From contig CAWCFX010000001.1 in NCBI GenBank assembly GCA_963795085.1, positions 1,312,001 to 1,376,000 on the forward strand: a DNA stretch of 64,000 nucleotides. Direction: 5' to 3'. Below the pieces are notes generated by a model. The model did no database searches. It was not told the origin of the DNA and worked only from the letters and a program-made list of their open reading frames with translations. The DNA comes from an uncultured Gemmatimonadales bacterium (GTDB lineage Bacteria; Gemmatimonadota; Gemmatimonadetes; Gemmatimonadales; GWC2-71-9). This document shows positions 1 to 64,000 of the stretch, piece after piece (the first letter of the stretch is position 1; every line of letters begins with the position of its first letter). Both the position numbers and the translations under genes were made by a program.

Positions 1-2338
1 TCTGGGGAGACTGGGAGTCGGCCGACACCCTGGGCAACCTGATCGAGAACGATCACCTCGACCTGCTCGACTACCTGACGGCCAAGGCGCGGGAGCGGGG
101 GATCTACATGCTCTTCAGCCCGATCCAGCTCTACAACGCCAAATGGCCCGACGCGCTGAGCGACACGACCTCGCCCGGCTTCGGCCGGCGCTACAGCCGC
201 GAGACGATGGGGACCGACCCCGCCGCCATCGCCGCGCAGGAGAACTACCTCCGGCAGATCCTCCACCACGTGAATCCCTATACCGGCGTCGCCTATAAGG
301 ACGAGCCCGGGATCGCCTTCATCGAGCTGGTCAACGAGCCGGTGCACCACCCGGAGGACCTCGAGGGGTCGGTGCGCTACATCAACCGGCTGATCGACGC
401 GGTGCGGAGCACCGGGACCCGGAAGCCGATCTTCTACAACGTGAGCCAGGATTTCCGGATCAGCGAGGCGATCGCCCGGTCGAAGCTCGATGGCATCGCG
501 TTCGGCTGGTACCCGACCGGGCTCAACTCCGGGGCGGAACTCCGGGGCAACTACCTTCGGGGGACGGACGACTTCCCGGACATGCGGCGGCCGGAACTGG
601 CCCGGTTCCCCCGGATCGTGTACGAGTTCGATGCCCCGGACCTCACCGAAGCGACCATGTATCCCGCGATGGCCCGGACTTTCCGGGTGGTAGGGACCCA
701 GTTCGCCGCCATGTTCGCCTACGACATGCTGCGAACCGCTTCCCGCAACCTCGGCTGGCAGACCCACTACCTGAACCTGGTCTATACGCCTCGCAAGGCG
801 ATGAGCACCATCATCGCCGCCGAGGCGATGCGCCGGTTGCCGCGGGGCCGGTCGTGGGGCACCTATCCCGGTAATCTCCGGTTCGGCGACTTCCGGATTT
901 CCCCCGACAGCAACCTCTCCGAGCTGGTGGCGGCCGACGCGTTTCTGCATGCCGGCTCGACCGGCTCGGTGCCGCCCGACCCCGGCCCGTCTCAGCCGGG
1001 TCGCGGGATACGGCTCGTCGCCGGTGGTCCGGTATGAGGGGGAGGGAACCTGGTTCCTGGACCGGATCCGGGAGGGCCTCTGGCGGCTCGAGGTCTATCC
1101 GGACGCGGTGCCGGTGCGCGACCCGTTCGAGTTGCAGAGCGCCGACAAGATCGTCACCCGGGCTATCTACCGTTCCTGGCCCATGACCGTGACGCTGCCG
1201 GGGCTGGGTGGAACCTTCCAGGTGCAGCCGCTGGCGGCTGGAAACCCGTCATCCACCCGTGCGGCTGCCGGCACCTTCATGGTGCGGCCGGGGGTGTACC
1301 TGCTCAGCGCCACCGGTCCCGTCGATGCCGCCAGCCTGCCGAAATTCGTGGCCGGGGTCGGCCTCGCCGAGTTTCATCATCCGGGCGCCGACTCAATGGC
1401 GCCGGTTGTCACTGCACTGGGGGGGCCGGAACATGAGGCGGGGCGGGATCTCTCGCTCTCCGCCCGGGTGGTGGGGGAGTCGCCGCCCGATTCCGTCACC
1501 CTGTTCATCCGGCGTACGGCCGGGGACTGGTACCGCGGACACCGCATGGCTCCTTCCGCGGCCTACCAGTGGACTGCGACCGTGCCCGGCGATCAACTCA
1601 CAGATGGCTGGTACGAGTATGTCATCACGACGTATCATCGCGGGTCGGCCGTTACGTACCCTGAGGCGCTCCCGCTGCAGCCCTGGGACTGGAACTACTA
1701 CGGCCGGGAATCCTGGCCGCTCAGCGTGGCCACGGCGGGCACTCCGATCCAGGTCTTCAGCCCGTCGCGTGACGCCAGCCGCCTCGCGTTCACCCGGATC
1801 GGCGATGCCGGCCGCCGCGGTCTCTTTCGGATCGGGCTGTCGGCGGCGACCGGCCGGCCGGTATTTCGTCTTGAACTGCCGGTGGGCCGCGACAGCGTGC
1901 CGGTCCCGGACTACACCGCCTCCCTGGTCATTCTCGACCGGGTGAGGAGCCGCGGGGCCACGGTCCGGACCTTCGACGCCCTCCGGGTCCGCGCGAGGGC
2001 CATCGGTGCAGGCCAGCGACTGCATCTCACCCTCATGGAAGACGACGGCACCAGCTGGACGACCGCGGTCACGCTGGATTCCACCTGGACCGAACACACC
2101 ATTCCGCTGACCCGTTTTTCGGTCGGGCGCGGCGTACTGCTGCCCCAGGGATTTCCGGGGGAATGGAACTACTGGGTCGGGACCGGCGGACGGGCGGGGC
2201 GGGGCGGGGGACCGTCTCCGGCTGGACCAACTGGAACGCCTGCAGCTCTCCCTGCGGGAAGCCGGCGGGAGGAAGGTCGAGCCAGGAAGCTACGGGGTGG
2301 AAATCGAGAGCGTCCTGCTGGTCACGGGCGAGGAGTGA
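1..2338 (+). CDS. GH5-like (clan GH-A) glycoside hydrolase with C-terminal Ig-like and CBM-like domains; 5'-partial, two apparent +1 frameshifts
   Basis: Frame open from nt 3 (WGDWESADTLGNL...). Acid/base motif ELVNEP and nucleophile-like VYEFD. Removing one C at about 980-983 joins ORF 108..1037 to ORF 949..2598. Removing one G at 2179-2181 gives ...WVGPADGRGGAGDRLRLDQLERLQLSLR...VTGEE* ending at TGA 2336-2338. Confidence 0.75.
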
Positions 2339-2473
2339 TCAGTCCGTGCGGCCGCCCAACTTGGAAGGGCGTGATATCGGCGTGGGCGGATGGTTTCGAG
2401 GCGCTATACCGCAAAGGGCGGGCCTCTCCGCGCCGCTTTCAGTCGCCTGCCTTCTCTGCGTTAAGGTCGCGGA

Positions 2474-2695
2474 TGGGTGACGGTCTCCTGGATGTGAGCG
2501 TGCCTTGCCACGAACGCACGAAACACCTACGAAACGGAAAATCAGATCAACGACCCTTGCGGCCCATCGGGCCGACAGGCTTCGTTTCAAGATTGTGACT
2601 GTTTCCTGTTTTGTTGTTGTGGTGTTTGGCTTGTTCGTGACAAAGGCAGGGTCGGCCTCGGAACCGTGAAGGAAGCCAGGCTGCAGCCCGCCCAC
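2474..2695 (+). ncRNA. Putative structured rod-like ncRNA (6S-like candidate)
   Basis: Nested stems: TGGGTG 2474-79/CGCCCA 2689-94, ACGGT 2480-84/ACCGT 2663-67, TGCCTT 2501-06/AAGGCA 2643-48, CACGAAC 2509-15/GTTCGTG 2633-39, AAACACC 2521-27/GGTGTTT 2621-27, GGAAA 2536-40/TTTCC 2602-06, AACGA 2549-53/TCGTT 2582-86, CGGCCC-ATC-GGGCCG 2560-74. G-U pairs favour the + strand. Lies between convergent genes. Confidence 0.55.
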
Positions 2696-2714
2696 TTCGA
2701 AGCCCCGATGACCC

Positions 2715-3959
2715 TTACCGATCGTTCTTCAGGAACCCGATCCGGGGCCGTTCCCGCTGCAGGGTTTCCGCATCGAGGGTGATATCCTCGGCCTGGAGCT
2801 CGGTCAGTTCGGCGATCTCCATCCGTCCGTCGGCGGCGGCCCGCGACGCCATCCGGGCGTAGGCCTGCTCGAACAACGACCGGGCAAAACGGGCGTTGCC
2901 GAAGTTGGGCCGCCGGGTCACCTCGGCAAAGACGCCGGCCGCCTTGTCGAGGGCTTCGGCGGTGAGGGCGAGTCCGGCTGTTTCAGTGAAGCGCTGGAAG
3001 ATGCGCAGGAGTTCCGCGGCCGAATAGTCGGGGAAGTCGATATAGGTGCGAAAGCGGCTTCGGAGGCCCGGGTTGGACCCGATAAAATCGGCCATCTCGT
3101 CGGCGTATCCTGCCACGACCAGGGCCAGCTCGCTCCGATGGTCCTCCATGGCCTTGACGAGGGTTGCGATCGCCTCGTTGCCGAAATCCACGTTTCCCGA
3201 CGGAGCCAGGGCGTAGGCTTCGTCGATGAACAGCACGCCGGGCCTGGTGCGGTTGATCAGTTCGGTGGTCTTGATGGCGGTCTGCCCCACGTAGCCGGCC
3301 ACCAGGTCGGCGCGGGTGGCCTCGATGAAGCCGGTCCCTGGCAATGCCCCGACGGCGCCGTAGAGCCGTGCGACCAGCCGGGCCACCGTGGTCTTGCCGG
3401 TCCCGGGCGGCCCCGTGAAGACCAGGTGGAGGCTGGGATTGACCACCGCAAGCCCCGCTTTCTCCCGGTGCATATTGGCCTCGACCACGGCGATCACGCT
3501 TCTGACCTGGGCCTTGACCGGTCCCAGGCCCACCAGGCCATCGAGCTCGGCCATGATATCCGCCGGATCTTCGGCGGCCGTCCGCGTGGCTTCCACCGGT
3601 TGCGCCGCGGCGGCCGGCTGGGCTTCCGCCCCCGACAGGCGGACCGGGCCGCTGCCGTCCGCGCGGGTCCCTGAATCCGGGCTGGGCCGCAGGGCACTGA
3701 GGGCCGCGGTCACCGCGTCGAGTTCGGTGCTGATCGAAGCGAGCAGGACGGTGGCCGCCTCGGTCATGGCGGGCGGGGTATGCGATCGCCCCGGCGGTTC
3801 CAGGGCGGCCCGGGCCCGGTCGAGCAGGGGCCCCAGCTCGCCGTGGTTGCGGAATCGCCGGGCGATCGCGAACACCACGTGCCGCGCTTCGACCGTGTCA
3901 TGCCCAGAGGCCTTGGCGGTCGAAACGGCGGCATCCTGGAGCTGGGATCGGAGCATCAT
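2715..3959 (-). CDS. AAA+ ATPase of the CbbX/SpoVK/EccA family with a Clp-N-like N-terminal segment
   Basis: Walker A GPPGTGKT, Walker B VLFIDEAY, NPGLRSRF, NFGNARFARSLFE, C-terminal RIGF. N-terminus AKASGHDTVEARHVVFAI resembles a Clp_N repeat. Confidence 0.85.
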   Translation of the reverse strand: MMLRSQLQDAAVSTAKASGHDTVEARHVVFAIARRFRNHGELGPLLDRARAALEPPGRSHTPPAMTEAATVLLASISTELDAVTAALSALRPSPDSGTRADGSGPVRLSGAEAQPAAAAQPVEATRTAAEDPADIMAELDGLVGLGPVKAQVRSVIAVVEANMHREKAGLAVVNPSLHLVFTGPPGTGKTTVARLVARLYGAVGALPGTGFIEATRADLVAGYVGQTAIKTTELINRTRPGVLFIDEAYALAPSGNVDFGNEAIATLVKAMEDHRSELALVVAGYADEMADFIGSNPGLRSRFRTYIDFPDYSAAELLRIFQRFTETAGLALTAEALDKAAGVFAEVTRRPNFGNARFARSLFEQAYARMASRAAADGRMEIAELTELQAEDITLDAETLQRERPRIGFLKNDR

Positions 3960-3968
3960 GTTCCTCGC

Positions 3969-4427
3969 TTACGGATCGATCCAGCGCTTGCCGCCGAACT
4001 TCTGCTGCAGGGTGTCATCCAGTTCGTCGGCGGCGCCCAGCACCCCGTACATCGCGGCCCGCAGTTCCTCTTCGTCGAGGTAGTCGCCCAGCAGGGTGTG
4101 GACCATCGAGATCGTCAGCATGCCGGCATTGTTCTGGTCATCGGCCACGATAATGCTGGCAAACCACTTCTGGGGCGCGGTCCGGACCAGGTACTCGTAC
4201 AGCGCAGGTGTCGGCGTCACACCGTAGAGGACGGGGGCCGAGATCCGGACCAGTGTCTGCGGCTCGCCATCCTTGTTTTTGCCCCAGTCCACAACCCGCA
4301 GGTGGGCCGCTGTACTCGAATCGGTGAAGGTCACCCGGATGAAGTCGCCCATCAGCTGGATCTGCAGGTTCATGGGGCCGGTCAGCAGCCGTTGCACCTT
4401 GATCATCGTCTGGTCAACGTTGGCCAT
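3969..4427 (-). CDS. CesT/YbjN-like (T3SS-chaperone fold) protein
   Basis: 152 aa with LVRISAPVLYGV, HTLLGDYLDEEEL and ADELDDTLQQKFGG, typical of YbjN/TY-Chap proteins. Ends 9 bp before the AAA gene starts. Confidence 0.7.
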   Translation of the reverse strand: MANVDQTMIKVQRLLTGPMNLQIQLMGDFIRVTFTDSSTAAHLRVVDWGKNKDGEPQTLVRISAPVLYGVTPTPALYEYLVRTAPQKWFASIIVADDQNNAGMLTISMVHTLLGDYLDEEELRAAMYGVLGAADELDDTLQQKFGGKRWIDP

Positions 4428-4487
4428 GTCAGGATCTCGGGTGTGGAGGAAAGGAATCAGAAAGGATGGTTCCAGGTGCCATGAGCA

Positions 4488-4859
4488 CTACCGGACTCGC
4501 ACGGTGCTGTTGAAGATCTGCGGCGCGACGACGATGTCGACCAGGGCGCCGGGCGAAACCAGGACCTGGCCGGATCGGAATGGCTGCCCGTTCGAGGCGG
4601 GTTGCGCCTCGAACTCGATCGCCCCGCCGCCCACCAGGTTGGGGGGGAGCCGGAAGTCCGCCGACATGCCGGGATGCACGGTGCCCAGCCGCTGCCGGAT
4701 GCCGGAGCCGGAGGCAAAAATCTCGACCGGGAGCGCATAGTTGTTGGTGGTCCGCACCTCGACCGCGCTCAGGGGGGGCAGGGTATCCGTTCCGCCGGTG
4801 CGCGAACAGGCGGCAGCGGCCGCCAGGAGAAGCGTAAGGACCAGGGCCGCGCGACGCAT
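4488..4859 (-). CDS. Hypothetical lipoprotein
   Basis: Signal peptide with lipobox AAAAC, followed by a small beta-rich domain; RBS GGAGG upstream. Confidence 0.7.
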   Translation of the reverse strand: MRRAALVLTLLLAAAAACSRTGGTDTLPPLSAVEVRTTNNYALPVEIFASGSGIRQRLGTVHPGMSADFRLPPNLVGGGAIEFEAQPASNGQPFRSGQVLVSPGALVDIVVAPQIFNSTVRVR

Positions 4860-4904
4860 TCGGGGCGCCTCCAGGGTGAGGGATGCCGGGCGAGAGGACG
4901 TGCG

Positions 4905-5117
4905 TTATGGCGTGGTTCGGCTCCGCCCCCGGGCCCGGAGAGCCAGCAGCAGCATGATCAGGCCGAAGGCCAGCAACACCAGGCCCCACCAGAGATTCAC
5001 GTTGTACCCCAGGGAACGGGCATAGATCGCCGTGTCCGAGACCAGGCCGAAGACAGTCAGCATGGCGCCGAAAATCAGGAACATCAGCCCCATGGGGAGC
5101 CGCAAGTCGAGGTTCAT
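4905..5117 (-). CDS. Small two-TM membrane protein associated with SSS transporter
   Basis: 70 aa, DLRLPMG and NVNLWWG motifs, two hydrophobic helices, directly downstream of the symporter. Confidence 0.75.
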   Translation of the reverse strand: MNLDLRLPMGLMFLIFGAMLTVFGLVSDTAIYARSLGYNVNLWWGLVLLAFGLIMLLLALRARGRSRTTP

Positions 5118-5122
5118 CGCGG

Positions 5123-6832
5123 TTACCAGAAAATAATGTTGAGGACCAGCGTCGCGCCGAGGACGATCACCCCCAGGGCGGCCGGCCGACGGTACCAGGC
5201 CAGGTGGTGGTCCACCTCCCGCGGGGTGAGCGCATAGACCAGTCCACGGAGGTCATCGTCCGTCTTCCGGTCGCGGGTCACGAACGAGATCACGATCGTG
5301 GCGACGAAGCAGGTGGTCCAGGCGACGATGGCGGTCCAGAAGTTCTGAGCCATTTCGCTCGGGTAGGTGTGCATCACGGTGCCAAAAAAGCCGCCCTTGA
5401 TGCCGGGCGCCGAGTTGAGCGGCAGCGAAATGCCGTGGTGGATGGCCGCCGAGAGGGTGCCCAGGACCAGGCCGAAGAAGGCGCCATGGCCGGTGGCCCG
5501 GCGCCAGAACATGCCCAGCAGGAAGGTCGCGAACAGCGGCGCATTGACGAAAGCGAACACCAGCTGCAGCATGTCCATGATGTTGTTGAACTTGGTCGTG
5601 GCATACGCGGCGGCGATGCTCAGCAGGATGCCAAAGACGGTGGCAAAGTGCCCCATCCACAGGTAGTGGCGGTCGGTCTGTCCCGGCTTGATGTACGACT
5701 GGTAGATATCGTAGGTCCACACCGTGTTGAACGCGGTCACGTTCCCCGCCATGCCGGACATGAACGAGGCCATCAGGGCGGTGAGCCCGAGGCCCAGGAG
5801 GCCGGTGGGCAGGTAGTGCGCCAGCATTACCGGGATGGCCAGGTTGTACTCGGGGTTGCCATCGGCGCCGATCGGCAGGAAGCCGCCGCTGCTGGAGTGG
5901 AGCGCGATGGCGATCATGCCCGGGAGGATCACCAGGGCGGGAAACAGCATCTTGGGGAACGCCGCCACCAGCGGGGTCCGCCGGGCGGCGTTCATGGACT
6001 CGGCGGCCATGGCCCGCTGCACCACCAGGAAGTCGGTGCACCAGTAGCCGAAGGAAAGCACGAACCCGAGGCCCATGGCCATGCCGAACCACTCGACGCC
6101 CATGGGATTGGCCGCCGCGGACCCGAGGTGCTGCCAGGATTCGGTCCACGCCCCCGGGGCATAGCCGGCATCGGTCGCGACCGGGACCAGCTTTTCCTTG
6201 AGGCCGGACCAGCCGCCCACGTCCTTGAGGCCAAGCAGCACGAGGGGCAGAAAGCCCAGGACGATGAGGAAAAACTGGAGGACCTCGTTATAGATGGCCG
6301 AGGTAAGGCCCCCGAGGAAAATGTACACCAGCACGATGACCGCCGAGACCACGACGCTGGCGTGGAAGTTCCACCCCAGGATCAGTTCCAGCAGCTTGGC
6401 CAGCGCGTACATCGAGATGCCGGACGAAAAGACGGTCATCGCCGCGAAGGTGATGGCGTTGAAACCGCGGGTCTTCTCATCGAACCGGAGCCGGAGGTAC
6501 TCGGGAACCGAGCGGGCCCGGGATCCGTAATAGAACGGCATCATGAACACGCCCACGAAAACCATGGCCGGGATGGCGCCCACCCAGTAGAAATGGCTGG
6601 TCATGATCCCGTACTTGGCGCCCGATGCCGCCATGCCGATGACTTCCTGGGCGCCCAGGTTGGCCGAGAGAAACGCAAGGCCGGCAATCCAGGTGGGGAT
6701 CGACCGGCCGGAGAGGAAGAAATCGTCGCTGCTCTTGACGTAGCGGCGCAGGACCACGCCGATACCCAGCACAAAAGCGAAGTACACGATCAGAATGGCG
6801 TAGTCTATCGCGCCCAGCTGGATCTGATGCAC
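5123..6832 (-). CDS. Sodium:solute symporter (SSS family), probably for a sugar
   Basis: DFFLSGRS, SVPEYLRLRF, YWCTDFLVVQRAMAA; many TM helices. Confidence 0.92.
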   Translation of the reverse strand: MHQIQLGAIDYAILIVYFAFVLGIGVVLRRYVKSSDDFFLSGRSIPTWIAGLAFLSANLGAQEVIGMAASGAKYGIMTSHFYWVGAIPAMVFVGVFMMPFYYGSRARSVPEYLRLRFDEKTRGFNAITFAAMTVFSSGISMYALAKLLELILGWNFHASVVVSAVIVLVYIFLGGLTSAIYNEVLQFFLIVLGFLPLVLLGLKDVGGWSGLKEKLVPVATDAGYAPGAWTESWQHLGSAAANPMGVEWFGMAMGLGFVLSFGYWCTDFLVVQRAMAAESMNAARRTPLVAAFPKMLFPALVILPGMIAIALHSSSGGFLPIGADGNPEYNLAIPVMLAHYLPTGLLGLGLTALMASFMSGMAGNVTAFNTVWTYDIYQSYIKPGQTDRHYLWMGHFATVFGILLSIAAAYATTKFNNIMDMLQLVFAFVNAPLFATFLLGMFWRRATGHGAFFGLVLGTLSAAIHHGISLPLNSAPGIKGGFFGTVMHTYPSEMAQNFWTAIVAWTTCFVATIVISFVTRDRKTDDDLRGLVYALTPREVDHHLAWYRRPAALGVIVLGATLVLNIIFW

Positions 6833-7053
6833 GGTGGGTGAATCCTGGAGAATGGTCGGGTTGGCGGACCTTCAGGCACCGGGAGAGTCGAGTCGGAACC
6901 CCGCCGCGGCGTAGAGGATATATGGTATCGAAGGGCCTGGGGCAAGGGTCTGCTGGCGGAAGTTCCCTGGGGGGCGTAAGTTTTTGTCGGTGGAGCCACC
7001 GGCATCCCCCCCGCCGGCAACTCGCATTCCGTATCCCACTATCTGGAACATCC

Positions 7054-9102
7054 ATGAGCCGTCCTGCCGGTTTTGCCCTGTCCCTGCTGGCCAGCGTCCT
7101 GCTGCTCTCTCCCCGCTCCCTGGCCGGCCAGGTCGAGATATCTTCGCCGGATGCCCGGACCCGGTTCACGATTCTGAGCCAGGAGGGGCGCCTCGTCTGG
7201 TCCCTGGAACGGGACGGCAGGTCCCTGGTCCTGCCCTCGGGACTGGGTTTCGAGTTTCGGGGCGCCGCCCCCCTCCGGGACGGCCTCAGGATCGTGGATT
7301 CCACCCGCTCCTCCCGGGATGAGTGGTGGACCCAGCCCTGGGGGGAGGTGACCCGGGTGCATGATCACCACAACGAGCTGGCGGTCACGGTCCAGGAGAC
7401 GGCTCCGCAGGGACGCCGGTTCATTTTCCGGGTCCGTGCCTTCGACGATGGGATCGGATTTCGATATGAGTTCCCCGAACAGCCGGGGATGTCGGCCTTC
7501 GAGATCATGGAAGAGTTGACCGAGTTCCACCTGGCCGACAACGGCCGGGCGTGGTGGATCCCCTCCAACTGGCCTCGCAAGGACCGCTCCGAGATGCTCT
7601 ACTCCTCGGGGCCGGCAAGCCTTCTCGACAGCGTCCAGACGCCGCTCACGATCGAGTCCCAGGATGGCCGGACCTTCATGGTCATCCACGAGGCGAACCT
7701 GGTGGATTATGCCCGGATGTTCCTGGCCGGGACGCGGACCGAAAGCCGGCAATTGCGCGCCGCCCTGGCCCCGATGGCCGATGGCCTCAAGGTCCGGGGC
7801 CGGACCCCGTTCGAGACCCCCTGGCGGACCATCCAGCTGGCCGACCGGGCGACCGACCTGTCGCCATCCGTCCTGGGGCTCAACCTGAACCCGCCCAGCC
7901 GGATCGATTCTACCAAGTGGATCACCCCCATGAAGTACGTGGGGATCTGGTGGGGCATGCATATCAACACGATGACCTGGGGGTCCGGTCCCAAGCATGG
8001 AGCCACCACCGCGAATACCCGGCGGTATATCGATTTTGCCGCCGCGAACGGGCTGGGCGGGGTGCTGGTCGAGGGGTGGAATACCGGCTGGGACGGGGAC
8101 TGGATCGCCAACCGGGAGGCGTTTTCCTTCACCCAGGCGTATCCCGATTACGACCTCGCCGGCCTGGCCCGCTACGCAAAAGAGAAGGGCGTCAGGCTGA
8201 TCGTGCACAACGAGACCTCGGGCGGGGTCCAGAACTACGAGCGCCAGATGGACAGTGCCTTTGCGCTCTACCAGTCGCTGGGCCTCGACGCCATCAAGTC
8301 CGGCTACGTCACCGACCTGACCACCGAAGGGCACTCCCACTACTCCCAGTTCATGGTGCAGCACTACCGCCGGGTCATCGAGACGGCTGCCCGGCACGGC
8401 ATCATGCTGGACGTGCACGAGCCGATGCACGATACCGGCGAGCGGCGGACCTGGCCCAACATGATGACCCGGGAGGGTTCCCGGGGGATGGAGTACAACG
8501 CCTGGAGCGGGGACGGCGGCAATCCGCCGGAGCACGAATCCATCCTTTTCTTTACCCGGCTGCTGGCCGGCCCGATGGACTTCACCCCCGGCGTGTTTGA
8601 CCTGTTGATCGAGCGGGGCACCGGCCGCCCGCGCCGCCCCGATGAGCCGCGAATCCGGACCACCCTCGCCAAGCAGCTGGCCCTGTACGTCGTCCTCTAC
8701 TCGCCGCTCCAGATGGCGGCCGACCTGCCCGAGAACTACGAAGACCAGCCCGCCTTTCAGTTCATCCGGGACGTGGCCGTGGACTGGGACACCACCCGCG
8801 TCCTCGAGGGCAGAATCGGCGATTACGTCGTGGTCGCCCGCCGCGAAAAGGGCCGGGACCAGTGGTTCCTGGGCGCCATCACCGACGAGGCCGCCCGGAG
8901 TTTCACCGTGCCACTTTCCTTCCTCACGCCCGGCCGGCGGTATGTCGCCGAAATCTACGCCGACGGACCCCGGGCCCACTGGCTGGACAACCCGCTACCG
9001 GTCGCCATTTCCAGCCGCCCGGTGACGTCCGCGACGCGGCTCCGGATCGCGATGGCGCCGGGCGGCGGGCAGGCCATTCGCATCCGCCCGGCGGCCCGGT
9101 AG
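7054..9102 (+). CDS. Glycoside hydrolase family 97 (SusB-like alpha-glucosidase)
   Basis: KYVGIWWGMH, VLVEGWNTGW, IVHNET, LAGPMDFTPG, LYSPLQMAADLPENY. Start placed at ATG 7054, which gives a signal peptide. Confidence 0.92.
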   Translation: MSRPAGFALSLLASVLLLSPRSLAGQVEISSPDARTRFTILSQEGRLVWSLERDGRSLVLPSGLGFEFRGAAPLRDGLRIVDSTRSSRDEWWTQPWGEVTRVHDHHNELAVTVQETAPQGRRFIFRVRAFDDGIGFRYEFPEQPGMSAFEIMEELTEFHLADNGRAWWIPSNWPRKDRSEMLYSSGPASLLDSVQTPLTIESQDGRTFMVIHEANLVDYARMFLAGTRTESRQLRAALAPMADGLKVRGRTPFETPWRTIQLADRATDLSPSVLGLNLNPPSRIDSTKWITPMKYVGIWWGMHINTMTWGSGPKHGATTANTRRYIDFAAANGLGGVLVEGWNTGWDGDWIANREAFSFTQAYPDYDLAGLARYAKEKGVRLIVHNETSGGVQNYERQMDSAFALYQSLGLDAIKSGYVTDLTTEGHSHYSQFMVQHYRRVIETAARHGIMLDVHEPMHDTGERRTWPNMMTREGSRGMEYNAWSGDGGNPPEHESILFFTRLLAGPMDFTPGVFDLLIERGTGRPRRPDEPRIRTTLAKQLALYVVLYSPLQMAADLPENYEDQPAFQFIRDVAVDWDTTRVLEGRIGDYVVVARREKGRDQWFLGAITDEAARSFTVPLSFLTPGRRYVAEIYADGPRAHWLDNPLPVAISSRPVTSATRLRIAMAPGGGQAIRIRPAAR

Positions 9103-9147
9103 CCCAGGCTCCCCCCACGACTCCCACGCAGAGGTCCTGACACGCCT

Positions 9148-10692
9148 ATGGCAACCGCCGCGACCGCCACCGCCATCCGGCCCAAGCCCACCCTCCGGTT
9201 CTGGGATATCTGGAACATGAGTTTCGGGTTCCTCGGCATCCAGTTCGGGTTTGCACTGCAGAACGCCAATGTCAGCCGGATCTTCGAAACCCTGGGCGCC
9301 AGCGTCGAGAACATCCCGATTCTCTGGATCGCCGCGCCGGTGACAGGGCTGGTCATCCAGCCGATCGTGGGGTATCTCAGCGACCGGACCTGGAACCGGC
9401 TGGGCCGGCGGCGGCCCTATTTCCTGGTGGGCGCGGTGCTGGCCTCGCTGGCCCTGGTGGCGATGCCCAACTCGCCCTCGCTCTGGGTCGCGGCCGGCAT
9501 GCTCTGGATCATGGACGCGTCCATCAATATCTCCATGGAGCCGTTCCGGGCCTTCGTGGGAGACAACCTGCCCTCCTCGCAGCGTACGGCCGGGTTCGCG
9601 ATGCAGAGTTTCTTCATCGGGACCGGCGCGGTGGTGGCGTCCATCCTGCCCTGGCTCCTGACCACCCAGTTCGGGGTCAGCAACGAGGCGCCGCCGCACA
9701 TGATTCCCGACTCGGTCCGCTGGTCGTTCTATCTCGGCGCGGCCATCTTCTTCGTGGCGGTGCTCTGGACCGTGTTCCGCTCCCGGGAGTATTCGCCCGA
9801 GGAGATGGCCCATTTCACGGAGAATGTCGCCCGGGAAGAAACCGTCCGGCCGGTGGGGACTCCGGAGCAGCACGTAGCCTACGGCAAGGGCCAGGTTCGC
9901 CGCGGCTCCATCCTGCTCGTGATCGGCCTGGCGTTCAGTCTCTGGCTGGCCAGCGCGGCTCTCTACCAGGTCATGATCCTGAGCGCCGGGATCGCGGTCG
10001 CGGGCCTGCTCCTCATCCTCAGCGGGTTCCTGCAGCGGGCGGGGCGCTACGACAACGGGTTCGTGACCATCCTGAATGACTTCCAGGACATGCCCCGGAC
10101 CATGCGGCAACTGGCCTGGGTCCAGTTCTTTTCCTGGTTTGCGCTCTTCGCCATGTGGATTTATACCACGGGCGCGGTGACCAGCCATCTCTACGGCACC
10201 TCTGACCCGACCTCTCCGCTGTACAACGAGGGCGCCAACTGGGTGGGCGTGGGTTTCGCCACTTACAACGGCATTGCCGCCCTGGTGGCCTTCGGGATTC
10301 CCGTGCTGGCCCGGCGGACCAGCCGCAAGGCCACTCATGCGATCTGCCTGGTCTGTGGAGCCATCGGGCTGCTCTCGATCTTCGTCATCAGCGACCCGAG
10401 GCACCTGCTCGGCTCCATGATCGGGGTCGGCATCGCCTGGGCCAGCATCCTCTCGATGCCCTACGCGATTCTCTGCGGATCGCTGCCGCCGTCCAAGCTG
10501 GGGTACTACATGGGTGTTTTCAATTTCTTCATCGTCATCCCCCAGATCGTGGCCGCCGTCATCCTGGGCTTCCTGGTCGGCCGGCTGTTCGGCGGCGAGG
10601 CGATCTACGCCCTGCTCATCGGCGGCGTCTCCCTGGTGCTCGCGGCGGTGCTCACCCTGCGGGTCCAGGACGAGGACGAGATCTGCGAATGA
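9148..10692 (+). CDS. MFS maltose/sucrose-type transporter (MalT/SLC45-like)
   Basis: IWNMSFGFLGIQFGFALQNAN, GRRRPYF, WASILSMPYA, YMGVFNFFIVIPQ. Confidence 0.9.
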   Translation: MATAATATAIRPKPTLRFWDIWNMSFGFLGIQFGFALQNANVSRIFETLGASVENIPILWIAAPVTGLVIQPIVGYLSDRTWNRLGRRRPYFLVGAVLASLALVAMPNSPSLWVAAGMLWIMDASINISMEPFRAFVGDNLPSSQRTAGFAMQSFFIGTGAVVASILPWLLTTQFGVSNEAPPHMIPDSVRWSFYLGAAIFFVAVLWTVFRSREYSPEEMAHFTENVAREETVRPVGTPEQHVAYGKGQVRRGSILLVIGLAFSLWLASAALYQVMILSAGIAVAGLLLILSGFLQRAGRYDNGFVTILNDFQDMPRTMRQLAWVQFFSWFALFAMWIYTTGAVTSHLYGTSDPTSPLYNEGANWVGVGFATYNGIAALVAFGIPVLARRTSRKATHAICLVCGAIGLLSIFVISDPRHLLGSMIGVGIAWASILSMPYAILCGSLPPSKLGYYMGVFNFFIVIPQIVAAVILGFLVGRLFGGEAIYALLIGGVSLVLAAVLTLRVQDEDEICE

Positions 10693-12410
10693 CTTTCAAT
10701 CGACTCGTGGTGTTCGCGGCGCTGCTCGCGGCCGGCACCGCCGGGTGCCGGCGGCCGGCCCCTGCGATCGAGAACAGGGTGTACCTCGAATCGGTCCGGG
10801 TGGCGGACCCGGCGCTGTTCTGGAACAGCGCGACGGTGTATTTCCTGCTGACCGATCGCTTTCACAACGGCAATCCCGCCAACGACACCGCCGCGGGCCG
10901 GGCCAAGGACGGGAGGCTGCTTCGGAACTTCGAGGGCGGGGACCTGGCCGGGGTGACCCTGAAGATCGAATCCGGCTATTTCGACAGCCTGGGGGTGGAC
11001 GCCATCTGGCTCACGCCTTTCGTGGAGCAGATCCACAGCAGCGTGGACGAGGGAACCGGCAAGACCTACGGCTACCATGGGTACTGGACCCGCGACTGGA
11101 CGGCAGTCGATCCGGCGCTGGGCACCAGGGACGACCTGCGGCGCATGGTGGACGCGGCCCACCAGCACGGGATCCGGGTGATCATGGACGCGGTGATCAA
11201 CCATACCGGGCCGCCCACCCCGCAGGACCCGGCGTGGCCGGATACCTGGGTGCGCACGGGGCCCAACTGCACGTACCGGGACTACGCCACGACCGTGGAC
11301 TGCACCCTGGTGGCCACCCTCCCCGATATCCGCACCGAACGCGATGAGCCGGTCGAGTTACCGCCGGCCCTGCTCGCCAGGTGGACCGCCGAAGGCCGGC
11401 ACGACCAGGAAGTGGCCGAGCTGGACGCGTTCTTCAAGCGTACGGGCCACCCCCGGGCGCCGCGGTTCTATGTCATCAAGTGGCTGACCGACTGGGTGCG
11501 GGAGTTCGGGTTCGACGGCTACCGGATCGATACCGCCAAGCACTTCGGCGAGACCGTGAGCGCAGAGCTCCGGCAGGAGGCGGTGGAGGCCCTGGCCGAC
11601 TGGCGCAAGGCGCACCCCGCCAAGGTGATCGACCAGCTGCCGTTCTACATGGTGGGCGAGGTGTACGGGTACGGCCTGGGCGGCGGGCGGGGCTACGACT
11701 TCGGGGACAAGCAGGTGGATTTCTTCGGGTTCGGCTATGACGGGCTGATCAACTTCGGGTTCAAGGCCGAGGCGGCCCAGCTTCTCGACAGCGTGTTCAC
11801 CCGGTATGCCGGCGTGCTGGACACTGATCTCCGCGGTGTGTCCATTCTCAATTACATCAGTTCCCACGACGACGGGTCGCCCTATGACCCGGAGCGGAAG
11901 GATCCCTTCGGGGCGGGAACCCGCCTGCTGCTGGCACCCGGCGGCGCCCAGGTGTACTACGGCGATGAACTGGCCCGGCCGCTGCGTATCGAGGGCGCCG
12001 ATGGCGATGCGAATCTCCGGTCCACCATGAACTGGGGAGACCTGGAGAAGGGCGGCATCACGGCCCAGGTGCTGGAGCACTGGCGGAAGGTGGGGCGGTT
12101 CCGGCAGGCACACCCGGCGATCGGCGCCGGCGACCATCACCTGATCCAGGCCGCACCATATGTCTTCAGCCGTACGCTCGCCAATCCGCAGACACCCGCC
12201 CCTGGCGGGCTGGCCGGCCGGGAGCCGCTGCTGGACCGGGTGGTGATCGGGATGGGGCAGGGGACCGGACCCAAGACGATTCCCGTCTCCGGCCAGTTCC
12301 CCGATGGATCGAGGGTCGTGGATGCCTACTCCGGCGTGCGCGGGACCGTGCGGGAGGGGCGGGTCGAGCTGTCCACCCCGTTTGACCTGGTCCTCCTGGA
12401 GATGGAGTAA
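10689..12410 (+). CDS. GH13 alpha-amylase, lipoprotein
   Basis: Lipobox TAGC; YFLLTDRF, GYHGYW, DAVINH; catalytic motifs GYRIDTAKH, VGEVY, SSHD. Confidence 0.9.
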   Translation: MTFNRLVVFAALLAAGTAGCRRPAPAIENRVYLESVRVADPALFWNSATVYFLLTDRFHNGNPANDTAAGRAKDGRLLRNFEGGDLAGVTLKIESGYFDSLGVDAIWLTPFVEQIHSSVDEGTGKTYGYHGYWTRDWTAVDPALGTRDDLRRMVDAAHQHGIRVIMDAVINHTGPPTPQDPAWPDTWVRTGPNCTYRDYATTVDCTLVATLPDIRTERDEPVELPPALLARWTAEGRHDQEVAELDAFFKRTGHPRAPRFYVIKWLTDWVREFGFDGYRIDTAKHFGETVSAELRQEAVEALADWRKAHPAKVIDQLPFYMVGEVYGYGLGGGRGYDFGDKQVDFFGFGYDGLINFGFKAEAAQLLDSVFTRYAGVLDTDLRGVSILNYISSHDDGSPYDPERKDPFGAGTRLLLAPGGAQVYYGDELARPLRIEGADGDANLRSTMNWGDLEKGGITAQVLEHWRKVGRFRQAHPAIGAGDHHLIQAAPYVFSRTLANPQTPAPGGLAGREPLLDRVVIGMGQGTGPKTIPVSGQFPDGSRVVDAYSGVRGTVREGRVELSTPFDLVLLEME

Positions 12411-12442
12411 CGGGAGGGGAAAATAGGAAAGACCGCAAACAG

Positions 12443-12499
12443 GTTCACCGCGGAGACGCATCCCTGCGAGTCCCGGAGCGCCCCGCGCCTTCGGTGAAC
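12443..12499. terminator. Imperfect inverted repeat between convergent genes (terminator or REP-like)
   Basis: GTTCACCG 12443-50 pairs with CGGTGAAC 12492-99, with an imperfect inner extension. Confidence 0.4.
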
Positions 12500-12524
12500 G
12501 TTCCGCGCACTCATCCCACTGCCT

Positions 12525-15500
12525 TCACTCCTTCACATAGATACGGGCAGTCCGCGCCGGCACCCGCAGCCGGAGCTTGCCGTTGGACGTCGCGAGACTG
12601 CCGCCCGCCGGGTAGGCCATCCGGTACCGCCCGCTGGCGTCAACGGCCACGTCCTGCCGGCTCTCCGAGTTATTGAAAACCACGACGGCGCGCTGGTCGC
12701 CGAGAACCCGCTCGTAGGCCCCAACGCTCCGGGCATCGTCGGTCATCAGCCAGCGAACCGACCCGTCCACCATCAGGCGGAGATTGTTTTTCCGGAGCGC
12801 GATCAGTTCCTGGTAGATCCGGAAGAGGGCGGTGTCCGGGGTGACCCGGTCCCGTTTGCGGGGCCGGGCCAGCACGTGCGCGGTCTCGTCGTCGTACCGG
12901 AGGTCGGCCCAGACCAGGGGTTTCCGCATGTCAGGGTCGTCGGCTCCCCACATGCCTACTTCGTCCCCGTTCCATATATGCGGCGCTCCCACCCAGGTGA
13001 ATTGCTGGACCAGGATCATCTCCTGGGTCACCCGGGTTTCGGCGTCGGGTCGGTCGATCCGGTAGTTGGGATCCTCCTGGGGCCGGTTGTGATACTTGAA
13101 CTTGCCGGGGTTATAGATCGACGTGGCGAACCGCGGCGTATCGTGCGAGGCCGTCAGGTTCATCATCGCCCGCTGGTGCGATGAGTCCATGTCGGCGCCC
13201 AGGGAGTCCAGGACGGCCGCATACCCGCCGGGCGTGAGCCGGGGCTCGGTCCGGGCAAAGAAACCGCGGGTGGGCAAGTACCAGCGGTAGTTCATGACCG
13301 CGTCGAACACGTCTCCCTGGAGCCAGGGGCGCGGGTCGTAGATCTTGTCCGGCCATTCCTCGAACCATATCTCGCCCACCAGGTAGGCCTCCGGATTGAT
13401 GCCGCGGACGAATCGCCGGTAGTCCCGCCAGAATCCCAGCGGCACCATCTCGGCCACGTCGAGCCGGAACCCGTCGATCCCGTCGGAAGGATCCCCATCG
13501 CCGTTGGGATCGAGCCAGCGGCGGGTGACGTTGAAGACCAGGTCCCGCACGCCAGGCACCAGGTTGCCCTCGATGGGACCGTGGGTCTTCCCTTCGGGGC
13601 GGCCCACCTTCTTCAACTCCGGCAGCCAGGGGACGCCGGCCCACCCGCGGTACGCGAACTCGCTGGTGTCGGGCGTCGCGGGATCGTCGAAGCGCTGGAT
13701 CTCGTACCAGCCGGCGTAGGGTGAGGCCGCCTGGCGCCGGAGCACGTCCTGCCAGGCCCAGAAAGTGATTCCGGTGTGATTCCAGGAATAATCGACGATC
13801 AGTTTCATGCCCCGGCGGTGCACCTCGCTCACCAGGGCCAGGAAGAGGCTGTCCGCCGCCGTCCAGGTCCAGGTGGCGGGGTTGTCCGGGTCTTCCGCCG
13901 CCATCCGGGCCTCGTCTCCCCGGGGGTCGGGTCCGAAGTTCCGGTCGATATGGCGGTAGTTGCGCGCGTCGAACTTGTGCAGCGACGGGGCGTCGTTGAG
14001 GGGATTGAAGTAGAGCGCGGTGACGCCCAGGCCCTGCAGATAGTCGAGCCGGTCCAGCACGCCCTGGAGATCGCCGCCATAGCGCCGGAACTGGATAGAC
14101 TGGTCGAAGGTCTTGCCCGCCGCGCGGGCCCAGGGCTCGACCGCGTACCAGTCGTGGGACCAGGGCGCCGGTTGCCATCCCGGGGGGGCCGGCTGGTCGG
14201 TGAACCCGATGATGTCGTGAGCGGTAGGATCGTTGGCCGGGTCCCCATTGCGAAAACGCTCGACGAAGATCTGGTACCAGATGGCGTCCTGCGACCAGGC
14301 CGGCACGCCCAGGTTCACCGCGGTCTCCGGCTGGCCATAGAGAAACAGCAGGATGTCGTCGAGCCGCCCCCGCCAGGATGCCTCGCTGTGGGTTGCACCC
14401 TCGTAGCGCCGGATCACGAAGTCACGGCCTTCGCCGCGCCCCTGGGCCAGCAGCCAGGCCCGGACCGAGTCATGGGTAGGACCATACTCGGCGTCGAGCC
14501 CAACGGTGCCATAGTCGAACCAGTACCGGGCCCCCGCGGGCGCACGCAACCCGCCCCGGATGTCCCGGATGATGTACGGCGTCGAGTCCGGGATCGCCGG
14601 CATCGTGCTGTCCCGGAAAACCCGGGCGACCACCGCTTCCGACAGCGGAAAATGGGTCGAGACGCAGCCGCAGGCGCCGAAGGTCTCCGGATGACGGGTG
14701 ACGAGGTAGAATGACAGCAGGCCGCCCATGGACGATCCCATGACGGCGGTGTGCTCCGGCCCGGTGCGGGTTCGAAACTCCCGGTTTACCCGCGGCATGA
14801 GTTCTTCGGTGAGAAACCTGGCATAGTCAGGCGCCCGTCCCCAGGGCGAATACTCCGGCCCCCGCTCGCCGCTGCTCCAGACCCCGACCACGATCACCGG
14901 CGCGATCAGCCCCCGCTCCACCAGCCGCACCACCGACTCATCGACTCCCCAGTCCACCCCCGTATTGGCGATGCGAGGGTCGAAGAGGTTCTGCCCGTCG
15001 TGCATGTAGAGCACGGGATACCGGGTGGTCGAGGAACTGTCGTAGCCCGGTGGCAGCCAGATCTCGACATGCCGGGTGGGCCCCAGGTGGGCCGAGCGCA
15101 CGTCGGTCCAGTAGATGAGCCTGCCCCGGACCCCGGACCCCTGCCAGTCGGCGATGTGGCCGCGGATCGCCGCCGCCGCGGCGGCCTCAGCCTCCCGGCG
15201 CTGGGCGCCGGTCAGTGCGCGCTTGAACGCCGGGACCTCGTGGCTCACCGAGGTATCCCGGTTGACCTGGAGCTGGAAGTTGGGCGGTGTCGCACCGGTC
15301 GCGGTCTGGGCCTCGCGCTCCCAGGACCCGAGCGTGAACTTGTACTCGAAGGCGTAGCCCGGGCTCACCCGGATCCGGGCGGTCCGTTCCCGTCCCCGGC
15401 CCGACATCGCGAGCCCATCGGCGTTCCAGGGACCGAACTGGTCGAGGCTCCCCGTGATATACACCGTGCCGGTGCCAGCGGGGACCCGGACCCGGATGGT

Positions 15501-15620
15501 GGCGGTGCAGCAGGCCGCGTCCTGCTGCAGGGCACGCGCACCGGGCGCCACAGCCAGCAGCGCGCTGAAAATGAGGGGGAAAAGCAGGAGTCGCTCCTTG
15601 CCGATAGTGAACTCGAACAA
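12525..15620 (-). CDS. Secreted fusion: CBM20 + alpha/beta-hydrolase esterase + GH13 neopullulanase/cyclomaltodextrinase-like domain
   Basis: CBM20-like VYITGSLDQFGPW...EYKFTLGSW; esterase YPVLYMHDGQNLF, GSSMGG, HSEASW; GH13 WYQIFVERF, GFRLDVA, VGEIW, TASHD. Confidence 0.85.
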   Translation of the reverse strand: MFEFTIGKERLLLFPLIFSALLAVAPGARALQQDAACCTATIRVRVPAGTGTVYITGSLDQFGPWNADGLAMSGRGRERTARIRVSPGYAFEYKFTLGSWEREAQTATGATPPNFQLQVNRDTSVSHEVPAFKRALTGAQRREAEAAAAAAIRGHIADWQGSGVRGRLIYWTDVRSAHLGPTRHVEIWLPPGYDSSSTTRYPVLYMHDGQNLFDPRIANTGVDWGVDESVVRLVERGLIAPVIVVGVWSSGERGPEYSPWGRAPDYARFLTEELMPRVNREFRTRTGPEHTAVMGSSMGGLLSFYLVTRHPETFGACGCVSTHFPLSEAVVARVFRDSTMPAIPDSTPYIIRDIRGGLRAPAGARYWFDYGTVGLDAEYGPTHDSVRAWLLAQGRGEGRDFVIRRYEGATHSEASWRGRLDDILLFLYGQPETAVNLGVPAWSQDAIWYQIFVERFRNGDPANDPTAHDIIGFTDQPAPPGWQPAPWSHDWYAVEPWARAAGKTFDQSIQFRRYGGDLQGVLDRLDYLQGLGVTALYFNPLNDAPSLHKFDARNYRHIDRNFGPDPRGDEARMAAEDPDNPATWTWTAADSLFLALVSEVHRRGMKLIVDYSWNHTGITFWAWQDVLRRQAASPYAGWYEIQRFDDPATPDTSEFAYRGWAGVPWLPELKKVGRPEGKTHGPIEGNLVPGVRDLVFNVTRRWLDPNGDGDPSDGIDGFRLDVAEMVPLGFWRDYRRFVRGINPEAYLVGEIWFEEWPDKIYDPRPWLQGDVFDAVMNYRWYLPTRGFFARTEPRLTPGGYAAVLDSLGADMDSSHQRAMMNLTASHDTPRFATSIYNPGKFKYHNRPQEDPNYRIDRPDAETRVTQEMILVQQFTWVGAPHIWNGDEVGMWGADDPDMRKPLVWADLRYDDETAHVLARPRKRDRVTPDTALFRIYQELIALRKNNLRLMVDGSVRWLMTDDARSVGAYERVLGDQRAVVVFNNSESRQDVAVDASGRYRMAYPAGGSLATSNGKLRLRVPARTARIYVKE

Positions 15621-15677
15621 TGGCGAGGTTAATCGCCTTTCAGGTCAGGCGTCGAGGTGCTCACTCGTGGCACGACC

Positions 15678-16259
15678 TCAGGGCGCGATCATCTTGGGGG
15701 CGTGCTCGTGAAACGTGTAGGCCCGGTTCGGGCAGCTGACGCTGGGATTGGTGGGACTGAAGGGACCGGCCGGATTGGACTTCCAGAGCCATACGTGGAG
15801 GTCCCAGTGGTGAAATTCGGGCGGCATGATGGGGTGGTGGCCCTCCATGGGACCGTCAAATCCCCGGCCAAACATCCTGGGCTGGTCCTTCTGGACCTTG
15901 GTCGGGACAAACCACTCGGCGGCGACCAGGCGGAGGCTGTCCCCAACCGGCTCGTAAATAAGGACCTGGGGCCGGAGAGAATCCAGCGGCTGGCCGATCA
16001 GGCCGGGATTCAGGAAGTGCACGCCCATGCCGCCGGCAGGATAGGACATCCGGCCGGCGCTGCCGGCCTCGGGAAATGCAACGCAGGCCAGGGTGGAAAA
16101 ATACCCGTCGTGGACGGCCATGATGGGGTCCTGGTACCGGGACAGCGCAGTCTTGATACCCTCCATGCCGGGCGTGGTGGCGGAGCCCCGGTCGGCCTGA
16201 GCAGCCAGCGGGGCCGCGGCGAGGAGACCAAGCAGGGCGAGAGGCAGGCGGCGAATCAT
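15678..16259 (-). CDS. Hypothetical secreted protein with conserved Met/His motifs
   Basis: Signal peptide; GGMGVHF, PQVLIYEP, WDLHVWLWKSNPAGPFSPTNP. Confidence 0.75.
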   Translation of the reverse strand: MIRRLPLALLGLLAAAPLAAQADRGSATTPGMEGIKTALSRYQDPIMAVHDGYFSTLACVAFPEAGSAGRMSYPAGGMGVHFLNPGLIGQPLDSLRPQVLIYEPVGDSLRLVAAEWFVPTKVQKDQPRMFGRGFDGPMEGHHPIMPPEFHHWDLHVWLWKSNPAGPFSPTNPSVSCPNRAYTFHEHAPKMIAP

Positions 16260-16341
16260 GGCGTCTCCACGGGTCTAGAGGTGAATGGGCACCTGGGTTG
16301 GCCCATAATTGTCACTCCGCGAGCGGATGTCAAACTCCGGC

Positions 16342-16692
16342 CTAGAGAACCCGCCGGGGCTGGGCGGTAGCGGGATCGCCGGTGTTGGGTGTCCCGGTGG
16401 GCTCCATCAGGAGAATATGGGTTTCCTCCTCGGCGACGGGCCGGTGGTCCACCCCCGCGGGAACGACGAATACCTCGCCCGGGCCCAGTTCGACCACGCG
16501 GTCCCGGAGTTCGATGCGGAGCCGCCCCTTGAGGACCATGAAGAAATCATCGGTGTCCGGGTGGCTGTGCCAGATGAACTCGCCCTTGACCTTGACCACC
16601 ATGATATCGTGGCCGTTGAACTGCCCGATGGTCCGGGGGGCCCAATGGTCGGAGAAACCGGCGAGCTTGCTGGCGAGATTGATGGACGTCAT
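16342..16692 (-). CDS. Cupin domain protein
   Basis: WHSHPDTDDFF and VVPAGVDHRP cupin motifs. Confidence 0.88.
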   Translation of the reverse strand: MTSINLASKLAGFSDHWAPRTIGQFNGHDIMVVKVKGEFIWHSHPDTDDFFMVLKGRLRIELRDRVVELGPGEVFVVPAGVDHRPVAEEETHILLMEPTGTPNTGDPATAQPRRVL

Positions 16693-16743
16693 GATCTTGC
16701 TCCGGCAGCGGCGGGTAGGGCAATCGCGGTGGCGGTCGGTCGC

Positions 16744-16902
16744 CTAGAGGTATTCGGAACCTACCCGGCGGGCTACATAGATGCCCAGCCCGGTGCCAAC
16801 CGCGCTCAACACGACCGCGGTCATGATGCCGACGAAGGCGCCCAGCCACCAGCCGGCAGCCCCGCCCATGGTGGCACCGACCAGCCAAAGCAGTTTGGTC
16901 AC
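16744..16902 (-). CDS. Small Gly-rich membrane protein
   Basis: 52 aa from GTG 16902, two Gly-rich hydrophobic helices; RBS-like GGAGG absent, so the start is approximate. Confidence 0.6.
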   Translation of the reverse strand: MTKLLWLVGATMGGAAGWWLGAFVGIMTAVVLSAVGTGLGIYVARRVGSEYL

Positions 16903-17066
16903 AACGAGATACCGCCGCCACCGGCGCGAGGCCCGGGGTCGGCAGGCACCCAACAGCTTCCTCGCGTCGGAGACCGGACAGAATCACACTTTCGGGGACC
17001 AGGGCGGGAAGGCACCGGAGGAATCTCGTGCCAGGCAAGGCGGGGGGCAAGCGTGGCCGGCGGGTC

Positions 17067-18407
17067 TCAGCGGGCGGCGTTCGCGACCTCTTCCAGTAGG
17101 GCGTCAAGGTCTGACCGGTCGAGGAACCGGCCTCGGAGGATGACGGCAGACACGTTGCGAACGGCACCAATGTCGTCCAGAGGGTTCGCGCCGAGCAGCA
17201 CGAGGTCCGCCAGCTTCCCGGGCTGGATGGACCCCATTGAATCGGTGGCGCCCAGGAAGATCGCGGCGTTGAGTGTCGCTGTGCGGAGGGCGTCGAGGGC
17301 CGGCAGCCCGGCAGCGGCGAGAAGCGCCATCTCCTCATGCAGGCTGGAACCGGGATAGGAGAATGGCACTCCGGCATCCGACCCAGCCAGCAGGGGAATC
17401 CCGGCCCGGAAGAGCGTGCCGGCCAGCCAGGCCACTTCCTGGTACCGCTCCCGCTTTGCGGTGAAATAGTCGGGCCCGCGGGCCAGCCGCTGGGTGCGGC
17501 TGGTGAGCCAGGCTTCGCGGAGGGCGGCGGGAATGTAGCCGAGACGTGGGTCCATCGCGAGGCTGGAATCGTCGGCGAAAGCTTTCAGCCGGGCCACGGC
17601 CAACGTGGGCACCTGCCAGGTATGCTGCTGCCGGAATGTTTCCATCACGGCAGCGCAGGCCGCCGGGTCGGCCGGAAGACAATACGGTTCGATTTCCTCC
17701 CGCAGGTGTTCGATACTCCGCTGCCCCGCCCGAGCTGCTTCTTCTACCGTGATATCGCCTGGCACATGGCCCGCCACCGACACGCCCACCCTGCTCGCCG
17801 CGTCGAGGACGGCGAAGTAGGCCTCGCGGGAGAGGAGCGTATAGACCTTGATGAAATCGGCCCCGCCGGCCACGAGGGAGTCCACCGCCCTGCGGGCGGC
17901 GGCGGAGTCTCCGATGGCCACCGAGATGTCGGGGTCCACCGGGTGGGCGCCATCCAGCATGGGACCGGCCGCGTAAACCCGGGGCACGCGAGTGGATCCC
18001 GCACGCAGTGAATCGCGGACCGCCTGGAGCACTTCGAGCGTCCCGCCCATGTCGCGGATGCCGGTAACCCCATAGGCGACATAGGCCGGAAGAAAGGTGG
18101 CGATGGCGTCCCCGCTCCACAGGGCATGGGCGTGCATATCCCACAGCCCCGGAATGAGGTACTGGCCGCGCCCGTCAACCCGGCGCGCACCGGGCCCCGG
18201 CGGCATGTCGGCGGGACGGCCCACGGCGACAATGCGATCCTCCCGTATGCCGACCCACGCGTGGCGCCGTAATTCGCCCGCGATGACGTCAACGACGGTA
18301 ATGTCTTCGATGACGAGCGTGAGGGCGGGAGCAGAAGGGGTAGAAGTGGCGCAGGCTCCCAGCGCGACGGCCGCAAGGAGCCAGGCAGGGCCTGCAAAGG
18401 CGGGCAT
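17067..18407 (-). CDS. Amidohydrolase family lipoprotein
   Basis: LIPGLWDMHAH, GADFIKVY, AGSDAG, GKLADLVLLGANPL; lipobox LGAC. Confidence 0.88.
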   Translation of the reverse strand: MPAFAGPAWLLAAVALGACATSTPSAPALTLVIEDITVVDVIAGELRRHAWVGIREDRIVAVGRPADMPPGPGARRVDGRGQYLIPGLWDMHAHALWSGDAIATFLPAYVAYGVTGIRDMGGTLEVLQAVRDSLRAGSTRVPRVYAAGPMLDGAHPVDPDISVAIGDSAAARRAVDSLVAGGADFIKVYTLLSREAYFAVLDAASRVGVSVAGHVPGDITVEEAARAGQRSIEHLREEIEPYCLPADPAACAAVMETFRQQHTWQVPTLAVARLKAFADDSSLAMDPRLGYIPAALREAWLTSRTQRLARGPDYFTAKRERYQEVAWLAGTLFRAGIPLLAGSDAGVPFSYPGSSLHEEMALLAAAGLPALDALRTATLNAAIFLGATDSMGSIQPGKLADLVLLGANPLDDIGAVRNVSAVILRGRFLDRSDLDALLEEVANAAR

Positions 18408-18408
18408 C

Positions 18409-18867
18409 CTAGCGAGGATACTCCCTCCACCGCTCGGTACGAATCAGGGTCCCCACCGCGGCGCCCAGCAGCGCGCCGCCCGCCACGAAGGCGCCCCGAT
18501 AGTACCAGCAGATCTCATCGTAGTTTCCGGAGCCGCTGCAGGCATTGCTGTCGGGACTCAGCAGGATCAGACCGGCGCCGAGCCCGACCCCGGCCCCGAC
18601 CAGGGTGCCGAGCAGGGTGTGTCGGCGCCGCCCGGCGGACACCTCGAGCCTGCTGACCAGTTCCACCGGGACCGTCCGTCGGATGCCTTTGAACTCAAAG
18701 GCCAGCGTATCGGAATCGAGCGACCGGAAAACCCCGGCCTCGCGGTGGATCAAGGGAGGTGCCGTCACCCGGATGCGCTGCCCGGGCACCGGCGCCTGCG
18801 CGCCGGCGGAGGCCGGCAGGGCGGCCAGTCCAAGCAGCAGGATCAACAGGCCTCGGGAACTCGTCAC
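18409..18867 (-). CDS. Hypothetical secreted/membrane protein
   Basis: Signal peptide, SH3-like start GQRIRV, two Gly-rich TM segments, C-terminal ERW. Confidence 0.7.
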   Translation of the reverse strand: MTSSRGLLILLLGLAALPASAGAQAPVPGQRIRVTAPPLIHREAGVFRSLDSDTLAFEFKGIRRTVPVELVSRLEVSAGRRRHTLLGTLVGAGVGLGAGLILLSPDSNACSGSGNYDEICWYYRGAFVAGGALLGAAVGTLIRTERWREYPR

Positions 18868-18887
18868 GCTGCCTCCCTGGGAGTGAC

Positions 18888-19316
18888 CTACCTAATGTCG
18901 AGTGTAAAGTAGTGCGCCTGAAGGATCATGCCCTTCCGCTGGTAGAAGCGGTGGGCGTCGGTCCGGGTCACGTTGGACACCAGGCGAAGATGGTCACATG
19001 CCGCCCGCTTGCCATGGGCTACCAGCCAGTCGAAGAGTTCCCCGCCATATCCGCCGGAGCGATGTCCGGACCCGGTCACCAGGTCTTCGATCTCCAGGTA
19101 CTTGCCGTGGGCCAACCACTCCGAGATGCGGAAACCCGCGACGGCGACGACCGACCCATCGAGAAGATAGGCGAGCCGGAACCCGGTGAGGCCTTCCAGC
19201 CGGCGGCACAGCGGAACGAACTCTCCCTGGACCAGCTGAGGCCGGAGCTCGGCCATGACGGGATAGCAGGCCTGGATCTCGAGGTCGGTTTCGGCCAGCG
19301 CGATCTGCCCGCTCAT
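18888..19316 (-). CDS. GNAT acetyltransferase
   Basis: IEDLVT..HRSGGYG motif A and AHRFYQRKG. Start ATG 19316 overlaps the upstream stop. Confidence 0.88.
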   Translation of the reverse strand: MSGQIALAETDLEIQACYPVMAELRPQLVQGEFVPLCRRLEGLTGFRLAYLLDGSVVAVAGFRISEWLAHGKYLEIEDLVTGSGHRSGGYGGELFDWLVAHGKRAACDHLRLVSNVTRTDAHRFYQRKGMILQAHYFTLDIR

Positions 19317-19792
19317 GCAGGGGCTCCGGCCGGGGGGGCAGGCATGTCCGCCCGGTCCCGCATCGTCATGATAGTGGAGACCAGCACGGCGACGGCGCGC
19401 TCGGTGCCATCCCCCGCCAACCCCACGACTTCGGCCTGGCACACGCTCAGGGTGCGCCCGGCGCGGATGACGCGGCCCCGGGCCAGCAGCGCCTCTCCCG
19501 TTGCCGGCGCCATGAGGTTGATCTTGAATTCGACCGTCAGGACGCTGGCATCGGCAGGCATGAGGGAGTACGCCGCGTACCCGCAGGCGCTGTCGGCGAT
19601 AGCAGCCACCGCCGCGGCGTGAACATACCCGTGTTGCTGGGTCAGGTCCCTCCGCATCGGCAACCGGATGTCGACGGCGCCGGCCTCGATGCGCACCAGC
19701 AGCGCCCCGATGGTGGCCATGAACGCCTGGCGTCCAAAGCTCGCGCGAACGCGCTCCTCGAATCCCGAATCAGGAACCACGTTCGGAGTCAT
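19313..19792 (-). CDS. PaaI family thioesterase
   Basis: QQHGYVHA, ADSACG, TVEFKINLMAPA. Confidence 0.88.
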   Translation of the reverse strand: MTPNVVPDSGFEERVRASFGRQAFMATIGALLVRIEAGAVDIRLPMRRDLTQQHGYVHAAAVAAIADSACGYAAYSLMPADASVLTVEFKINLMAPATGEALLARGRVIRAGRTLSVCQAEVVGLAGDGTERAVAVLVSTIMTMRDRADMPAPPAGAPA

Positions 19793-20181
19793 TGGACTGG
19801 CCTTTCCACCAGGTCCCACCGGTTGCCATACAGGTCCCGGAATACCGCCACCATGCCGTACGGCTCCATCCGGGGCGGCTCGTCGAACGCCACTCCGCGC
19901 CCGGCCAGGACGGCGACGTCCCCGGCAAAGTCGTCGGTGTGGAGAAAGAACGCCACCCGGCCGCCGGCCTGGTGTCCCACCTGTGCCCGCTGCTCCGGGG
20001 TCGCTGCCCGGGCCAGGATGACGCCGGTGCCGCCCCCGGGTGGCGCGACCAGGATCCAGCGCTTGTCGCCGGACAGGGGAGTATTCTCGACCAGGGTGAA
20101 TCCCAGCACCCGGGTGAAGTAGTCAATGGCCGGGGTGTAGTCGAGGACCAGGACGGTGACCTGGGCGAGGCGCAGAGACAT
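19789..20181 (-). CDS. VOC/glyoxalase family protein
   Basis: KRWILVAPPG, GGRVAFFLHTDD, FRDLYGNRWDL. Confidence 0.88.
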   Translation of the reverse strand: MSLRLAQVTVLVLDYTPAIDYFTRVLGFTLVENTPLSGDKRWILVAPPGGGTGVILARAATPEQRAQVGHQAGGRVAFFLHTDDFAGDVAVLAGRGVAFDEPPRMEPYGMVAVFRDLYGNRWDLVERPVQ

Positions 20182-20204
20182 CAGGGCTCCGACGGAATCA
20201 AGGC

Positions 20205-20672
20205 TCAGAAGACCGGCTTGAGGGTCATCAGGACCAGCGCCGCGAGCGGGGTACCGAGGGCCACGCCACCCCAGAGTTCCCACCGCCGGGCAATCCGGTG
20301 GTACTGGGCGTAGTCAAAGGCGCCCTGGCTGCCGCGCTCGGCCATGTCGTGCAGCTGCCGCTGGAGCGGTGCCACCCGGGCCATGAAGGCAAGCCCGGAA
20401 ATGGTGAACAGGATGATGCTCCAGAGGATCCAGCCGGTGCCGAAGATCGGCTGGCCGCCGGCCATGGCGGTGGCGATGCCGGCCAGCACGATGAAGAGCA
20501 CTCCGGGCAGGGTGAACAGACGGTCGCTCCGGATGATGCCCTTCATCGTGTGGGCCAGCAGGCGGGGATCCCGGGTCCGGGCTGCGTGGGCGTGCCAGAA
20601 GAGCCCGGTGACGATGTTGCCAAGGAACGCGATCACCGCGACGAGGTGGGCGAGCTTGTACCAGAGATACAT
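20205..20672 (-). CDS. DUF2269-like integral membrane protein
   Basis: KLAHLVAVIAFLGN, DRLFTLPG, C-terminal LMTLKP. Confidence 0.8.
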   Translation of the reverse strand: MYLWYKLAHLVAVIAFLGNIVTGLFWHAHAARTRDPRLLAHTMKGIIRSDRLFTLPGVLFIVLAGIATAMAGGQPIFGTGWILWSIILFTISGLAFMARVAPLQRQLHDMAERGSQGAFDYAQYHRIARRWELWGGVALGTPLAALVLMTLKPVF

Positions 20673-20868
20673 GAGTGCCCCGGAGAAGCGTGAGAGGTGA
20701 CTGCTCCCCAAGGTATCCGACGGCATCCCGGCGGCAAGCCCGGCAGTCCAGCCCATCCGCTTGGTCGCAGGCGTCCAGTTGCGAACTATTCCATCCGCCT
20801 TCCCCGGACCAGGCGAAAATCCCCGGTCCGGCCACCCCGGGTGGGGAGGCCCCCGAATGCGTGCGACC

Positions 20869-22293
20869 TCATGGCTTGTCCGCGGGCGTGATGTTGCGGT
20901 TGGTGCGGAACACGTTCTCGGGATCCCATTTCGCCTTGATCCTGGCCAGGCGGCGCAGGTTGTCGCCCAGGGCCGCCTCGGTGCGCTCCGGTCCTTCGTC
21001 TTCGGTCAGGAAATTGATATAGGTCCCGCCGGTCGAGAAGGATTTCATGTCGTTCCATGCTGCGCGGGCCCACTCCATGTTCTGCCGGTCCGCCTCCGGC
21101 TTTTCCCATGCGCCCGCGATGTTGAGCACGTGGCGGGCCCCGCGATTGCCCACCGCCGAGTGTCCCTCGTCCCCCCGGTTCAGCGCGCCCTCGACCTGGA
21201 AGAAGATGACGGCGGAGTGGGGGGAGGGAATGCGGGCGGCATGGGTCATGAACTTGTCGCACAGCCCGGGCTCGATGCCCGGAAGGTATTCGCTCTTCCA
21301 GTAGTACCGCCGGCCCTTGGGCTGGGTTCCGTCCAGCAGGGACTGCATCTGGGCATAGGGCCGCCGCACCAGCGCGTCGCCGGCGGGCTTGCCATGGGCC
21401 TTGATGGGGGCGACGATACGCTCGCCTTCGGCCGGGTCGCCGCTGTAACAGGCCAGGATCGCGACGATGGGCTGGCCGTGCATTTCCTTCGGGAGCCACG
21501 GCGCCGGCGGGGCCGGCCGCATGAACACGACGAGGGTCAACTCGGGCGGCGCGCTGGCGGCGAGGGTCCGGTACAGTTCCAGCACGCCGGGCGCCTCGCT
21601 GGCCGGCCAGGCGATCGGGCCGCCGACAATGTCCGGGCCGACGGGGTAGAGCCGATAGTCGATTCCGGTCACAATCCCGAAATTTCCGCCGCCGCCCCGG
21701 AGGCCCCAGAACAGGTCCGGATTCTCCGTGTCGCTCGCCCGTACCGCTCGTCCGTCCGCCGTGACGACATCCATCCCGATCACGCTATCCGACGTCCAGC
21801 CCCAGCGGCGGGTCAGGTAACCGAACCCGCCGCCCAGGGTGAGCCCGGCAATGCCGGTGAGCGAGATGAATCCCAGGACGGTCGCGAGGCCGTGCACCTG
21901 GGTCTCGCGATCCACGTCGCCCAGCAGGCAGCCGGCCTGGGCCCGGGCCACTTTCGCCTGCGGGTCCACCCAGACTCCCCGCATGAGCGACATGTCGAGC
22001 ATCAGGGCCCCGTCCGCGACGGCCAGGCCGGCGATATTGTGGCCGCCGCCCTTCATGCACAGGAGCAGCCGGTGTTCCCGGGCGAATTGAACACAGGCGA
22101 TCACGTCGGCGGTGCCGATGCAGCGGGCCACGAGCGCCGGCTTCCGGTCGATCATCCCGTTCCACACCGTGCGTGACTCCTCGTAGCCGGCGTCGCCGGG
22201 AAGCAACAGCGGTCCGCGCAATCGCAGGCGCAGGGCATCGAGGAGGCCCGGGGCCAGGTCGATCTCGCGGCCGTCAGTGGTAATGGCTTTCAT
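20869..22293 (-). CDS. FAD-binding oxidoreductase (VAO/berberine-bridge type)
   Basis: KGGGHN covalent-FAD His motif, LFWGLRGGGGNFG, C-terminal KAKWDPENVF. Confidence 0.92.
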   Translation of the reverse strand: MKAITTDGREIDLAPGLLDALRLRLRGPLLLPGDAGYEESRTVWNGMIDRKPALVARCIGTADVIACVQFAREHRLLLCMKGGGHNIAGLAVADGALMLDMSLMRGVWVDPQAKVARAQAGCLLGDVDRETQVHGLATVLGFISLTGIAGLTLGGGFGYLTRRWGWTSDSVIGMDVVTADGRAVRASDTENPDLFWGLRGGGGNFGIVTGIDYRLYPVGPDIVGGPIAWPASEAPGVLELYRTLAASAPPELTLVVFMRPAPPAPWLPKEMHGQPIVAILACYSGDPAEGERIVAPIKAHGKPAGDALVRRPYAQMQSLLDGTQPKGRRYYWKSEYLPGIEPGLCDKFMTHAARIPSPHSAVIFFQVEGALNRGDEGHSAVGNRGARHVLNIAGAWEKPEADRQNMEWARAAWNDMKSFSTGGTYINFLTEDEGPERTEAALGDNLRRLARIKAKWDPENVFRTNRNITPADKP

Positions 22294-22471
22294 GGTTTTT
22301 CCTTCAATAGCGCCGCAGGGGCAGGACGGAGACGGTGTCCTTATTGGTAATCGCCCGGGCGGTGAGACTCAAGCCAACGGCACGAGGGCCTGGCCGCCAC
22401 GTTCGGCCATTTCGTGCAACTGCCGGCGGCAAGGCCGGAATGCCGGCATGCCCGCGCGCTCGTGCGCCGGG

Positions 22472-23185
22472 CTAGTCCGCCGCGATACGCCGGGCCACCC
22501 GTCCGCTGTCGTCGAGAAACTCGATGCCGGCCCTGCCCACGCTGTCCACGACCATCCGGAGCCGTTCCACCCCTCCGGCATCATGCAGGCTTACCCGGGC
22601 GGCGCCGTCGTGGCGGGAGCGCCCGACATAGACCCGGGGCCGTGCCCTGGCATCCTCCTGAAGCCGGCGTTGCGCGGCTGACCGGCCGGGGCCTTCGGGG
22701 AGCGACTGGATGGAATCGAGCCTGCGATACAGCGCGGCAGTGGTCGGGCCCGGGTAGTCCAGGATGCTGAGGCCGGCCCGCCGGGTCCCCCCGTCCTCGA
22801 TGACCTGGAGCGCGAGGGTCTGATCCCGCTCGTACTGGTCAAAGGTCAGGCTGCCCACCGAGGTCGTCCGCCCGTTCTCGGTCTTGCCCGAAAAGGTGAG
22901 GCCGCCGTTCTCGGTTTGCTCGTCATTGTAGAAAACGATCCCGGGCCGGCCGCCGGCCGGGCGGCCGATCGCTTCCCCGCGATGGAGGACCCGGGGTGAA
23001 CGTGCGCTGTTGGCGATCACCATGCGGATGCGCCCGTCGGGTTCGACCAGGTTGATCCGTTCTACATCGATTTCGGTCATGCGCTCATGTCCCGGCTGGC
23101 GGGTCAGGCCGAGCGTCAGCAGGATGCCAGCGACCAGGAACAGGGACGACGAACCAACCTCAACCAGCGGCAAGCGGGCGGGCAT
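22472..23185 (-). CDS. Hypothetical membrane-anchored protein
   Basis: N-terminal TM, EIDVERINLVEPDG, FYNDEQTENGGL. Confidence 0.7.
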   Translation of the reverse strand: MPARLPLVEVGSSSLFLVAGILLTLGLTRQPGHERMTEIDVERINLVEPDGRIRMVIANSARSPRVLHRGEAIGRPAGGRPGIVFYNDEQTENGGLTFSGKTENGRTTSVGSLTFDQYERDQTLALQVIEDGGTRRAGLSILDYPGPTTAALYRRLDSIQSLPEGPGRSAAQRRLQEDARARPRVYVGRSRHDGAARVSLHDAGGVERLRMVVDSVGRAGIEFLDDSGRVARRIAAD

Positions 23186-23244
23186 GACGGGCTCCTCTGA
23201 ATGGATCGTCGGAGGGACAGGATGCGAAGGGTCCCGGGTTAAAT

Positions 23245-23532
23245 CTAGGGGTGGTAGCCGAGCGTCGGCCTGTACCGCTGTAACTCGCTTTGGATGTTCT
23301 CAACCAGGGTGGAGAGGGGAACACCCGCGGGTGGCGGCTGCTGGCCCGGCCGGGGAGCCAGGACGACGGTGCGCACGTAAGGGCCCGGGGCCTGCTGCCC
23401 GTGGCCAGTTGTCGGAGCGGCGAGGAGCGAGCCCGCTATCACGGCTCGGCACAAATAAGTCAGGCGCTGCAGGGCGATACTCCGGGAAGTCCGGTCTCGC
23501 GATTCGCGGGACACCCCCGACGTACGGGTCAT
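23245..23532 (-). pseudogene. Probable internally deleted remnant of a secreted protein
   Basis: Signal-like segment, then RTVVLAPRPGQQ joined almost directly to a C-terminal-looking IQSELQRYRPTLGYHP. Confidence 0.35.
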
Positions 23533-23560
23533 CGAACGCAAAGTTCCCCGGGCCGTCTCC

Positions 23561-24991
23561 TCAGCGCCGTCGCGTGCCGGTGGTGACCCGGAAAATGGAC
23601 AGCCAGTGGAGTTGCTCGAACGGTCCCGAGGGACCGGCGGTGAAGCCGATCCATACGTCCTGGCCCGGCACATAGAACTGGCTTCCGCTAAGCCGGTACG
23701 CGGGGTATTCGATGCCCTCGCCAATCCGGACCATGGCATGCCTTCCGTTCCGGGTGATCACCAGGTTCCCCACGCCGTCCACGGCATACCTGCCGGCAAT
23801 CGCGTCCAGCTCCCCTGCGCCGAAGGGGCTGTACTCCGGGACCTGGATCGCGGCCGGGGTCCTCCCTTCCATTATGTCCATCAGGGCCCGGGTGAGCAGC
23901 GGCCGGAGCCACTGGGGGATGCTGTTGTTGCTGACGTAGATGACCGAATAGCCCTGGTCCTCGTCGCGATAGGCGGAACTCCAGAATCCCTGGAGCGATC
24001 CCGGGTAGTGGTAGCGCCGCCCCTGGCCGGGGTAGTACCAGCCGAGCAGGTTGATACCCGAACGTCCGCCATACCCGGTGGCCGGGTCGCGAAGCGTCAC
24101 GGCATCCCCTCCCCGGGCAAGGGTTTCGCGCTGCAGTATCGGCCGGGTGTAGAAGGACTGGCTCCACCGGTACAGGTCGCGCGCCGAGAAGTACAGGTTC
24201 GACCCGCCGTAAAATCCTTCGTTGTCGAAGACGTCCTCGACCACCAGGCTGTCGCCATCCGGGCGGTAGCTCATCGTCCGGACACCCTGCCAGTCGCCCA
24301 GCCTGGGCCAGCGGAGGAACGTGTTATCCAAATGAAGTGGCCCGAACACCCGCTCCTGGAGAAAGGCGTCCCAGCGCTGCCCGGTCAGCCGTTCGACTAC
24401 GAGAACGGCGACGTCGAAGCCGATGCTGCTGTACCGGAAGCGGGTGCCCGGTTCGAAATCCAGGGGAACCGCCTGCTGGCGCAGCAGGTTGACCAGCAGC
24501 GCCGTCGTCCTGACCTGGTCGGCCGGCATCAGGTCGTTGAAGAAGTCGTACTCGGCCTCGGGCAGCCCGGTGGTGTGGCTGATCAGGTCCCGGACCCGGG
24601 TCTGGGGATGAGGATACTCCGGGAGATGCTGCTGGACCCGGTCGTCGAGCTTCAGCCGGTCTTCCTGCACCAGCATGAACACCGAGGCCGCCGCCAGGGT
24701 CTTGGTGATGGAAGCTCCATCGGCCGGAGTATCCGGCGTGAAGGCCACGCCGGCCGCCAGGTTGGCCGGCCCGAAGCCCCGGGCGTACAGCGGCTCGCCG
24801 GTGCGGCCCAGCACCACGGCCCCGTTGAAGAGCCCGCGTTCATGAAGAGACAGGAGGAGGCTGTCGGCCCTGGCTCGAACCCTGTCCGCCGGCGTTTGCG
24901 CCGTGAGACAGGGGCCGGCGAGCGTCACCAGCAGGGCCGCGAGACCGCAGGGCCGCATCATGGCAGCAGTCATAGGCAGGGTTCGTTTCAT
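23561..24991 (-). CDS. Serine hydrolase, beta-lactamase/AmpC-like family
   Basis: SxxK motif SITK, LISHTTGL, FRYSS; signal peptide. Confidence 0.88.
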   Translation of the reverse strand: MKRTLPMTAAMMRPCGLAALLVTLAGPCLTAQTPADRVRARADSLLLSLHERGLFNGAVVLGRTGEPLYARGFGPANLAAGVAFTPDTPADGASITKTLAAASVFMLVQEDRLKLDDRVQQHLPEYPHPQTRVRDLISHTTGLPEAEYDFFNDLMPADQVRTTALLVNLLRQQAVPLDFEPGTRFRYSSIGFDVAVLVVERLTGQRWDAFLQERVFGPLHLDNTFLRWPRLGDWQGVRTMSYRPDGDSLVVEDVFDNEGFYGGSNLYFSARDLYRWSQSFYTRPILQRETLARGGDAVTLRDPATGYGGRSGINLLGWYYPGQGRRYHYPGSLQGFWSSAYRDEDQGYSVIYVSNNSIPQWLRPLLTRALMDIMEGRTPAAIQVPEYSPFGAGELDAIAGRYAVDGVGNLVITRNGRHAMVRIGEGIEYPAYRLSGSQFYVPGQDVWIGFTAGPSGPFEQLHWLSIFRVTTGTRRR

Positions 24992-25236
24992 GTCAGGGTC
25001 GAATTGTTGTGTTCGACCGAGGGCGAGCCTGGCCGAATCCAGTTGTCGAGGGTCAGACGCAGATCTCCGTCACCGGAGCGCCATCCCGGAGCATGCGATA
25101 GGGACCCAGGGTCTCCGGGATGTCGAGCAGAGTAACCTGGAGGCTGATCGACTGTCCCGCCAGGTTTCCCCAGTCGCGGGCGGGATGGGGACCCGTCGGC
25201 CCGGACGGGGTTACACTGCCGGGAAGAGCCAGGGGC

Positions 25237-26925
25237 TCACCTTCGGGCGTCCGGCGGGACTCGTGGCGGCGAGCCTCCACCGGTGACCGCGAGCAACTCG
25301 GCATAGAAGGCCCGGGACCGGGTCTCGTCGCCGCTGTCCCGGGCGGCCCGCGCCGCGCCCAGGAGGCTGTTGAATCGCCGCGGATACAGGTCCAGCGACC
25401 GCTGGTAGGCGGCCAGCGCGTCGGCGGGATGGGACTGTTCCATCAGCATGTCTCCCAGGAGTTCCCACCCGGGAAGGGTGGGCGCCGGGGTGACCGCGTG
25501 TTTGGGGGTCGCGGCTTCCAGCTCGGCCGCCTGCCGCAGGAGTGCCAGGGCGCCGGCCTGGTTGCCGGTGGCGTGCGCGACCCACCCTTCCAGCTCGAGC
25601 CGCAGCACCTGGATGTTCCGGGCGAACAGGGTTTCGCCGGACCGTTCGGCTGCATCCTGCAGCGCTCGAAGACGGGCCACCGCCGTCCCCGCGTCCGCCC
25701 TGTCGCCGAGGTGGGCAGCGCCCAGCCCGCGGGCAAACCAGGTCACCGCCTCCGGCCAGGGAAACTGGTCCCATGCGAGCGCCGGCGGATCCCGCGGCGC
25801 CAGGCCCGCGGCGAGGGCCCAGTCCCCCCGCTCAAGCGCGTACCTCGCCCGCGTGCTCGCCAGGTGAAAGGCTGTCTTGAAAGTTGGCTGGAGATTGGGG
25901 GTCCGCTCCAGCCGGGCCACTTGCGCCGCCGCGGAATCATCCTTGCCTTGCTGCAGATAGGCGTACACCAGGTATTCGACGGCGTGGGGAAACTCGTCCC
26001 AGACGAATTGGCCCCGGTCGCCCGCCGGGCTGGCGAGGGCCGCTTCCGCCGCCCGGCGGTTTCCCTCGACCACACGGTCCCATTCACCGAGACGGGTGTA
26101 GATGTGCGTGGGCATGTGCAGGGCGTGGGGATTCTCCGGGGCGACGGTCTCGTATTGCCGGGTGATGTCCGGGGATTCCCGTTCCCGGCCCGGCGCATCG
26201 TTGGCATGCACCAGGTAGTGCATCGCACCGGGGTGGTGGGGATTCTTCCGGTACACGGTCAACAGCAGGGCCGCGGCGCGGTCCGCGTCTCCCGACCGGG
26301 TGGTGTCGGACGGGGCCACGGCGAGGAGCGCCAGCGCATGGAAGGCGGTGATTTCGGGGTCGGCGGGGTAGGCCGCATGCGCCGCGGCCATGGCCTCCTT
26401 CCACCGGCGAATGCGCAACCAGTAGTCGGCCGAGTCCGGGTCACGGAAGAAGGCCGCGGCGGCTTCCACCAGCGAGCGTTCCCGCCCGCTGGGAGGCGCG
26501 AGGGACCGGGCCCGCCCGACCGCCTCCCACCCTCGCCGGAGTTCCGCATTCCCCGGACGGGTGGGCCAGAGTGGCTGAAACAGCGTCATCGCAATCCCCC
26601 AGTGGGCCATGGCGCACCGGGTATCTCGTTGAGCCGCCTGCTCGAAGGCCTCTCGCGCGCGCGGGTAGGTCATGTGGTGAAGGAGGGCCACGCCGCGGGT
26701 GAAGTCTTCCTGCGCGGCGGGCGAACAGGACACGGGGAAGCGAACCGTACCCAGGCCAGGGGGTGCGTGGTCCTGGCCCCCGACTCTGCTCGTGACCGAC
26801 AGGACGAGAAAGCTGATGGCCAGCGCGGCGCGGCCGGCGCGAAACCGGGGCAGAGGCCGGCGGGGTGGTCTGTACCTGAGGTTTACGATCACGTTATTCC
26901 GGATGAAGTTCCGCCCCGCGCCCAT
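25237..26925 (-). CDS. Secreted TPR-repeat protein
   Basis: GTVRFPVSC, HPGAMHYLVHAND, HALHMPTHIYTRLG; start uncertain. Confidence 0.8.
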   Translation of the reverse strand: MGAGRNFIRNNVIVNLRYRPPRRPLPRFRAGRAALAISFLVLSVTSRVGGQDHAPPGLGTVRFPVSCSPAAQEDFTRGVALLHHMTYPRAREAFEQAAQRDTRCAMAHWGIAMTLFQPLWPTRPGNAELRRGWEAVGRARSLAPPSGRERSLVEAAAAFFRDPDSADYWLRIRRWKEAMAAAHAAYPADPEITAFHALALLAVAPSDTTRSGDADRAAALLLTVYRKNPHHPGAMHYLVHANDAPGRERESPDITRQYETVAPENPHALHMPTHIYTRLGEWDRVVEGNRRAAEAALASPAGDRGQFVWDEFPHAVEYLVYAYLQQGKDDSAAAQVARLERTPNLQPTFKTAFHLASTRARYALERGDWALAAGLAPRDPPALAWDQFPWPEAVTWFARGLGAAHLGDRADAGTAVARLRALQDAAERSGETLFARNIQVLRLELEGWVAHATGNQAGALALLRQAAELEAATPKHAVTPAPTLPGWELLGDMLMEQSHPADALAAYQRSLDLYPRRFNSLLGAARAARDSGDETRSRAFYAELLAVTGGGSPPRVPPDARR

Positions 26926-26927
26926 AC

Positions 26928-28205
26928 TCAGCGGGACACGAAGATCTCGAAAAACGCCTGGGCGAAGGGGGAGCGTTCGACCTCGGCGTCACCCAGCGGG
27001 TTATCCCACCATACGCCTTCGCTGTTGGCCAGCAGGATGAAGGTAAGCCCCAGGTCCGGGATCTTGAGGTACAACGCCGAATAGGCGTCCTCCCACCAGC
27101 CGGAATGCCAGGCCACCATGTGCCCGGCAGCCTTCTGCACAAACCAGCCGACGCCGTAGGGCAGGGGGGTGCCATTGTTCGCCTGATGGGGTGTCAGCAT
27201 CATCTCCCGCCAACCGGGAGAAATCAGCACGCCACCGTCCAGCGCGAGATCGAACTTCACCAGGTCCAGCACGGTCGTGATCACTCCGCCCGCGGCGCCA
27301 TCGCCCTGGGCCGGGCGCGGTGGAGCCCGCTCCAGCGCACCCGACGGACCCACCCGGTGGGGGGGCGCCAGCCGGCGGACGAGCTCCTCCCTCAGCGGCA
27401 GGTCGCGGTGAACCCGGGCCGACTGGGTCATGCCGGCTGGCCTGAATACGTAGCGTTCGACGAGCTCGGAGAACCCGGTGTCCGTCACGGCCATGATGGG
27501 GCGCGATGCCCAGGAAAACAGCACCGGGTTGTAGGAGAAGCGGGTACCGGGAATGCCCGTCGCCGTGTGTGTCAGCAGGTGCCGCAGGGTGTGAATCGGA
27601 GGTTGGCAGCGAAGGTCCCTGGCGAAGATGGATGGCTGCCGGCTGAATGCCTCGCAGAAGTCAGCCCATTCACTGTATTCTGCCATCGGCCGGTCCAGCT
27701 GGAGCCGCCCGTCCTCCGCCAGGCGAAGCGCGACCACCGCCGAGATCGGTTTGCTGACCGAGGCGATGTCGTAGACCGTCTCGGCGCTTGCCGGTATCCC
27801 CGCTTCGAGGTCGGCCTCGCCCAATCCCGCCGCGATCACCAACTCCCCGCGTCGTACCACCGCGAAGGACAGCCCGGGAATGTGCTGAGCCCGGCGGAGG
27901 GAATCGAGCCGGTGGACGAAGGTGGCGATGTCGGGCCGCGCGGACGCCGGCGCCGCCTGGCTCTGCAGGGTGCCGGCGCCGGCGGCGAACAGCGGGACGA
28001 GGGCCGTCGCGATCCGGATGTTACACCCGCTCGCGTATCGGTGGGCCCTGGTTTCGATGCCAGTAGCCGACGTCGATCCACTGGCCGAACTTGATCCCCA
28101 CTTCCGGGAAATGGGCCCCTTGCGTCGCCGCTGGCGAACTGCAGCACGGCCACCAGGTGCACGGCCGATGTGTGACGGTGGCGATCCTGAAAAGGCGCCG
28201 CTCAA
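26928..28205 (-). CDS. Serine hydrolase, beta-lactamase family
   Basis: IASVSK, LLTHT, FSYN, WHSG; true start probably downstream of the ORF start. Confidence 0.82.
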   Translation of the reverse strand: MSGAFSGSPPSHIGRAPGGRAAVRQRRRKGPISRKWGSSSASGSTSATGIETRAHRYASGCNIRIATALVPLFAAGAGTLQSQAAPASARPDIATFVHRLDSLRRAQHIPGLSFAVVRRGELVIAAGLGEADLEAGIPASAETVYDIASVSKPISAVVALRLAEDGRLQLDRPMAEYSEWADFCEAFSRQPSIFARDLRCQPPIHTLRHLLTHTATGIPGTRFSYNPVLFSWASRPIMAVTDTGFSELVERYVFRPAGMTQSARVHRDLPLREELVRRLAPPHRVGPSGALERAPPRPAQGDGAAGGVITTVLDLVKFDLALDGGVLISPGWREMMLTPHQANNGTPLPYGVGWFVQKAAGHMVAWHSGWWEDAYSALYLKIPDLGLTFILLANSEGVWWDNPLGDAEVERSPFAQAFFEIFVSR

Positions 28206-28690
28206 TGAGTCACCGGTGCCAGCTGGAAACGGCCCTCAGCGGTCGGCCCGATGAAGGACACGTAGCTCCAGGCTCCCACCAGGCGGTCCCCTTGCCAGCG
28301 GCCCAGGAGACCGACGTTGTTGTCGGCGTTGCCGGGGGAAAGGTCCACCAGGACCCCTTCGGGGGTCGTCGCGGCCCGAAGTGCTCCGCTTCCCACCTGG
28401 GGACCGACCTTGGTCCTCCGGTCGGCTCCTTCGGCCCACTCGATCGTCCACGTGCCCCGGGTCCGCCAGTCGCAGCAGGCTCCCCCGCCATCAGACGTGT
28501 CTGCCGGGACCGAGACTTCTACCGCTTCCATTACCAGGGTGCCACGGAGCACCGGACGGCCCGCACCGTCCCTGGCTTCGTACTCATAGGTCCCGGGGGC
28601 AACGGTGCCCAGCGCCAGATTTGACCCGGCCGGGTCGCGGCCTGTGCATGCGACCAGGCAAACGACAATGACGGCGATCAGCCTTGGCAT
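28202..28690 (-). CDS. Hypothetical lipoprotein
   Basis: RBS GGAGGGG, MPRLIAVIVVCLVAC lipobox, beta-rich body. Confidence 0.7.
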   Translation of the reverse strand: MPRLIAVIVVCLVACTGRDPAGSNLALGTVAPGTYEYEARDGAGRPVLRGTLVMEAVEVSVPADTSDGGGACCDWRTRGTWTIEWAEGADRRTKVGPQVGSGALRAATTPEGVLVDLSPGNADNNVGLLGRWQGDRLVGAWSYVSFIGPTAEGRFQLAPVTH

Positions 28691-28854
28691 ATCCCCTCCA
28701 TGATTGGCATGACCGGGAGACTCCTCCCGCCGGCGCGGGGTCACAGCCCCGAGAGCGCCAGCGGGACCCCCTTCCCACGCTTCTGCCGGAACCCGCGCCG
28801 GTGACCGCGAGAGCAGGTTCGCGTAGCAGGTCCGGGCCCGGGCGGGCCGCCCCA

Positions 28855-29379
28855 TTAACTGAGACGCTTGTAGAAGATCACGGCATCGTGGGGGGTGCCG
28901 TCGTTGTCCAGGGCGAACCCGGGAATGCAGCCCGCTTCGGTCCAGGCCCGTCGGCGATAGAGCCGCTCCGCGGTGTCTCCTCGCCGGGTATCGAGGGTCA
29001 GCAGGGTGATCCCTTGTTCCGCCGAGACCCGTTCGATTGCCTCCATCAGCCGGGTGCCCAATCCTCCGCGGCGCGCCCCGCGATCCACCAGCAGCTTGGC
29101 GATGTCGCCCCGGTGCGGCTGGTTGGGCGCCCAGGCCGGCTGCATCTGCACGGTGCCCACGATGCCCCGTTCATCGCGTGCCACCAGGACCAGCGGACCC
29201 GGTGTGCGGTCGAACACCCCTCGCCACCAGTGGCGCGCCGTATCGAGGGGAAGCGGGGCCAGGAAGCTGGCCGCGGCGCCGCCCTCCACCGCATCCACCA
29301 GCAGCCGGGCCAGGTCGTCGAGGTCACCACCGGTGGGTGCCAGGAGCCGCTCGATGCGTGGACCGGCCGGCGCGATCAC
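28855..29379 (-). CDS. GNAT acetyltransferase
   Basis: NQPHRGDIAKLLV..ARRGGLG, LLTLDT, AERLY. Confidence 0.88.
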   Translation of the reverse strand: MIAPAGPRIERLLAPTGGDLDDLARLLVDAVEGGAAASFLAPLPLDTARHWWRGVFDRTPGPLVLVARDERGIVGTVQMQPAWAPNQPHRGDIAKLLVDRGARRGGLGTRLMEAIERVSAEQGITLLTLDTRRGDTAERLYRRRAWTEAGCIPGFALDNDGTPHDAVIFYKRLS

Positions 29380-29711
29380 CCGAGGTTCTCCTGGATGAAG
29401 CGGGGACTCAGGTGGACATCAACCTGGACCAGGGGATCGGTGCCGATACAGCGAAAGCCATGGACTTCTCCCGCCTTGATGACCAGGATATCGCCGGCGC
29501 CCGCCTCGAAGCTCTCTCCGTCGACCGTCCAGAGCCCGCGCCCCTCCAGGATGAATTGGACCTCGTCGTACGGGTGGCGATGGGGGCCGGGTCCTTGCCC
29601 GGCCTCACCGCGAAAGAGGAACGTCGAAATTCCTACATCCCCGTGCGTGGCGCCAACGAAGTGGTGCGAACTGCCGCGGAAGGGCAGGTCCTGTTGCCGG
29701 GTTCGGTACAC
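29376..29711 (-). CDS. Cupin domain protein
   Basis: GPHRHPYDE and GEVHGF; GTG start with GGAGG upstream. Confidence 0.82.
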   Translation of the reverse strand: MYRTRQQDLPFRGSSHHFVGATHGDVGISTFLFRGEAGQGPGPHRHPYDEVQFILEGRGLWTVDGESFEAGAGDILVIKAGEVHGFRCIGTDPLVQVDVHLSPRFIQENLG

Positions 29712-29731
29712 GTGGCTCCCTCCGCCGGGGG

Positions 29732-30403
29732 TTACCGCGGTTCGGCGGCCGTTGCGGCCAGCCGGGCGATGATCGTGTCCATCTGCTGCTCCCGCTGCCT
29801 GGCCCACCGCCCGAGCGGAACGATGGCGTAGCCCAGCATGCCGGCACCCAGCGCGGATATGAATACAATAGAGGGAAGGGAGCCGGCGAGGTTCCCCGCA
29901 ACCGCCGCCGTTCCCATCATGGTCGCGGTGACACCCAGGGTGGCAAGGCCGGCCCCGATCAATGGGCGGGCGTTCCCCTTGTAGGTGCGGAGCACCAGCC
30001 GGTGTCCCTCGGGGGTCGGCTCCAGCAGGGCCTGCAGGTTCCCGTTGGTCCACTGGCGGAAGGACCCGTGGGCACTGACCGTGCCCCGGGCCCTGAAGAC
30101 CTCCCGCAACTCCACCACCAGCTGTTCCCACTCGGCCTCGGACAACTTGTGCGGAAGGTTGATGGACCGCTCCACGCCAACCCGGAGCCCGAGGAACCTC
30201 GGGGGAGCCGGCGCGCGGGCCTGGTCCAGCGTCAGCGCGGCCTGGGCCACGGCAGCCGCCGGGATGCCGGCTTCCTGGCCGATCTGCTGAAGGTCGTCCA
30301 GCGTCATCCCTTCCTGGCCGGGCCCCAGGAGGGCGGGTGCCTGGGCGCCTTCGGCGGCCTTCAGAAAGATGCGAGCCGCTTCCTCGTCATTGTATCGGCG
30401 CAT
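29732..30403 (-). CDS. Hypothetical membrane protein
   Basis: RRYNDEEAARIF, GMTLDDLQQIGQEAGI, two C-terminal TM helices. Confidence 0.75.
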   Translation of the reverse strand: MRRYNDEEAARIFLKAAEGAQAPALLGPGQEGMTLDDLQQIGQEAGIPAAAVAQAALTLDQARAPAPPRFLGLRVGVERSINLPHKLSEAEWEQLVVELREVFRARGTVSAHGSFRQWTNGNLQALLEPTPEGHRLVLRTYKGNARPLIGAGLATLGVTATMMGTAAVAGNLAGSLPSIVFISALGAGMLGYAIVPLGRWARQREQQMDTIIARLAATAAEPR

Positions 30404-30789
30404 CAGGCCAGGCTCTTCCGGATTTCGCCCACCCGCGTCCGGACCAGCCGCTTGACCAATGCCGAGGGAAGCGGCCGGTCCAGGGGAAACCGGACCGTCC
30501 CCTTGGACATGGAATACGGCTTGAGCTCTGCCGCGTGGGCGCGCCGGACAGCGGCGCCCAGGGGATAGAGGCTGCAGTGGTTCTTCCAGGCGGCATACCA
30601 GACCAGGACCTTCCCGTCCAGCCGGAACGCGGGGATGCCATAGCTGAACGCCTCCTCCGCGCTGGGCGCGGCCGCCCGGATCGCGAGCCTGACCTGCCGC
30701 AGCATCCGACGGGCGGGAAGCGGCAGGCCAGCGAGATAATCGCGCACGAGGGCGGCGGGGGTGGCCCGCCGAGCCTTGCTGCTCGCCAT
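30403..30789 (-). CDS. DUF1801/YdhG-like protein
   Basis: [27 protein letters not shown]. Confidence 0.85.
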
Positions 30790-30828
30790 GGATGGAGTCA
30801 CCGGTTGGGGGGAGCCGGAAATCAATGA

Positions 30829-30863
30829 GTAATCAAATTACGGTAGTGCCGTCGTGATGCCAA
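30829..30863 (-). promoter_or_regulatory. Sigma70-like promoter with overlapping palindromic operator
   Basis: Minus strand TTGGCA (30863-58), 17-bp spacer, TAATTT (30840-35); palindrome GTAAT-CAA-ATTAC at 30829-41. Confidence 0.5.
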
Positions 30864-30909
30864 TCGCGGGTGGGGTGTTCAGGCTGGAGGGGTAGGCGTG
30901 ACGGCGGCC

Positions 30910-31869
30910 TCAGGGCAGATCGACCCAGTTCTCGACAGTCCCGGGGTCGGTGAACGATTCCCCCGAGCATTGCAGTGGACTGGCATCCCGGTCGGCACGG
31001 GAAATAAGGAAAGAGTCGCGGGTGACGACGCCCAGGCCCGCATACCCGGCGAATACCGAGTCCGCCATCGCCTCGAAGTAAGAGACCAGGCGATAGCCGT
31101 TCTCCTGGCTGCGAAAGCGGATGGCGACGTCGGACAGCGTCTGGGAGCCGATGTGGGCGCCGAGGGTGTCGCCGGCATTGACCGCTTGGCCGACGGCCAG
31201 GCCGGAGACAGGGTTGACGTGGAAGATGATCACGGTGGCCGCGGGATACCCGGCCGGGACGATCTGGACCTGGGTCCCGAACGTCATCTCCGCCTGGAGT
31301 GACACGATCCGGCCGGCCACCGGCGAGCGGATGGCCAGCGCGCTCCAGTCCACGTTGGACCGGGGCTGGAAATAGTGCTTCATGCTGCGGCAGGACTCGA
31401 CCCCGTCGGAGTAATCGTGCCCGAAGCCGGAGCGAAACCGGGAGATCCGGGCCAGGACGGTGTGATCGATATAGTCCCGGGCGATGAACCGCGGTACCCC
31501 GAGGACATCCGGGTCCCAGGTGGCAATGACGGTGATCGTCACCGAGTCGCTGCGGCCGTCCACCGAGGCGACGATGCGGGTGGTACCCTCGCCCGTGCCC
31601 GACACCAGGCCACCCGGCGAAACGGTCGCAACACCCACGTTACGGGATACCCAGGTGACCACGGCGCCGGTAACCGGATCGTTCGCCGCGTCCCGGATTT
31701 CGGCCGCGACCTGTAGCGTGCCGTCGAGTTGGATCGTGGCATATGCCGGGGTGAGCAGTACCGACGCTACTGGGGGCAGGGCAGGCTGGGTCGTGCTCTC
31801 CCCGCCGGCGCAGGCGAGCAGCGCGACGAGGAGACCAGCCGGATGGCGGAACCGCCAGGAGAGGCGCAT
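30910..31869 (-). CDS. Lipoprotein with Ig-like (Big_2) domain and M23-like barrel
   Basis: Lipobox LLAC; VTWVSRNVGVATVSPGGLV; ISRFRSGFGHDY, IRSPVAGRI. Confidence 0.72.
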   Translation of the reverse strand: MRLSWRFRHPAGLLVALLACAGGESTTQPALPPVASVLLTPAYATIQLDGTLQVAAEIRDAANDPVTGAVVTWVSRNVGVATVSPGGLVSGTGEGTTRIVASVDGRSDSVTITVIATWDPDVLGVPRFIARDYIDHTVLARISRFRSGFGHDYSDGVESCRSMKHYFQPRSNVDWSALAIRSPVAGRIVSLQAEMTFGTQVQIVPAGYPAATVIIFHVNPVSGLAVGQAVNAGDTLGAHIGSQTLSDVAIRFRSQENGYRLVSYFEAMADSVFAGYAGLGVVTRDSFLISRADRDASPLQCSGESFTDPGTVENWVDLP

Positions 31870-31916
31870 GCGGCCCAGTATCGGACGGGGGAGGGGGAAC
31901 TAAAGCACGACCCGGG

Positions 31917-32468
31917 TCAGCGGCCTCCTGGAAGGAACTCGGCCGGGATCGGGAGGCCCTCGCGCTCGCCGGCCCACTGGGCGTAGGTGATCCACCAGCG
32001 GCCATGCTCGAAGATCAACTCGATGCTGTTGATCCCCCGGCCCCGCTGCGGTCCAGTCTCGGTGGGGGAGGTCCACTCGTAGGTGCTGAACACGTGGGCC
32101 ATCCCTCCGAACTCCCGCACCACGCGGTGCACTTCCCGCTCGAAAAAGCCATGCTCGGCCAGATCGGCGGATTGTTCCGCAAAGGTCGCATGGTCCACGG
32201 CCTGCCACCGCCGTGCCGAACCGGATCCCACCTGGAACATGAAGCGCACGCCCGCCGTGTATAACGTGCTGTCGCGAGCCCAGTCGCGAGACTGACCGGC
32301 GGGACCCGACACGACTTCATAGAACGCGCCAATGATGCCGTCGAGCGTGGCAACATCGCCGGGGTTGGCGGAGCGGCCGGTCAGACCCTGGGCGGCCAGC
32401 GGCGCTGAGAGAATGATGGACGTGATGAATGGGGCCAGCATCGCTCGGGGGTACCTGCACGGGCGCAT
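31917..32468 (-). CDS. Secreted NTF2-like hypothetical protein
   Basis: DGIIGAFYEVVSGPAG, GFFEREV, RGINSIEL, GRWWI. Confidence 0.75.
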   Translation of the reverse strand: MRPCRYPRAMLAPFITSIILSAPLAAQGLTGRSANPGDVATLDGIIGAFYEVVSGPAGQSRDWARDSTLYTAGVRFMFQVGSGSARRWQAVDHATFAEQSADLAEHGFFEREVHRVVREFGGMAHVFSTYEWTSPTETGPQRGRGINSIELIFEHGRWWITYAQWAGEREGLPIPAEFLPGGR

Positions 32469-32648
32469 GGTACGGACTCCAGAAGGGGGAGGAGGGGGGG
32501 GAATCTGGGCCAGCCTTACAGTCCCCGCAATGTGGCTTCGGCCCGCCTCGATTCCACCACGGGATGGACCATTTCCGCCAATGGTGGGCTGGTTTTCCGG
32601 GCAGTCGGTCCACCGGCACACAGTGCAAGCGATTGTGGCATAATTACT

Positions 32649-32683
32649 TAGGGGTTCCGTTATCGCTCATAGGGGTTTATATT
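32649..32683 (+). promoter_or_regulatory. Putative promoter of the DUF2780-DUF4332 operon
   Basis: AT-rich patch; TTCCGT 32655-60, 17-bp spacer, TATATT 32678-83; direct repeat TAGGGGTT at 32649 and 32670. Confidence 0.4.
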
Positions 32684-32731
32684 ACAACTGTTGCAAAGAG
32701 ACACAGTCGCCCGCTTTACCGAGGAGGACTT

Positions 32732-33157
32732 TTGGCTGAAATCAAGGATTTTATCGCCGCCGCATCGGCCCAGCTTCACGAGCCGGAGGACCAGACCAGG
32801 CAGGCCACCGGAGCGCTCCTGGCCACCCTGCAGAGCCGGGTGGAGCCGAGCGACTTCAAGGAACTGCTGGCCGCGCTTCCCGGAGCCCAGGACCTGGTCG
32901 CCGCTCCGGCGGCCGGCCCGGCCCCTGCGCCCCGGCCCGGCCTGATGGGTGCCGCGCTCGGCTCCATGGCCGCGAAGGTGAGCGGCCCAGCCGGTGCCCC
33001 CGGGCTGATCGGAATGATCCAGAAGACCGGTTTTGCTCCCGGCAAGGTCGCGGGGCTGGTGAAGAAGTTCGTGGAATTCGCGAAGGGCAGCGCCGGGGAC
33101 GGCCTGGTCAAGAAGCTCTTCGCCCAACTACCGGAACTGGCAACGCTGGCGGCGTAG
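32732..33157 (+). CDS. DUF2780-like protein
   Basis: TTG start after RBS GAGGAGG; ATGALL..DFKELLAALPGA, Gly/Ala-rich, terminal QLPEL. Confidence 0.7.
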   Translation: MAEIKDFIAAASAQLHEPEDQTRQATGALLATLQSRVEPSDFKELLAALPGAQDLVAAPAAGPAPAPRPGLMGAALGSMAAKVSGPAGAPGLIGMIQKTGFAPGKVAGLVKKFVEFAKGSAGDGLVKKLFAQLPELATLAA

Positions 33158-33185
33158 GTCTGCGCCAGCTGAAAGGAGAACGGAC

Positions 33186-33593
33186 ATGGTTTACAAGATT
33201 GAGCAGATCGAAGGCATCGGTCCCCATTTTGCCGAGCGGCTGGGGACGGCGGGCGTGCATACCACGGAAGACCTGCTTGCACGGGGCGCGACCCCCGAAG
33301 GCCGCCGCCAGCTGGAACTCGCGACCGGAATCAGCGCCGAGCAGGTGCTGACCTGGACCAACCAGGCGGACCTGATGCGCGTCTCGGGTATCGGCTCGGA
33401 GTTCGGGCAGCTGCTGGAGGCATCGGGCGTCAACACCGTGAAGGAGCTGGCCCAGCGGAACGCCGAGAACCTGGTCAACGTCATGACCCGGATCAACGAG
33501 GAGAAGCACCTCACCAGGGTGCTGCCGCCGCTCAAGTCGGTGACCAAGTGGATCGAGCTGGCGCAGACGATGGAGCCGGTGCTGACCTACTAG
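33186..33593 (+). CDS. DUF4332 helix-hairpin-helix protein
   Basis: IEGIGP, ADLMRVSGIG, LLEASGVNTVKELAQRN; RBS AAGGAG. Confidence 0.88.
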   Translation: MVYKIEQIEGIGPHFAERLGTAGVHTTEDLLARGATPEGRRQLELATGISAEQVLTWTNQADLMRVSGIGSEFGQLLEASGVNTVKELAQRNAENLVNVMTRINEEKHLTRVLPPLKSVTKWIELAQTMEPVLTY

Positions 33594-33620
33594 CTGGCCG
33601 CTGTCCCTGTTCCAGCAGTA

Positions 33621-33658
33621 CCGAAGCCCGTTTCCCCGCGAGGGGAGGCGGGCTTCGG
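33621..33658 (+). terminator. GC-rich hairpin after DUF4332
   Basis: CCGAAGCCCGTTTCCCC-GCGA-GGGGAGGCGGGCTTCGG; GNRA loop, no clear U-tract. Confidence 0.6.
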
Positions 33659-33689
33659 GCGTTACGGTGTGCCGGGAGGGTGACAATGC

Positions 33690-34315
33690 TGGACCAGCCC
33701 GGTGCTAACCGGGGCCCGGCACCGTGTCGAGGCGCACCGGCGGGCTGCGGGAATGGACCCGACACCTCTCGATCCGGATATGTCCTCTCACAAGGGTGAA
33801 CCGGCCCCCTGTCGGCCCGGATATTTGCACTCACAACGAGGGAGTGCCAGTGTGAGGAGCGGTCTCAGTCCGGTGGTACAGCAGAACCAGTCCGGTGGAG
33901 CAGCGGTACCACGCCGGTGGTGCAGCAGGAGTATCCCCGTGAAGGAGTGGATCAGCGCCGTGTCGGCCCGGACCGGGACCCTGATGTAACGGACCAGTCT
34001 CCTCTAGAAGCGGACCAGTCAGCTGTCGGTCCGGTACCGAGACCCTATTGTAACGAACCAGTCCCCGGTAGAGGCGGACCAGTCGGCTGTCGGTCCGGTA
34101 CCGGCCCCCTGCAGTAGTGGATCGGTCCCCTGTTCCACCGGTACCAGCCCGGTAGTGCAGCGGAACCAGTCCGGTGGTGCAGCGGAACCAGTCCGGTGGA
34201 GCAGCGGAACCAGTCCGGTGGAGCAGGCGAAGTATCCGTTTTCAGGAGTGAAGTGCGAAGCTGCAGGACCGAAGTGGGACGCTGACGGGTCGAACCAGCA
34301 GGGTGTGGGGGCGGA
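33690..34315. repeat. Degenerate tandem array, about 29 units of 21-22 bp
   Basis: Best units read CGGAACCAGTCCGGTGG(T/A)GCAG (34161, 34183, 34205). The ACCAGTCC-like core recurs every 21 or 22 bp from 33693 to 34294. Internal 64-bp duplication at about 33979-34042 / 34043-34106. Confidence 0.85.
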
Positions 34316-34445
34316 GCGAAGGCTTCCCGAGAACGCAGTGCGAGGGTGGGGGTCCTTGCGCAGGCCCGTGGGGCCGTCGAGGTTGCGCCGGTACCCGAAC
34401 GAGGGGGAAGCCATTGGCGTCCGCGTTGATTTCGATGGGAAAAGC

Positions 34446-35225
34446 ATGACCCGGAGTCCGGTGGATTGGCTGGAGCCGGTGGCGGAGGCCGCCCGGGTGG
34501 CGGGGGCCGTGGCCCTCCGGCACTTCGGGAAGGGCATTGCCGTGGAGGCGAAGGGCGATGGCAGTCCGGTCACCGAGGCAGACCGCGCGGCCGAGCAGGC
34601 GGTGCGGTCCTGGATCGGGGAGCATTTCCCTGGCGACGCGGTGCTGGGCGAAGAGTTTGGACTCACCGCGGGAACTTCCGGCCGCCGCTGGCTGGTGGAT
34701 CCCATCGATGGCACCCGGAGTTTCGTCGCCGGGGTGCCGCTCTGGGGGTCGCTGGTCGCGGTCCTCGAAGGGGAGACCGTAGTTGCGGGAGCGATCTACT
34801 GCGCCGCGGCGGGCGAGCTCGTCGTGGCCGCGACCGGGTCGGGGTGCTGGCACAACGGTACCCGGTGCCGGGTCTCGCAGACGTCCCGGCTGGCCGAGGC
34901 CACCCTGCTCGTCACCGACCGCCAGTTCCCCGTGCACCCGGCACGGCGCGGCCGCTTTGACGCCCTGGCGGACACGGCCCGCCTGGTGCGCACCTGGGGC
35001 GACTGCTTCGGGTACGTGATGGTGGCCACCGGGCGCGCCGACATCATGGTGGACGACGTCATGAACCCATGGGACGCAGCCCCCTTGCTGCCGATCATCA
35101 CGGAGGCGGGTGGCCGGTTTACCGACTGGCAGGGCAGGTCCACCGCATTCGGCGGCGATGCGATCGCCACGAACGCGCTGCTGGACGGCGCGGTCCGGTC
35201 GGTCCTCGGCGAGTCAGCGCCATGA
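34446..35225 (+). CDS. hisN: Inositol monophosphatase family, histidinol-phosphatase-like
   Basis: SPVTEADR, LGEE, WLVDPIDGT, GVPLWG, RTWGDCFGY, WDAAP. Confidence 0.8.
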   Translation: MTRSPVDWLEPVAEAARVAGAVALRHFGKGIAVEAKGDGSPVTEADRAAEQAVRSWIGEHFPGDAVLGEEFGLTAGTSGRRWLVDPIDGTRSFVAGVPLWGSLVAVLEGETVVAGAIYCAAAGELVVAATGSGCWHNGTRCRVSQTSRLAEATLLVTDRQFPVHPARRGRFDALADTARLVRTWGDCFGYVMVATGRADIMVDDVMNPWDAAPLLPIITEAGGRFTDWQGRSTAFGGDAIATNALLDGAVRSVLGESAP

Positions 35226-35257
35226 ATGAGTGGGCGCTTCGCTTCTGCCCGTCCGGG

Positions 35258-36223
35258 CTAGGCGGGCGGATCCGTCTCGTGGTCGAAGTGGATGCCCGGG
35301 CGGGCGCCCCGGTGGATCCGCAGTTCGAAGAGATCCGGGCGCGCGTAGTGGCCCGCCACGTCCAGCTGCCAGCGGGGACCGACCAGCTGATGGGGCTCGA
35401 CGTCGGCGTACAGGATGCCCTCCGCCGAATCGAGGGGGCCGGCCACGATCCTGCCGTCGGGATCCACGATGACACTGAGACCCGGATTGATCCAGCCTTC
35501 GACCGCTCCGAGGTATTTGCCCTTGAAGTCCAGGTTATCGGGAATGTCGTCCTTGTGAAACGCCTGGCAGGCGCCGACCACGAAGCAGCGGCCTTCCTTG
35601 GCCACGTGCCGCAACGTGGAAATCCAGGGCTCACCCCGGTCCCAGGTCGGTGCGACATGGATCTGTTCGCCGGCCGCCGCCAGCGCGTAGCGGGCGAGGG
35701 GCATGTAGTTCTCCCAGCATAGAAGGCCGCTGACTCGCCCGAAAGGGAGATCCAGCACCTCCAGGTCATACTCGGCGCCCTGGCCCCACACCAGCCGCTC
35801 TCCCGCCGTGGGGATGAATTTCCGGTGCCGGCCCAGGGTCCGGCCATCGGCACCCAGATAGAGGATGGAGTTATAGAGGGTGCCGTCGCTGCTCTCGTGG
35901 TTGCGTTCGTTGACGCCGATCGCGACCGTGAGGCGGCAGTCCGCGGCGGCCTCCGCCAGGCGGCTCACCGCGGGTCCGGGAATGGAGACCGCGTTCTGGT
36001 GGAGTTGGGCGTAGAGCCGGCGGAGGGCATGGGTCTGGCCAGGCGGAATGAACCAGACCCACAAAGGATAGGCCGGCAGGAACGCCTCGGGAAAGACGGC
36101 GAGGGAGGCGCCGCCGCGGGCCGCCTCTTCGATCAGCCGGCAGGCCTTGTCGAGCGTCGCCTCCAGGTCGAGAAACACCGAGGCGGCCTGGATGGCGGCG
36201 ATCCGGAACGGCTCACCTGTCAT
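35258..36223 (-). CDS. Nitrilase (carbon-nitrogen hydrolase)
   Basis: Catalytic triad motifs FPEAF, HRKFIPT, LCWENY; DVAGHYARPD. Confidence 0.92.
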   Translation of the reverse strand: MTGEPFRIAAIQAASVFLDLEATLDKACRLIEEAARGGASLAVFPEAFLPAYPLWVWFIPPGQTHALRRLYAQLHQNAVSIPGPAVSRLAEAAADCRLTVAIGVNERNHESSDGTLYNSILYLGADGRTLGRHRKFIPTAGERLVWGQGAEYDLEVLDLPFGRVSGLLCWENYMPLARYALAAAGEQIHVAPTWDRGEPWISTLRHVAKEGRCFVVGACQAFHKDDIPDNLDFKGKYLGAVEGWINPGLSVIVDPDGRIVAGPLDSAEGILYADVEPHQLVGPRWQLDVAGHYARPDLFELRIHRGARPGIHFDHETDPPA

Positions 36224-36596
36224 GGGGATCCTCCGGGGTGGCCTCCATGGCCGAACCCTGCGTTCGTCCAGGAACCTGGCGAACATCCGCGTCCCGCTGG
36301 CTGGCCAGGACCCGCTCGGCGAATTCTACCCGTTCTTCCAACTCCAGCACGTGGCTTCGCATCTCGTCGAATCGTTCCTGCAGGTCCTCGGCATCGTCGA
36401 GATCGGCTTCGGTCCGGGTCCCGGCCTGCCGCCGGGTCATCAGGTGCCGCGCTCCCAGTGCGAATCCCGCCGCCAGTCCGGCGTGGAGAGTGGCATGAAC
36501 AGGTTCGCCGGGCTGGGCCGCGAACCACACCGCAGCCAGGTTGACCACTGCCAGGGTCAAGGAAACCGGTATCCAGGCGGGGTGTCGGAACCACAT
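36213..36596 (-). CDS. Hypothetical membrane protein with coiled coil
   Basis: Two TM helices followed by ELEERVEFAERVL. Confidence 0.7.
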   Translation of the reverse strand: MWFRHPAWIPVSLTLAVVNLAAVWFAAQPGEPVHATLHAGLAAGFALGARHLMTRRQAGTRTEADLDDAEDLQERFDEMRSHVLELEERVEFAERVLASQRDADVRQVPGRTQGSAMEATPEDPHDR

Positions 36597-36837
36597 GGAA
36601 CACTCCTAGGGAACGGCTGTTTCCGGCAGTTGCTCCGGAGAGTCTTCCAGGGACTCATCCTGGCTGACCCTGAAAGAGAACCAGATCCGGGCGCTACAAC
36701 CATGGCTAACAACAGCCCCTTCAGCGGTCCGGAGGAGGGGCTGCGAAGGGGGGACTGCCGCCGTCGGGGTTCTTCGCGGTTCGCTCAGGGCGTGATGCCG
36801 ACCTGGACCCGTGCCGGCGCGATAAGATCGCGTCCGT

Positions 36838-38037
36838 CTAACGCACCGCGATCGGCGCCGTCCAGCGGAACGGCCCCCACTCCATCACCAGGCTGCCCGA
36901 CCGCTGGTCCTTCGGCTCCACCGCGATCGTGAACGTCTCGGCCGGGGCCGCCAGCGTCTCGGTGGCAAGCGCGGTCCGGCCGATATCGTGGGCCGGGCCA
37001 TACCCCGTTCCCCACTGTCCGGTCTGGCGGTTGACGATCAGGGTCACGCCCTCCCGCCGGGGCAGAGTCCACAGCGTGTAGGTCCCCGGCTCGAGGTCTA
37101 TGGTGCCGAGAGTGATGGGGACCGAAGTGGAGAAGTGGGTCGCTTGGTTGGCCCCGGTCCGCCACACGACGTCGTAGGGGATCACCTCGCCGAGGAGCGT
37201 CCGGCCGCGGGCAAGGGGGCGGCCATAGTCCACCAGGAATGCCGCATCGCCGATCCGGGCCCGCAGGGTATCCCGCAGGCTGAGGGCGGGCGCCGCTCCA
37301 CCCGCTCGCTCCGCCGCGACAAACCGGGCCGCGATCGGCTCGATCTCAGGCGCCTGGGCCAGGCGATCCACCACGACCCGATAGGTCGAGCGCGCCCCGG
37401 AGTAGGTCAACAGCCGGCCACGCTCGTCCAGGGTGGCCACCCCGCTCCCCGCCAGCCAGTCGTGCCGGATCTCGGCGATCCCGCCGGGCTGGACCCGTAC
37501 CATCCCCCGGTGCATCGGCACCGGGTAGCGAGGGAACTCACGGTCCGGATAGAACTGGCGGAACCGGACGGCGCTGTCGGGGCGGTCGGCCGCGCGCGCC
37601 GCCGCAAGGGTGAACATCCGCTCCAGCAGGCTGTAGGACTGGGGGACATGGGGGACGGTGGGCATGCCGTCGGTCGCCATCGCGATCGTGTGCGTCCCCC
37701 GGCTGTCGGTCAGCCGGACCCGGACCGTGTCGGGGCCGAACTCCGCCCTGATCCGCCGCTCGCCGGAGTCGGGCTCGGCCGAGGGGATGCGGACGTGCAT
37801 GTCCATCCGGCGGATCGTCCCGTCGGGCGCCAGGTCCAGCTCGGTGCGCCGGATTCGAAGCTGGGGAAAGCGGTCCAGCCCTTCGCTGACGATGCGGTCG
37901 GGGTAGCGCGAGACTGCCTCGATCGAAACGGTGTCCCGGCCCAGCCGGGCGATGAATCCGTACCGCTCTTCCGGCTCCGGCGCGGCACAGGCGGCCAGCA
38001 CCAGCGAGAAGGCGACCGCGGAGGGTGTGCGACTCAT
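36838..38037 (-). CDS. DUF2911-domain lipoprotein
   Basis: Lipobox LAAC; VDYGRP..RGR, VWRTGANQAT, GTYTLWTLP, QTGQWGTGY. Confidence 0.82.
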   Translation of the reverse strand: MSRTPSAVAFSLVLAACAAPEPEERYGFIARLGRDTVSIEAVSRYPDRIVSEGLDRFPQLRIRRTELDLAPDGTIRRMDMHVRIPSAEPDSGERRIRAEFGPDTVRVRLTDSRGTHTIAMATDGMPTVPHVPQSYSLLERMFTLAAARAADRPDSAVRFRQFYPDREFPRYPVPMHRGMVRVQPGGIAEIRHDWLAGSGVATLDERGRLLTYSGARSTYRVVVDRLAQAPEIEPIAARFVAAERAGGAAPALSLRDTLRARIGDAAFLVDYGRPLARGRTLLGEVIPYDVVWRTGANQATHFSTSVPITLGTIDLEPGTYTLWTLPRREGVTLIVNRQTGQWGTGYGPAHDIGRTALATETLAAPAETFTIAVEPKDQRSGSLVMEWGPFRWTAPIAVR

Positions 38038-38147
38038 GGCAATCGTGTGGTGGGGAACGGTGAAGTGGCAGTGGAGCGCCGCCGAGATCGTGGTGGTTCC
38101 GACGGCGCTGAAGGCGGGAAAGTTCCACCCGCGGATGGCCCGCCGGA

Positions 38148-39437
38148 TCAGGGCCGCCGCGCCTGGTGTCGCGCGGAGCCGAAGAGGGCCGCGTGCGGCG
38201 TGGCGGCGTGCACCGTGCCGTGGGGCCACGCGGGTCGATCGAATGTTACCCCCCGCCGCGACGAGGCTCCCTCGCGGAACCCTTCATCCCAGGACAGCGC
38301 ACCGGTCATCCGGTCGAGCCGGGCCATCAGCACCCGCGCCTCGCCGTCGTCCTGCCCGACGATCACGATCCGGTCGCTCCCGGGATCGACCGCGGCCCAG
38401 TGGGGCAGGACCGTCGAATCGGTCTCCAGCGCCGAGACCTCGATGGGGTGGGAGGGGTCCGCGAGATCGAGGCTGACGATGCGATGATCGTACGCGATGG
38501 GCATGACCGAGTAGCGACCGACAGCCACCGGCACCGCGCAGCCCACCCGGCGCGGTTCGCGCATCGAGTGCACCAGGGTTACCGCCGGGTGCTCTGTCTC
38601 CAGGTCGGTCACCAGGTAGAATCCGCAGTAGTACGTATTGAGCATCGCGGTGCGCCCGCCCGGCAGGGCACGAATCTCGAACGGATAGTAGTGGATCGAG
38701 TCGCCGGCGAGCGGCGGGACCGCGATCGTCTTGAGGAGCCGGAAGTCGGAAAGCCGCCAGACCTGGATCACGTCCGCGGTACGTTCCACGTCCATGGGGG
38801 TGCTGGTGGTGACCGCACGATCGATCTCGGGGAGCACCTCGATGCCGTAGGTGCGAATGCGCGCGCCGGGAAAGGTCGAGTCGGCCGCCGAGGCGCTGCG
38901 GAGGAGCCGGCCCGCCGGGTCAAACTCGGCGAGGCCGCCGGGATCTCCGGGGATCGCGCCATTCCCGAACTGGAGGGACGCGATGACGTTGCCATTGGGA
39001 AGCCGGGCGAAGCTGTGCGGCCGACGGAACCCGGGCACGCTGTCGATGCGATGCGCCAGGCGGGGCGCGAGCGGGTCGGCGAGATCGAGCAGGAAAATCG
39101 TGCCGGCCATGTAGTCGCTGGCGAACAGTGAGCGGCCGGCCGGCAGGGTGAACTCAGTGTGGTGCGCCATGGCGCCGCCGATCCCGATGGCGCTGGAGGC
39201 GAGGACCGTGCCGTAGGTGGCGCTGGCCGTATCGGCATCGAGGACGGCGAGAAAGTTGCCGGCCCCAGGGGCAGACGCCTGGTGATCGCCTGCGTCCGAG
39301 GCGGCGCCATGGGGGCCGGCCCAGATGAAGAGATATTGTGCGGGAGTGACGGAGGAATCACGCGGCGTCGGGGAACAGGCGGCAACGACGGGAACCGCCA
39401 GCACGACGAGCGCCTGGCGCAGCGTCGGTCGAACCAT
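38148..39437 (-). CDS. Selenium-binding protein/methanethiol oxidase-like beta-propeller lipoprotein
   Basis: Lipobox VAAC; FLAVLDAD..SATYG, AHHTE, PHSFARL, PHW, C-terminal PHAALF. Confidence 0.7.
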   Translation of the reverse strand: MVRPTLRQALVVLAVPVVAACSPTPRDSSVTPAQYLFIWAGPHGAASDAGDHQASAPGAGNFLAVLDADTASATYGTVLASSAIGIGGAMAHHTEFTLPAGRSLFASDYMAGTIFLLDLADPLAPRLAHRIDSVPGFRRPHSFARLPNGNVIASLQFGNGAIPGDPGGLAEFDPAGRLLRSASAADSTFPGARIRTYGIEVLPEIDRAVTTSTPMDVERTADVIQVWRLSDFRLLKTIAVPPLAGDSIHYYPFEIRALPGGRTAMLNTYYCGFYLVTDLETEHPAVTLVHSMREPRRVGCAVPVAVGRYSVMPIAYDHRIVSLDLADPSHPIEVSALETDSTVLPHWAAVDPGSDRIVIVGQDDGEARVLMARLDRMTGALSWDEGFREGASSRRGVTFDRPAWPHGTVHAATPHAALFGSARHQARRP

Positions 39438-39810
39438 GGCTCTGGGCACGAAGTGTCCTTGTTGCGGTGAGCGGTCGGGGATGCGGTTCGGGTCGGTCCT
39501 CGCTTCCCAGCTCGAGAACCTCACCGGCGCTCGTCAATTCTTGCTCAAGCAGCGCCCGCTGTCCATCCCTCACCCTGCTGGAGCGGACTCCACCGATCCC
39601 GGGATCGGGGTCCGCCCGAGGGTCGGACTCGCACGAGCAGGAGGTGGCCGTCCACTGCGTGGTGGTGGGCCCGGATCGGGTCTGCCGTCGGGTCCGTCCG
39701 CGCTGGCAATTGTCGCGGTCACCCCTTCCGGTGACCGCGACAACCGCCCGTCTCCCCGGCCCCCCTCCGGATCGGAGGGTGAATCATGGCCGGGTGGACG
39801 GGTCGCCAGC

Positions 39811-41919
39811 TCAGGGTGTCACGTTGACCTGGATCCGGGCCGGCGCGTTCGCTGAACCGAAGCGGCGCTCGTGACCGTCACCCGCCGCGGCGACCGTCAC
39901 CTGGTAGGATCCCGCCGCGGGCCAGGTCAGGGCAATCACTTCGTCCCGCGCGGGATTCAGCTTGCAGGTGCCCCGGCCGGCCTGCCACTGGCACCCGGCC
40001 CGCGGCGCCGGCGCAGCGCCACCGGTCCAGGTGACGCGGTACTCGACCTGCTCCCGGTAGGGGTAGCACGACGGCATCCGCAGCCGGAAGGAGGCCGGCT
40101 GGGTCGCCACCGCCGGCCCGGCGGCGGTGGCCGTCGCCACCAGGGCGCTGGACCCGCCCGGCGCCATGTCTCCGAACCAGAGATGCCGGTCGTTCATCAG
40201 CTGCTGGACATAGGGCGAACCCACCACCTTCCGCATGACCAGCGCTTCGGCCCGGAGTTCCAGGCCCCAGTCGAGGTCGGCGGTCAGCGCGTGGTTCGCC
40301 TGGCTGGTGGACCCGCTTCCCTCCGTCTGGGTCCCCGCGACCGCGGCACAACCGGACGCGGTGCCCAGCAGGTAGGGCTGCGGGCCCGCGCGCGCGCTCA
40401 GCGCCTCGTAGTTGAAGTTGAGCTGCAGGGCGGTGTAGATCGCCGGTTTGACCCTTACGGTCCCCTCCACCTGGACATCTTCGCTGGCGGTCACGGGTGA
40501 AGGCTGTCCCCGGGACTTCGCGCGGCATCCGCTGCCGCTGCAGGAGAACTCGAACTGGTTGCGATCCGAATTCCGGAGCTGAAACCGGCCCGCCGCCGCT
40601 CCGTCCGCGGTGACTTCGATGTTGCCCTCGATATAGGCGCTTACGTCCAGCTCGGCTACCGGCACGCCGCCGATGATGATCGGGAACACCTGGATGGGGA
40701 TGACCGGCCCGCCGGTCGGCGGAATGGTGAAGGTCCGCTTGAACCGGCCGGTCGCCGTCACGGTGGTCGTCAGCACCTCGGCCACCGCCATGCTGCCTTC
40801 GGCCGAAAGCGCCTTGGGACGGACCGCGAAGGGAATGCAGGGGATGTAGAAGAGTTCCAGGCGCGCCTTGAAGTCGGCGTCCATGGGGACGCCGAGGCTC
40901 ACGCTGCCCCGTGCCGTGCCGGTGGCGGAACCGCGGGAGCCGGATTCTTCCAGGGACACGGTCATGGTGGGCTCGATCGAGAAGCGCACCGGGATGTCAT
41001 TCAGGGCCAGGGTCCGCTCGGTAAAACACGTGGCGGTGGCGTCCCACGCCTCGGCGAGCTTCCGCTCGGCCCGGGTCCATTCGCTCACCGCGTGATCGTA
41101 GGTCCGCCGCCATTCGTCGGTCACCGCCTGGCCGGCGCAATCCCAGGAATCGTACCAGTTGCCGCACTTCTTCTGGGCCGGCTCGGTGGGGCGCACGTCG
41201 TCGGGCACCGGGTGCGCGGCGATCCACTCCCGGGCCAGGTCGAGGTTCACGATGTACTGGTCCGACTCGGTGATCGGGGTGCGCCGCACCAGCATCTGGA
41301 GCAGGCGCCGGGCCCCGTCGGGCAGGCCGGGCGCCTCGGTGACGGCCGTGAGTCCCCGGAGGTGGAGCACGTTGCCGGTGACGGATCGCCCGTTCACCCG
41401 GGTGGTCAGCGCGCTCGTCGAGACGCGGGTCAACTCGGGACGGGCCGCGGTGCTGACCTCCAGGGTCCGGGGAGGACCGTACGCAATGGACGGCAGGGTA
41501 CTCATGACTTCGGGACGGACCGCCGCAGCGGTCGGCCTGGTCGGCTCCTCTACCCGGCGGGCTGGTGGTGCCGCGGCGGCCGGTGGCGCTGCGGGAGTGC
41601 GGGTCGATGGCGCGGGCGGCGCCGCGGAGGCCGCGGACGGGCTGCTGGTGATCGCGCAGCAGGAGGAGCGCCCATCGAGCGATACCATGCTGGTCCGGAA
41701 GTTGGCAAAGACGGCCTGGCCCACCTTGATCGTGGCGAGGCTGCGCCGGTCGGTCACCCGGAACGTGAAGGTCTGGCCGGTGGCGGTGACCCGCGCCGTG
41801 ACCAGGCCGCGAGGGGCGTCGATGGCGGTGACGCCGCAGCAGGGAGCCACGGATTCCTGTCCCCCGAGCGGAACGGCTCCGGCGGCGAGCAGGGCGGCCA
41901 GGGCGATGAAGACTTTCAT
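39811..41919 (-). CDS. Large secreted Cys-containing hypothetical protein
   Basis: Signal peptide, CC-bracketed OB/CusF-like N domain, Pro/Ala linker, long beta-rich body. Start overlaps the upstream stop. Confidence 0.8.
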   Translation of the reverse strand: MKVFIALAALLAAGAVPLGGQESVAPCCGVTAIDAPRGLVTARVTATGQTFTFRVTDRRSLATIKVGQAVFANFRTSMVSLDGRSSCCAITSSPSAASAAPPAPSTRTPAAPPAAAAPPARRVEEPTRPTAAAVRPEVMSTLPSIAYGPPRTLEVSTAARPELTRVSTSALTTRVNGRSVTGNVLHLRGLTAVTEAPGLPDGARRLLQMLVRRTPITESDQYIVNLDLAREWIAAHPVPDDVRPTEPAQKKCGNWYDSWDCAGQAVTDEWRRTYDHAVSEWTRAERKLAEAWDATATCFTERTLALNDIPVRFSIEPTMTVSLEESGSRGSATGTARGSVSLGVPMDADFKARLELFYIPCIPFAVRPKALSAEGSMAVAEVLTTTVTATGRFKRTFTIPPTGGPVIPIQVFPIIIGGVPVAELDVSAYIEGNIEVTADGAAAGRFQLRNSDRNQFEFSCSGSGCRAKSRGQPSPVTASEDVQVEGTVRVKPAIYTALQLNFNYEALSARAGPQPYLLGTASGCAAVAGTQTEGSGSTSQANHALTADLDWGLELRAEALVMRKVVGSPYVQQLMNDRHLWFGDMAPGGSSALVATATAAGPAVATQPASFRLRMPSCYPYREQVEYRVTWTGGAAPAPRAGCQWQAGRGTCKLNPARDEVIALTWPAAGSYQVTVAAAGDGHERRFGSANAPARIQVNVTP

Positions 41920-43469
41920 GGGGTGACCTCCGACTGGAATGCGGCCTGTGTCAGCTGTTTGAACGATCCCACCGCCGCGACCAGCCGGGCCAGGGCGGCC
42001 TGGGCCGACGCCTTGTCGGACGCGCGCTGGAACTCCTGGTACGCGCCGCGGACATCGCCCAGCTGGTTCGGCATGGTCGTCAGCATCCGGAGGCCGGCGG
42101 TGAGCAGGTTGGTGTTGCGATAGCGGGCGATGAACTGGGGCAGGCTTTCCAGCACCAGGCCGAGGACCGCGTCGAAGCGGTTCAGCCGGGGGCCGCAGCA
42201 GGAGGCGACGAACGGCGAGGGGCCGGTGGCGTCCTGGGAGAATCCGTTGCTGGAGGTGGGAGCCGTGTCGGACGATTGTTCGACCGCCACCGTGAGGTCC
42301 TGGACGAAGGCCTCCATCTCGGGGACCTGTTCATCGAGCGGGGATTCAAACGCCGGCATGGCGGGCCCGGCCTGTCCGGCGGTCGGTACGGGCGTGGCCG
42401 CGGGCACTACACGGTAGCGGAAGATCATGCCGTCGTCGGCCACCACGTACGCCCGGTCCCGCCGGGGAAAACTCCAGGCCCGCGGCGTGTTGGGAAAACG
42501 GAAGGCCCGGGAATTCCACCGTCCGCCGCCGTCGGTGGTGAAGCTCATCTTCTGCTCTTCGAGGTACCAGCCCACCTGGGGATCGGCAAAAATCAGGTTC
42601 CCGTACCTCCCCACGCTGGCGAGCAGGCCCCGCCAGGTGACGCCCCCATCGGTCGTGCTGGAGAGCTTGCCATCGCTGGTCCGGACGATGCCGGTGTTCT
42701 CGTCGGTGAAGAAGAGGTCGGTAACTCCCACTACTTCCGGATCGCCCGGGCCGGCGAAGAACTCCCAGCTCTCGCCCCCGTCCGTGGTGCGGGCCATGAT
42801 GGCCGGCCCGGGGCAGGGGCCGACGCACTGGGTGGCGGCCACCAGGTAACCCACCTCGGGAGTGGGGAACTGGATGCGGAGCACATCGCAGTTGATCTGG
42901 CGGGTGGCGCCGCCCAGGGTCGCCTTGAACTGGCAGGTCGTGACGGCGCGCCAGGTTTTGCCGCCGTCCCGGGTCTTGAAAAGGGTATGCGGCACGGTAC
43001 CCATGCCCACCCGGCCCGTCGCGACGCCATCGTTCGGCGTCGTCATCACCACCTGCTTCGTGTAGTCCGGTGCCCGGCCGAGGTCCTCCCAGGTCTCTCC
43101 GTCCACGGTCCGCAGAACCCGGTTGTCCTTGAGCGCCCAGCCGTGGACCTCGTCCAGGAAATACAGCGAGGACACCCGGTCTTCGTCGGCCTCAGGGTCG
43201 CCGCCCATCTGGGCTGTCCAGGTGGCTCCGCCATCGCTGGTATGCAGGATGGTCCCCTTGTCCCCGGCGACCCAGCCCCGGTCCATGGTGACGAAGAAAA
43301 CTTCCTGCAGGTCGATGTCTTCGGGGTAACTCACCGGTTCCCAGATGCCCTTGAACGCCGGCTGGGCGGAGGCCCGTTGCTGGGCCGCGAGCGGAAACGG
43401 GAGGAGAAGCGTGAGGGCGACAGTCCACCCTGCCAGGGCGGACGGGAAACGTCGGGCGGTGGATCTCAT
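41916..43469 (-). CDS. Secreted YCF48/BNR (Asp-box) beta-propeller protein with helical C-terminal domain
   Basis: Repeated TxDGGxxW boxes (TSDGGATW, TRDGGKTW, TTDGGESW, TTDGGVTW, TTDGGGRW); signal peptide. Confidence 0.85.
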   Translation of the reverse strand: MRSTARRFPSALAGWTVALTLLLPFPLAAQQRASAQPAFKGIWEPVSYPEDIDLQEVFFVTMDRGWVAGDKGTILHTSDGGATWTAQMGGDPEADEDRVSSLYFLDEVHGWALKDNRVLRTVDGETWEDLGRAPDYTKQVVMTTPNDGVATGRVGMGTVPHTLFKTRDGGKTWRAVTTCQFKATLGGATRQINCDVLRIQFPTPEVGYLVAATQCVGPCPGPAIMARTTDGGESWEFFAGPGDPEVVGVTDLFFTDENTGIVRTSDGKLSSTTDGGVTWRGLLASVGRYGNLIFADPQVGWYLEEQKMSFTTDGGGRWNSRAFRFPNTPRAWSFPRRDRAYVVADDGMIFRYRVVPAATPVPTAGQAGPAMPAFESPLDEQVPEMEAFVQDLTVAVEQSSDTAPTSSNGFSQDATGPSPFVASCCGPRLNRFDAVLGLVLESLPQFIARYRNTNLLTAGLRMLTTMPNQLGDVRGAYQEFQRASDKASAQAALARLVAAVGSFKQLTQAAFQSEVTP

Positions 43470-43501
43470 CGGAGTGGCCTCGGGGTGAGAGGTGCACTCC
43501 T

Positions 43502-43529
43502 GAGTCCCCCATCGTCGCCGCCTGTTACA
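43502..43529 (-). promoter_or_regulatory. Candidate ECF-sigma promoter
   Basis: Minus strand TGTAAC (43529-24), 16-bp spacer, GGACTC (43507-02); 32 bp before the YCF48 start. Confidence 0.4.
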
Positions 43530-46224
43530 GGCCCGGCGGCGTGGGGTCTCCCACCAGGACGAACGGAGCCCAGGCGGCCGGATGACCATCCAACCCCGCC
43601 GTCCGGATCCACTGCCGCCGGACCTCTCGCAGGGCCTCGGCCGGATCCTGCCCCGCGTGCAGGCGGCGGTACAGCTCGGTCATGAAGCGAAGGGTGGAAC
43701 GATCCGTCACCGGCCAGAGCGACACCAGCACGCTCCGGGCGCCGGCCGAGAGAAAGGCGTGGGACAGGCCGACGACCCCCTCCCCGCGGACCCGCCGTCC
43801 CAGCGCGGTCTCGCAGGCGGACAGGGTGACCAGCTCGGCGGTCAGCTGGAGTCGCCGGATCGCCGGGGGGTCCAGGAGACCGTTGGCCATGACCAGGTGG
43901 GACTGGTCCGGCTCCCGGTCGTTGACGCTGGCATGGGTCGCGAAATGGAGATAGCGGTAGCGCTCCGGGCGCAGGCCGAGCCAGCGGTCAACGGTCCCCG
44001 ACCGACCGGTCAGGAGGTCGGCGCCCGCGGCACGGTAGAGCCCGGCGAGGGCTCCGGCTTCTTCCTCGGCGTACGGCAGGCTGGGACGCCGCGCCGCGGT
44101 GCCCCGCACGGCCATGGATGCCGGGGAGGCGGAGTTGCCCTGGGGATTACCGACCGCCAGGATAGCCCGCTCCCACGCGGGCCGGGCATTTGACTCGGAC
44201 AACTCGGCCAGCACAGTGGCCGAGGGACCGTAGACGATCCGGTGGGTGGCGCCGAGCGGTTCGGCGGTGACGTCGGGGAGCAGCACCTCGAGGGGAAGCT
44301 GCGCGAGGGGGCCGTCCACGATGGCAAGAAGCGTGGGGTTTTCCCCGGCCCGGAGCGGAAGCAGGATGTCGCGGTAGAGCCGCGCCGCTGCCGGCCGCCA
44401 GTCCGCCGAGCCGGGCCGCTCGATGGCCCGGCGAAGAAACTCCACCATCGCCTGCAATGAATCCGACGAGCCCAGGCGACGGCCGCGGATCGTCGTCCCC
44501 GTCACCGACCAGCCGAACACCGAGCTGTCGCCCCAGAAGATGGTGAGGAGCGTGGTTCCCGAATCTCCGAGCAGCCGTTGCTGGATATCGGCCAGCGAGG
44601 CCGGCGCGGGATGGATGGCAGTTCCCGGCTGTCCCGTCCTCGTGCCGCGCCGCTCCAGGGTCGCCAGGGAATCCTGGAGGACCCGGAGCTCCTCTCCGAC
44701 CACGCGGACCTGGGCCGAGTCGCCGCCGGCGGTGGATTCTTCGAATCGCTCGCGCAGCCTCTGCTTGAGCAATGCTTCGGGCGAGACCCGCCGGTCGGCG
44801 TTCCGCTCGGCCATGACTTCCAGCAGCATCCGGGCGCGGGCCCGTTCCGACACGGCGAACGCATCGGCCAGCCGGTCTTCGGCGAGCAGCGTGCGGATCG
44901 CGCCTTCGTAGATCGCCCAGCGTGGCTCCGCGATGCCGAGCTTCAGGTCTCCCATGGCCAGCCGGCCGCGCCAGGATTCGAGCAGGTCCACGCCCTGCAG
45001 GAAGAACCGGGACGCGCCGGGGCGCCCCTCCAACTCGGTGACGCTGCCCCGGAGGGCGAGGACGGTGAGGTCCGCCTCGGGGGATCCCAGGGAGTCGGCG
45101 ACGACCGCGGCCACGCCGAGCAGCCGGCGCGCCTGCCGGGGATCGCCACGGCCGAGGGCGAGCCGAGTCTGCCCGGCCAGGATCCGGAACCGCTCGTAGG
45201 CGAAACCGCCCGCGAGCGCCAGCGGCAGTGCCCGGGCCAGGACCGCGTCGGCCGAGTCGGGCTGACGTTCCGCCGCGGCGATCTCTCCCAGATTGGCGAG
45301 GGCAATCACCTGGTAGATGGCTGGATATCCGGTGGGGAGGGCCAGCGAACGCTCGAGGTGATTCCGCGCGGCCGGGACATTGTTGACCTTGAGGTAGTAG
45401 TCGGCCAGGGCGTTGTGGGCATAGACCATCGAGCCGGTATCGCCGAGGGCCACCGCCGAGGCGAGCGATTGGGTCATCAGGTCGATGGCCTGGTCATAGC
45501 GGCCGGTATAGGCCCGCAGACCGGCGAGGTTGCTGATCAGGTAGCCGCCGGTGGAGGTGTCGGCGATCCGGCGGGTGATCGCGAGGCCTTCCTCGTAGGC
45601 GGCCGCCGCCTCGGGCAGGCGCCCCACCGCGGCATACTCTACGCCCATGCTGTTGAGTACGCCGGCCAGCTGGTTGGGCGTGCGGCCATGGCGCCGCTCC
45701 AGGGCCAGCGCCCGCTCCGTCTCCGCGACCGAGCGGCGGAACAGTCCCCGTCGCGAGTAGATGGTGCCGAGCTGGGTATGGACCCGGGCTTCCAGCTCGC
45801 CGATCGCGAGGCGCTCGGCCAGGTCCTGGGCCCGGGCGCAGTCCGCGATCGCCTGCTCGGAGCGGCCCAGCCGGGATCCGAGCGCGCAGCGCTGCAGGAA
45901 GGTCCAGCCATGGCGGGAGGAATCGGCGCCGGCGAGGAGAAACGCGTCCCGGATGGCGGCGTCGGCACTGTCGGCCCGGCCCTGCCGCATCAGCGTCTCC
46001 GACCACCCGATCTGGGCCCGCCACCACCCGGCGGTGTCACCGGCGACGGCGAACGAATCGCGGAGCCGGCGATACTCCGGGTGGGCCCGGGCAAAACGGC
46101 GCTCGGCCCGGAGGCTGTCGGCGACCGCGAATGGCGAGATGGAGGACGGCGGCGGGTCGCCCCCGCACGCCGGGGCGAGCAGGAGTGCGATGGTCCACCA
46201 CCAGGAAGCCTGGCGCGGGCCCAT
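43525..46224 (-). CDS. TPR-CHAT caspase-like protease, predicted lipoprotein
   Basis: Lipobox LAPAC; TPR-like repeats; CHAT motifs LPLEVL, LPYAEEEA, LHFATHA (His), VTLSACET (Cys), LVSLWPV, WAPFVLVG. Confidence 0.92.
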   Translation of the reverse strand: MGPRQASWWWTIALLLAPACGGDPPPSSISPFAVADSLRAERRFARAHPEYRRLRDSFAVAGDTAGWWRAQIGWSETLMRQGRADSADAAIRDAFLLAGADSSRHGWTFLQRCALGSRLGRSEQAIADCARAQDLAERLAIGELEARVHTQLGTIYSRRGLFRRSVAETERALALERRHGRTPNQLAGVLNSMGVEYAAVGRLPEAAAAYEEGLAITRRIADTSTGGYLISNLAGLRAYTGRYDQAIDLMTQSLASAVALGDTGSMVYAHNALADYYLKVNNVPAARNHLERSLALPTGYPAIYQVIALANLGEIAAAERQPDSADAVLARALPLALAGGFAYERFRILAGQTRLALGRGDPRQARRLLGVAAVVADSLGSPEADLTVLALRGSVTELEGRPGASRFFLQGVDLLESWRGRLAMGDLKLGIAEPRWAIYEGAIRTLLAEDRLADAFAVSERARARMLLEVMAERNADRRVSPEALLKQRLRERFEESTAGGDSAQVRVVGEELRVLQDSLATLERRGTRTGQPGTAIHPAPASLADIQQRLLGDSGTTLLTIFWGDSSVFGWSVTGTTIRGRRLGSSDSLQAMVEFLRRAIERPGSADWRPAAARLYRDILLPLRAGENPTLLAIVDGPLAQLPLEVLLPDVTAEPLGATHRIVYGPSATVLAELSESNARPAWERAILAVGNPQGNSASPASMAVRGTAARRPSLPYAEEEAGALAGLYRAAGADLLTGRSGTVDRWLGLRPERYRYLHFATHASVNDREPDQSHLVMANGLLDPPAIRRLQLTAELVTLSACETALGRRVRGEGVVGLSHAFLSAGARSVLVSLWPVTDRSTLRFMTELYRRLHAGQDPAEALREVRRQWIRTAGLDGHPAAWAPFVLVGDPTPPGL

Positions 46225-46850
46225 TACTCAGGCGGGAGCGGAAGGAGGGGTGAGCGGGCCAGGGGCCGCCGCAACTGGTCGAACGCCTCCAGCTCGAAGT
46301 AGGTCGTATCCACCCCGCCGGCCGGGCCCAGGGAGTCCCGGGGGATGACGACAACGGTATCGGTGAGCTCCCGGCTGAACCGGGGGGTGCCGTCGCCGGC
46401 GGAAATACGGACTCGATAGGCGGTGGCGCCCGCGACGGCCGGCCAGCTGAGCCGCCAGGCTCCGTTGACGGAGGCGGCTCGGGCGGTGAGACTGTCGGTG
46501 CCGCCCCGCACCTCGTCGGGGAGATCCCGGCGCGGGGCCAGGACCTGCCAGGTGATCACGGTGGCCAGGAGCAACCCCGCCGCCACCGCGAGCGGCATCC
46601 AGCCGCGCCGCCGGGCGGAGGCGGGGGTGACCCGGTCGCCGGGGCGCGCCGCCCGGACCTGGGCGCCTCCCTTGACCAGGGCCCAGCAATGCTCGCATCC
46701 GAAGTAGTGCGCTTCAAAGGCGGACGCGACCGGCTCGGGGAGTTGCCCCAGCAGGTAGCGGCGGTCCAGGTCCTCCTGGTCCACCCGCTCGCAGGTGATC
46801 GGTTGGTCGTTCACAGGATCAGAGTCCCCGAAGGTGTCCTGGCGTTTCAT
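46224..46850 (-). CDS. zf-HC2 anti-sigma factor with TM helix and Fn3-like extracytoplasmic domain
   Basis: FEAHYFGCEHC (HxxxCxxC), TM LAVAAGLLLATVITW, LSWPAVAGATAYRV. Confidence 0.85.
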   Translation of the reverse strand: MKRQDTFGDSDPVNDQPITCERVDQEDLDRRYLLGQLPEPVASAFEAHYFGCEHCWALVKGGAQVRAARPGDRVTPASARRRGWMPLAVAAGLLLATVITWQVLAPRRDLPDEVRGGTDSLTARAASVNGAWRLSWPAVAGATAYRVRISAGDGTPRFSRELTDTVVVIPRDSLGPAGGVDTTYFELEAFDQLRRPLARSPLLPLPPE

Positions 46851-47377
46851 GCTTGCCGCTCCTCCAGCAGCGCCGCCAGCCGGGCCAGGGCCCGGTGTTT
46901 CCTGACCCGGAGCGCGCCCGGCGTGATGTCCAGGCGGCGCGCGGTTTCGCTGCTGTCCTCCTCCTCGAAGTAAATCCGGTGGAGCAGGTCCCGGTCGTCC
47001 GACGCCAGCGCGGCCAGGCCCCGGCGAACGACCCCCCGGGTTTCCTCGTTGACCAGGGCATCGAGGGCTTCCGGAGCCGCTTCTCCGGTAGTCGCACCGC
47101 GGACCCGGGCGAGCGCGCGTCCTTCCCGCTCCCGGGAGCGGTAGTGATGCATGCAGAGATGGGTGGCAGTCTGGAAGACGAAACCGGGGAGCGCATCGGG
47201 GTTCTCCACCCGGCCCTGGCGCAGCGCCTCGGTCACCCGCCGGAGGACTTCCTGCGCCAGGTCCTCGGCCAGCGCCGCATCGCCCAGCCGGCGCGCGCCG
47301 AAGACCCGCAGCCGCTCCCAGAATCGGGCCGCGAGGTCCTGTTCCAGCGCACTCTGGGCGGGCGGGTTAGGCGTCAT
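46847..47377 (-). CDS. ECF RNA polymerase sigma factor
   Basis: Region 2 AEDLAQEV; region 4 ETARRLDITPGALRVRKHRALARL. Confidence 0.9.
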   Translation of the reverse strand: MTPNPPAQSALEQDLAARFWERLRVFGARRLGDAALAEDLAQEVLRRVTEALRQGRVENPDALPGFVFQTATHLCMHHYRSREREGRALARVRGATTGEAAPEALDALVNEETRGVVRRGLAALASDDRDLLHRIYFEEEDSSETARRLDITPGALRVRKHRALARLAALLEERQA

Positions 47378-47561
47378 GGTCTGGCGGTGGGGATGGAACA
47401 ATCTCGGGGTTGCCCGGCGGGGCCGCAAGGTGAACGCGCGACGCTCCGGCCCGTTCAGCGCGCCTGGCACTTCACCCGGTCATGCCAGGTCGTATCCCCC
47501 GGCGAGCATTCCCAGGCAGAGGGCCAGCGGGAGCCAGGTGTCCTCGAAGCAGGGCCAGGTT

Positions 47562-48086
47562 TCAGCGATCCTGCGCTTCGGCGGCCGGGCCAGGTGCAGT
47601 CACCGGGGGACCCAGCCGGCGCATGACATACACGGTCTCCGCTCCACCAGGCGCCGATGGATGAAGCGTGGCGGTCCATTGGTCCGGCGTATTCCGGGTG
47701 TAGGTAAAACCGCCGCTTGTCGCACCCGGACGCCGAAACTGGATGCGATCCGGCTGGACCATCACCGCCTGGTATTGAGTCTGGCCGTCCCTCGAGCTCA
47801 CCACCACGCCCTGACGGAGCTCGAACCGGGACGAATCGGTCGCGGCCTGGAGGGTCGAGTCGCTGAAGGAGCGCATGTGGATCGTGGAGTCGTCGATACT
47901 GCGATACTCTTCATAGAACGCGGCGTACGCGCCTCCGCTTCCGCGCCAGGCTCCCTCCAGCCACTTGAGTTGCTGAAACTGGCTGACGGTCACCCCGGCG
48001 TCCTGGCTGGCGCACCCCGGCGCCAGCGCGGCGGTGGCGGCCAGGAGTAAGAGCATCGTGGCAACGGGTGTGGAGCACCGCGGCAT
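47562..48086 (-). CDS. DUF6265-like lipoprotein
   Basis: Lipobox APGC; LKWLEGAWRG, FYEEY; RBS AAGGAGG. Confidence 0.7.
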   Translation of the reverse strand: MPRCSTPVATMLLLLAATAALAPGCASQDAGVTVSQFQQLKWLEGAWRGSGGAYAAFYEEYRSIDDSTIHMRSFSDSTLQAATDSSRFELRQGVVVSSRDGQTQYQAVMVQPDRIQFRRPGATSGGFTYTRNTPDQWTATLHPSAPGGAETVYVMRRLGPPVTAPGPAAEAQDR

Positions 48087-48294
48087 ATCTCCTCCTTTGT
48101 GGGATATCGGCAACCGGGCCCAGGCGTGTTCGGCACCTGGTTCAATATCGCGAACTCGGGTCCGTCGTGGCGGGCGACGCGATGCCGTCAGGGCCGGCGG
48201 CGCCGGGTGTGCGACGCCCCCACCGATGAGAATACCAGCCGGCGAAGGGTCGGAAGGTCCACGTCCGCCAGCGCCGGGCAGCCACACATTGTTG

Positions 48295-48522
48295 TCAGGG
48301 GGCACTGGTGCCCGGGCCGCCAGCGCGCCCGCGCGCCGCACCGATGACGAAGCCCAGCAGGGCAGCCAGCGGCCCCAGAACGAAGGCACCGGTCATGGAC
48401 GCTTCCATCGAGCGATCATGCTGGTTGGCGGACACGAGATACACGAAGAACCCACCGCCCACCGCTCCAACCAGATATCCGGGCACCGCCCACAACAGGC
48501 CAACCAGCAAGCGACGCATCAT
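48295..48522 (-). CDS. Small two-TM membrane protein
   Basis: SANQHDRSMEASMTGAFVLGP between two hydrophobic helices. Confidence 0.7.
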   Translation of the reverse strand: MMRRLLVGLLWAVPGYLVGAVGGGFFVYLVSANQHDRSMEASMTGAFVLGPLAALLGFVIGAARGRAGGPGTSAP

Positions 48523-48767
48523 TCGATCATTCCCCCCCTGACGGTTTATGCGTGAACGGCGTTGGCACTCCGCATGGGGCGGAGAGCCGGCGCGAAGGGG
48601 TATCCAGGCGGCTGCTAGAACCGCAGCCGTGGAGATCGGAGTGGCCTGGCGGGCGCCTTCGACGCCTACTTCGAGCGTGCGACTCCCGCACCCAGGGTGC
48701 CCTGAGAGACGGGCGGTCGGCCAGGCACGGCAGGCACCGCTGCGCGAGGGTCGGGCAAACCCTCCGG

Positions 48768-50993
48768 TTACACCTGCAGGCCCACCCGGGCCAGCAGCTC
48801 CCCGTACCGCGGCGCGCCAAACTCCAGGCTCCAGAGGTTTTCCGCCCGAAGCCCGAGGGCATATGGGTCCCGGACGTCCAGGCCCCGGTGCATCCACCGG
48901 TAGAACGCGTCGCGATCGCCGAGGTGGAGGTGGAGCGTGGCGATCGCCGGGGCGCAGACGGTGGGGTCGCTCTCCGCCCGGTGTTCCAGTTCCTCCAGCA
49001 CGACCCGGGCTTCCGCTTCCCGGCCCAGGCCCGCCAGGGCGCAACCGCACTTGGCGGTGGGCCAGCTGGCCCGGTGGCTGAGCGCCATGGCGCGCTCCAG
49101 CCGCTCGAGAGCCGGGGCATACTGGTGATTCGACAGGTGGATATACCCGGCGATGTGATAGCCCTCGGGGAACTGGGGATCCAGCTCGATCGGCCGCTCG
49201 GCGAGCGGGAGGGCAGCATCATACTCCCCGCGATAGGTCAGGAGGGTGGCTTCGGTCAGGAAACCCATGAACCCCAGTGGGTCGAGCCGGCGGCCTTCTT
49301 TTGCGGCCAGGGTTCCGGCCGCCGCGTCTCCCGCGAAGGCCAGGTAGAAGGCGTACATGAAATGATCGAAGTTCGCCCCGGGCTCCAGCTCGGCCGCCCG
49401 GGCCCAGAGGCGACGCGCTTCCGGCCAGTTCCAGTCGCGGTAGGTGGCCACCGCCGCGAGCAGTGCGTGGGCCGGCCCCGAGCGCGGGTTCGCGGCCAGG
49501 GCCCGGTCGGCGAGCGACTGGATGCGGGCCCAGGCGGAGGTCGGCTCGAGGTAGCCGAAGAAGGCCGAGATCACCAGCGGTGACCCCAGCGTGGTGTAGG
49601 CCGGCGCGAAGGCGGGGTCGCGCTCCATGACCTGTTCCAGCAGCGGCGCCGCATCGGGGAGCCGCATCAGCGACTGGCCCAGCATGTGCCGGGCGCGGAG
49701 GTACAGCTCGTAGGTCTCGCTGTCCGTCTGCGGCGCGGCCCGGTCGGCCGCTTCCTCGTCGGTGAGGCGGGCCCGCAGCTCGCCCACGATGCTGCCGGAA
49801 ATCCGCTCCTGCATCTCGAATACGTCCTCGATGGTCCCCCCATACTTCTCCGCCCACAGGTGGGAGTCGGTGGTGCCGTCGATGAGCTGGGCGGTGATCC
49901 GGAGCTGGGACCCGGCGCGGCGCACACTGCCTTCCAGCAGGTAGCGCACGTCGAGCATCCGGGCGACCTCCTTGAGGTCACGGGTACGCTGGTAGGCGGC
50001 GGCCGCCGAGTTCCGGGCGATGACCCGGAGGGCATTGATGCGCGACAGGTCCGCCGTGAGCTCCTCGGTCAGCCCGTCGCCGAGGTACGCGTCGTTGGGA
50101 TCCGGCGAGAGGTTGTCGAAGGGAAGCACGGCGATCGAGCGTCCGCCCGCGGCATCCCGCCGCGCCGCTTCCGGGGTCCCGGCCGCGAGCAGCGCGTCGG
50201 CAAAGGCGCGGGCCGAGGGGAACCGGGCGGCGGGATCGCGGTCGAGGGCGCGGGCGATGGCCTCGTCGCACGGCTGGGGCACCTCGGCGCGGAGGGTGCG
50301 GGCCCGCGGGGCTTCGGTGGTGAACCGCTTGACCAGGATCGCCTGGTAGCTGTTCCCGGTGAAGGCCGGTTCTCCGGTGAGCAGCTCGTAGAGAATGCAG
50401 CCCAGCGCATAGACATCGGATGCCGGCCCCACGTCCGTCTCGCCGGAGGCCAGTTCGGGGCTCATGTAGGCCGGGGTCCCCAGGGACGTGCCGGCCTGGG
50501 TCAGGGCGGGCTGATCGCCGGCGCGGCGTACCTGGGCGATGCCGAAATCGGTGAGCAGGGCGTGGCCCCGGTTGATCAGGATGTTCTCCGGTTTGAGATC
50601 GCGATGGATCACGCCCTCGCCATGGGCGTACTCCAGGGCGTCCGCGATCTCCCGGATCATGCGAATCGCGGTGGCGACGTCGAGGGTCTTCTCCCTATCC
50701 AGCAGCGCGCGCAGGGACTCGCCTTCGATCAGCGGCATGACGAAGAAGAGCTGGCCGTCCAGGTCGCCGGAATCGAAGACCGGGACGATGTGGGGGTGCT
50801 GCAGCCGCGCGGCCGTTTCGATCTCCCGGAGGAACCGGTCGGCGCCGATGGTCGCGGCGATCGCGGGCAGCATGACCTTGAGCGCCACGTCGCGGCCATG
50901 CCGGGTGTCGCGCGCGCGGTGAACCACGGCCATGCCGCCCCGTCCCAGTTCGGTGGTGACCGTGTACCGCTGGGCGATCATCCCTGTCGTCAT
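48768..50993 (-). CDS. Ser/Thr protein kinase with TolB-like and TPR domains
   Basis: LGRGGMA, VALK, HRDLKPEN, TDFG, YMSPE, SIAVLPFDNLS. Confidence 0.93.
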   Translation of the reverse strand: MTTGMIAQRYTVTTELGRGGMAVVHRARDTRHGRDVALKVMLPAIAATIGADRFLREIETAARLQHPHIVPVFDSGDLDGQLFFVMPLIEGESLRALLDREKTLDVATAIRMIREIADALEYAHGEGVIHRDLKPENILINRGHALLTDFGIAQVRRAGDQPALTQAGTSLGTPAYMSPELASGETDVGPASDVYALGCILYELLTGEPAFTGNSYQAILVKRFTTEAPRARTLRAEVPQPCDEAIARALDRDPAARFPSARAFADALLAAGTPEAARRDAAGGRSIAVLPFDNLSPDPNDAYLGDGLTEELTADLSRINALRVIARNSAAAAYQRTRDLKEVARMLDVRYLLEGSVRRAGSQLRITAQLIDGTTDSHLWAEKYGGTIEDVFEMQERISGSIVGELRARLTDEEAADRAAPQTDSETYELYLRARHMLGQSLMRLPDAAPLLEQVMERDPAFAPAYTTLGSPLVISAFFGYLEPTSAWARIQSLADRALAANPRSGPAHALLAAVATYRDWNWPEARRLWARAAELEPGANFDHFMYAFYLAFAGDAAAGTLAAKEGRRLDPLGFMGFLTEATLLTYRGEYDAALPLAERPIELDPQFPEGYHIAGYIHLSNHQYAPALERLERAMALSHRASWPTAKCGCALAGLGREAEARVVLEELEHRAESDPTVCAPAIATLHLHLGDRDAFYRWMHRGLDVRDPYALGLRAENLWSLEFGAPRYGELLARVGLQV

Positions 50994-51122
50994 GGCTCAC
51001 CTGTCGGGCGGTCGTGGGAAGGGGTCGGCGCCCCGGGACGGTCGAAGTTCGGCCGGTGTTCAGGCCGAGGGGGCAGGGCGTACCGCGGGGCAAGCGACGG
51101 CCGCCCCGTGGCCCGGGCGGGA

Positions 51123-52133
51123 TCAGCGGCCGTGATGGCGGGCGATCTCCTCGGCGGACAGGCGGAGGAAACGGGCCGCGTTGTGGTACAGGATATCCCG
51201 TTTCTGTGCGGTGGTCAGGAATGGCGCCTCCTCGATCACCGCGATCGCACGCTCGATGACGCCGGGCCACACCATCTGGTCTGATCCGAACATGATGCGC
51301 TTGCCAAAACCCGCGTCAACGATTCCCTGGAGGTAACGGTAGAATGCCGCGCGCGGCTGGGTATAGACAATGACGCCCACGTCCAGGTACACCTGGGGGT
51401 GCGAGTACAGCAGTGCCAGGAGATCATCCAGCAGAGGATACCCCGCATGCATGGCATAGAGCCGCAGTCGCGGGTGCCGGACCAGCACCTCCTCCAGGGT
51501 CAGGGCGCTGTGAAGGCGGGCGCGATACTGGCCGGCACCGAGGTAGGCTACCCCCGGTGGCCCGGGGCCGAGGTGGATACCCACCGGGAGGTCGAGTTCT
51601 TCGGCCAGCGACCAGTACGGCTCCATTCGCACGTCGTCCGGGAGTATCCCGGCATACTGGTTGGTGATCTCCCCGAGCACGTCCAGGTGGCCACCCGCGT
51701 GCAGCGCTCGCAATGAGTCTGGTGGCGGTTGCCGGGGGCCGATCTGGAACATCAGGGCAGGGATCAGCCGCCTGGGGGCGATCCGCCGCCACTCGGCGAC
51801 CCGGTCAAACGGGCCGCTCAGGACCCCGTAAATATTTCGCCGCTCCATGACCGCAAGAGTTTCGCGCATCAGGGCTTCGTCGGTGAGCGGGGACCATACC
51901 GGGTTGGGGCAGGGAGGGTGCTTGAGCATGGCCATGAAATCGGCGCCATAGGTCCCCGCCTGATCCCAGGCCGGGAAGGGATTGATTGGCGTGCACATGC
52001 CAACCGGCGGCGATCCCTGGTGGTCCGCGCCCAACGCATGGAGATGCATGTCAATGATGGGCAGGACCGGCTCCTGGGCCCGGGCCACCTCCGCTATCAG
52101 GGCCAGGGCGAGCGCCAAACGTGTGATCCTCAT
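51123..52133 (-). CDS. Amidohydrolase_2 family protein
   Basis: IIDMHLH, PVGIH, MHAG, IMFGSD, ILYHNAARFL. Confidence 0.88.
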   Translation of the reverse strand: MRITRLALALALIAEVARAQEPVLPIIDMHLHALGADHQGSPPVGMCTPINPFPAWDQAGTYGADFMAMLKHPPCPNPVWSPLTDEALMRETLAVMERRNIYGVLSGPFDRVAEWRRIAPRRLIPALMFQIGPRQPPPDSLRALHAGGHLDVLGEITNQYAGILPDDVRMEPYWSLAEELDLPVGIHLGPGPPGVAYLGAGQYRARLHSALTLEEVLVRHPRLRLYAMHAGYPLLDDLLALLYSHPQVYLDVGVIVYTQPRAAFYRYLQGIVDAGFGKRIMFGSDQMVWPGVIERAIAVIEEAPFLTTAQKRDILYHNAARFLRLSAEEIARHHGR

Positions 52134-52585
52134 CGTTTCCGCGAAAGAAGGACTAGGAAGTTGGCCCGGTCAGCCGGATCGCGCCAGAGGTGCGCCCCCT
52201 TCGCCGCCGCGTGAACGAGGCGGTCCAGCGGAACGGAACCCGGGCCAGGGCGAGAAGGCCGGTTCGATCATGGGGAAAATGACCTCGCCGAGCCGAGGAC
52301 CAGCGGGCTGCCGTAGACTCCGGGCAATTTCTAGCGGCCCCGGTCCGGCAAAAGCGGTCCGAACGTCTGACCTCGGGAGAGCAGGACAGGCGCGGGTGGT
52401 GGCTGGCCAGGGCGGGGACCGCGATGCGAGGACTGGCATTTCTGTGAGATATCGAACCGGGACCTCCCGATCCGCGCAAGAGCGGTGTTCGCCGCCGGCG
52501 GGGAACCGTGCCACGGCGTCGCGTGGCAGGCAATGAAGGAGGCGGTTGGAATGGGGCGACCCGCCCGAGCAATCGGAGGCGGATC

Positions 52586-52816
52586 TCACCCGCCGGCGCG
52601 GTAGGCCCGGAGCCAGTAGGAGAACGAGGTCCCCGCGCAGAAGACGAACACCAGCAGTACGGTCAGCCGGCCGATATTGGCGATGAGCCAGAAGAACCCC
52701 GTGAGGTCCAGATCGGTCCCGCCTGTCCATTCCATCCTGAGAAACCCAAAACCCGCCAGGGCGGCGAGTGCGCCGAAGAAGACCGACAGGGCCTTGTGAG
52801 CTTGGGCGGGTCTCAT
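52586..52816 (-). CDS. Small membrane protein
   Basis: 76 aa, two hydrophobic helices. Confidence 0.5.
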   Translation of the reverse strand: MRPAQAHKALSVFFGALAALAGFGFLRMEWTGGTDLDLTGFFWLIANIGRLTVLLVFVFCAGTSFSYWLRAYRAGG

Positions 52817-52885
52817 GCGGGCACCAGGGTGCAGACGATCGGCCTGCCGGGATCGACGGGCGTACGGTTATCCAGGTGGCAGGCG

Positions 52886-54292
52886 CTAGCTCGCCCGGGC
52901 CACGATATACTGTTCGATCTTTCCATCCGGGCGGGTCATCATCGTGAGATCCATCACCACGTCGCCGGCGCGAATCCGGTAGCTGCGGATGCGCAGGCCG
53001 CCGCGCACCTCGGAGCCGGTGGAGGCAAACTCCGATGGCGTACCCAGCGGGCCCAGGCTGGAGGCGTAGTCGGCCAGTACCCCCGTGGAGAAGAAGGCGG
53101 CCGCGTTGGGGGTGAGGAGATCGCGGTCTATCGTGCCCCGCGCCACCCCGGCATAGACCCGGCGGGCCATCTCGTGGGCGGCCTGGTCGCCGGTGTCGGG
53201 ACGGGCCAGGATGACCGCCGCGATGCGGGAAGCCAGCTGTCCCGCCGCGCCGGCGCCACCGGGATAGATGTTGGTGAAGACGACGATCGCCGCCCGGTCA
53301 TCCGGGTACACCAGGTTGCTCGTCGTGTACCCCGAGACCGCCCCGCCGTGGGAAATCCTCCGCCGCCCGCCCGCCACGCCCACGTTGACGCCGAGTCCGT
53401 AGCCGGTGGCCGTGCCCGCGGTGAGCAGGGCCGTTGTCTGGAGCGCCCGGTAGGAGGCGGGCTTCAGGAGAGATTGGTTGATCATGCTCAGATCCCAGGT
53501 GGCCAGGTCCCGGGCGGTCATGGCGAGCTGGCCGGCGGCGAAGAGCCAGCGGGGTCCTTCCTTGGGTGCCTCTCGCAGCGGGCCGAGCCCATGCCGGAGG
53601 TAGGCGCCGGCATCGGCCGTGGAGAGCGGGCCGGCATCGTAGTCGGCGACGGTGGCCATGCCCAGCGGAGCAAAGATGCGCCGGTTGAGAAACTCCATGA
53701 AGGGCACGCCCGCGACACGCTCGACGATCGCGCCCGCAAGCACGTAGTTGGTGTTGCTGTACTGCCAGGCGGTGCCGGGCTCGAAATCGAGCGGCTGGCC
53801 GGCCCATTTCTTCGTGATGGCGTCGGCGGTCGTCGGCAGCTGCATCGCGCTGTACACGTAGTCCTGGGGCCAGTAATCCTGGTAGCCCGATGTCATCGAC
53901 AGCAGCTGGCGTATCGTCACGTCGCCGGCGCGGGTCAGCGCGGGGAACCACTTCGCGACCGGGTCGTCGAGGGACAGCTTCCCCTCCTCGGCCAGCAGGA
54001 GGATCGCCGCCGCGGTGAACTGCTTGCTCACCGAGCCGATCGCGTAGCGCATCCCCGGCGTGGCGGGCATTCCCAGGCGGCCCTCTCCATAGGCCTGCTC
54101 GTACACCAGTTCGCCCCCGCGCACCACGGCCACCGAGGCGCTCGGCGCGCCAGTGCCGGCCAGTACCGAAGCCGCCGCGCTATCGACCCGGGCCCGTTCG
54201 GCCTGGGTGAGCTGCTGGGCGGGCAGGGGAGCCGCCAGCAGGCAGGCGAACGCGAGGACGTTCAGGCGGACGGCGCAGCGGGTGTGGAACAT
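52886..54292 (-). CDS. Serine hydrolase, beta-lactamase/D-aminopeptidase family
   Basis: GSVSK, WQYSNTNY, SHGG; signal peptide. Confidence 0.9.
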   Translation of the reverse strand: MFHTRCAVRLNVLAFACLLAAPLPAQQLTQAERARVDSAAASVLAGTGAPSASVAVVRGGELVYEQAYGEGRLGMPATPGMRYAIGSVSKQFTAAAILLLAEEGKLSLDDPVAKWFPALTRAGDVTIRQLLSMTSGYQDYWPQDYVYSAMQLPTTADAITKKWAGQPLDFEPGTAWQYSNTNYVLAGAIVERVAGVPFMEFLNRRIFAPLGMATVADYDAGPLSTADAGAYLRHGLGPLREAPKEGPRWLFAAGQLAMTARDLATWDLSMINQSLLKPASYRALQTTALLTAGTATGYGLGVNVGVAGGRRRISHGGAVSGYTTSNLVYPDDRAAIVVFTNIYPGGAGAAGQLASRIAAVILARPDTGDQAAHEMARRVYAGVARGTIDRDLLTPNAAAFFSTGVLADYASSLGPLGTPSEFASTGSEVRGGLRIRSYRIRAGDVVMDLTMMTRPDGKIEQYIVARAS

Positions 54293-54507
54293 GGGCGGAC
54301 TCCCCTGGAAGGATCGAGCATGTCACGGGAAAACGTGCACCGGATGGTGCCCGTACCTGATGTACTGCGGCACCATGGAGGCGCCTTGGCAACTGCCTGT
54401 GAATGTAGGTGGGCAGCCCAGGGTCGCCAAGCGGGGTTCAGCAGGGGCGGAACCAGGTGGCCGCAGCCGGGATGCGATTGCCGCCTCGGCCCCGGGAAGC
54501 GCCCTCC

Positions 54508-55062
54508 CTAAGGGCGCGGAACTTCGTATTGCAGCTCGGCGAACCCGGTTCCGACCTGTCTGACCGAGACCAGGCGCAGGGACGGGCTGGTGATTGCACG
54601 CGGCAGCAGGGGCTTTCCGGTACCCAGGGTGACCGAGCCGACCTGCACACACAACTCGTCCAGCAGGCCGTGGTCGTAGAATTGTCCCGCCAGCTCTCCC
54701 CCGCCCACGATCCAGATGTTCTTGCCGCCGGCCGCAACGGCCATGTCCCGGTGCACCGGACGGACGTCCCCGCGGGCGAAGCGGATATCCCCGCCGGGCG
54801 CGGCGTGACGGGTGCGGGAACTGAATACCCAGGTGGGTTGCCGATACGGCCAGGGCTGCGGCGCACCGGCGCCGGACCCGGCGAGGTGGCGCAGCAGCCA
54901 CTCGTAGGTGGCGGACCCCATGGCGAGCGCGCCGACCTCGCGAATGAAGGCCGGGTAACTGGTCGCCTCGATGTCGCCGAGGGGAAAGAGCCAGTCGAGG
55001 GAATCGTCCAGGGTGGCGATGAATCCGTCGAGGCTGGCCGCGGTGTAGTACTGGGTCTTCAT
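54508..55062 (-). CDS. Dihydrofolate reductase-like (RibD C-terminal) protein
   Basis: AASLDGFIA, MGSATY, IWIVGGG, LLDE, LGTGKPL. Confidence 0.88.
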   Translation of the reverse strand: MKTQYYTAASLDGFIATLDDSLDWLFPLGDIEATSYPAFIREVGALAMGSATYEWLLRHLAGSGAGAPQPWPYRQPTWVFSSRTRHAAPGGDIRFARGDVRPVHRDMAVAAGGKNIWIVGGGELAGQFYDHGLLDELCVQVGSVTLGTGKPLLPRAITSPSLRLVSVRQVGTGFAELQYEVPRP

Positions 55063-55078
55063 GGGTGGTTGCTCGCGC

Positions 55079-55657
55079 CTATTCGCACCCGATGATGTAG
55101 TCCACCTTGTTGTCCCCGGTCCCGGTCGTCCCGCTGGCGCAGCCCTGGCTGATGGCGGCGGACTGTCCCATGCCGTTGTTGTAATAGTACGTGCCTCCCT
55201 GCGACCGGGCCGCCTTCGCGATCGCGAAGAGATTCCCCGCGGGCACCTGGTATCCCTCCATCCCGAAGTTTCCCGTCCTCCCGTCCAGCCACCAGCGCCC
55301 CGGAAGGACGGATCCCAGCAGGGACTTGATATAGAGCGCCTCGGCCAGGTTGATCTGCCGGCCGTTGATGAACACTCCCGTGGTGCCCGCGGAGGCGGTA
55401 GGCGAGACCGGGCCGTATCCATGGCCGGGTTTGAGCACGCCAAACGCTTCCCGCCCCACGACTCCCCAGAGTCCGCTCGCCGAGTCGTACCAGAAGTTTC
55501 CCCCCAGAGGCTGGGTGCCATAGGTCCGGACAAACTCGGCCCGCTGCGTGGGAGTGAGGATGTTCCCGTTGATCACGGTTTGGGTCCGGTCGGTCTGGGC
55601 GGCCGCTGGCGGAGCGAGGACCGTGATCATCACGACGAGGGACAGGCTGCGGATCAT
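55079..55657 (-). CDS. Secreted protein with GxxWYD / GxTGVFINGR motifs (plant XLG/EDR4 N-domain-like)
   Basis: Signal peptide; GNFWYDSASGLWG, ASAGTTGVFINGRQI, GRWWLD. Confidence 0.75.
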   Translation of the reverse strand: MIRSLSLVVMITVLAPPAAAQTDRTQTVINGNILTPTQRAEFVRTYGTQPLGGNFWYDSASGLWGVVGREAFGVLKPGHGYGPVSPTASAGTTGVFINGRQINLAEALYIKSLLGSVLPGRWWLDGRTGNFGMEGYQVPAGNLFAIAKAARSQGGTYYYNNGMGQSAAISQGCASGTTGTGDNKVDYIIGCE

Positions 55658-55765
55658 GGCGTCTCTCCGGACCACAGGTTGGACCGCGGTATCGTTTCGC
55701 TCCGCGTTCACTGGACCACTCGGTGTCCCCTTCAATTTGCACCGGGGACGGGATTTCGCCAGCGC

Positions 55766-56614
55766 TCACCCGCATCCTTCGCTCTCGACGCGGGCCAGGG
55801 TGGCGGGGTCCGGCCGGCGCCGGGGCCGGAGATCTTCGCGCCAGCGGCGCTCGATATCGGCCAGGGTCTCGCCCCCGAGAAGCGAATCGGGCCGGGAGCC
55901 CTGTTGCCACAGCTGCTTCACGGCGGCAGTCCCATAGCGTTCCAGGATATGGTCCGCCAGGGCGGCGGCCTGGAGGTAGGCGCGGAGGTCGGGTTGCTCG
56001 CGGAAGCGGGCGAGCATCGTGTCGAGGGGAATCCAGCCGTGCCGGGCCGCGAGGGCGAGCAGGATGTCGGCGTTGGAATGCCGCGCGCAGGTCCCGTCGG
56101 CCGCCTGGGCCAGTCCCTCCACCAGCCAGTCGTTGCCGGGCGCCGGCCGACCCCACGCATGCTGGGCGACGACATGCATGACCTCGTGCCGCTCGAACGC
56201 GCGCCAGTCCGGGTTCGTCACCAGGAAAACGGCGCGGGCGGAGGGTTGGGCAAAACCGGTCGCGCGGCCGCCGATCAGGGACGTCATCTGGGCCCGGCTT
56301 TCGATAAAGAACAGGTCAATCGGACCAGGGAGGGGGGGCGCCTCGGTGAGGGTGAGGGCATGGGACAGGGCTCCCGGCAGCCGGGCCAGCAGGCTGTCCT
56401 GGTGGGCCGCCGGGTAGGAACCGGCCGCGAAATACACCCGAAATCCCGGCACACTGCGATGCAGCCAGGTGAACGCGGTATCGCCCAGGGCCGATGCCGC
56501 GAGTCCGGCCGGGGCCTGTGCGTCGATGGTTGGCGGACCGGCCAAAGCCACGGTGAGGATGGCCCATACCGGGGTGATTATCCTGGGCGTGGGTGTCAGA
56601 TACGAGGTGTGCAT
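55766..56614 (-). CDS. Gluzincin (peptidase MA-like) protein
   Basis: HEVMH followed by WLVEGLA; signal peptide. Confidence 0.75.
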   Translation of the reverse strand: MHTSYLTPTPRIITPVWAILTVALAGPPTIDAQAPAGLAASALGDTAFTWLHRSVPGFRVYFAAGSYPAAHQDSLLARLPGALSHALTLTEAPPLPGPIDLFFIESRAQMTSLIGGRATGFAQPSARAVFLVTNPDWRAFERHEVMHVVAQHAWGRPAPGNDWLVEGLAQAADGTCARHSNADILLALAARHGWIPLDTMLARFREQPDLRAYLQAAALADHILERYGTAAVKQLWQQGSRPDSLLGGETLADIERRWREDLRPRRRPDPATLARVESEGCG

Positions 56615-56874
56615 GGTGACCTCGCAACGGTGGAACGAGACAGCCGGTGCCGGTCGTCGAGGTGAAGCGTCAACGCACTGAGGCACCCGGCCGACGGTAC
56701 TGACGACTGGCCGGCACGCCAAAAGCACTCAGTCATGGATAGGAGGATGGCCTTCGGTCGTGATCCGGGCCCGCGAGGCTGATTCGGTACCAAGGGCGGT
56801 CTTTCGATGATATGCGGCCTGCACTGGGGCTCATGCCACGCCGGCGAGGACCTCATGCCGGGGGTGGCGCACCG

Positions 56875-57201
56875 TTACGCGCCGGGCGCCTGGTACCGGA
56901 CCTGTTCGGCCTTACGCAGTGCCGCGATGGTTTCATCGACAGTCAGGAGGACCGTCGTTTCCAGCGAGCTGAGCGCGCCGCCGCCACTGACCGCCAGCGC
57001 GACCGCGGCCATCGACACGTTGTCGGGAGCTTCCCAGAGATTGTACCCGTCGTGGGTGCCGAAGGCGTACCAGAACCCATGGAGCTTGCCGCCCACCGAC
57101 TCGATGTACGCCTGGGCGGCCTTTCGGCGATCTTCCGGGTTCCGGATCAGCCTGGCCCAGGTCTCCGATGTGTAGCTGAACCTCGATAGATAGAGCGGCA
57201 T
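56875..57201 (-). CDS. GYD domain protein
   Basis: NPEDR, SVGGKLHGFWYAFGTHD, LETTVLL; RBS AAGGAG. Confidence 0.85.
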   Translation of the reverse strand: MPLYLSRFSYTSETWARLIRNPEDRRKAAQAYIESVGGKLHGFWYAFGTHDGYNLWEAPDNVSMAAVALAVSGGGALSSLETTVLLTVDETIAALRKAEQVRYQAPGA

Positions 57202-57477
57202 CGTCTGTCTCCTTCTTCGGCGGCCATGTGAGTCGCATGAAGGTGGCCGCCAGCTCTCTGGCGCGCCGCCCTGGGATGCCCATTGGCTGGGGGGTGCTCC
57301 AGCCGCACCATGAATGTTCCATATCCCGGCACCATCCACCAGTCCGGCGGGGTGCCGGTACCCGATCATCGGCCCGAGACACGCGGCGGTTGGGGCGGCG
57401 AAGGAAAGGCTCTCCCGTCAGGTTTCAGTCGTTCCGTCCCGCGGCACCTCCTCACTACGCCGACAGGTGCCCGGCTG

Positions 57478-57756
57478 TCATGCCTCGCGAATATGAAGGC
57501 GTGAACCGGGGCCAATCAACCGGCGCAGCTCCGCGACCGACGGAGCGTGAGCGAAGAGAAGCGCGACGTGACTTTCATCAGGCGTCACGTTGCGGAAGGA
57601 CTCGATGCCCGTGATCTCCCAGGCCGCGGAACCGGCCGGGTCTTCCGGGGCGGCGAGCATCCCGACACGGATGGCGCCCTCGACAACTTCCCCGGCGATC
57701 ACCCGCCCATGACCCTTGATCGCGAATATCGACTTTACCAGGAATGTCACGGCCAT
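57478..57756 (-). CDS. Small stand-alone EF-Tu domain II-like beta-barrel protein
   Basis: [36 protein letters not shown]. Confidence 0.6.
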
Positions 57757-57932
57757 CGGTGCCCATCCCTTGATATTTGCGATCGCCGTCAGGCTGCCGG
57801 TGCCGGCGGGGGTGCCCACGCGGAGGAGGCAATACCCGGGCATGGAGTGGATGGGTAGCATGGGCGCCGGCCCGAGACGCCGCGAAGGCCAGGTGTTCAT
57901 GGCCACACATCCTCCCGGTGCTCGCTGGAGCA

Positions 57933-58031
57933 GCGCAACGACTGCGTTCACCGGCCGGCCGGGCTGCAGGGAACGCGATGTCCTGGGACAGCCGTACTGC
58001 CGGCCCGGCCACGTGTAACCCGGTGTTAGCC
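57933..58031 (-). other. attC-like integron recombination site
   Basis: Minus strand GGCTAAC (contains the catalase stop)-ACCGGG-TT(A)CAC(G)TGGCCGG...CCGGCCGGTGAA-CGCAGTC-GTTGCGC. Shows an AAC/GTT core, a paired L box with two extra bases, an unpaired spacer; 99 bp. Confidence 0.55.
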
Positions 58032-59483
58032 GCCGGTGACGCCCTTGGCGATGCGGTCGCCGATCTCCTTGTCGATGTTGCGCCAGTATGCGAACGCGCG
58101 CTGCAGCACGGGCTCGGAGACGCCGGCCTTGAGGTGCCCGACGACGTTGGACACCAGTCGGTTGCGCGCCGCATCGTCCATGACCTTCGCGCACCAGGGC
58201 GCCGGCCTGGCCGAAGTCGTCGTCGTCCTTGTGCAGCGTGTAGGCGGCGCGGATGAACTCGCCGTCGGCTGCCCAGGTGGCCACCTCGGGATAGCGTTCG
58301 CCGTCCGCCTTCGGGCCGCCCTTCGAGTTCGGGGCGTACACCGGGTCCGACACGTTGTGGACCCGCATCGCGCCCGTCCTTGCTGTAGCTGTGCACCGGG
58401 CACTGCGGCGCGTTGACCGGGATCTGCTTGTAGTTGACCCCCAGGCGGTGACGGTGGGCGTCGGCGTAGGCGAACAGCCGCCCCAGCAGCATCTTGTCCG
58501 GGCTGACACCGATCCCCGGCACGAGGTTGTTCGGTTCGAACGCCGCCTGCTCGATCTCGGTGTGGTAGTCGGTCGGGTTGCGGTTCAGCGTCAGCCGGCC
58601 GACCTCGTGCAGCGGGTAGTCGCCGTGCGGCCACACCTTGGTCAGGTCGAAGGGGTTGAAGCGGTAGGTCCTGGCTTCCTCGAACGGCATGATCTGCATC
58701 CTCAGCGTCCAGCTGGGGTGTTCGCCCCGCTTGATGGCATCGAACAGGTCGCGCCGATGGTAGTCGCCGTCCGCCCCCGCCAGCCGGTCGGCCTCCGTCC
58801 TGGGTGAGGAAGTCGATGCCCTGGTCGGTCTTGAAGTGGTACTTCACCCAGAACCGCTTGCCTGCCGCGTTGACCCACATGTAGGTGTGGCTCGAGTAGC
58901 CGTTCATGTGGCGCCAGTTCTTCGGGATGCCGCGGTCACCCATCAGCCAGGTGACCTGGTGGGCCGACTCGGGCGACAGCGTCCAGAAGTCCCACTGCAT
59001 GTCGTGGTCGCGGAGGCCGTTGTCCGCACGACGTTTCTGCGAGCGGATGAAGTGCTGGAACTTCATCGGGTCACGGATGAAGAACACCGGCGTGTTGTTC
59101 CCCACCATGTCGTAGTTGCCCTCGGTGGTGTAGAACTTGAGCGCGAAGCCGCGTGGGTCACGCCAGGTGTCGGGGCTGCCGCGTTCGCCGGCCACCGTGG
59201 AGAACCGGATCAACGTGTCCGTCTTCGTGCCCGGCTGGAACACCGCGGCCTTGGTGTAGGCGCTGACATCCCTGGTCACCTCGAAGTGCCCGAAGGCTCC
59301 GAAGCCTTTCGCGTGGGGCTGGCGCTCGGGAATCCGCTCCCGGTTGAAGTTGGCCATCTGCTCGATGAGGTAGTGGTCCTGCAGCAGAATGGGTCCATCG
59401 GGCCCGACGGTCAGCGAGTGTTCGTCGCTGGAAACCGGGATCCCGGCATCGGTCGTCGTGGGCTTGGCGCCGTCCTGTGTCAT
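58026..59483 (-). CDS. Monofunctional heme catalase with three apparent +1 frameshifts
   Basis: [42 protein letters not shown]. Frame jumps at about 58796, 58375 and 58186 (net +3). Confidence 0.88.
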
Positions 59484-59599
59484 GCTCAATCTCCCGTGAA
59501 ATCGCGGTGGGACCGGAGCGATGCGGCTCGCGGTGTGGGTGGCATTCGCGCTCCACGCCTCCTGGTGTCCCGCTGGTGGCGTGGCGCGAATGGCCACTG

Positions 59600-59889
59600 C
59601 AGGCGCGTACCAGGCGCGCCTGGACGTCCAATACGCATCTGCCTCTGCTTCAAGCTTGTCGAGGCGAGAGTAGTAGTCGGCGAATTCCTTGAGGTGAGCC
59701 CCGGCAATCTTTCCCGTGAGGATCAGGTCATCGTTCGTGACATCCTTGTCCGGATCCCGCGCGCCATGTTCCAGCTCAAACTTCAAGGCCGCGGCGAAAC
59801 TGCTCAGGGTCGACCACCTTCCAATCTAACCCCAAACTGTCACCAACGTGCTTCCCCTCGTCAGCGCTGATCATGCGTGTTGTGGCCAT
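59600..59889 (-). CDS. DUF5661-like protein, one +1 frameshift; 3' end unclear
   Basis: [14 protein letters not shown] (extra T at about 59779), [19 protein letters not shown]. No stop codon before the catalase frame. Confidence 0.7.
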
Positions 59890-60181
59890 CGGAACCTCTC
59901 CCGGGCTGGAACGATGCACCACCCGGCGGTGGGCGCGTGAGCGGCATTCGGGGTCACACGGGCGAGGCACGCGTGATGCCTTGCGCGTGCGGCGGCCAGC
60001 GCAGACGGAGGGGGGGCACGAATGGCGATGACGGGGCGGCTTCGTCTGCCTGCGCCAACCGGCCAGGCCTCGTCGACACGCTGCTTGCCCTTGCGCAGTG
60101 ACACCCGGTACGTTGCCTTCTAAGGTGCCCGGGTGTCGGTCGGATGCAAGCCGGGGATCCCGGATGACCTGGGAGGCAGGC

Positions 60182-60664
60182 ATGAAGAAGTGGGTGAGAC
60201 GCATCCGCGGCGCCATCGGGACGGGACTGACCTGGGCCGCGGCATGGTTCGGCGCGGGGATGATCATGTTGCTGGGGTCTCTGCTGGTCACCGGCAGTAC
60301 CGGCGCCGACGTCCCCTACCCCCTGGGGTTTGGGGCCTTCGGCTTCGTCGCCGGCGTCGCCTTCTCAGGTATTCTGAGCCTTGCCGAGGGACGTCGCCGG
60401 TTTCACCAGATGTCCATGTCCCGCTTCGCGGGGTGGGGGGCGGCCGGTGGTTTCCTGCTGTCCGCGATCCTCGTCGTGGCCGTGGCCCTTGGGGAGGACC
60501 CGGGCTTCCTCGGAAACCTCGTGGTGCTGGGCCCCATCTTCGCGGTGGCGGGCGCGGGTTCTGCCGCGGGTTCGCTGGCCCTGGCCAGAAGGGCCGAAGA
60601 CCGGGCCTTGCCGAAGGCCAGTGACGGCGAGACCGGGGGCGGGTCGTCTGAAGGAGAGCCATGA
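60182..60664 (+). CDS. Hypothetical membrane protein
   Basis: MKKWVRRIRGAIG, four hydrophobic helices, RBS GGAGG. Confidence 0.72.
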   Translation: MKKWVRRIRGAIGTGLTWAAAWFGAGMIMLLGSLLVTGSTGADVPYPLGFGAFGFVAGVAFSGILSLAEGRRRFHQMSMSRFAGWGAAGGFLLSAILVVAVALGEDPGFLGNLVVLGPIFAVAGAGSAAGSLALARRAEDRALPKASDGETGGGSSEGEP

Positions 60665-60803
60665 GGCTGGCAGGGTCAGTATCGCCGATGAGCTCCGAAG
60701 CAAGCACCCACCGCCCTCGAACCTCGAGTATCACAGGGGATCCCGGTCTGGGGCCCGACGGACGGCGCCGCCCTACGCCGCAAGAAGGTGATGGGCCTTC
60801 GCC

Positions 60804-61208
60804 CTAGGCACCTTTGTTCTTCTCGTCCCAGAGCTTCGGCTCCCAGAGTTCGACCTTGTTCCCGTCTGGATCCATGATCCATGCAAACGTGCCGTTCGCG
60901 TCCGCATCCGGTCCGCCGACGATGTCCACGCCACCAGCACGGAGCTGCTCCAGCAGTTCGCCGAGGTTGTCGACCCGGTAGTTGATCATGAACGACGACG
61001 TGCTCGGGCTGAACCACTTGCTGTCCTTGCCCGCGACATGCCATACCGTGAGGCCGTGATCCTCGGCCTTGTCGTCCGGCCACTTGAGAATGGCGCCGCC
61101 AAAGTCTTCCAGCCGCAAGCCCAGGTGTTTCCGATACCATTCGGCCAGTGCCGCGTGGTCGCCCGTGCTCTTGAAGAAGACGCCGCCGATACCAGTAACC
61201 CTCGCCAT
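60804..61208 (-). CDS. VOC/glyoxalase family protein
   Basis: RVTGIGGVFFK, FMINYRVDNL, DPDGNKVELWEP. Confidence 0.9.
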   Translation of the reverse strand: MARVTGIGGVFFKSTGDHAALAEWYRKHLGLRLEDFGGAILKWPDDKAEDHGLTVWHVAGKDSKWFSPSTSSFMINYRVDNLGELLEQLRAGGVDIVGGPDADANGTFAWIMDPDGNKVELWEPKLWDEKNKGA

Positions 61209-61429
61209 CGTTTTACCCCTCCCCTGGTCGCCGTTAACAGTCGTGCGCCTGAGCGCCGTTCGCTTCACCCAATGACTGGCGGTCCTGGCAGCCGCAGCCG
61301 AACGTGGCTCCGGGCGGATGGCCGCCCTGAGCCTGCTCGACCGCCGTCGCCGACCAGGCGAGAAAGCCGGTGACCACGTCCTCCCGTACGCTCGCGCCTG
61401 CCCGTTTCACCTGCCTGGTGCCAGGCAGC

Positions 61430-61874
61430 CTACGCCGTCACGTCACGGCCTGGCGGCCGGTAGATGAGGGCAATGACGATACCCGAGCCGACCCATTGCA
61501 GGAAATAGGCGACGGCCTGGAGCAGGGCCAGCCGGAGCCCGATGTTCAGGCTCACGTAGTTGTGCAGCATGAACGAGCCCGCGGTGAAGACGCCGACCAG
61601 GACGCCAAAGCGGAGCCCCTGGGTGAGAACGGGGCCCTCGCGAAAGGCGAGGGCGTAGAGCGCGGCGAGCGCCATCATCGCGATGAGCAGGGCCACCATC
61701 CCGACCGGTGCCACCCGCTGCATGGACTCCGGCGGGCGGTACACGGCCGTATACTGGCGGACTTCGTCGGCCAGGGGCAGGACGGCGAAGAGCAGGAAGC
61801 CGATCGCAAAGTACGCGACGGTGGCACCCAGGCCGGCGAGCGCAATGCGGGAGAAGTTCAGGGGTTCGTCTCAC
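61430..61874 (-). CDS. DUF1761-like membrane protein (start region needs one C removed)
   Basis: Frame of ORF 61430..61744 extends to LNFSRIALAGLGA. GTG 61874 is in frame if one C of the CCCC run at 61861-64 is removed. Confidence 0.6.
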
Positions 61875-62270
61875 GCTTGACGGTGACAGGTGGTCGAGCG
61901 AGCGTCCTGCGGCGAACGCCGGCGAGCCCGCCGCTTCCGACAGCACCGGCATGCGACGGCCGCGATGCCCGGGTAGCCGGTGTCCTCAGAACGTCGCCCG
62001 CCCGTTGGTGACCACCCGCAGCACCGACTGCTGGGGAAGCGGGCCTCATACGGGTCGATCACCGCTGCACAGGCACGCCTGCTGTCCCCCGGGGAGCGCA
62101 TCGCATGGCTGTCGCTTCGCGTCGAACCACCGGCTCATCGCGTTCGGATCAGCCATCAGGGGGCCTCAGGCTGTGTCGATTCTGGGGCTTGGCGTGGCAA
62201 GAAATCTGGGGTCGCTGCTCGGGGCTGGCAAGGTAGCGGTGGGTATGGTCTAGTCGCCCCGGTCCGGGTC

Positions 62271-63479
62271 TCACAGGTAGCTCAGCCACGCGTCGCTTCG
62301 CCGCCGCTTGACCGCCGCGAACCACCGGCAGGCCGGGTACATCGCGACCACGACGGCCGCCCACACCAGGTAAACCACGGGCAGCGAGTAGCCCCACCCG
62401 GGTGGCGGGCTGAAGGGATAGTGCGCCAGGTCCGGGGACTCGAACATCCAGTGGGCGGAGCCGTAGCGCACGTAGCAGGTGAGGACGGCGAGCAGGTGGA
62501 TGAATGCAAAGTGCAGGATATAATAGAAGAGCGGCACCTTGCCGATGATGAGCGCGGGGCGAAGCATGCGGGGAGTGCCCCGGTCCACGGCCCAGAGGAG
62601 GAGCATCGCCGGCCCCAGCGTCATCAGCAGGAACAGGAGCGACGGCGGGTACTTGGTGGTATTGAGGAACGAGAGCACGGTAAATGCCACCTTCGGTTGC
62701 ATCGCCCATGGAGCGGCATCACCGTAGATGTTGAGTGCGCGAAGCGCGACGAACGCCGCGCTCAGGCCCAGGCCCAGCCGCAGGAGGAAGGTGCGGCGGC
62801 GGTCGCTCGCCCAGCCGTAGACCCATCCCAGGCCGTACCCGACGGCGGTGACCCCGATCCAGGGAATTAACGGATAGGCGGCAAACACGACATGCCCAGG
62901 GCTATTGAGCACGAAGCCGGGAACGTGCAGGATGGTCCAGACCGGGTTCGCGAACTGGGCGCCGTCGAGGAGGTTGTGACCGGCGATCATGACGAGCCCG
63001 ATGGCCACCACCGCGCCAACCGGCAGCCGTACCAGGGCCGCGAGCGCGATCATCGCCCAGCCGAGCGCCCACAGCACCAGGAGCATCGTCACCCGGTAGT
63101 CCACGTTGAACTGGTACGCCAGGCATCGGAGCACCACGATCTCCAGGAAAATCAGCCAGAGGCCCCGGGTGAAGAGGAACCGGGAGAGTTCGGCCGGGGT
63201 CTTCCGCCGGAGCGACAGGCTGGCACCGGTTCCCGTGAGCAGGAAGAAGACCGGGGCGCAGATGTTGGTCACCCAGCGGGTAGCAAACAACGCGGGCGAA
63301 GTCGTGGCCAGGTCGGTTGGGTTCGCGCCCGGCATTCCGAAGAAGTCCCGGGTGTGATCCAGCGCCATGATGATCATGATGATGCCCCGCACCACGTCCA
63401 CCGACTCCAGGCGGTGGGTCGCGGGAGGGGCGGCACCGACGGCTGACTCCGAATCTATTGCCTGCGCGTTGAAGGCCAT
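62271..63479 (-). CDS. DUF1624/HGSNAT-like membrane acyltransferase family protein
   Basis: SVDVVRG..MALDH, TRWVTNICAPVF, YPLIPW, KYPPSL. Confidence 0.85.
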   Translation of the reverse strand: MAFNAQAIDSESAVGAAPPATHRLESVDVVRGIIMIIMALDHTRDFFGMPGANPTDLATTSPALFATRWVTNICAPVFFLLTGTGASLSLRRKTPAELSRFLFTRGLWLIFLEIVVLRCLAYQFNVDYRVTMLLVLWALGWAMIALAALVRLPVGAVVAIGLVMIAGHNLLDGAQFANPVWTILHVPGFVLNSPGHVVFAAYPLIPWIGVTAVGYGLGWVYGWASDRRRTFLLRLGLGLSAAFVALRALNIYGDAAPWAMQPKVAFTVLSFLNTTKYPPSLLFLLMTLGPAMLLLWAVDRGTPRMLRPALIIGKVPLFYYILHFAFIHLLAVLTCYVRYGSAHWMFESPDLAHYPFSPPPGWGYSLPVVYLVWAAVVVAMYPACRWFAAVKRRRSDAWLSYL

Positions 63480-63510
63480 GACCGCCGGAAGCGAGAGGGG
63501 TGGGGCCGGG

Positions 63511-64000
63511 CTACGCCCGGCGGACAGGGTAACGCAGGTGGGTAACGCCGACGCCCGGCGTCACGGCCGGAGTGCCCAGGCTGATGGGCGGGCCGGCGAG
63601 GCGGTCGAAGAGTCGCACGCCGGAGCCAAGAAGAACCGCCGCGATATCGACGTGGATCTCGTCGAGGAGGCCGGCGTTGAGGCACTGCTGGATGGTGTCA
63701 GCCCCGTGGACTCCCACGGATTTTCCCGCGGCGGCGGCCTTGGCTTGGCTCACGGCGCTTGCGATCCCGTCGGTCACGAACTGGACCGTCGAGCCGGGGC
63801 GCGGCCATCCCGCGGGGACGTGGTGGGTAAGCACGAAGGCCGGTCCCCAGGCATGATTGCCGCCCCAGCCTTGGGCGACCTCGAAAGTGCGCCGGCCGGT
63901 AAGCACCGCCCCGAGTTCGGACCAGAGTCCGCGGAGGTGCCCGGCGCTCGGCCCGGACACCTTGAACGTCATGGGGTCAGACCCTCCGGTCTGGAAGGCG
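63511..64000 (-). CDS. Dihydrofolate reductase-like (RibD C-terminal) protein, 5'-partial
   Basis: TGRRTF, FVLTH, GLLDEI, LLGSGVRLF, VTHLRY; runs off the window end. Confidence 0.82.
   Translation of the reverse strand, partial: AFQTGGSDPMTFKVSGPSAGHLRGLWSELGAVLTGRRTFEVAQGWGGNHAWGPAFVLTHHVPAGWPRPGSTVQFVTDGIASAVSQAKAAAAGKSVGVHGADTIQQCLNAGLLDEIHVDIAAVLLGSGVRLFDRLAGPPISLGTPAVTPGVGVTHLRYPVRRA

Follow-up and report, generated by a model that had tools for sequence, protein, structure and literature searches.

Organization of the locus

The window analysed (the whole stretch of 64,000 nucleotides) carries the following ORFs, predicted promoters and predicted cleavage site:

39811..41919, minus strand: secreted 702-aa protein, family-less (weak PKD match only)
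41916..43469, minus strand: secreted YCF48/BNR beta-propeller of 517 aa with a conserved C-terminal helical domain (Pfam PF14870, alignment)
43504..43529, minus strand: predicted ECF promoter of the secreted gene pair (TGTAAC-N14-GGGGAC); it overlaps the CHAT stop codon
43525..46224, minus strand: lipoprotein TPR-CHAT (clan CD) protease, 899 aa (Pfam, alignments, AF2 model, fold matches, complex model)
46224..46814, minus strand: anti-sigma factor with a CHCC zinc-binding domain, one TM helix, a disordered linker and an Fn3 outer domain (196 aa from GTG 46814)
46500..46517, minus strand: D112-E-V-R115/G116-G, predicted CHAT cleavage site (conservation, disorder; the slash marks the bond)
46824..46849, minus strand: predicted ECF promoter TGAAAC-N14-GGGGAC for anti-sigma and CHAT, overlapping the sigma stop codon
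46847..47377, minus strand: ECF sigma factor of 176 aa, regions 2 and 4 only (Pfam PF04542 (Sigma70_r2), PF08281 (r4_2) and TIGR02937, all above cut-off)
47400..47428, minus strand: possible housekeeping-type promoter of the sigma gene, TTGCGG-N17-GAGATT (from sequence)

All five ORFs were confirmed at their coordinates on the minus strand, and the module is genuine: it consists of an ECF sigma factor, a zinc-finger/TM/Fn3 anti-sigma factor and a lipoprotein TPR-CHAT protein. The gene-neighbourhood survey proposed in the first-pass annotation revealed an identical order of sigma, anti-sigma and TPR-CHAT genes in all 19 fetched orthologue loci. The sigma gene is present in 44 of 45 core loci and the CHAT domain in 42, the three misses being contig ends at which the TPR part is there; the related loci are kin, so these counts are not independent. 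Tandem CHATs were observed in loci L061, L062 and L083, and PDZ-fronted CHATs in L093. The trio had been regarded as CRISPR-independent, and this is supported: the neighbouring genes in the window are unrelated, and neither Cas7-11 nor Csx30 was found at the locus. PADLOC returned just weak partial matches (7 proteins) for the window. A resemblance to cyanobacterial DUF928 was considered, and a literature search on it gave no relevant result.

The three genes had been described as overlapping at their stop and start codons. The ORFs do overlap in this way, and the TAATG overlap at the anti-sigma/CHAT junction stands; the ATGA at the sigma/anti-sigma junction, in contrast, is probably not a true start. 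The anti-sigma ORF reaches ATG 46850 (46850-46224), from which residues are numbered here. The true start is probably GTG 46814, giving a protein of 196 aa whose leader is short or absent, because ATG 46850 is part of a conserved promoter's -35 box, the alignment column of V13 marks the start of the homologues (Met there in 112 of 143), and GTG 46814 lies 35 nt past the start of the -35 box, the commonest offset (17 of 44 sites).

The domain plan initially assigned to the anti-sigma factor (HxxxCxxC, TM helix, Fn3-like outer domain) was borne out by the motif HYFGCEHC, a single TM helix at residues ~87-105 and an AF2 model whose outer domain folds as Fn3, with Fn3 structural matches. Its zf-HC2 match (E 0.0045) is below the Pfam cut-off; C20 is conserved in at least 90% of sequences and H48, C52 and C55 are invariant, and zinc binding is predicted. 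The profile of the protein matches RslA and residues 9-103 of DdvA (E 5e-6 for DdvA, the displayed alignment ending at 103).

Promoters and secreted genes

A motif learned from other genomes, TG(T/A)AAC-N14-GG(G/C)(A/G)AC, was found upstream of 46 of 50 anti-sigma genes. The site at 46824..46849 reaches 26.8 bits, the highest score in the genome with a matrix trained on other genomes, and this value was reached by none of 10 column-shuffled matrices. The second-best score of the genome (20.3 bits) belongs to the site at 43504..43529, for which counterparts occupy the same position in L053, L054, L057 and L092. We infer that the motif belongs to the sigma factor of the module. Autoregulation of the sigma gene was considered and rejected, since only 1 of 48 loci has the motif ahead of sigma in the same orientation; boxes resembling TTGCGG-N17-GAGATT precede the gene in L052-L054 and L073.

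The two secreted genes are coupled on the same strand, as initially noted (ATGA overlap, hydrophobic N-termini on both products). The BNR gene adjoins the trio in 23 of 45 core loci and the 702-aa gene in 15; the neighbouring cargo varies by locus and includes BNR, zinc phospholipase C family, OmpA, Kelch, Vgb and GWxTD proteins. The 702-aa protein comprises a small Cys-bearing N-terminal domain, a Pro/Ala linker, a beta-rich core and a PKD-like end; searches gave no NCBIfam lead, a best PDB profile match of E 0.026 (coiled coil) and an Atlas value of 0.76, below the 0.9 mark. Their induction by the sigma factor, already suggested by the first-pass annotation, was judged likely: both proteins are probably outputs of sigma, because the motif upstream of the pair scores among the highest in the genome and is present upstream of the secreted genes in 17 of 23 loci.

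The TPR-CHAT protein and the linker of the anti-sigma factor

The CHAT domain (residues 611-893; PF12770, E 7e-62, 209.9 bits against a cut-off of 24) is the sole one in the genome. Its LHFATHA and LSACET motifs, originally singled out as the retained His and Cys, provide a dyad of C804 and H764, the second His of LHFATHA, which aligns with the His of both DdvA and Csx29. H764 and C804 align with the DdvA dyad, and all 44 CHAT domains compared have both residues, even at identities as low as 25%. The lipobox was likewise recovered: although LAPAC in the window carries an atypical Pro, Cys20 is shared by all 19 sequences aligned, which points to export of the protein and thus to the extracytoplasmic location originally proposed.

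E722 (at the start of helix alpha1), W837 and D841 (W837+4) are also invariant in 44 of 44 domains. The S1 acids of MALT1 and gingipain come from helix alpha1 and from loop L5 beside a conserved aromatic residue (PMC4357240), and E722 and D841, judged by topology, fall in these regions and may be the counterparts of those acids; in Csx29, which cuts after Leu, the residue corresponding to D841 is Ser. Identification of D841 with the P1-binding Asp of separase (C. thermophilum D2151) was dropped, since the mapping, made indirectly through Csx29 K670, places D2151 on the non-acidic L845. The residue following the catalytic His is Ala765 (among 71 CHAT stretches from the loci, 45 have Ala and 10 have Gly), while in clan CD a Gly has been described as conserved at this place (PMC4357240).

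The AF2 model folds like Csx29, separase and DdvA 315-991. PDB searches by sequence required profiles; with single sequences they returned just TPR proteins or nothing. The active-site loop 813-815 is of low confidence in the free model, which is compatible with a resting state.

The anti-sigma linker carries a nearly invariant Arg-Gly pair. Arg115 is kept in 140 and Gly in 123 of 143 divergent homologues (cluster representatives, ranked with a profile that itself included the RG columns), and other linker columns nearby reach at most 52 of 143. The residue following Arg is G, A or S in 136 of 140 proteins, consistent with the requirement of a cleaved bond, and just 51 of the 140 have an acidic residue at P4. 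The region is unstructured in the AF2 model (pLDDT ~58). The aligned Arg is also invariant in relatives with other outer domains (9 of 9 TPR-type, 15 of 15 Ig-type), i.e. it is kept across three outer-domain folds (Fn3, TPR, Ig). An x-R-G sequence 5-65 residues past the TM helix occurs in 42 of 45 core and 16 of 28 distant proteins, and in 3 of 25 control zf-HC2 proteins. On these grounds of conservation, DEVR/G is predicted to be the cut site of CHAT.

Modelling of CHAT with the outer domain of the anti-sigma factor, as had been recommended, gave a score of 0.74 versus 0.01 for the best control; the mark used for such models is reached by 116 of 157 solved pairs and by 2 of 215 mismatched pairs. 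The runs share at least 51% of contacts, with a partner pLDDT of at least 72. The interface contains anti-sigma residues 114, 116 and 117 and CHAT residue 838, R115 itself lying outside the confident interface residues; the confident part involves mostly the exosite (predicted helices 589-615) and less the active site. The model supports binding of CHAT to the outer domain.

A proposed proteolytic switch and alternative readings

We consider it probable (roughly 60%) that the locus encodes a regulated-proteolysis switch equivalent to DdvA split into two genes, with CHAT cutting R115/G116. At rest, by homology, the zinc-binding domain of the anti-sigma factor would keep the ECF sigma at the inner membrane, and the lipid-anchored TPR-CHAT protein would dock through its exosite helices onto Fn3, as modelled. 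An envelope-side signal, probably a protein or peptide bound by the TPR solenoid, would activate H764 and C804, which, judging from conservation, would cut the linker at R115/G116 and so remove the Fn3 shield. By analogy with DdvA, RseP (its gene is present in the genome) may then cleave the TM stub and release sigma, which would transcribe a small local regulon from promoters of the above motif: the BNR and 702-aa genes, and anti-sigma with CHAT. Induction of the latter pair, but not of sigma, would reset the switch.

The exosite-centred interface and Ala765 would equally suit a CHAT that does not cut but acts as a guard or co-sensor like RseB, gripping Fn3 with Arg115 as a pseudo-substrate and shielding the linker until a signal frees it for a site-1 cut by a general periplasmic protease. 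Co-transcription of CHAT with anti-sigma from a sigma-type promoter fits a negative regulator, and DdvA dyad mutants (H862A and C907A still repress; PMC11506125) have no phenotype at rest, the bulky domain itself blocking RseP. Such a role leaves the invariance of His and Cys over so wide a range of identity unaccounted for, as well as the small residue past Arg; moreover, HetF cuts R/S. We therefore regard it as unlikely.

Other arrangements were weighed against the same data. The DVRG sequence of the BNR protein was examined as a CHAT substrate site and discarded, that DVRG not being conserved; this also counts against an output role of CHAT, in which it would mature secreted cargo or cleave foreign proteins, with Arg115 serving another Arg-specific protease or a structural role. 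The position of CHAT downstream of a sigma-type promoter would agree with this, as would the three distant RG-type anti-sigma genes (L099, L106, L121) that have no CHAT within 8 kb on either side, yet cargo differs among loci while CHAT stays beside anti-sigma, and the model docks one onto the other, which makes an output role very unlikely. Slightly less credible still is constitutive cutting of R115/G116, after which CHAT would clamp both fragments and the signal would just trigger release: the predicted docking is stable, the site is exposed and unstructured, and pre-cleaved anti-sigma factors are known (PMC11506125), but these precedents are non-enzymatic, DdvA shows no constitutive cleavage, and the low-confidence loop 813-815 is compatible with a resting enzyme.

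Significance and comparison with known systems

TPR-CHAT proteases are widespread and their substrates mostly unknown. We lean slightly towards the view that such ECF switches form a class spanning several phyla, with site 1 cut by a dedicated, exported CHAT protease that is a protein of its own. This protease would read a short code, x-Arg/Gly, located just before the docking domain of the anti-sigma factor, which may be exchanged among Fn3, TPR and Ig-like folds. If this is true, a swapped or duplicated CHAT gene would alter the input and leave the cut unchanged, much of the uncharacterised TPR-CHAT repertoire of bacteria would gain a substrate rule, and this would be the first caspase-like site-1 protease acting in trans on a membrane anti-sigma factor. 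Confirmation would give regulated intramembrane proteolysis a caspase-like route and provide a portable switch that links a protease to transcription.

The first-pass annotation knew of no mechanistic description of such a system; one exists in Myxococcus xanthus DdvS/DdvA (PMC11506125, PMC6061681), which is a closer relative of the trio than Craspase Csx29/Csx30. DdvA is a structurally solved, fused anti-sigma-TPR-CHAT protein, periplasmic in its TPR-CHAT part, for which CHAT self-cleavage at site 1, followed by RseP, is a proposal (PMC11506125). Both systems combine an ECF sigma (regions 2 and 4 only), an anti-sigma at +1, CHCC zinc ligands, a single TM helix, a flexible periplasmic linker (residues 129-140 of DdvA; PMC11506125) and a periplasmic His/Cys TPR-CHAT, and our CHAT model matches DdvA 315-991 with Z 22.3 (rmsd 4.8, 554 residues). 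Unlike in DdvA, protease and anti-sigma are separate ORFs: in the window, as in 19 of 19 loci, the anti-sigma has its own stop codon and the protease its own lipobox (no fused form was found among 8000 longer candidates, which is weak evidence). In the anti-sigma, an invariant Arg-Gly precedes the terminal Fn3 domain used for docking in the model. Judged from the two best motif sites of the genome, the regulon is predicted to consist of secreted proteins instead of CBASS/CRISPR, and ddvS is expressed from its own promoter, whereas the sigma gene here has no motif of its own upstream. According to the DdvA authors, the site-1 role of CHAT can be verified only once the signal is found; the split system separates enzyme from substrate and provides the R115/G116 bond, a docking surface and a two-site promoter motif, and thus makes the question testable without knowledge of the signal.

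Type III-E Csx29/Csx30/CASP-sigma (PMC10028731, PMC9729208) also pairs a TPR-CHAT protease with an inhibitor of an ECF sigma, and Craspase is among the top fold matches (Z 26.7, rmsd 8.3, 559 residues). However, Craspase is cytoplasmic, is activated by Cas7-11 and target RNA and cuts soluble Csx30 after Leu/Met, whereas here the protease is exported, the anti-sigma has zinc and TM parts and the predicted P1 is Arg; the Csx29 family model NF041237 scores 18.4 bits against a cut-off of 300. Cutting after Arg is known from related clan CD (CHAT/C50) enzymes: HetF, the founding CHAT, which acts on PatU3 in Anabaena at R117/S118 (PMC9457339), and separase, which cuts in unstructured motifs (PMC10317155) and whose protease domain, 5fc2_B, is matched by our model with Z 26.3 (rmsd 3.1, 303 residues). 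Their substrates are not anti-sigma factors; HetF has periplasmic TPRs behind a TM segment and CHAT on the opposite side, and the separase P1-binding Asp has a non-acidic counterpart here. Actinobacterial ECF54 (PMC7826278 supplement, PMC8999054) likewise combines an ECF sigma with a conserved adjoining TPR-CHAT and proposed proteolytic control, but is described there without an anti-sigma, beside subtilase and carboxypeptidase-regulatory genes and with a GTATCAG/CTCC promoter, unlike the anti-sigma-bearing module and motif found here. Finally, DegS-RseA-RseP (as reviewed in PMC10028731, PMC11506125) shares the single-pass anti-sigma, an outside site-1 cut and an RseP cut in the membrane; in the present module, however, site 1 is predicted to be cut by a caspase-like cysteine protease that is dedicated to this task and encoded at the same locus.

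Composition and conservation of the module

The five genes proposed in the first-pass annotation were all found in the window as it had described them:

46847-47377, minus strand, ECF sigma factor with regions 2 and 4 above the Pfam cut-off
46224-46850 (ORF), minus strand, anti-sigma factor with a weak Pfam zf-HC2 match (E 0.0045, under the cut-off)
43525-46224, minus strand, lipoprotein of 899 aa containing TPRs, its CHAT domain spanning residues 611-893 (Pfam, E 7e-62)
41916-43469, minus strand, secreted protein of 517 aa, a YCF48/BNR propeller (Pfam)
39811-41919, minus strand, secreted protein of 702 aa with only a weak PKD match (Pfam)

The analysis revealed that the sigma, anti-sigma and CHAT genes form a real, conserved and mechanistically coherent trio. 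The CHAT gene is single-copy, i.e. no other CHAT was detected in the source genome (93% complete), which carries an RseP gene elsewhere; the closest named relatives of the anti-sigma are from Gemmatimonadota.

Among 301 surveyed genomes belonging to the order of the source genome, with no more than three candidates scored in each, a CHAT match at E <= 1e-20 was detected in 87 and an orthologue-level match (< 1e-100) in 21, own genome included. Eighteen of the 20 other genomes (two with short contigs were omitted) yielded 19 orthologue regions, to which one distant CHAT locus was added. The order and strand of the trio were identical in all 19 regions, and neither partner was found beside the distant CHAT. 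The lipobox Cys20, H760, D841 and the catalytic dyad H764/C804 were invariant across the alignment of 19 CHATs, from which a frameshifted copy and a truncated one had been excluded.

A GTDB scan by zinc-finger motif identified 290 relatives, and the best 80 loci, which overlap the orthologue set and were not summed with it, were examined. The same Fn3 outer domain was present on the anti-sigma in 45 of these 80. Among these 45 core loci we observed (i) the sigma in 44, (ii) the CHAT domain in 42, the three misses being contig ends, (iii) the TPR part in all 45, (iv) the BNR gene in 23 and (v) the 702-aa family in 15; CHAT was within the fetched stretch in 23 of the other 35 loci. All of these are counts rather than tests, since the relatives are not independent. 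Acidobacteriota, Ignavibacteria, Clostridia and Betaproteobacteria are among the groups named in their record titles.

Variant arrangements were also observed. Loci L061, L062 and L083 (about 5000-14000) carry one anti-sigma followed by two tandem lipoprotein TPR-CHAT genes, which suggests two inputs converging on one switch. In the acidobacterial loci L089, L090, L093 and L094 the same Fn3 anti-sigma accompanies a CHAT with a different N-terminus (PDZ-like match in L093), and the input domain is therefore exchangeable. L091 contains two tandem trios, with sigma and anti-sigma sharing one reading frame in the first. In Acidobacteriota loci with an Ig-type anti-sigma, a gene of about 250-300 aa with no obvious signal peptide lies between anti-sigma and CHAT (L120:8676-9557, L125:8637-9380, similar in L119, L126, L127 and L131); both such genes tested match choice-of-anchor P (NF040603) above cut-off.

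Within the window, a small predicted lipoprotein (LAPGC; 47562-48086, minus strand) with no Pfam match lies immediately upstream of the sigma gene and was not found next to the trio at any of the loci retrieved, and a Ser/Thr kinase with C-terminal TPRs (48768-50993, minus strand), two genes upstream of sigma, is missing from that position in the orthologue loci listed. The BNR protein ends in a helical domain of about 130 aa (41916-42400) in which a CC pair is conserved and an N-x-N-L motif invariant, and for which no family match was found beyond a weak PADLOC one.

The anti-sigma linker and its predicted cleavage by CHAT

The linker that joins the TM helix to the Fn3 domain varies in length and sequence. 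R115 and G116 (residues counted from 46850) were present in the whole first alignment (n=32), save for an Ala after the Arg in L045. Searching 1.84 billion cluster representatives with a profile gave 226 matches at E <= 1e-30, and 143 of the best 150 were aligned (five long repeat proteins were dropped and two were already in the set). Position 115 was Arg in 140 of these 143 and position 116 Gly in 123, with a small circularity, as the search profile included both columns; columns 103-114 were conserved in at most 52. P2 was mostly L/V/F/M and P3 V/A/T, and P4 was acidic in 51 of the 140 representatives with Arg. In the AF2 model of the anti-sigma, residues 105-119 are unstructured (pLDDT ~58) and precede a beta domain that matches Fn3 folds.

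Distant anti-sigmas, chosen by zinc-finger motif alone, carry TPR-type or Ig-like outer domains instead of Fn3. An aligned Arg was located directly ahead of the outer domain in 9/9 TPR-type and 15/15 Ig-like proteins, at least one of the latter rows looking aligner-forced. Independently of alignment, x-R-G was detected 5-65 residues past the TM helix in 42/45 core and 16/28 distant anti-sigmas and in 3/25 control zf-HC2 proteins, the controls being those with a TM helix and outer domain among 37 fetched loci, dominated by one family and possibly having CHAT genes at a distance. Three Arg-site anti-sigmas (L099, L106, L121) have full flanks and no CHAT within 8 kb on either side; a CHAT encoded at another locus may serve them.

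The AF2 model of CHAT (pLDDT 83.8) matches the folds of Csx29, DdvA and separase (5fc2_B: Z 26.3, rmsd 3.1, 303 residues; DdvA 315-991: Z 22.3, rmsd 4.8, 554 residues). The best match of the CHAT-domain profile was DdvA (E 1e-13), with H764 as the catalytic His.

When CHAT 27-895 and anti-sigma 102-208 were modelled together, the complex reached a median score of 0.74 (n=3), the best control scoring 0.01. This mark was reached by 116/157 solved complexes and 2/215 mismatched pairs, a calibration that is only rough because our own alignments were used. The runs share at least 51% of contacts, with a partner pLDDT of at least 72. The confident interface comprises CHAT 589-615, 243-247, 277-285 and 838, and anti-sigma 143-159, 184-204 and 114/116/117; it contains the invariant CHAT F596 and the near-invariant anti-sigma G154, and R115 is not among its residues. 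Likeness to CHAT-substrate structures may contribute to the score; recall of a solved complex is an unlikely source of the Fn3 contact, since DdvA has no Fn3 domain. The model supports a predicted binding of CHAT to the anti-sigma outer domain.

Cleavage after Arg has precedents in related proteases: HetF is reported to cleave PatU3 at R117|S118, substitutions of R117 stopping cleavage (PMC9457339), and separase to cut after Arg within unstructured motifs (PMC10317155). P1 is not fixed by the CHAT family, as other CHATs cleave after Leu, according to a gasdermin preprint (10.1101/2021.06.07.447441). In clan CD the S1 acids are described as supplied by helix alpha1 and loops L4/L5 (PMC4357240). 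E722, W837 and D841 were invariant in 44/44 CHAT domains, and the position of D841 is Ser in the Leu-cutting Csx29. Two further observations count against Arg specificity: the position of separase D2151, said to be equivalent to Csx29 K670 (PMC9729208), maps to the non-acidic L845, and the residue after the catalytic His is Ala in 45/71 CHAT stretches. Of the mechanisms considered, we regard a cut at R115|G116 made by the co-encoded CHAT as the likeliest, with a probability of roughly 0.6.

CHAT itself contains substrate-like motifs in two low-confidence loops of its AF2 model. RGEG at 813-816 (window 43777-43788), right behind the catalytic Cys, is present in 30/33 orthologues and in only 19/44 of the wider set; the disordered loop 698-712 (about 44089-44133), before helix alpha1, has Arg and a small residue in 26/33 orthologues. 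These may be auto-processing or pseudo-substrate sites.

A predicted promoter motif associated with the trio

In other genomes, the motif TG(T/A)AAC-N14-GG(G/C)(A/G)AC precedes 46 of 50 anti-sigmas. With a matrix trained solely on 44 distinct sites from other genomes, window positions 46849 (26.8 bits) and 43529 (20.3 bits) ranked first and second among 7.77 million own-genome positions. Ten column-shuffled matrices gave no match at >= 26.8 bits and six at >= 20.3, so that the case for the 43529 site is made by where it lies and by its orthologues. In 38/44 sites the distance from the -35 start to the first start codon is 32-36 nt, which places the probable anti-sigma start of the window at GTG 46814.

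The pattern, in a form composed after the sites were known, occurs in the 350 nt preceding the BNR or 702-aa gene in 17/23 loci, as against 105/20000 random windows; it accompanies these genes both downstream of CHAT and divergent from sigma. Further genes that lie close to the trio or are preceded by the motif include those for zinc phospholipase C family, OmpA, Kelch/Ig, PD40, Vgb-type propeller, GWxTD and DUF3592 proteins. At the sigma start the motif was on the opposite strand in 27/48 loci, and a same-strand motif upstream of sigma was present in 1/48. From this co-occurrence we infer that the motif is read by the sigma of the trio, the two secreted proteins being its probable outputs.

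In L058, L060, L067, L068 and others the sigma gene begins within the reverse-strand promoter, which covers its first codons, and the conserved sigma N-terminal peptide MSPxxGERY is therefore an apparent promoter by-product. Two more predicted lipoproteins, one of 429 aa without a Pfam match and a DUF2911 protein, are encoded beyond the module (36838-39437, minus strand), from which some 370 nt separate them; no motif site of >= 13 bits precedes their genes.

Relation to known CHAT systems

Our full-text literature search, which covered few subscription papers, turned up neither a paper describing an exported CHAT that is separate from, and paired with, an Fn3 anti-sigma nor one on the Arg-Gly linker site; supplements of DdvA/ECF studies may mention such loci. 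Csx29/Csx30/CASP-sigma is described as a cytoplasmic, RNA-activated case (PMC10028731; type III-B preprint 10.1101/2023.06.23.546230), and ECF54 is reported to have CHAT neighbours and no anti-sigma (PMC8999054, PMC7826278). In Myxococcus DdvS/DdvA, the sigma is partnered by a fusion protein that joins a zinc anti-sigma to a periplasmic TPR-CHAT (PMC11506125, PMC6061681). According to PMC11506125, its authors propose signal-induced linker cleavage by CHAT in trans, followed by RseP; the RseP step was demonstrated with truncations, and the dyad mutants are described as having no phenotype. The window module would work alike, but its anti-sigma and CHAT are unfused and its predicted regulon shows no CBASS/CRISPR defence island; it is therefore a variant rather than a member of the DdvS/DdvA type.
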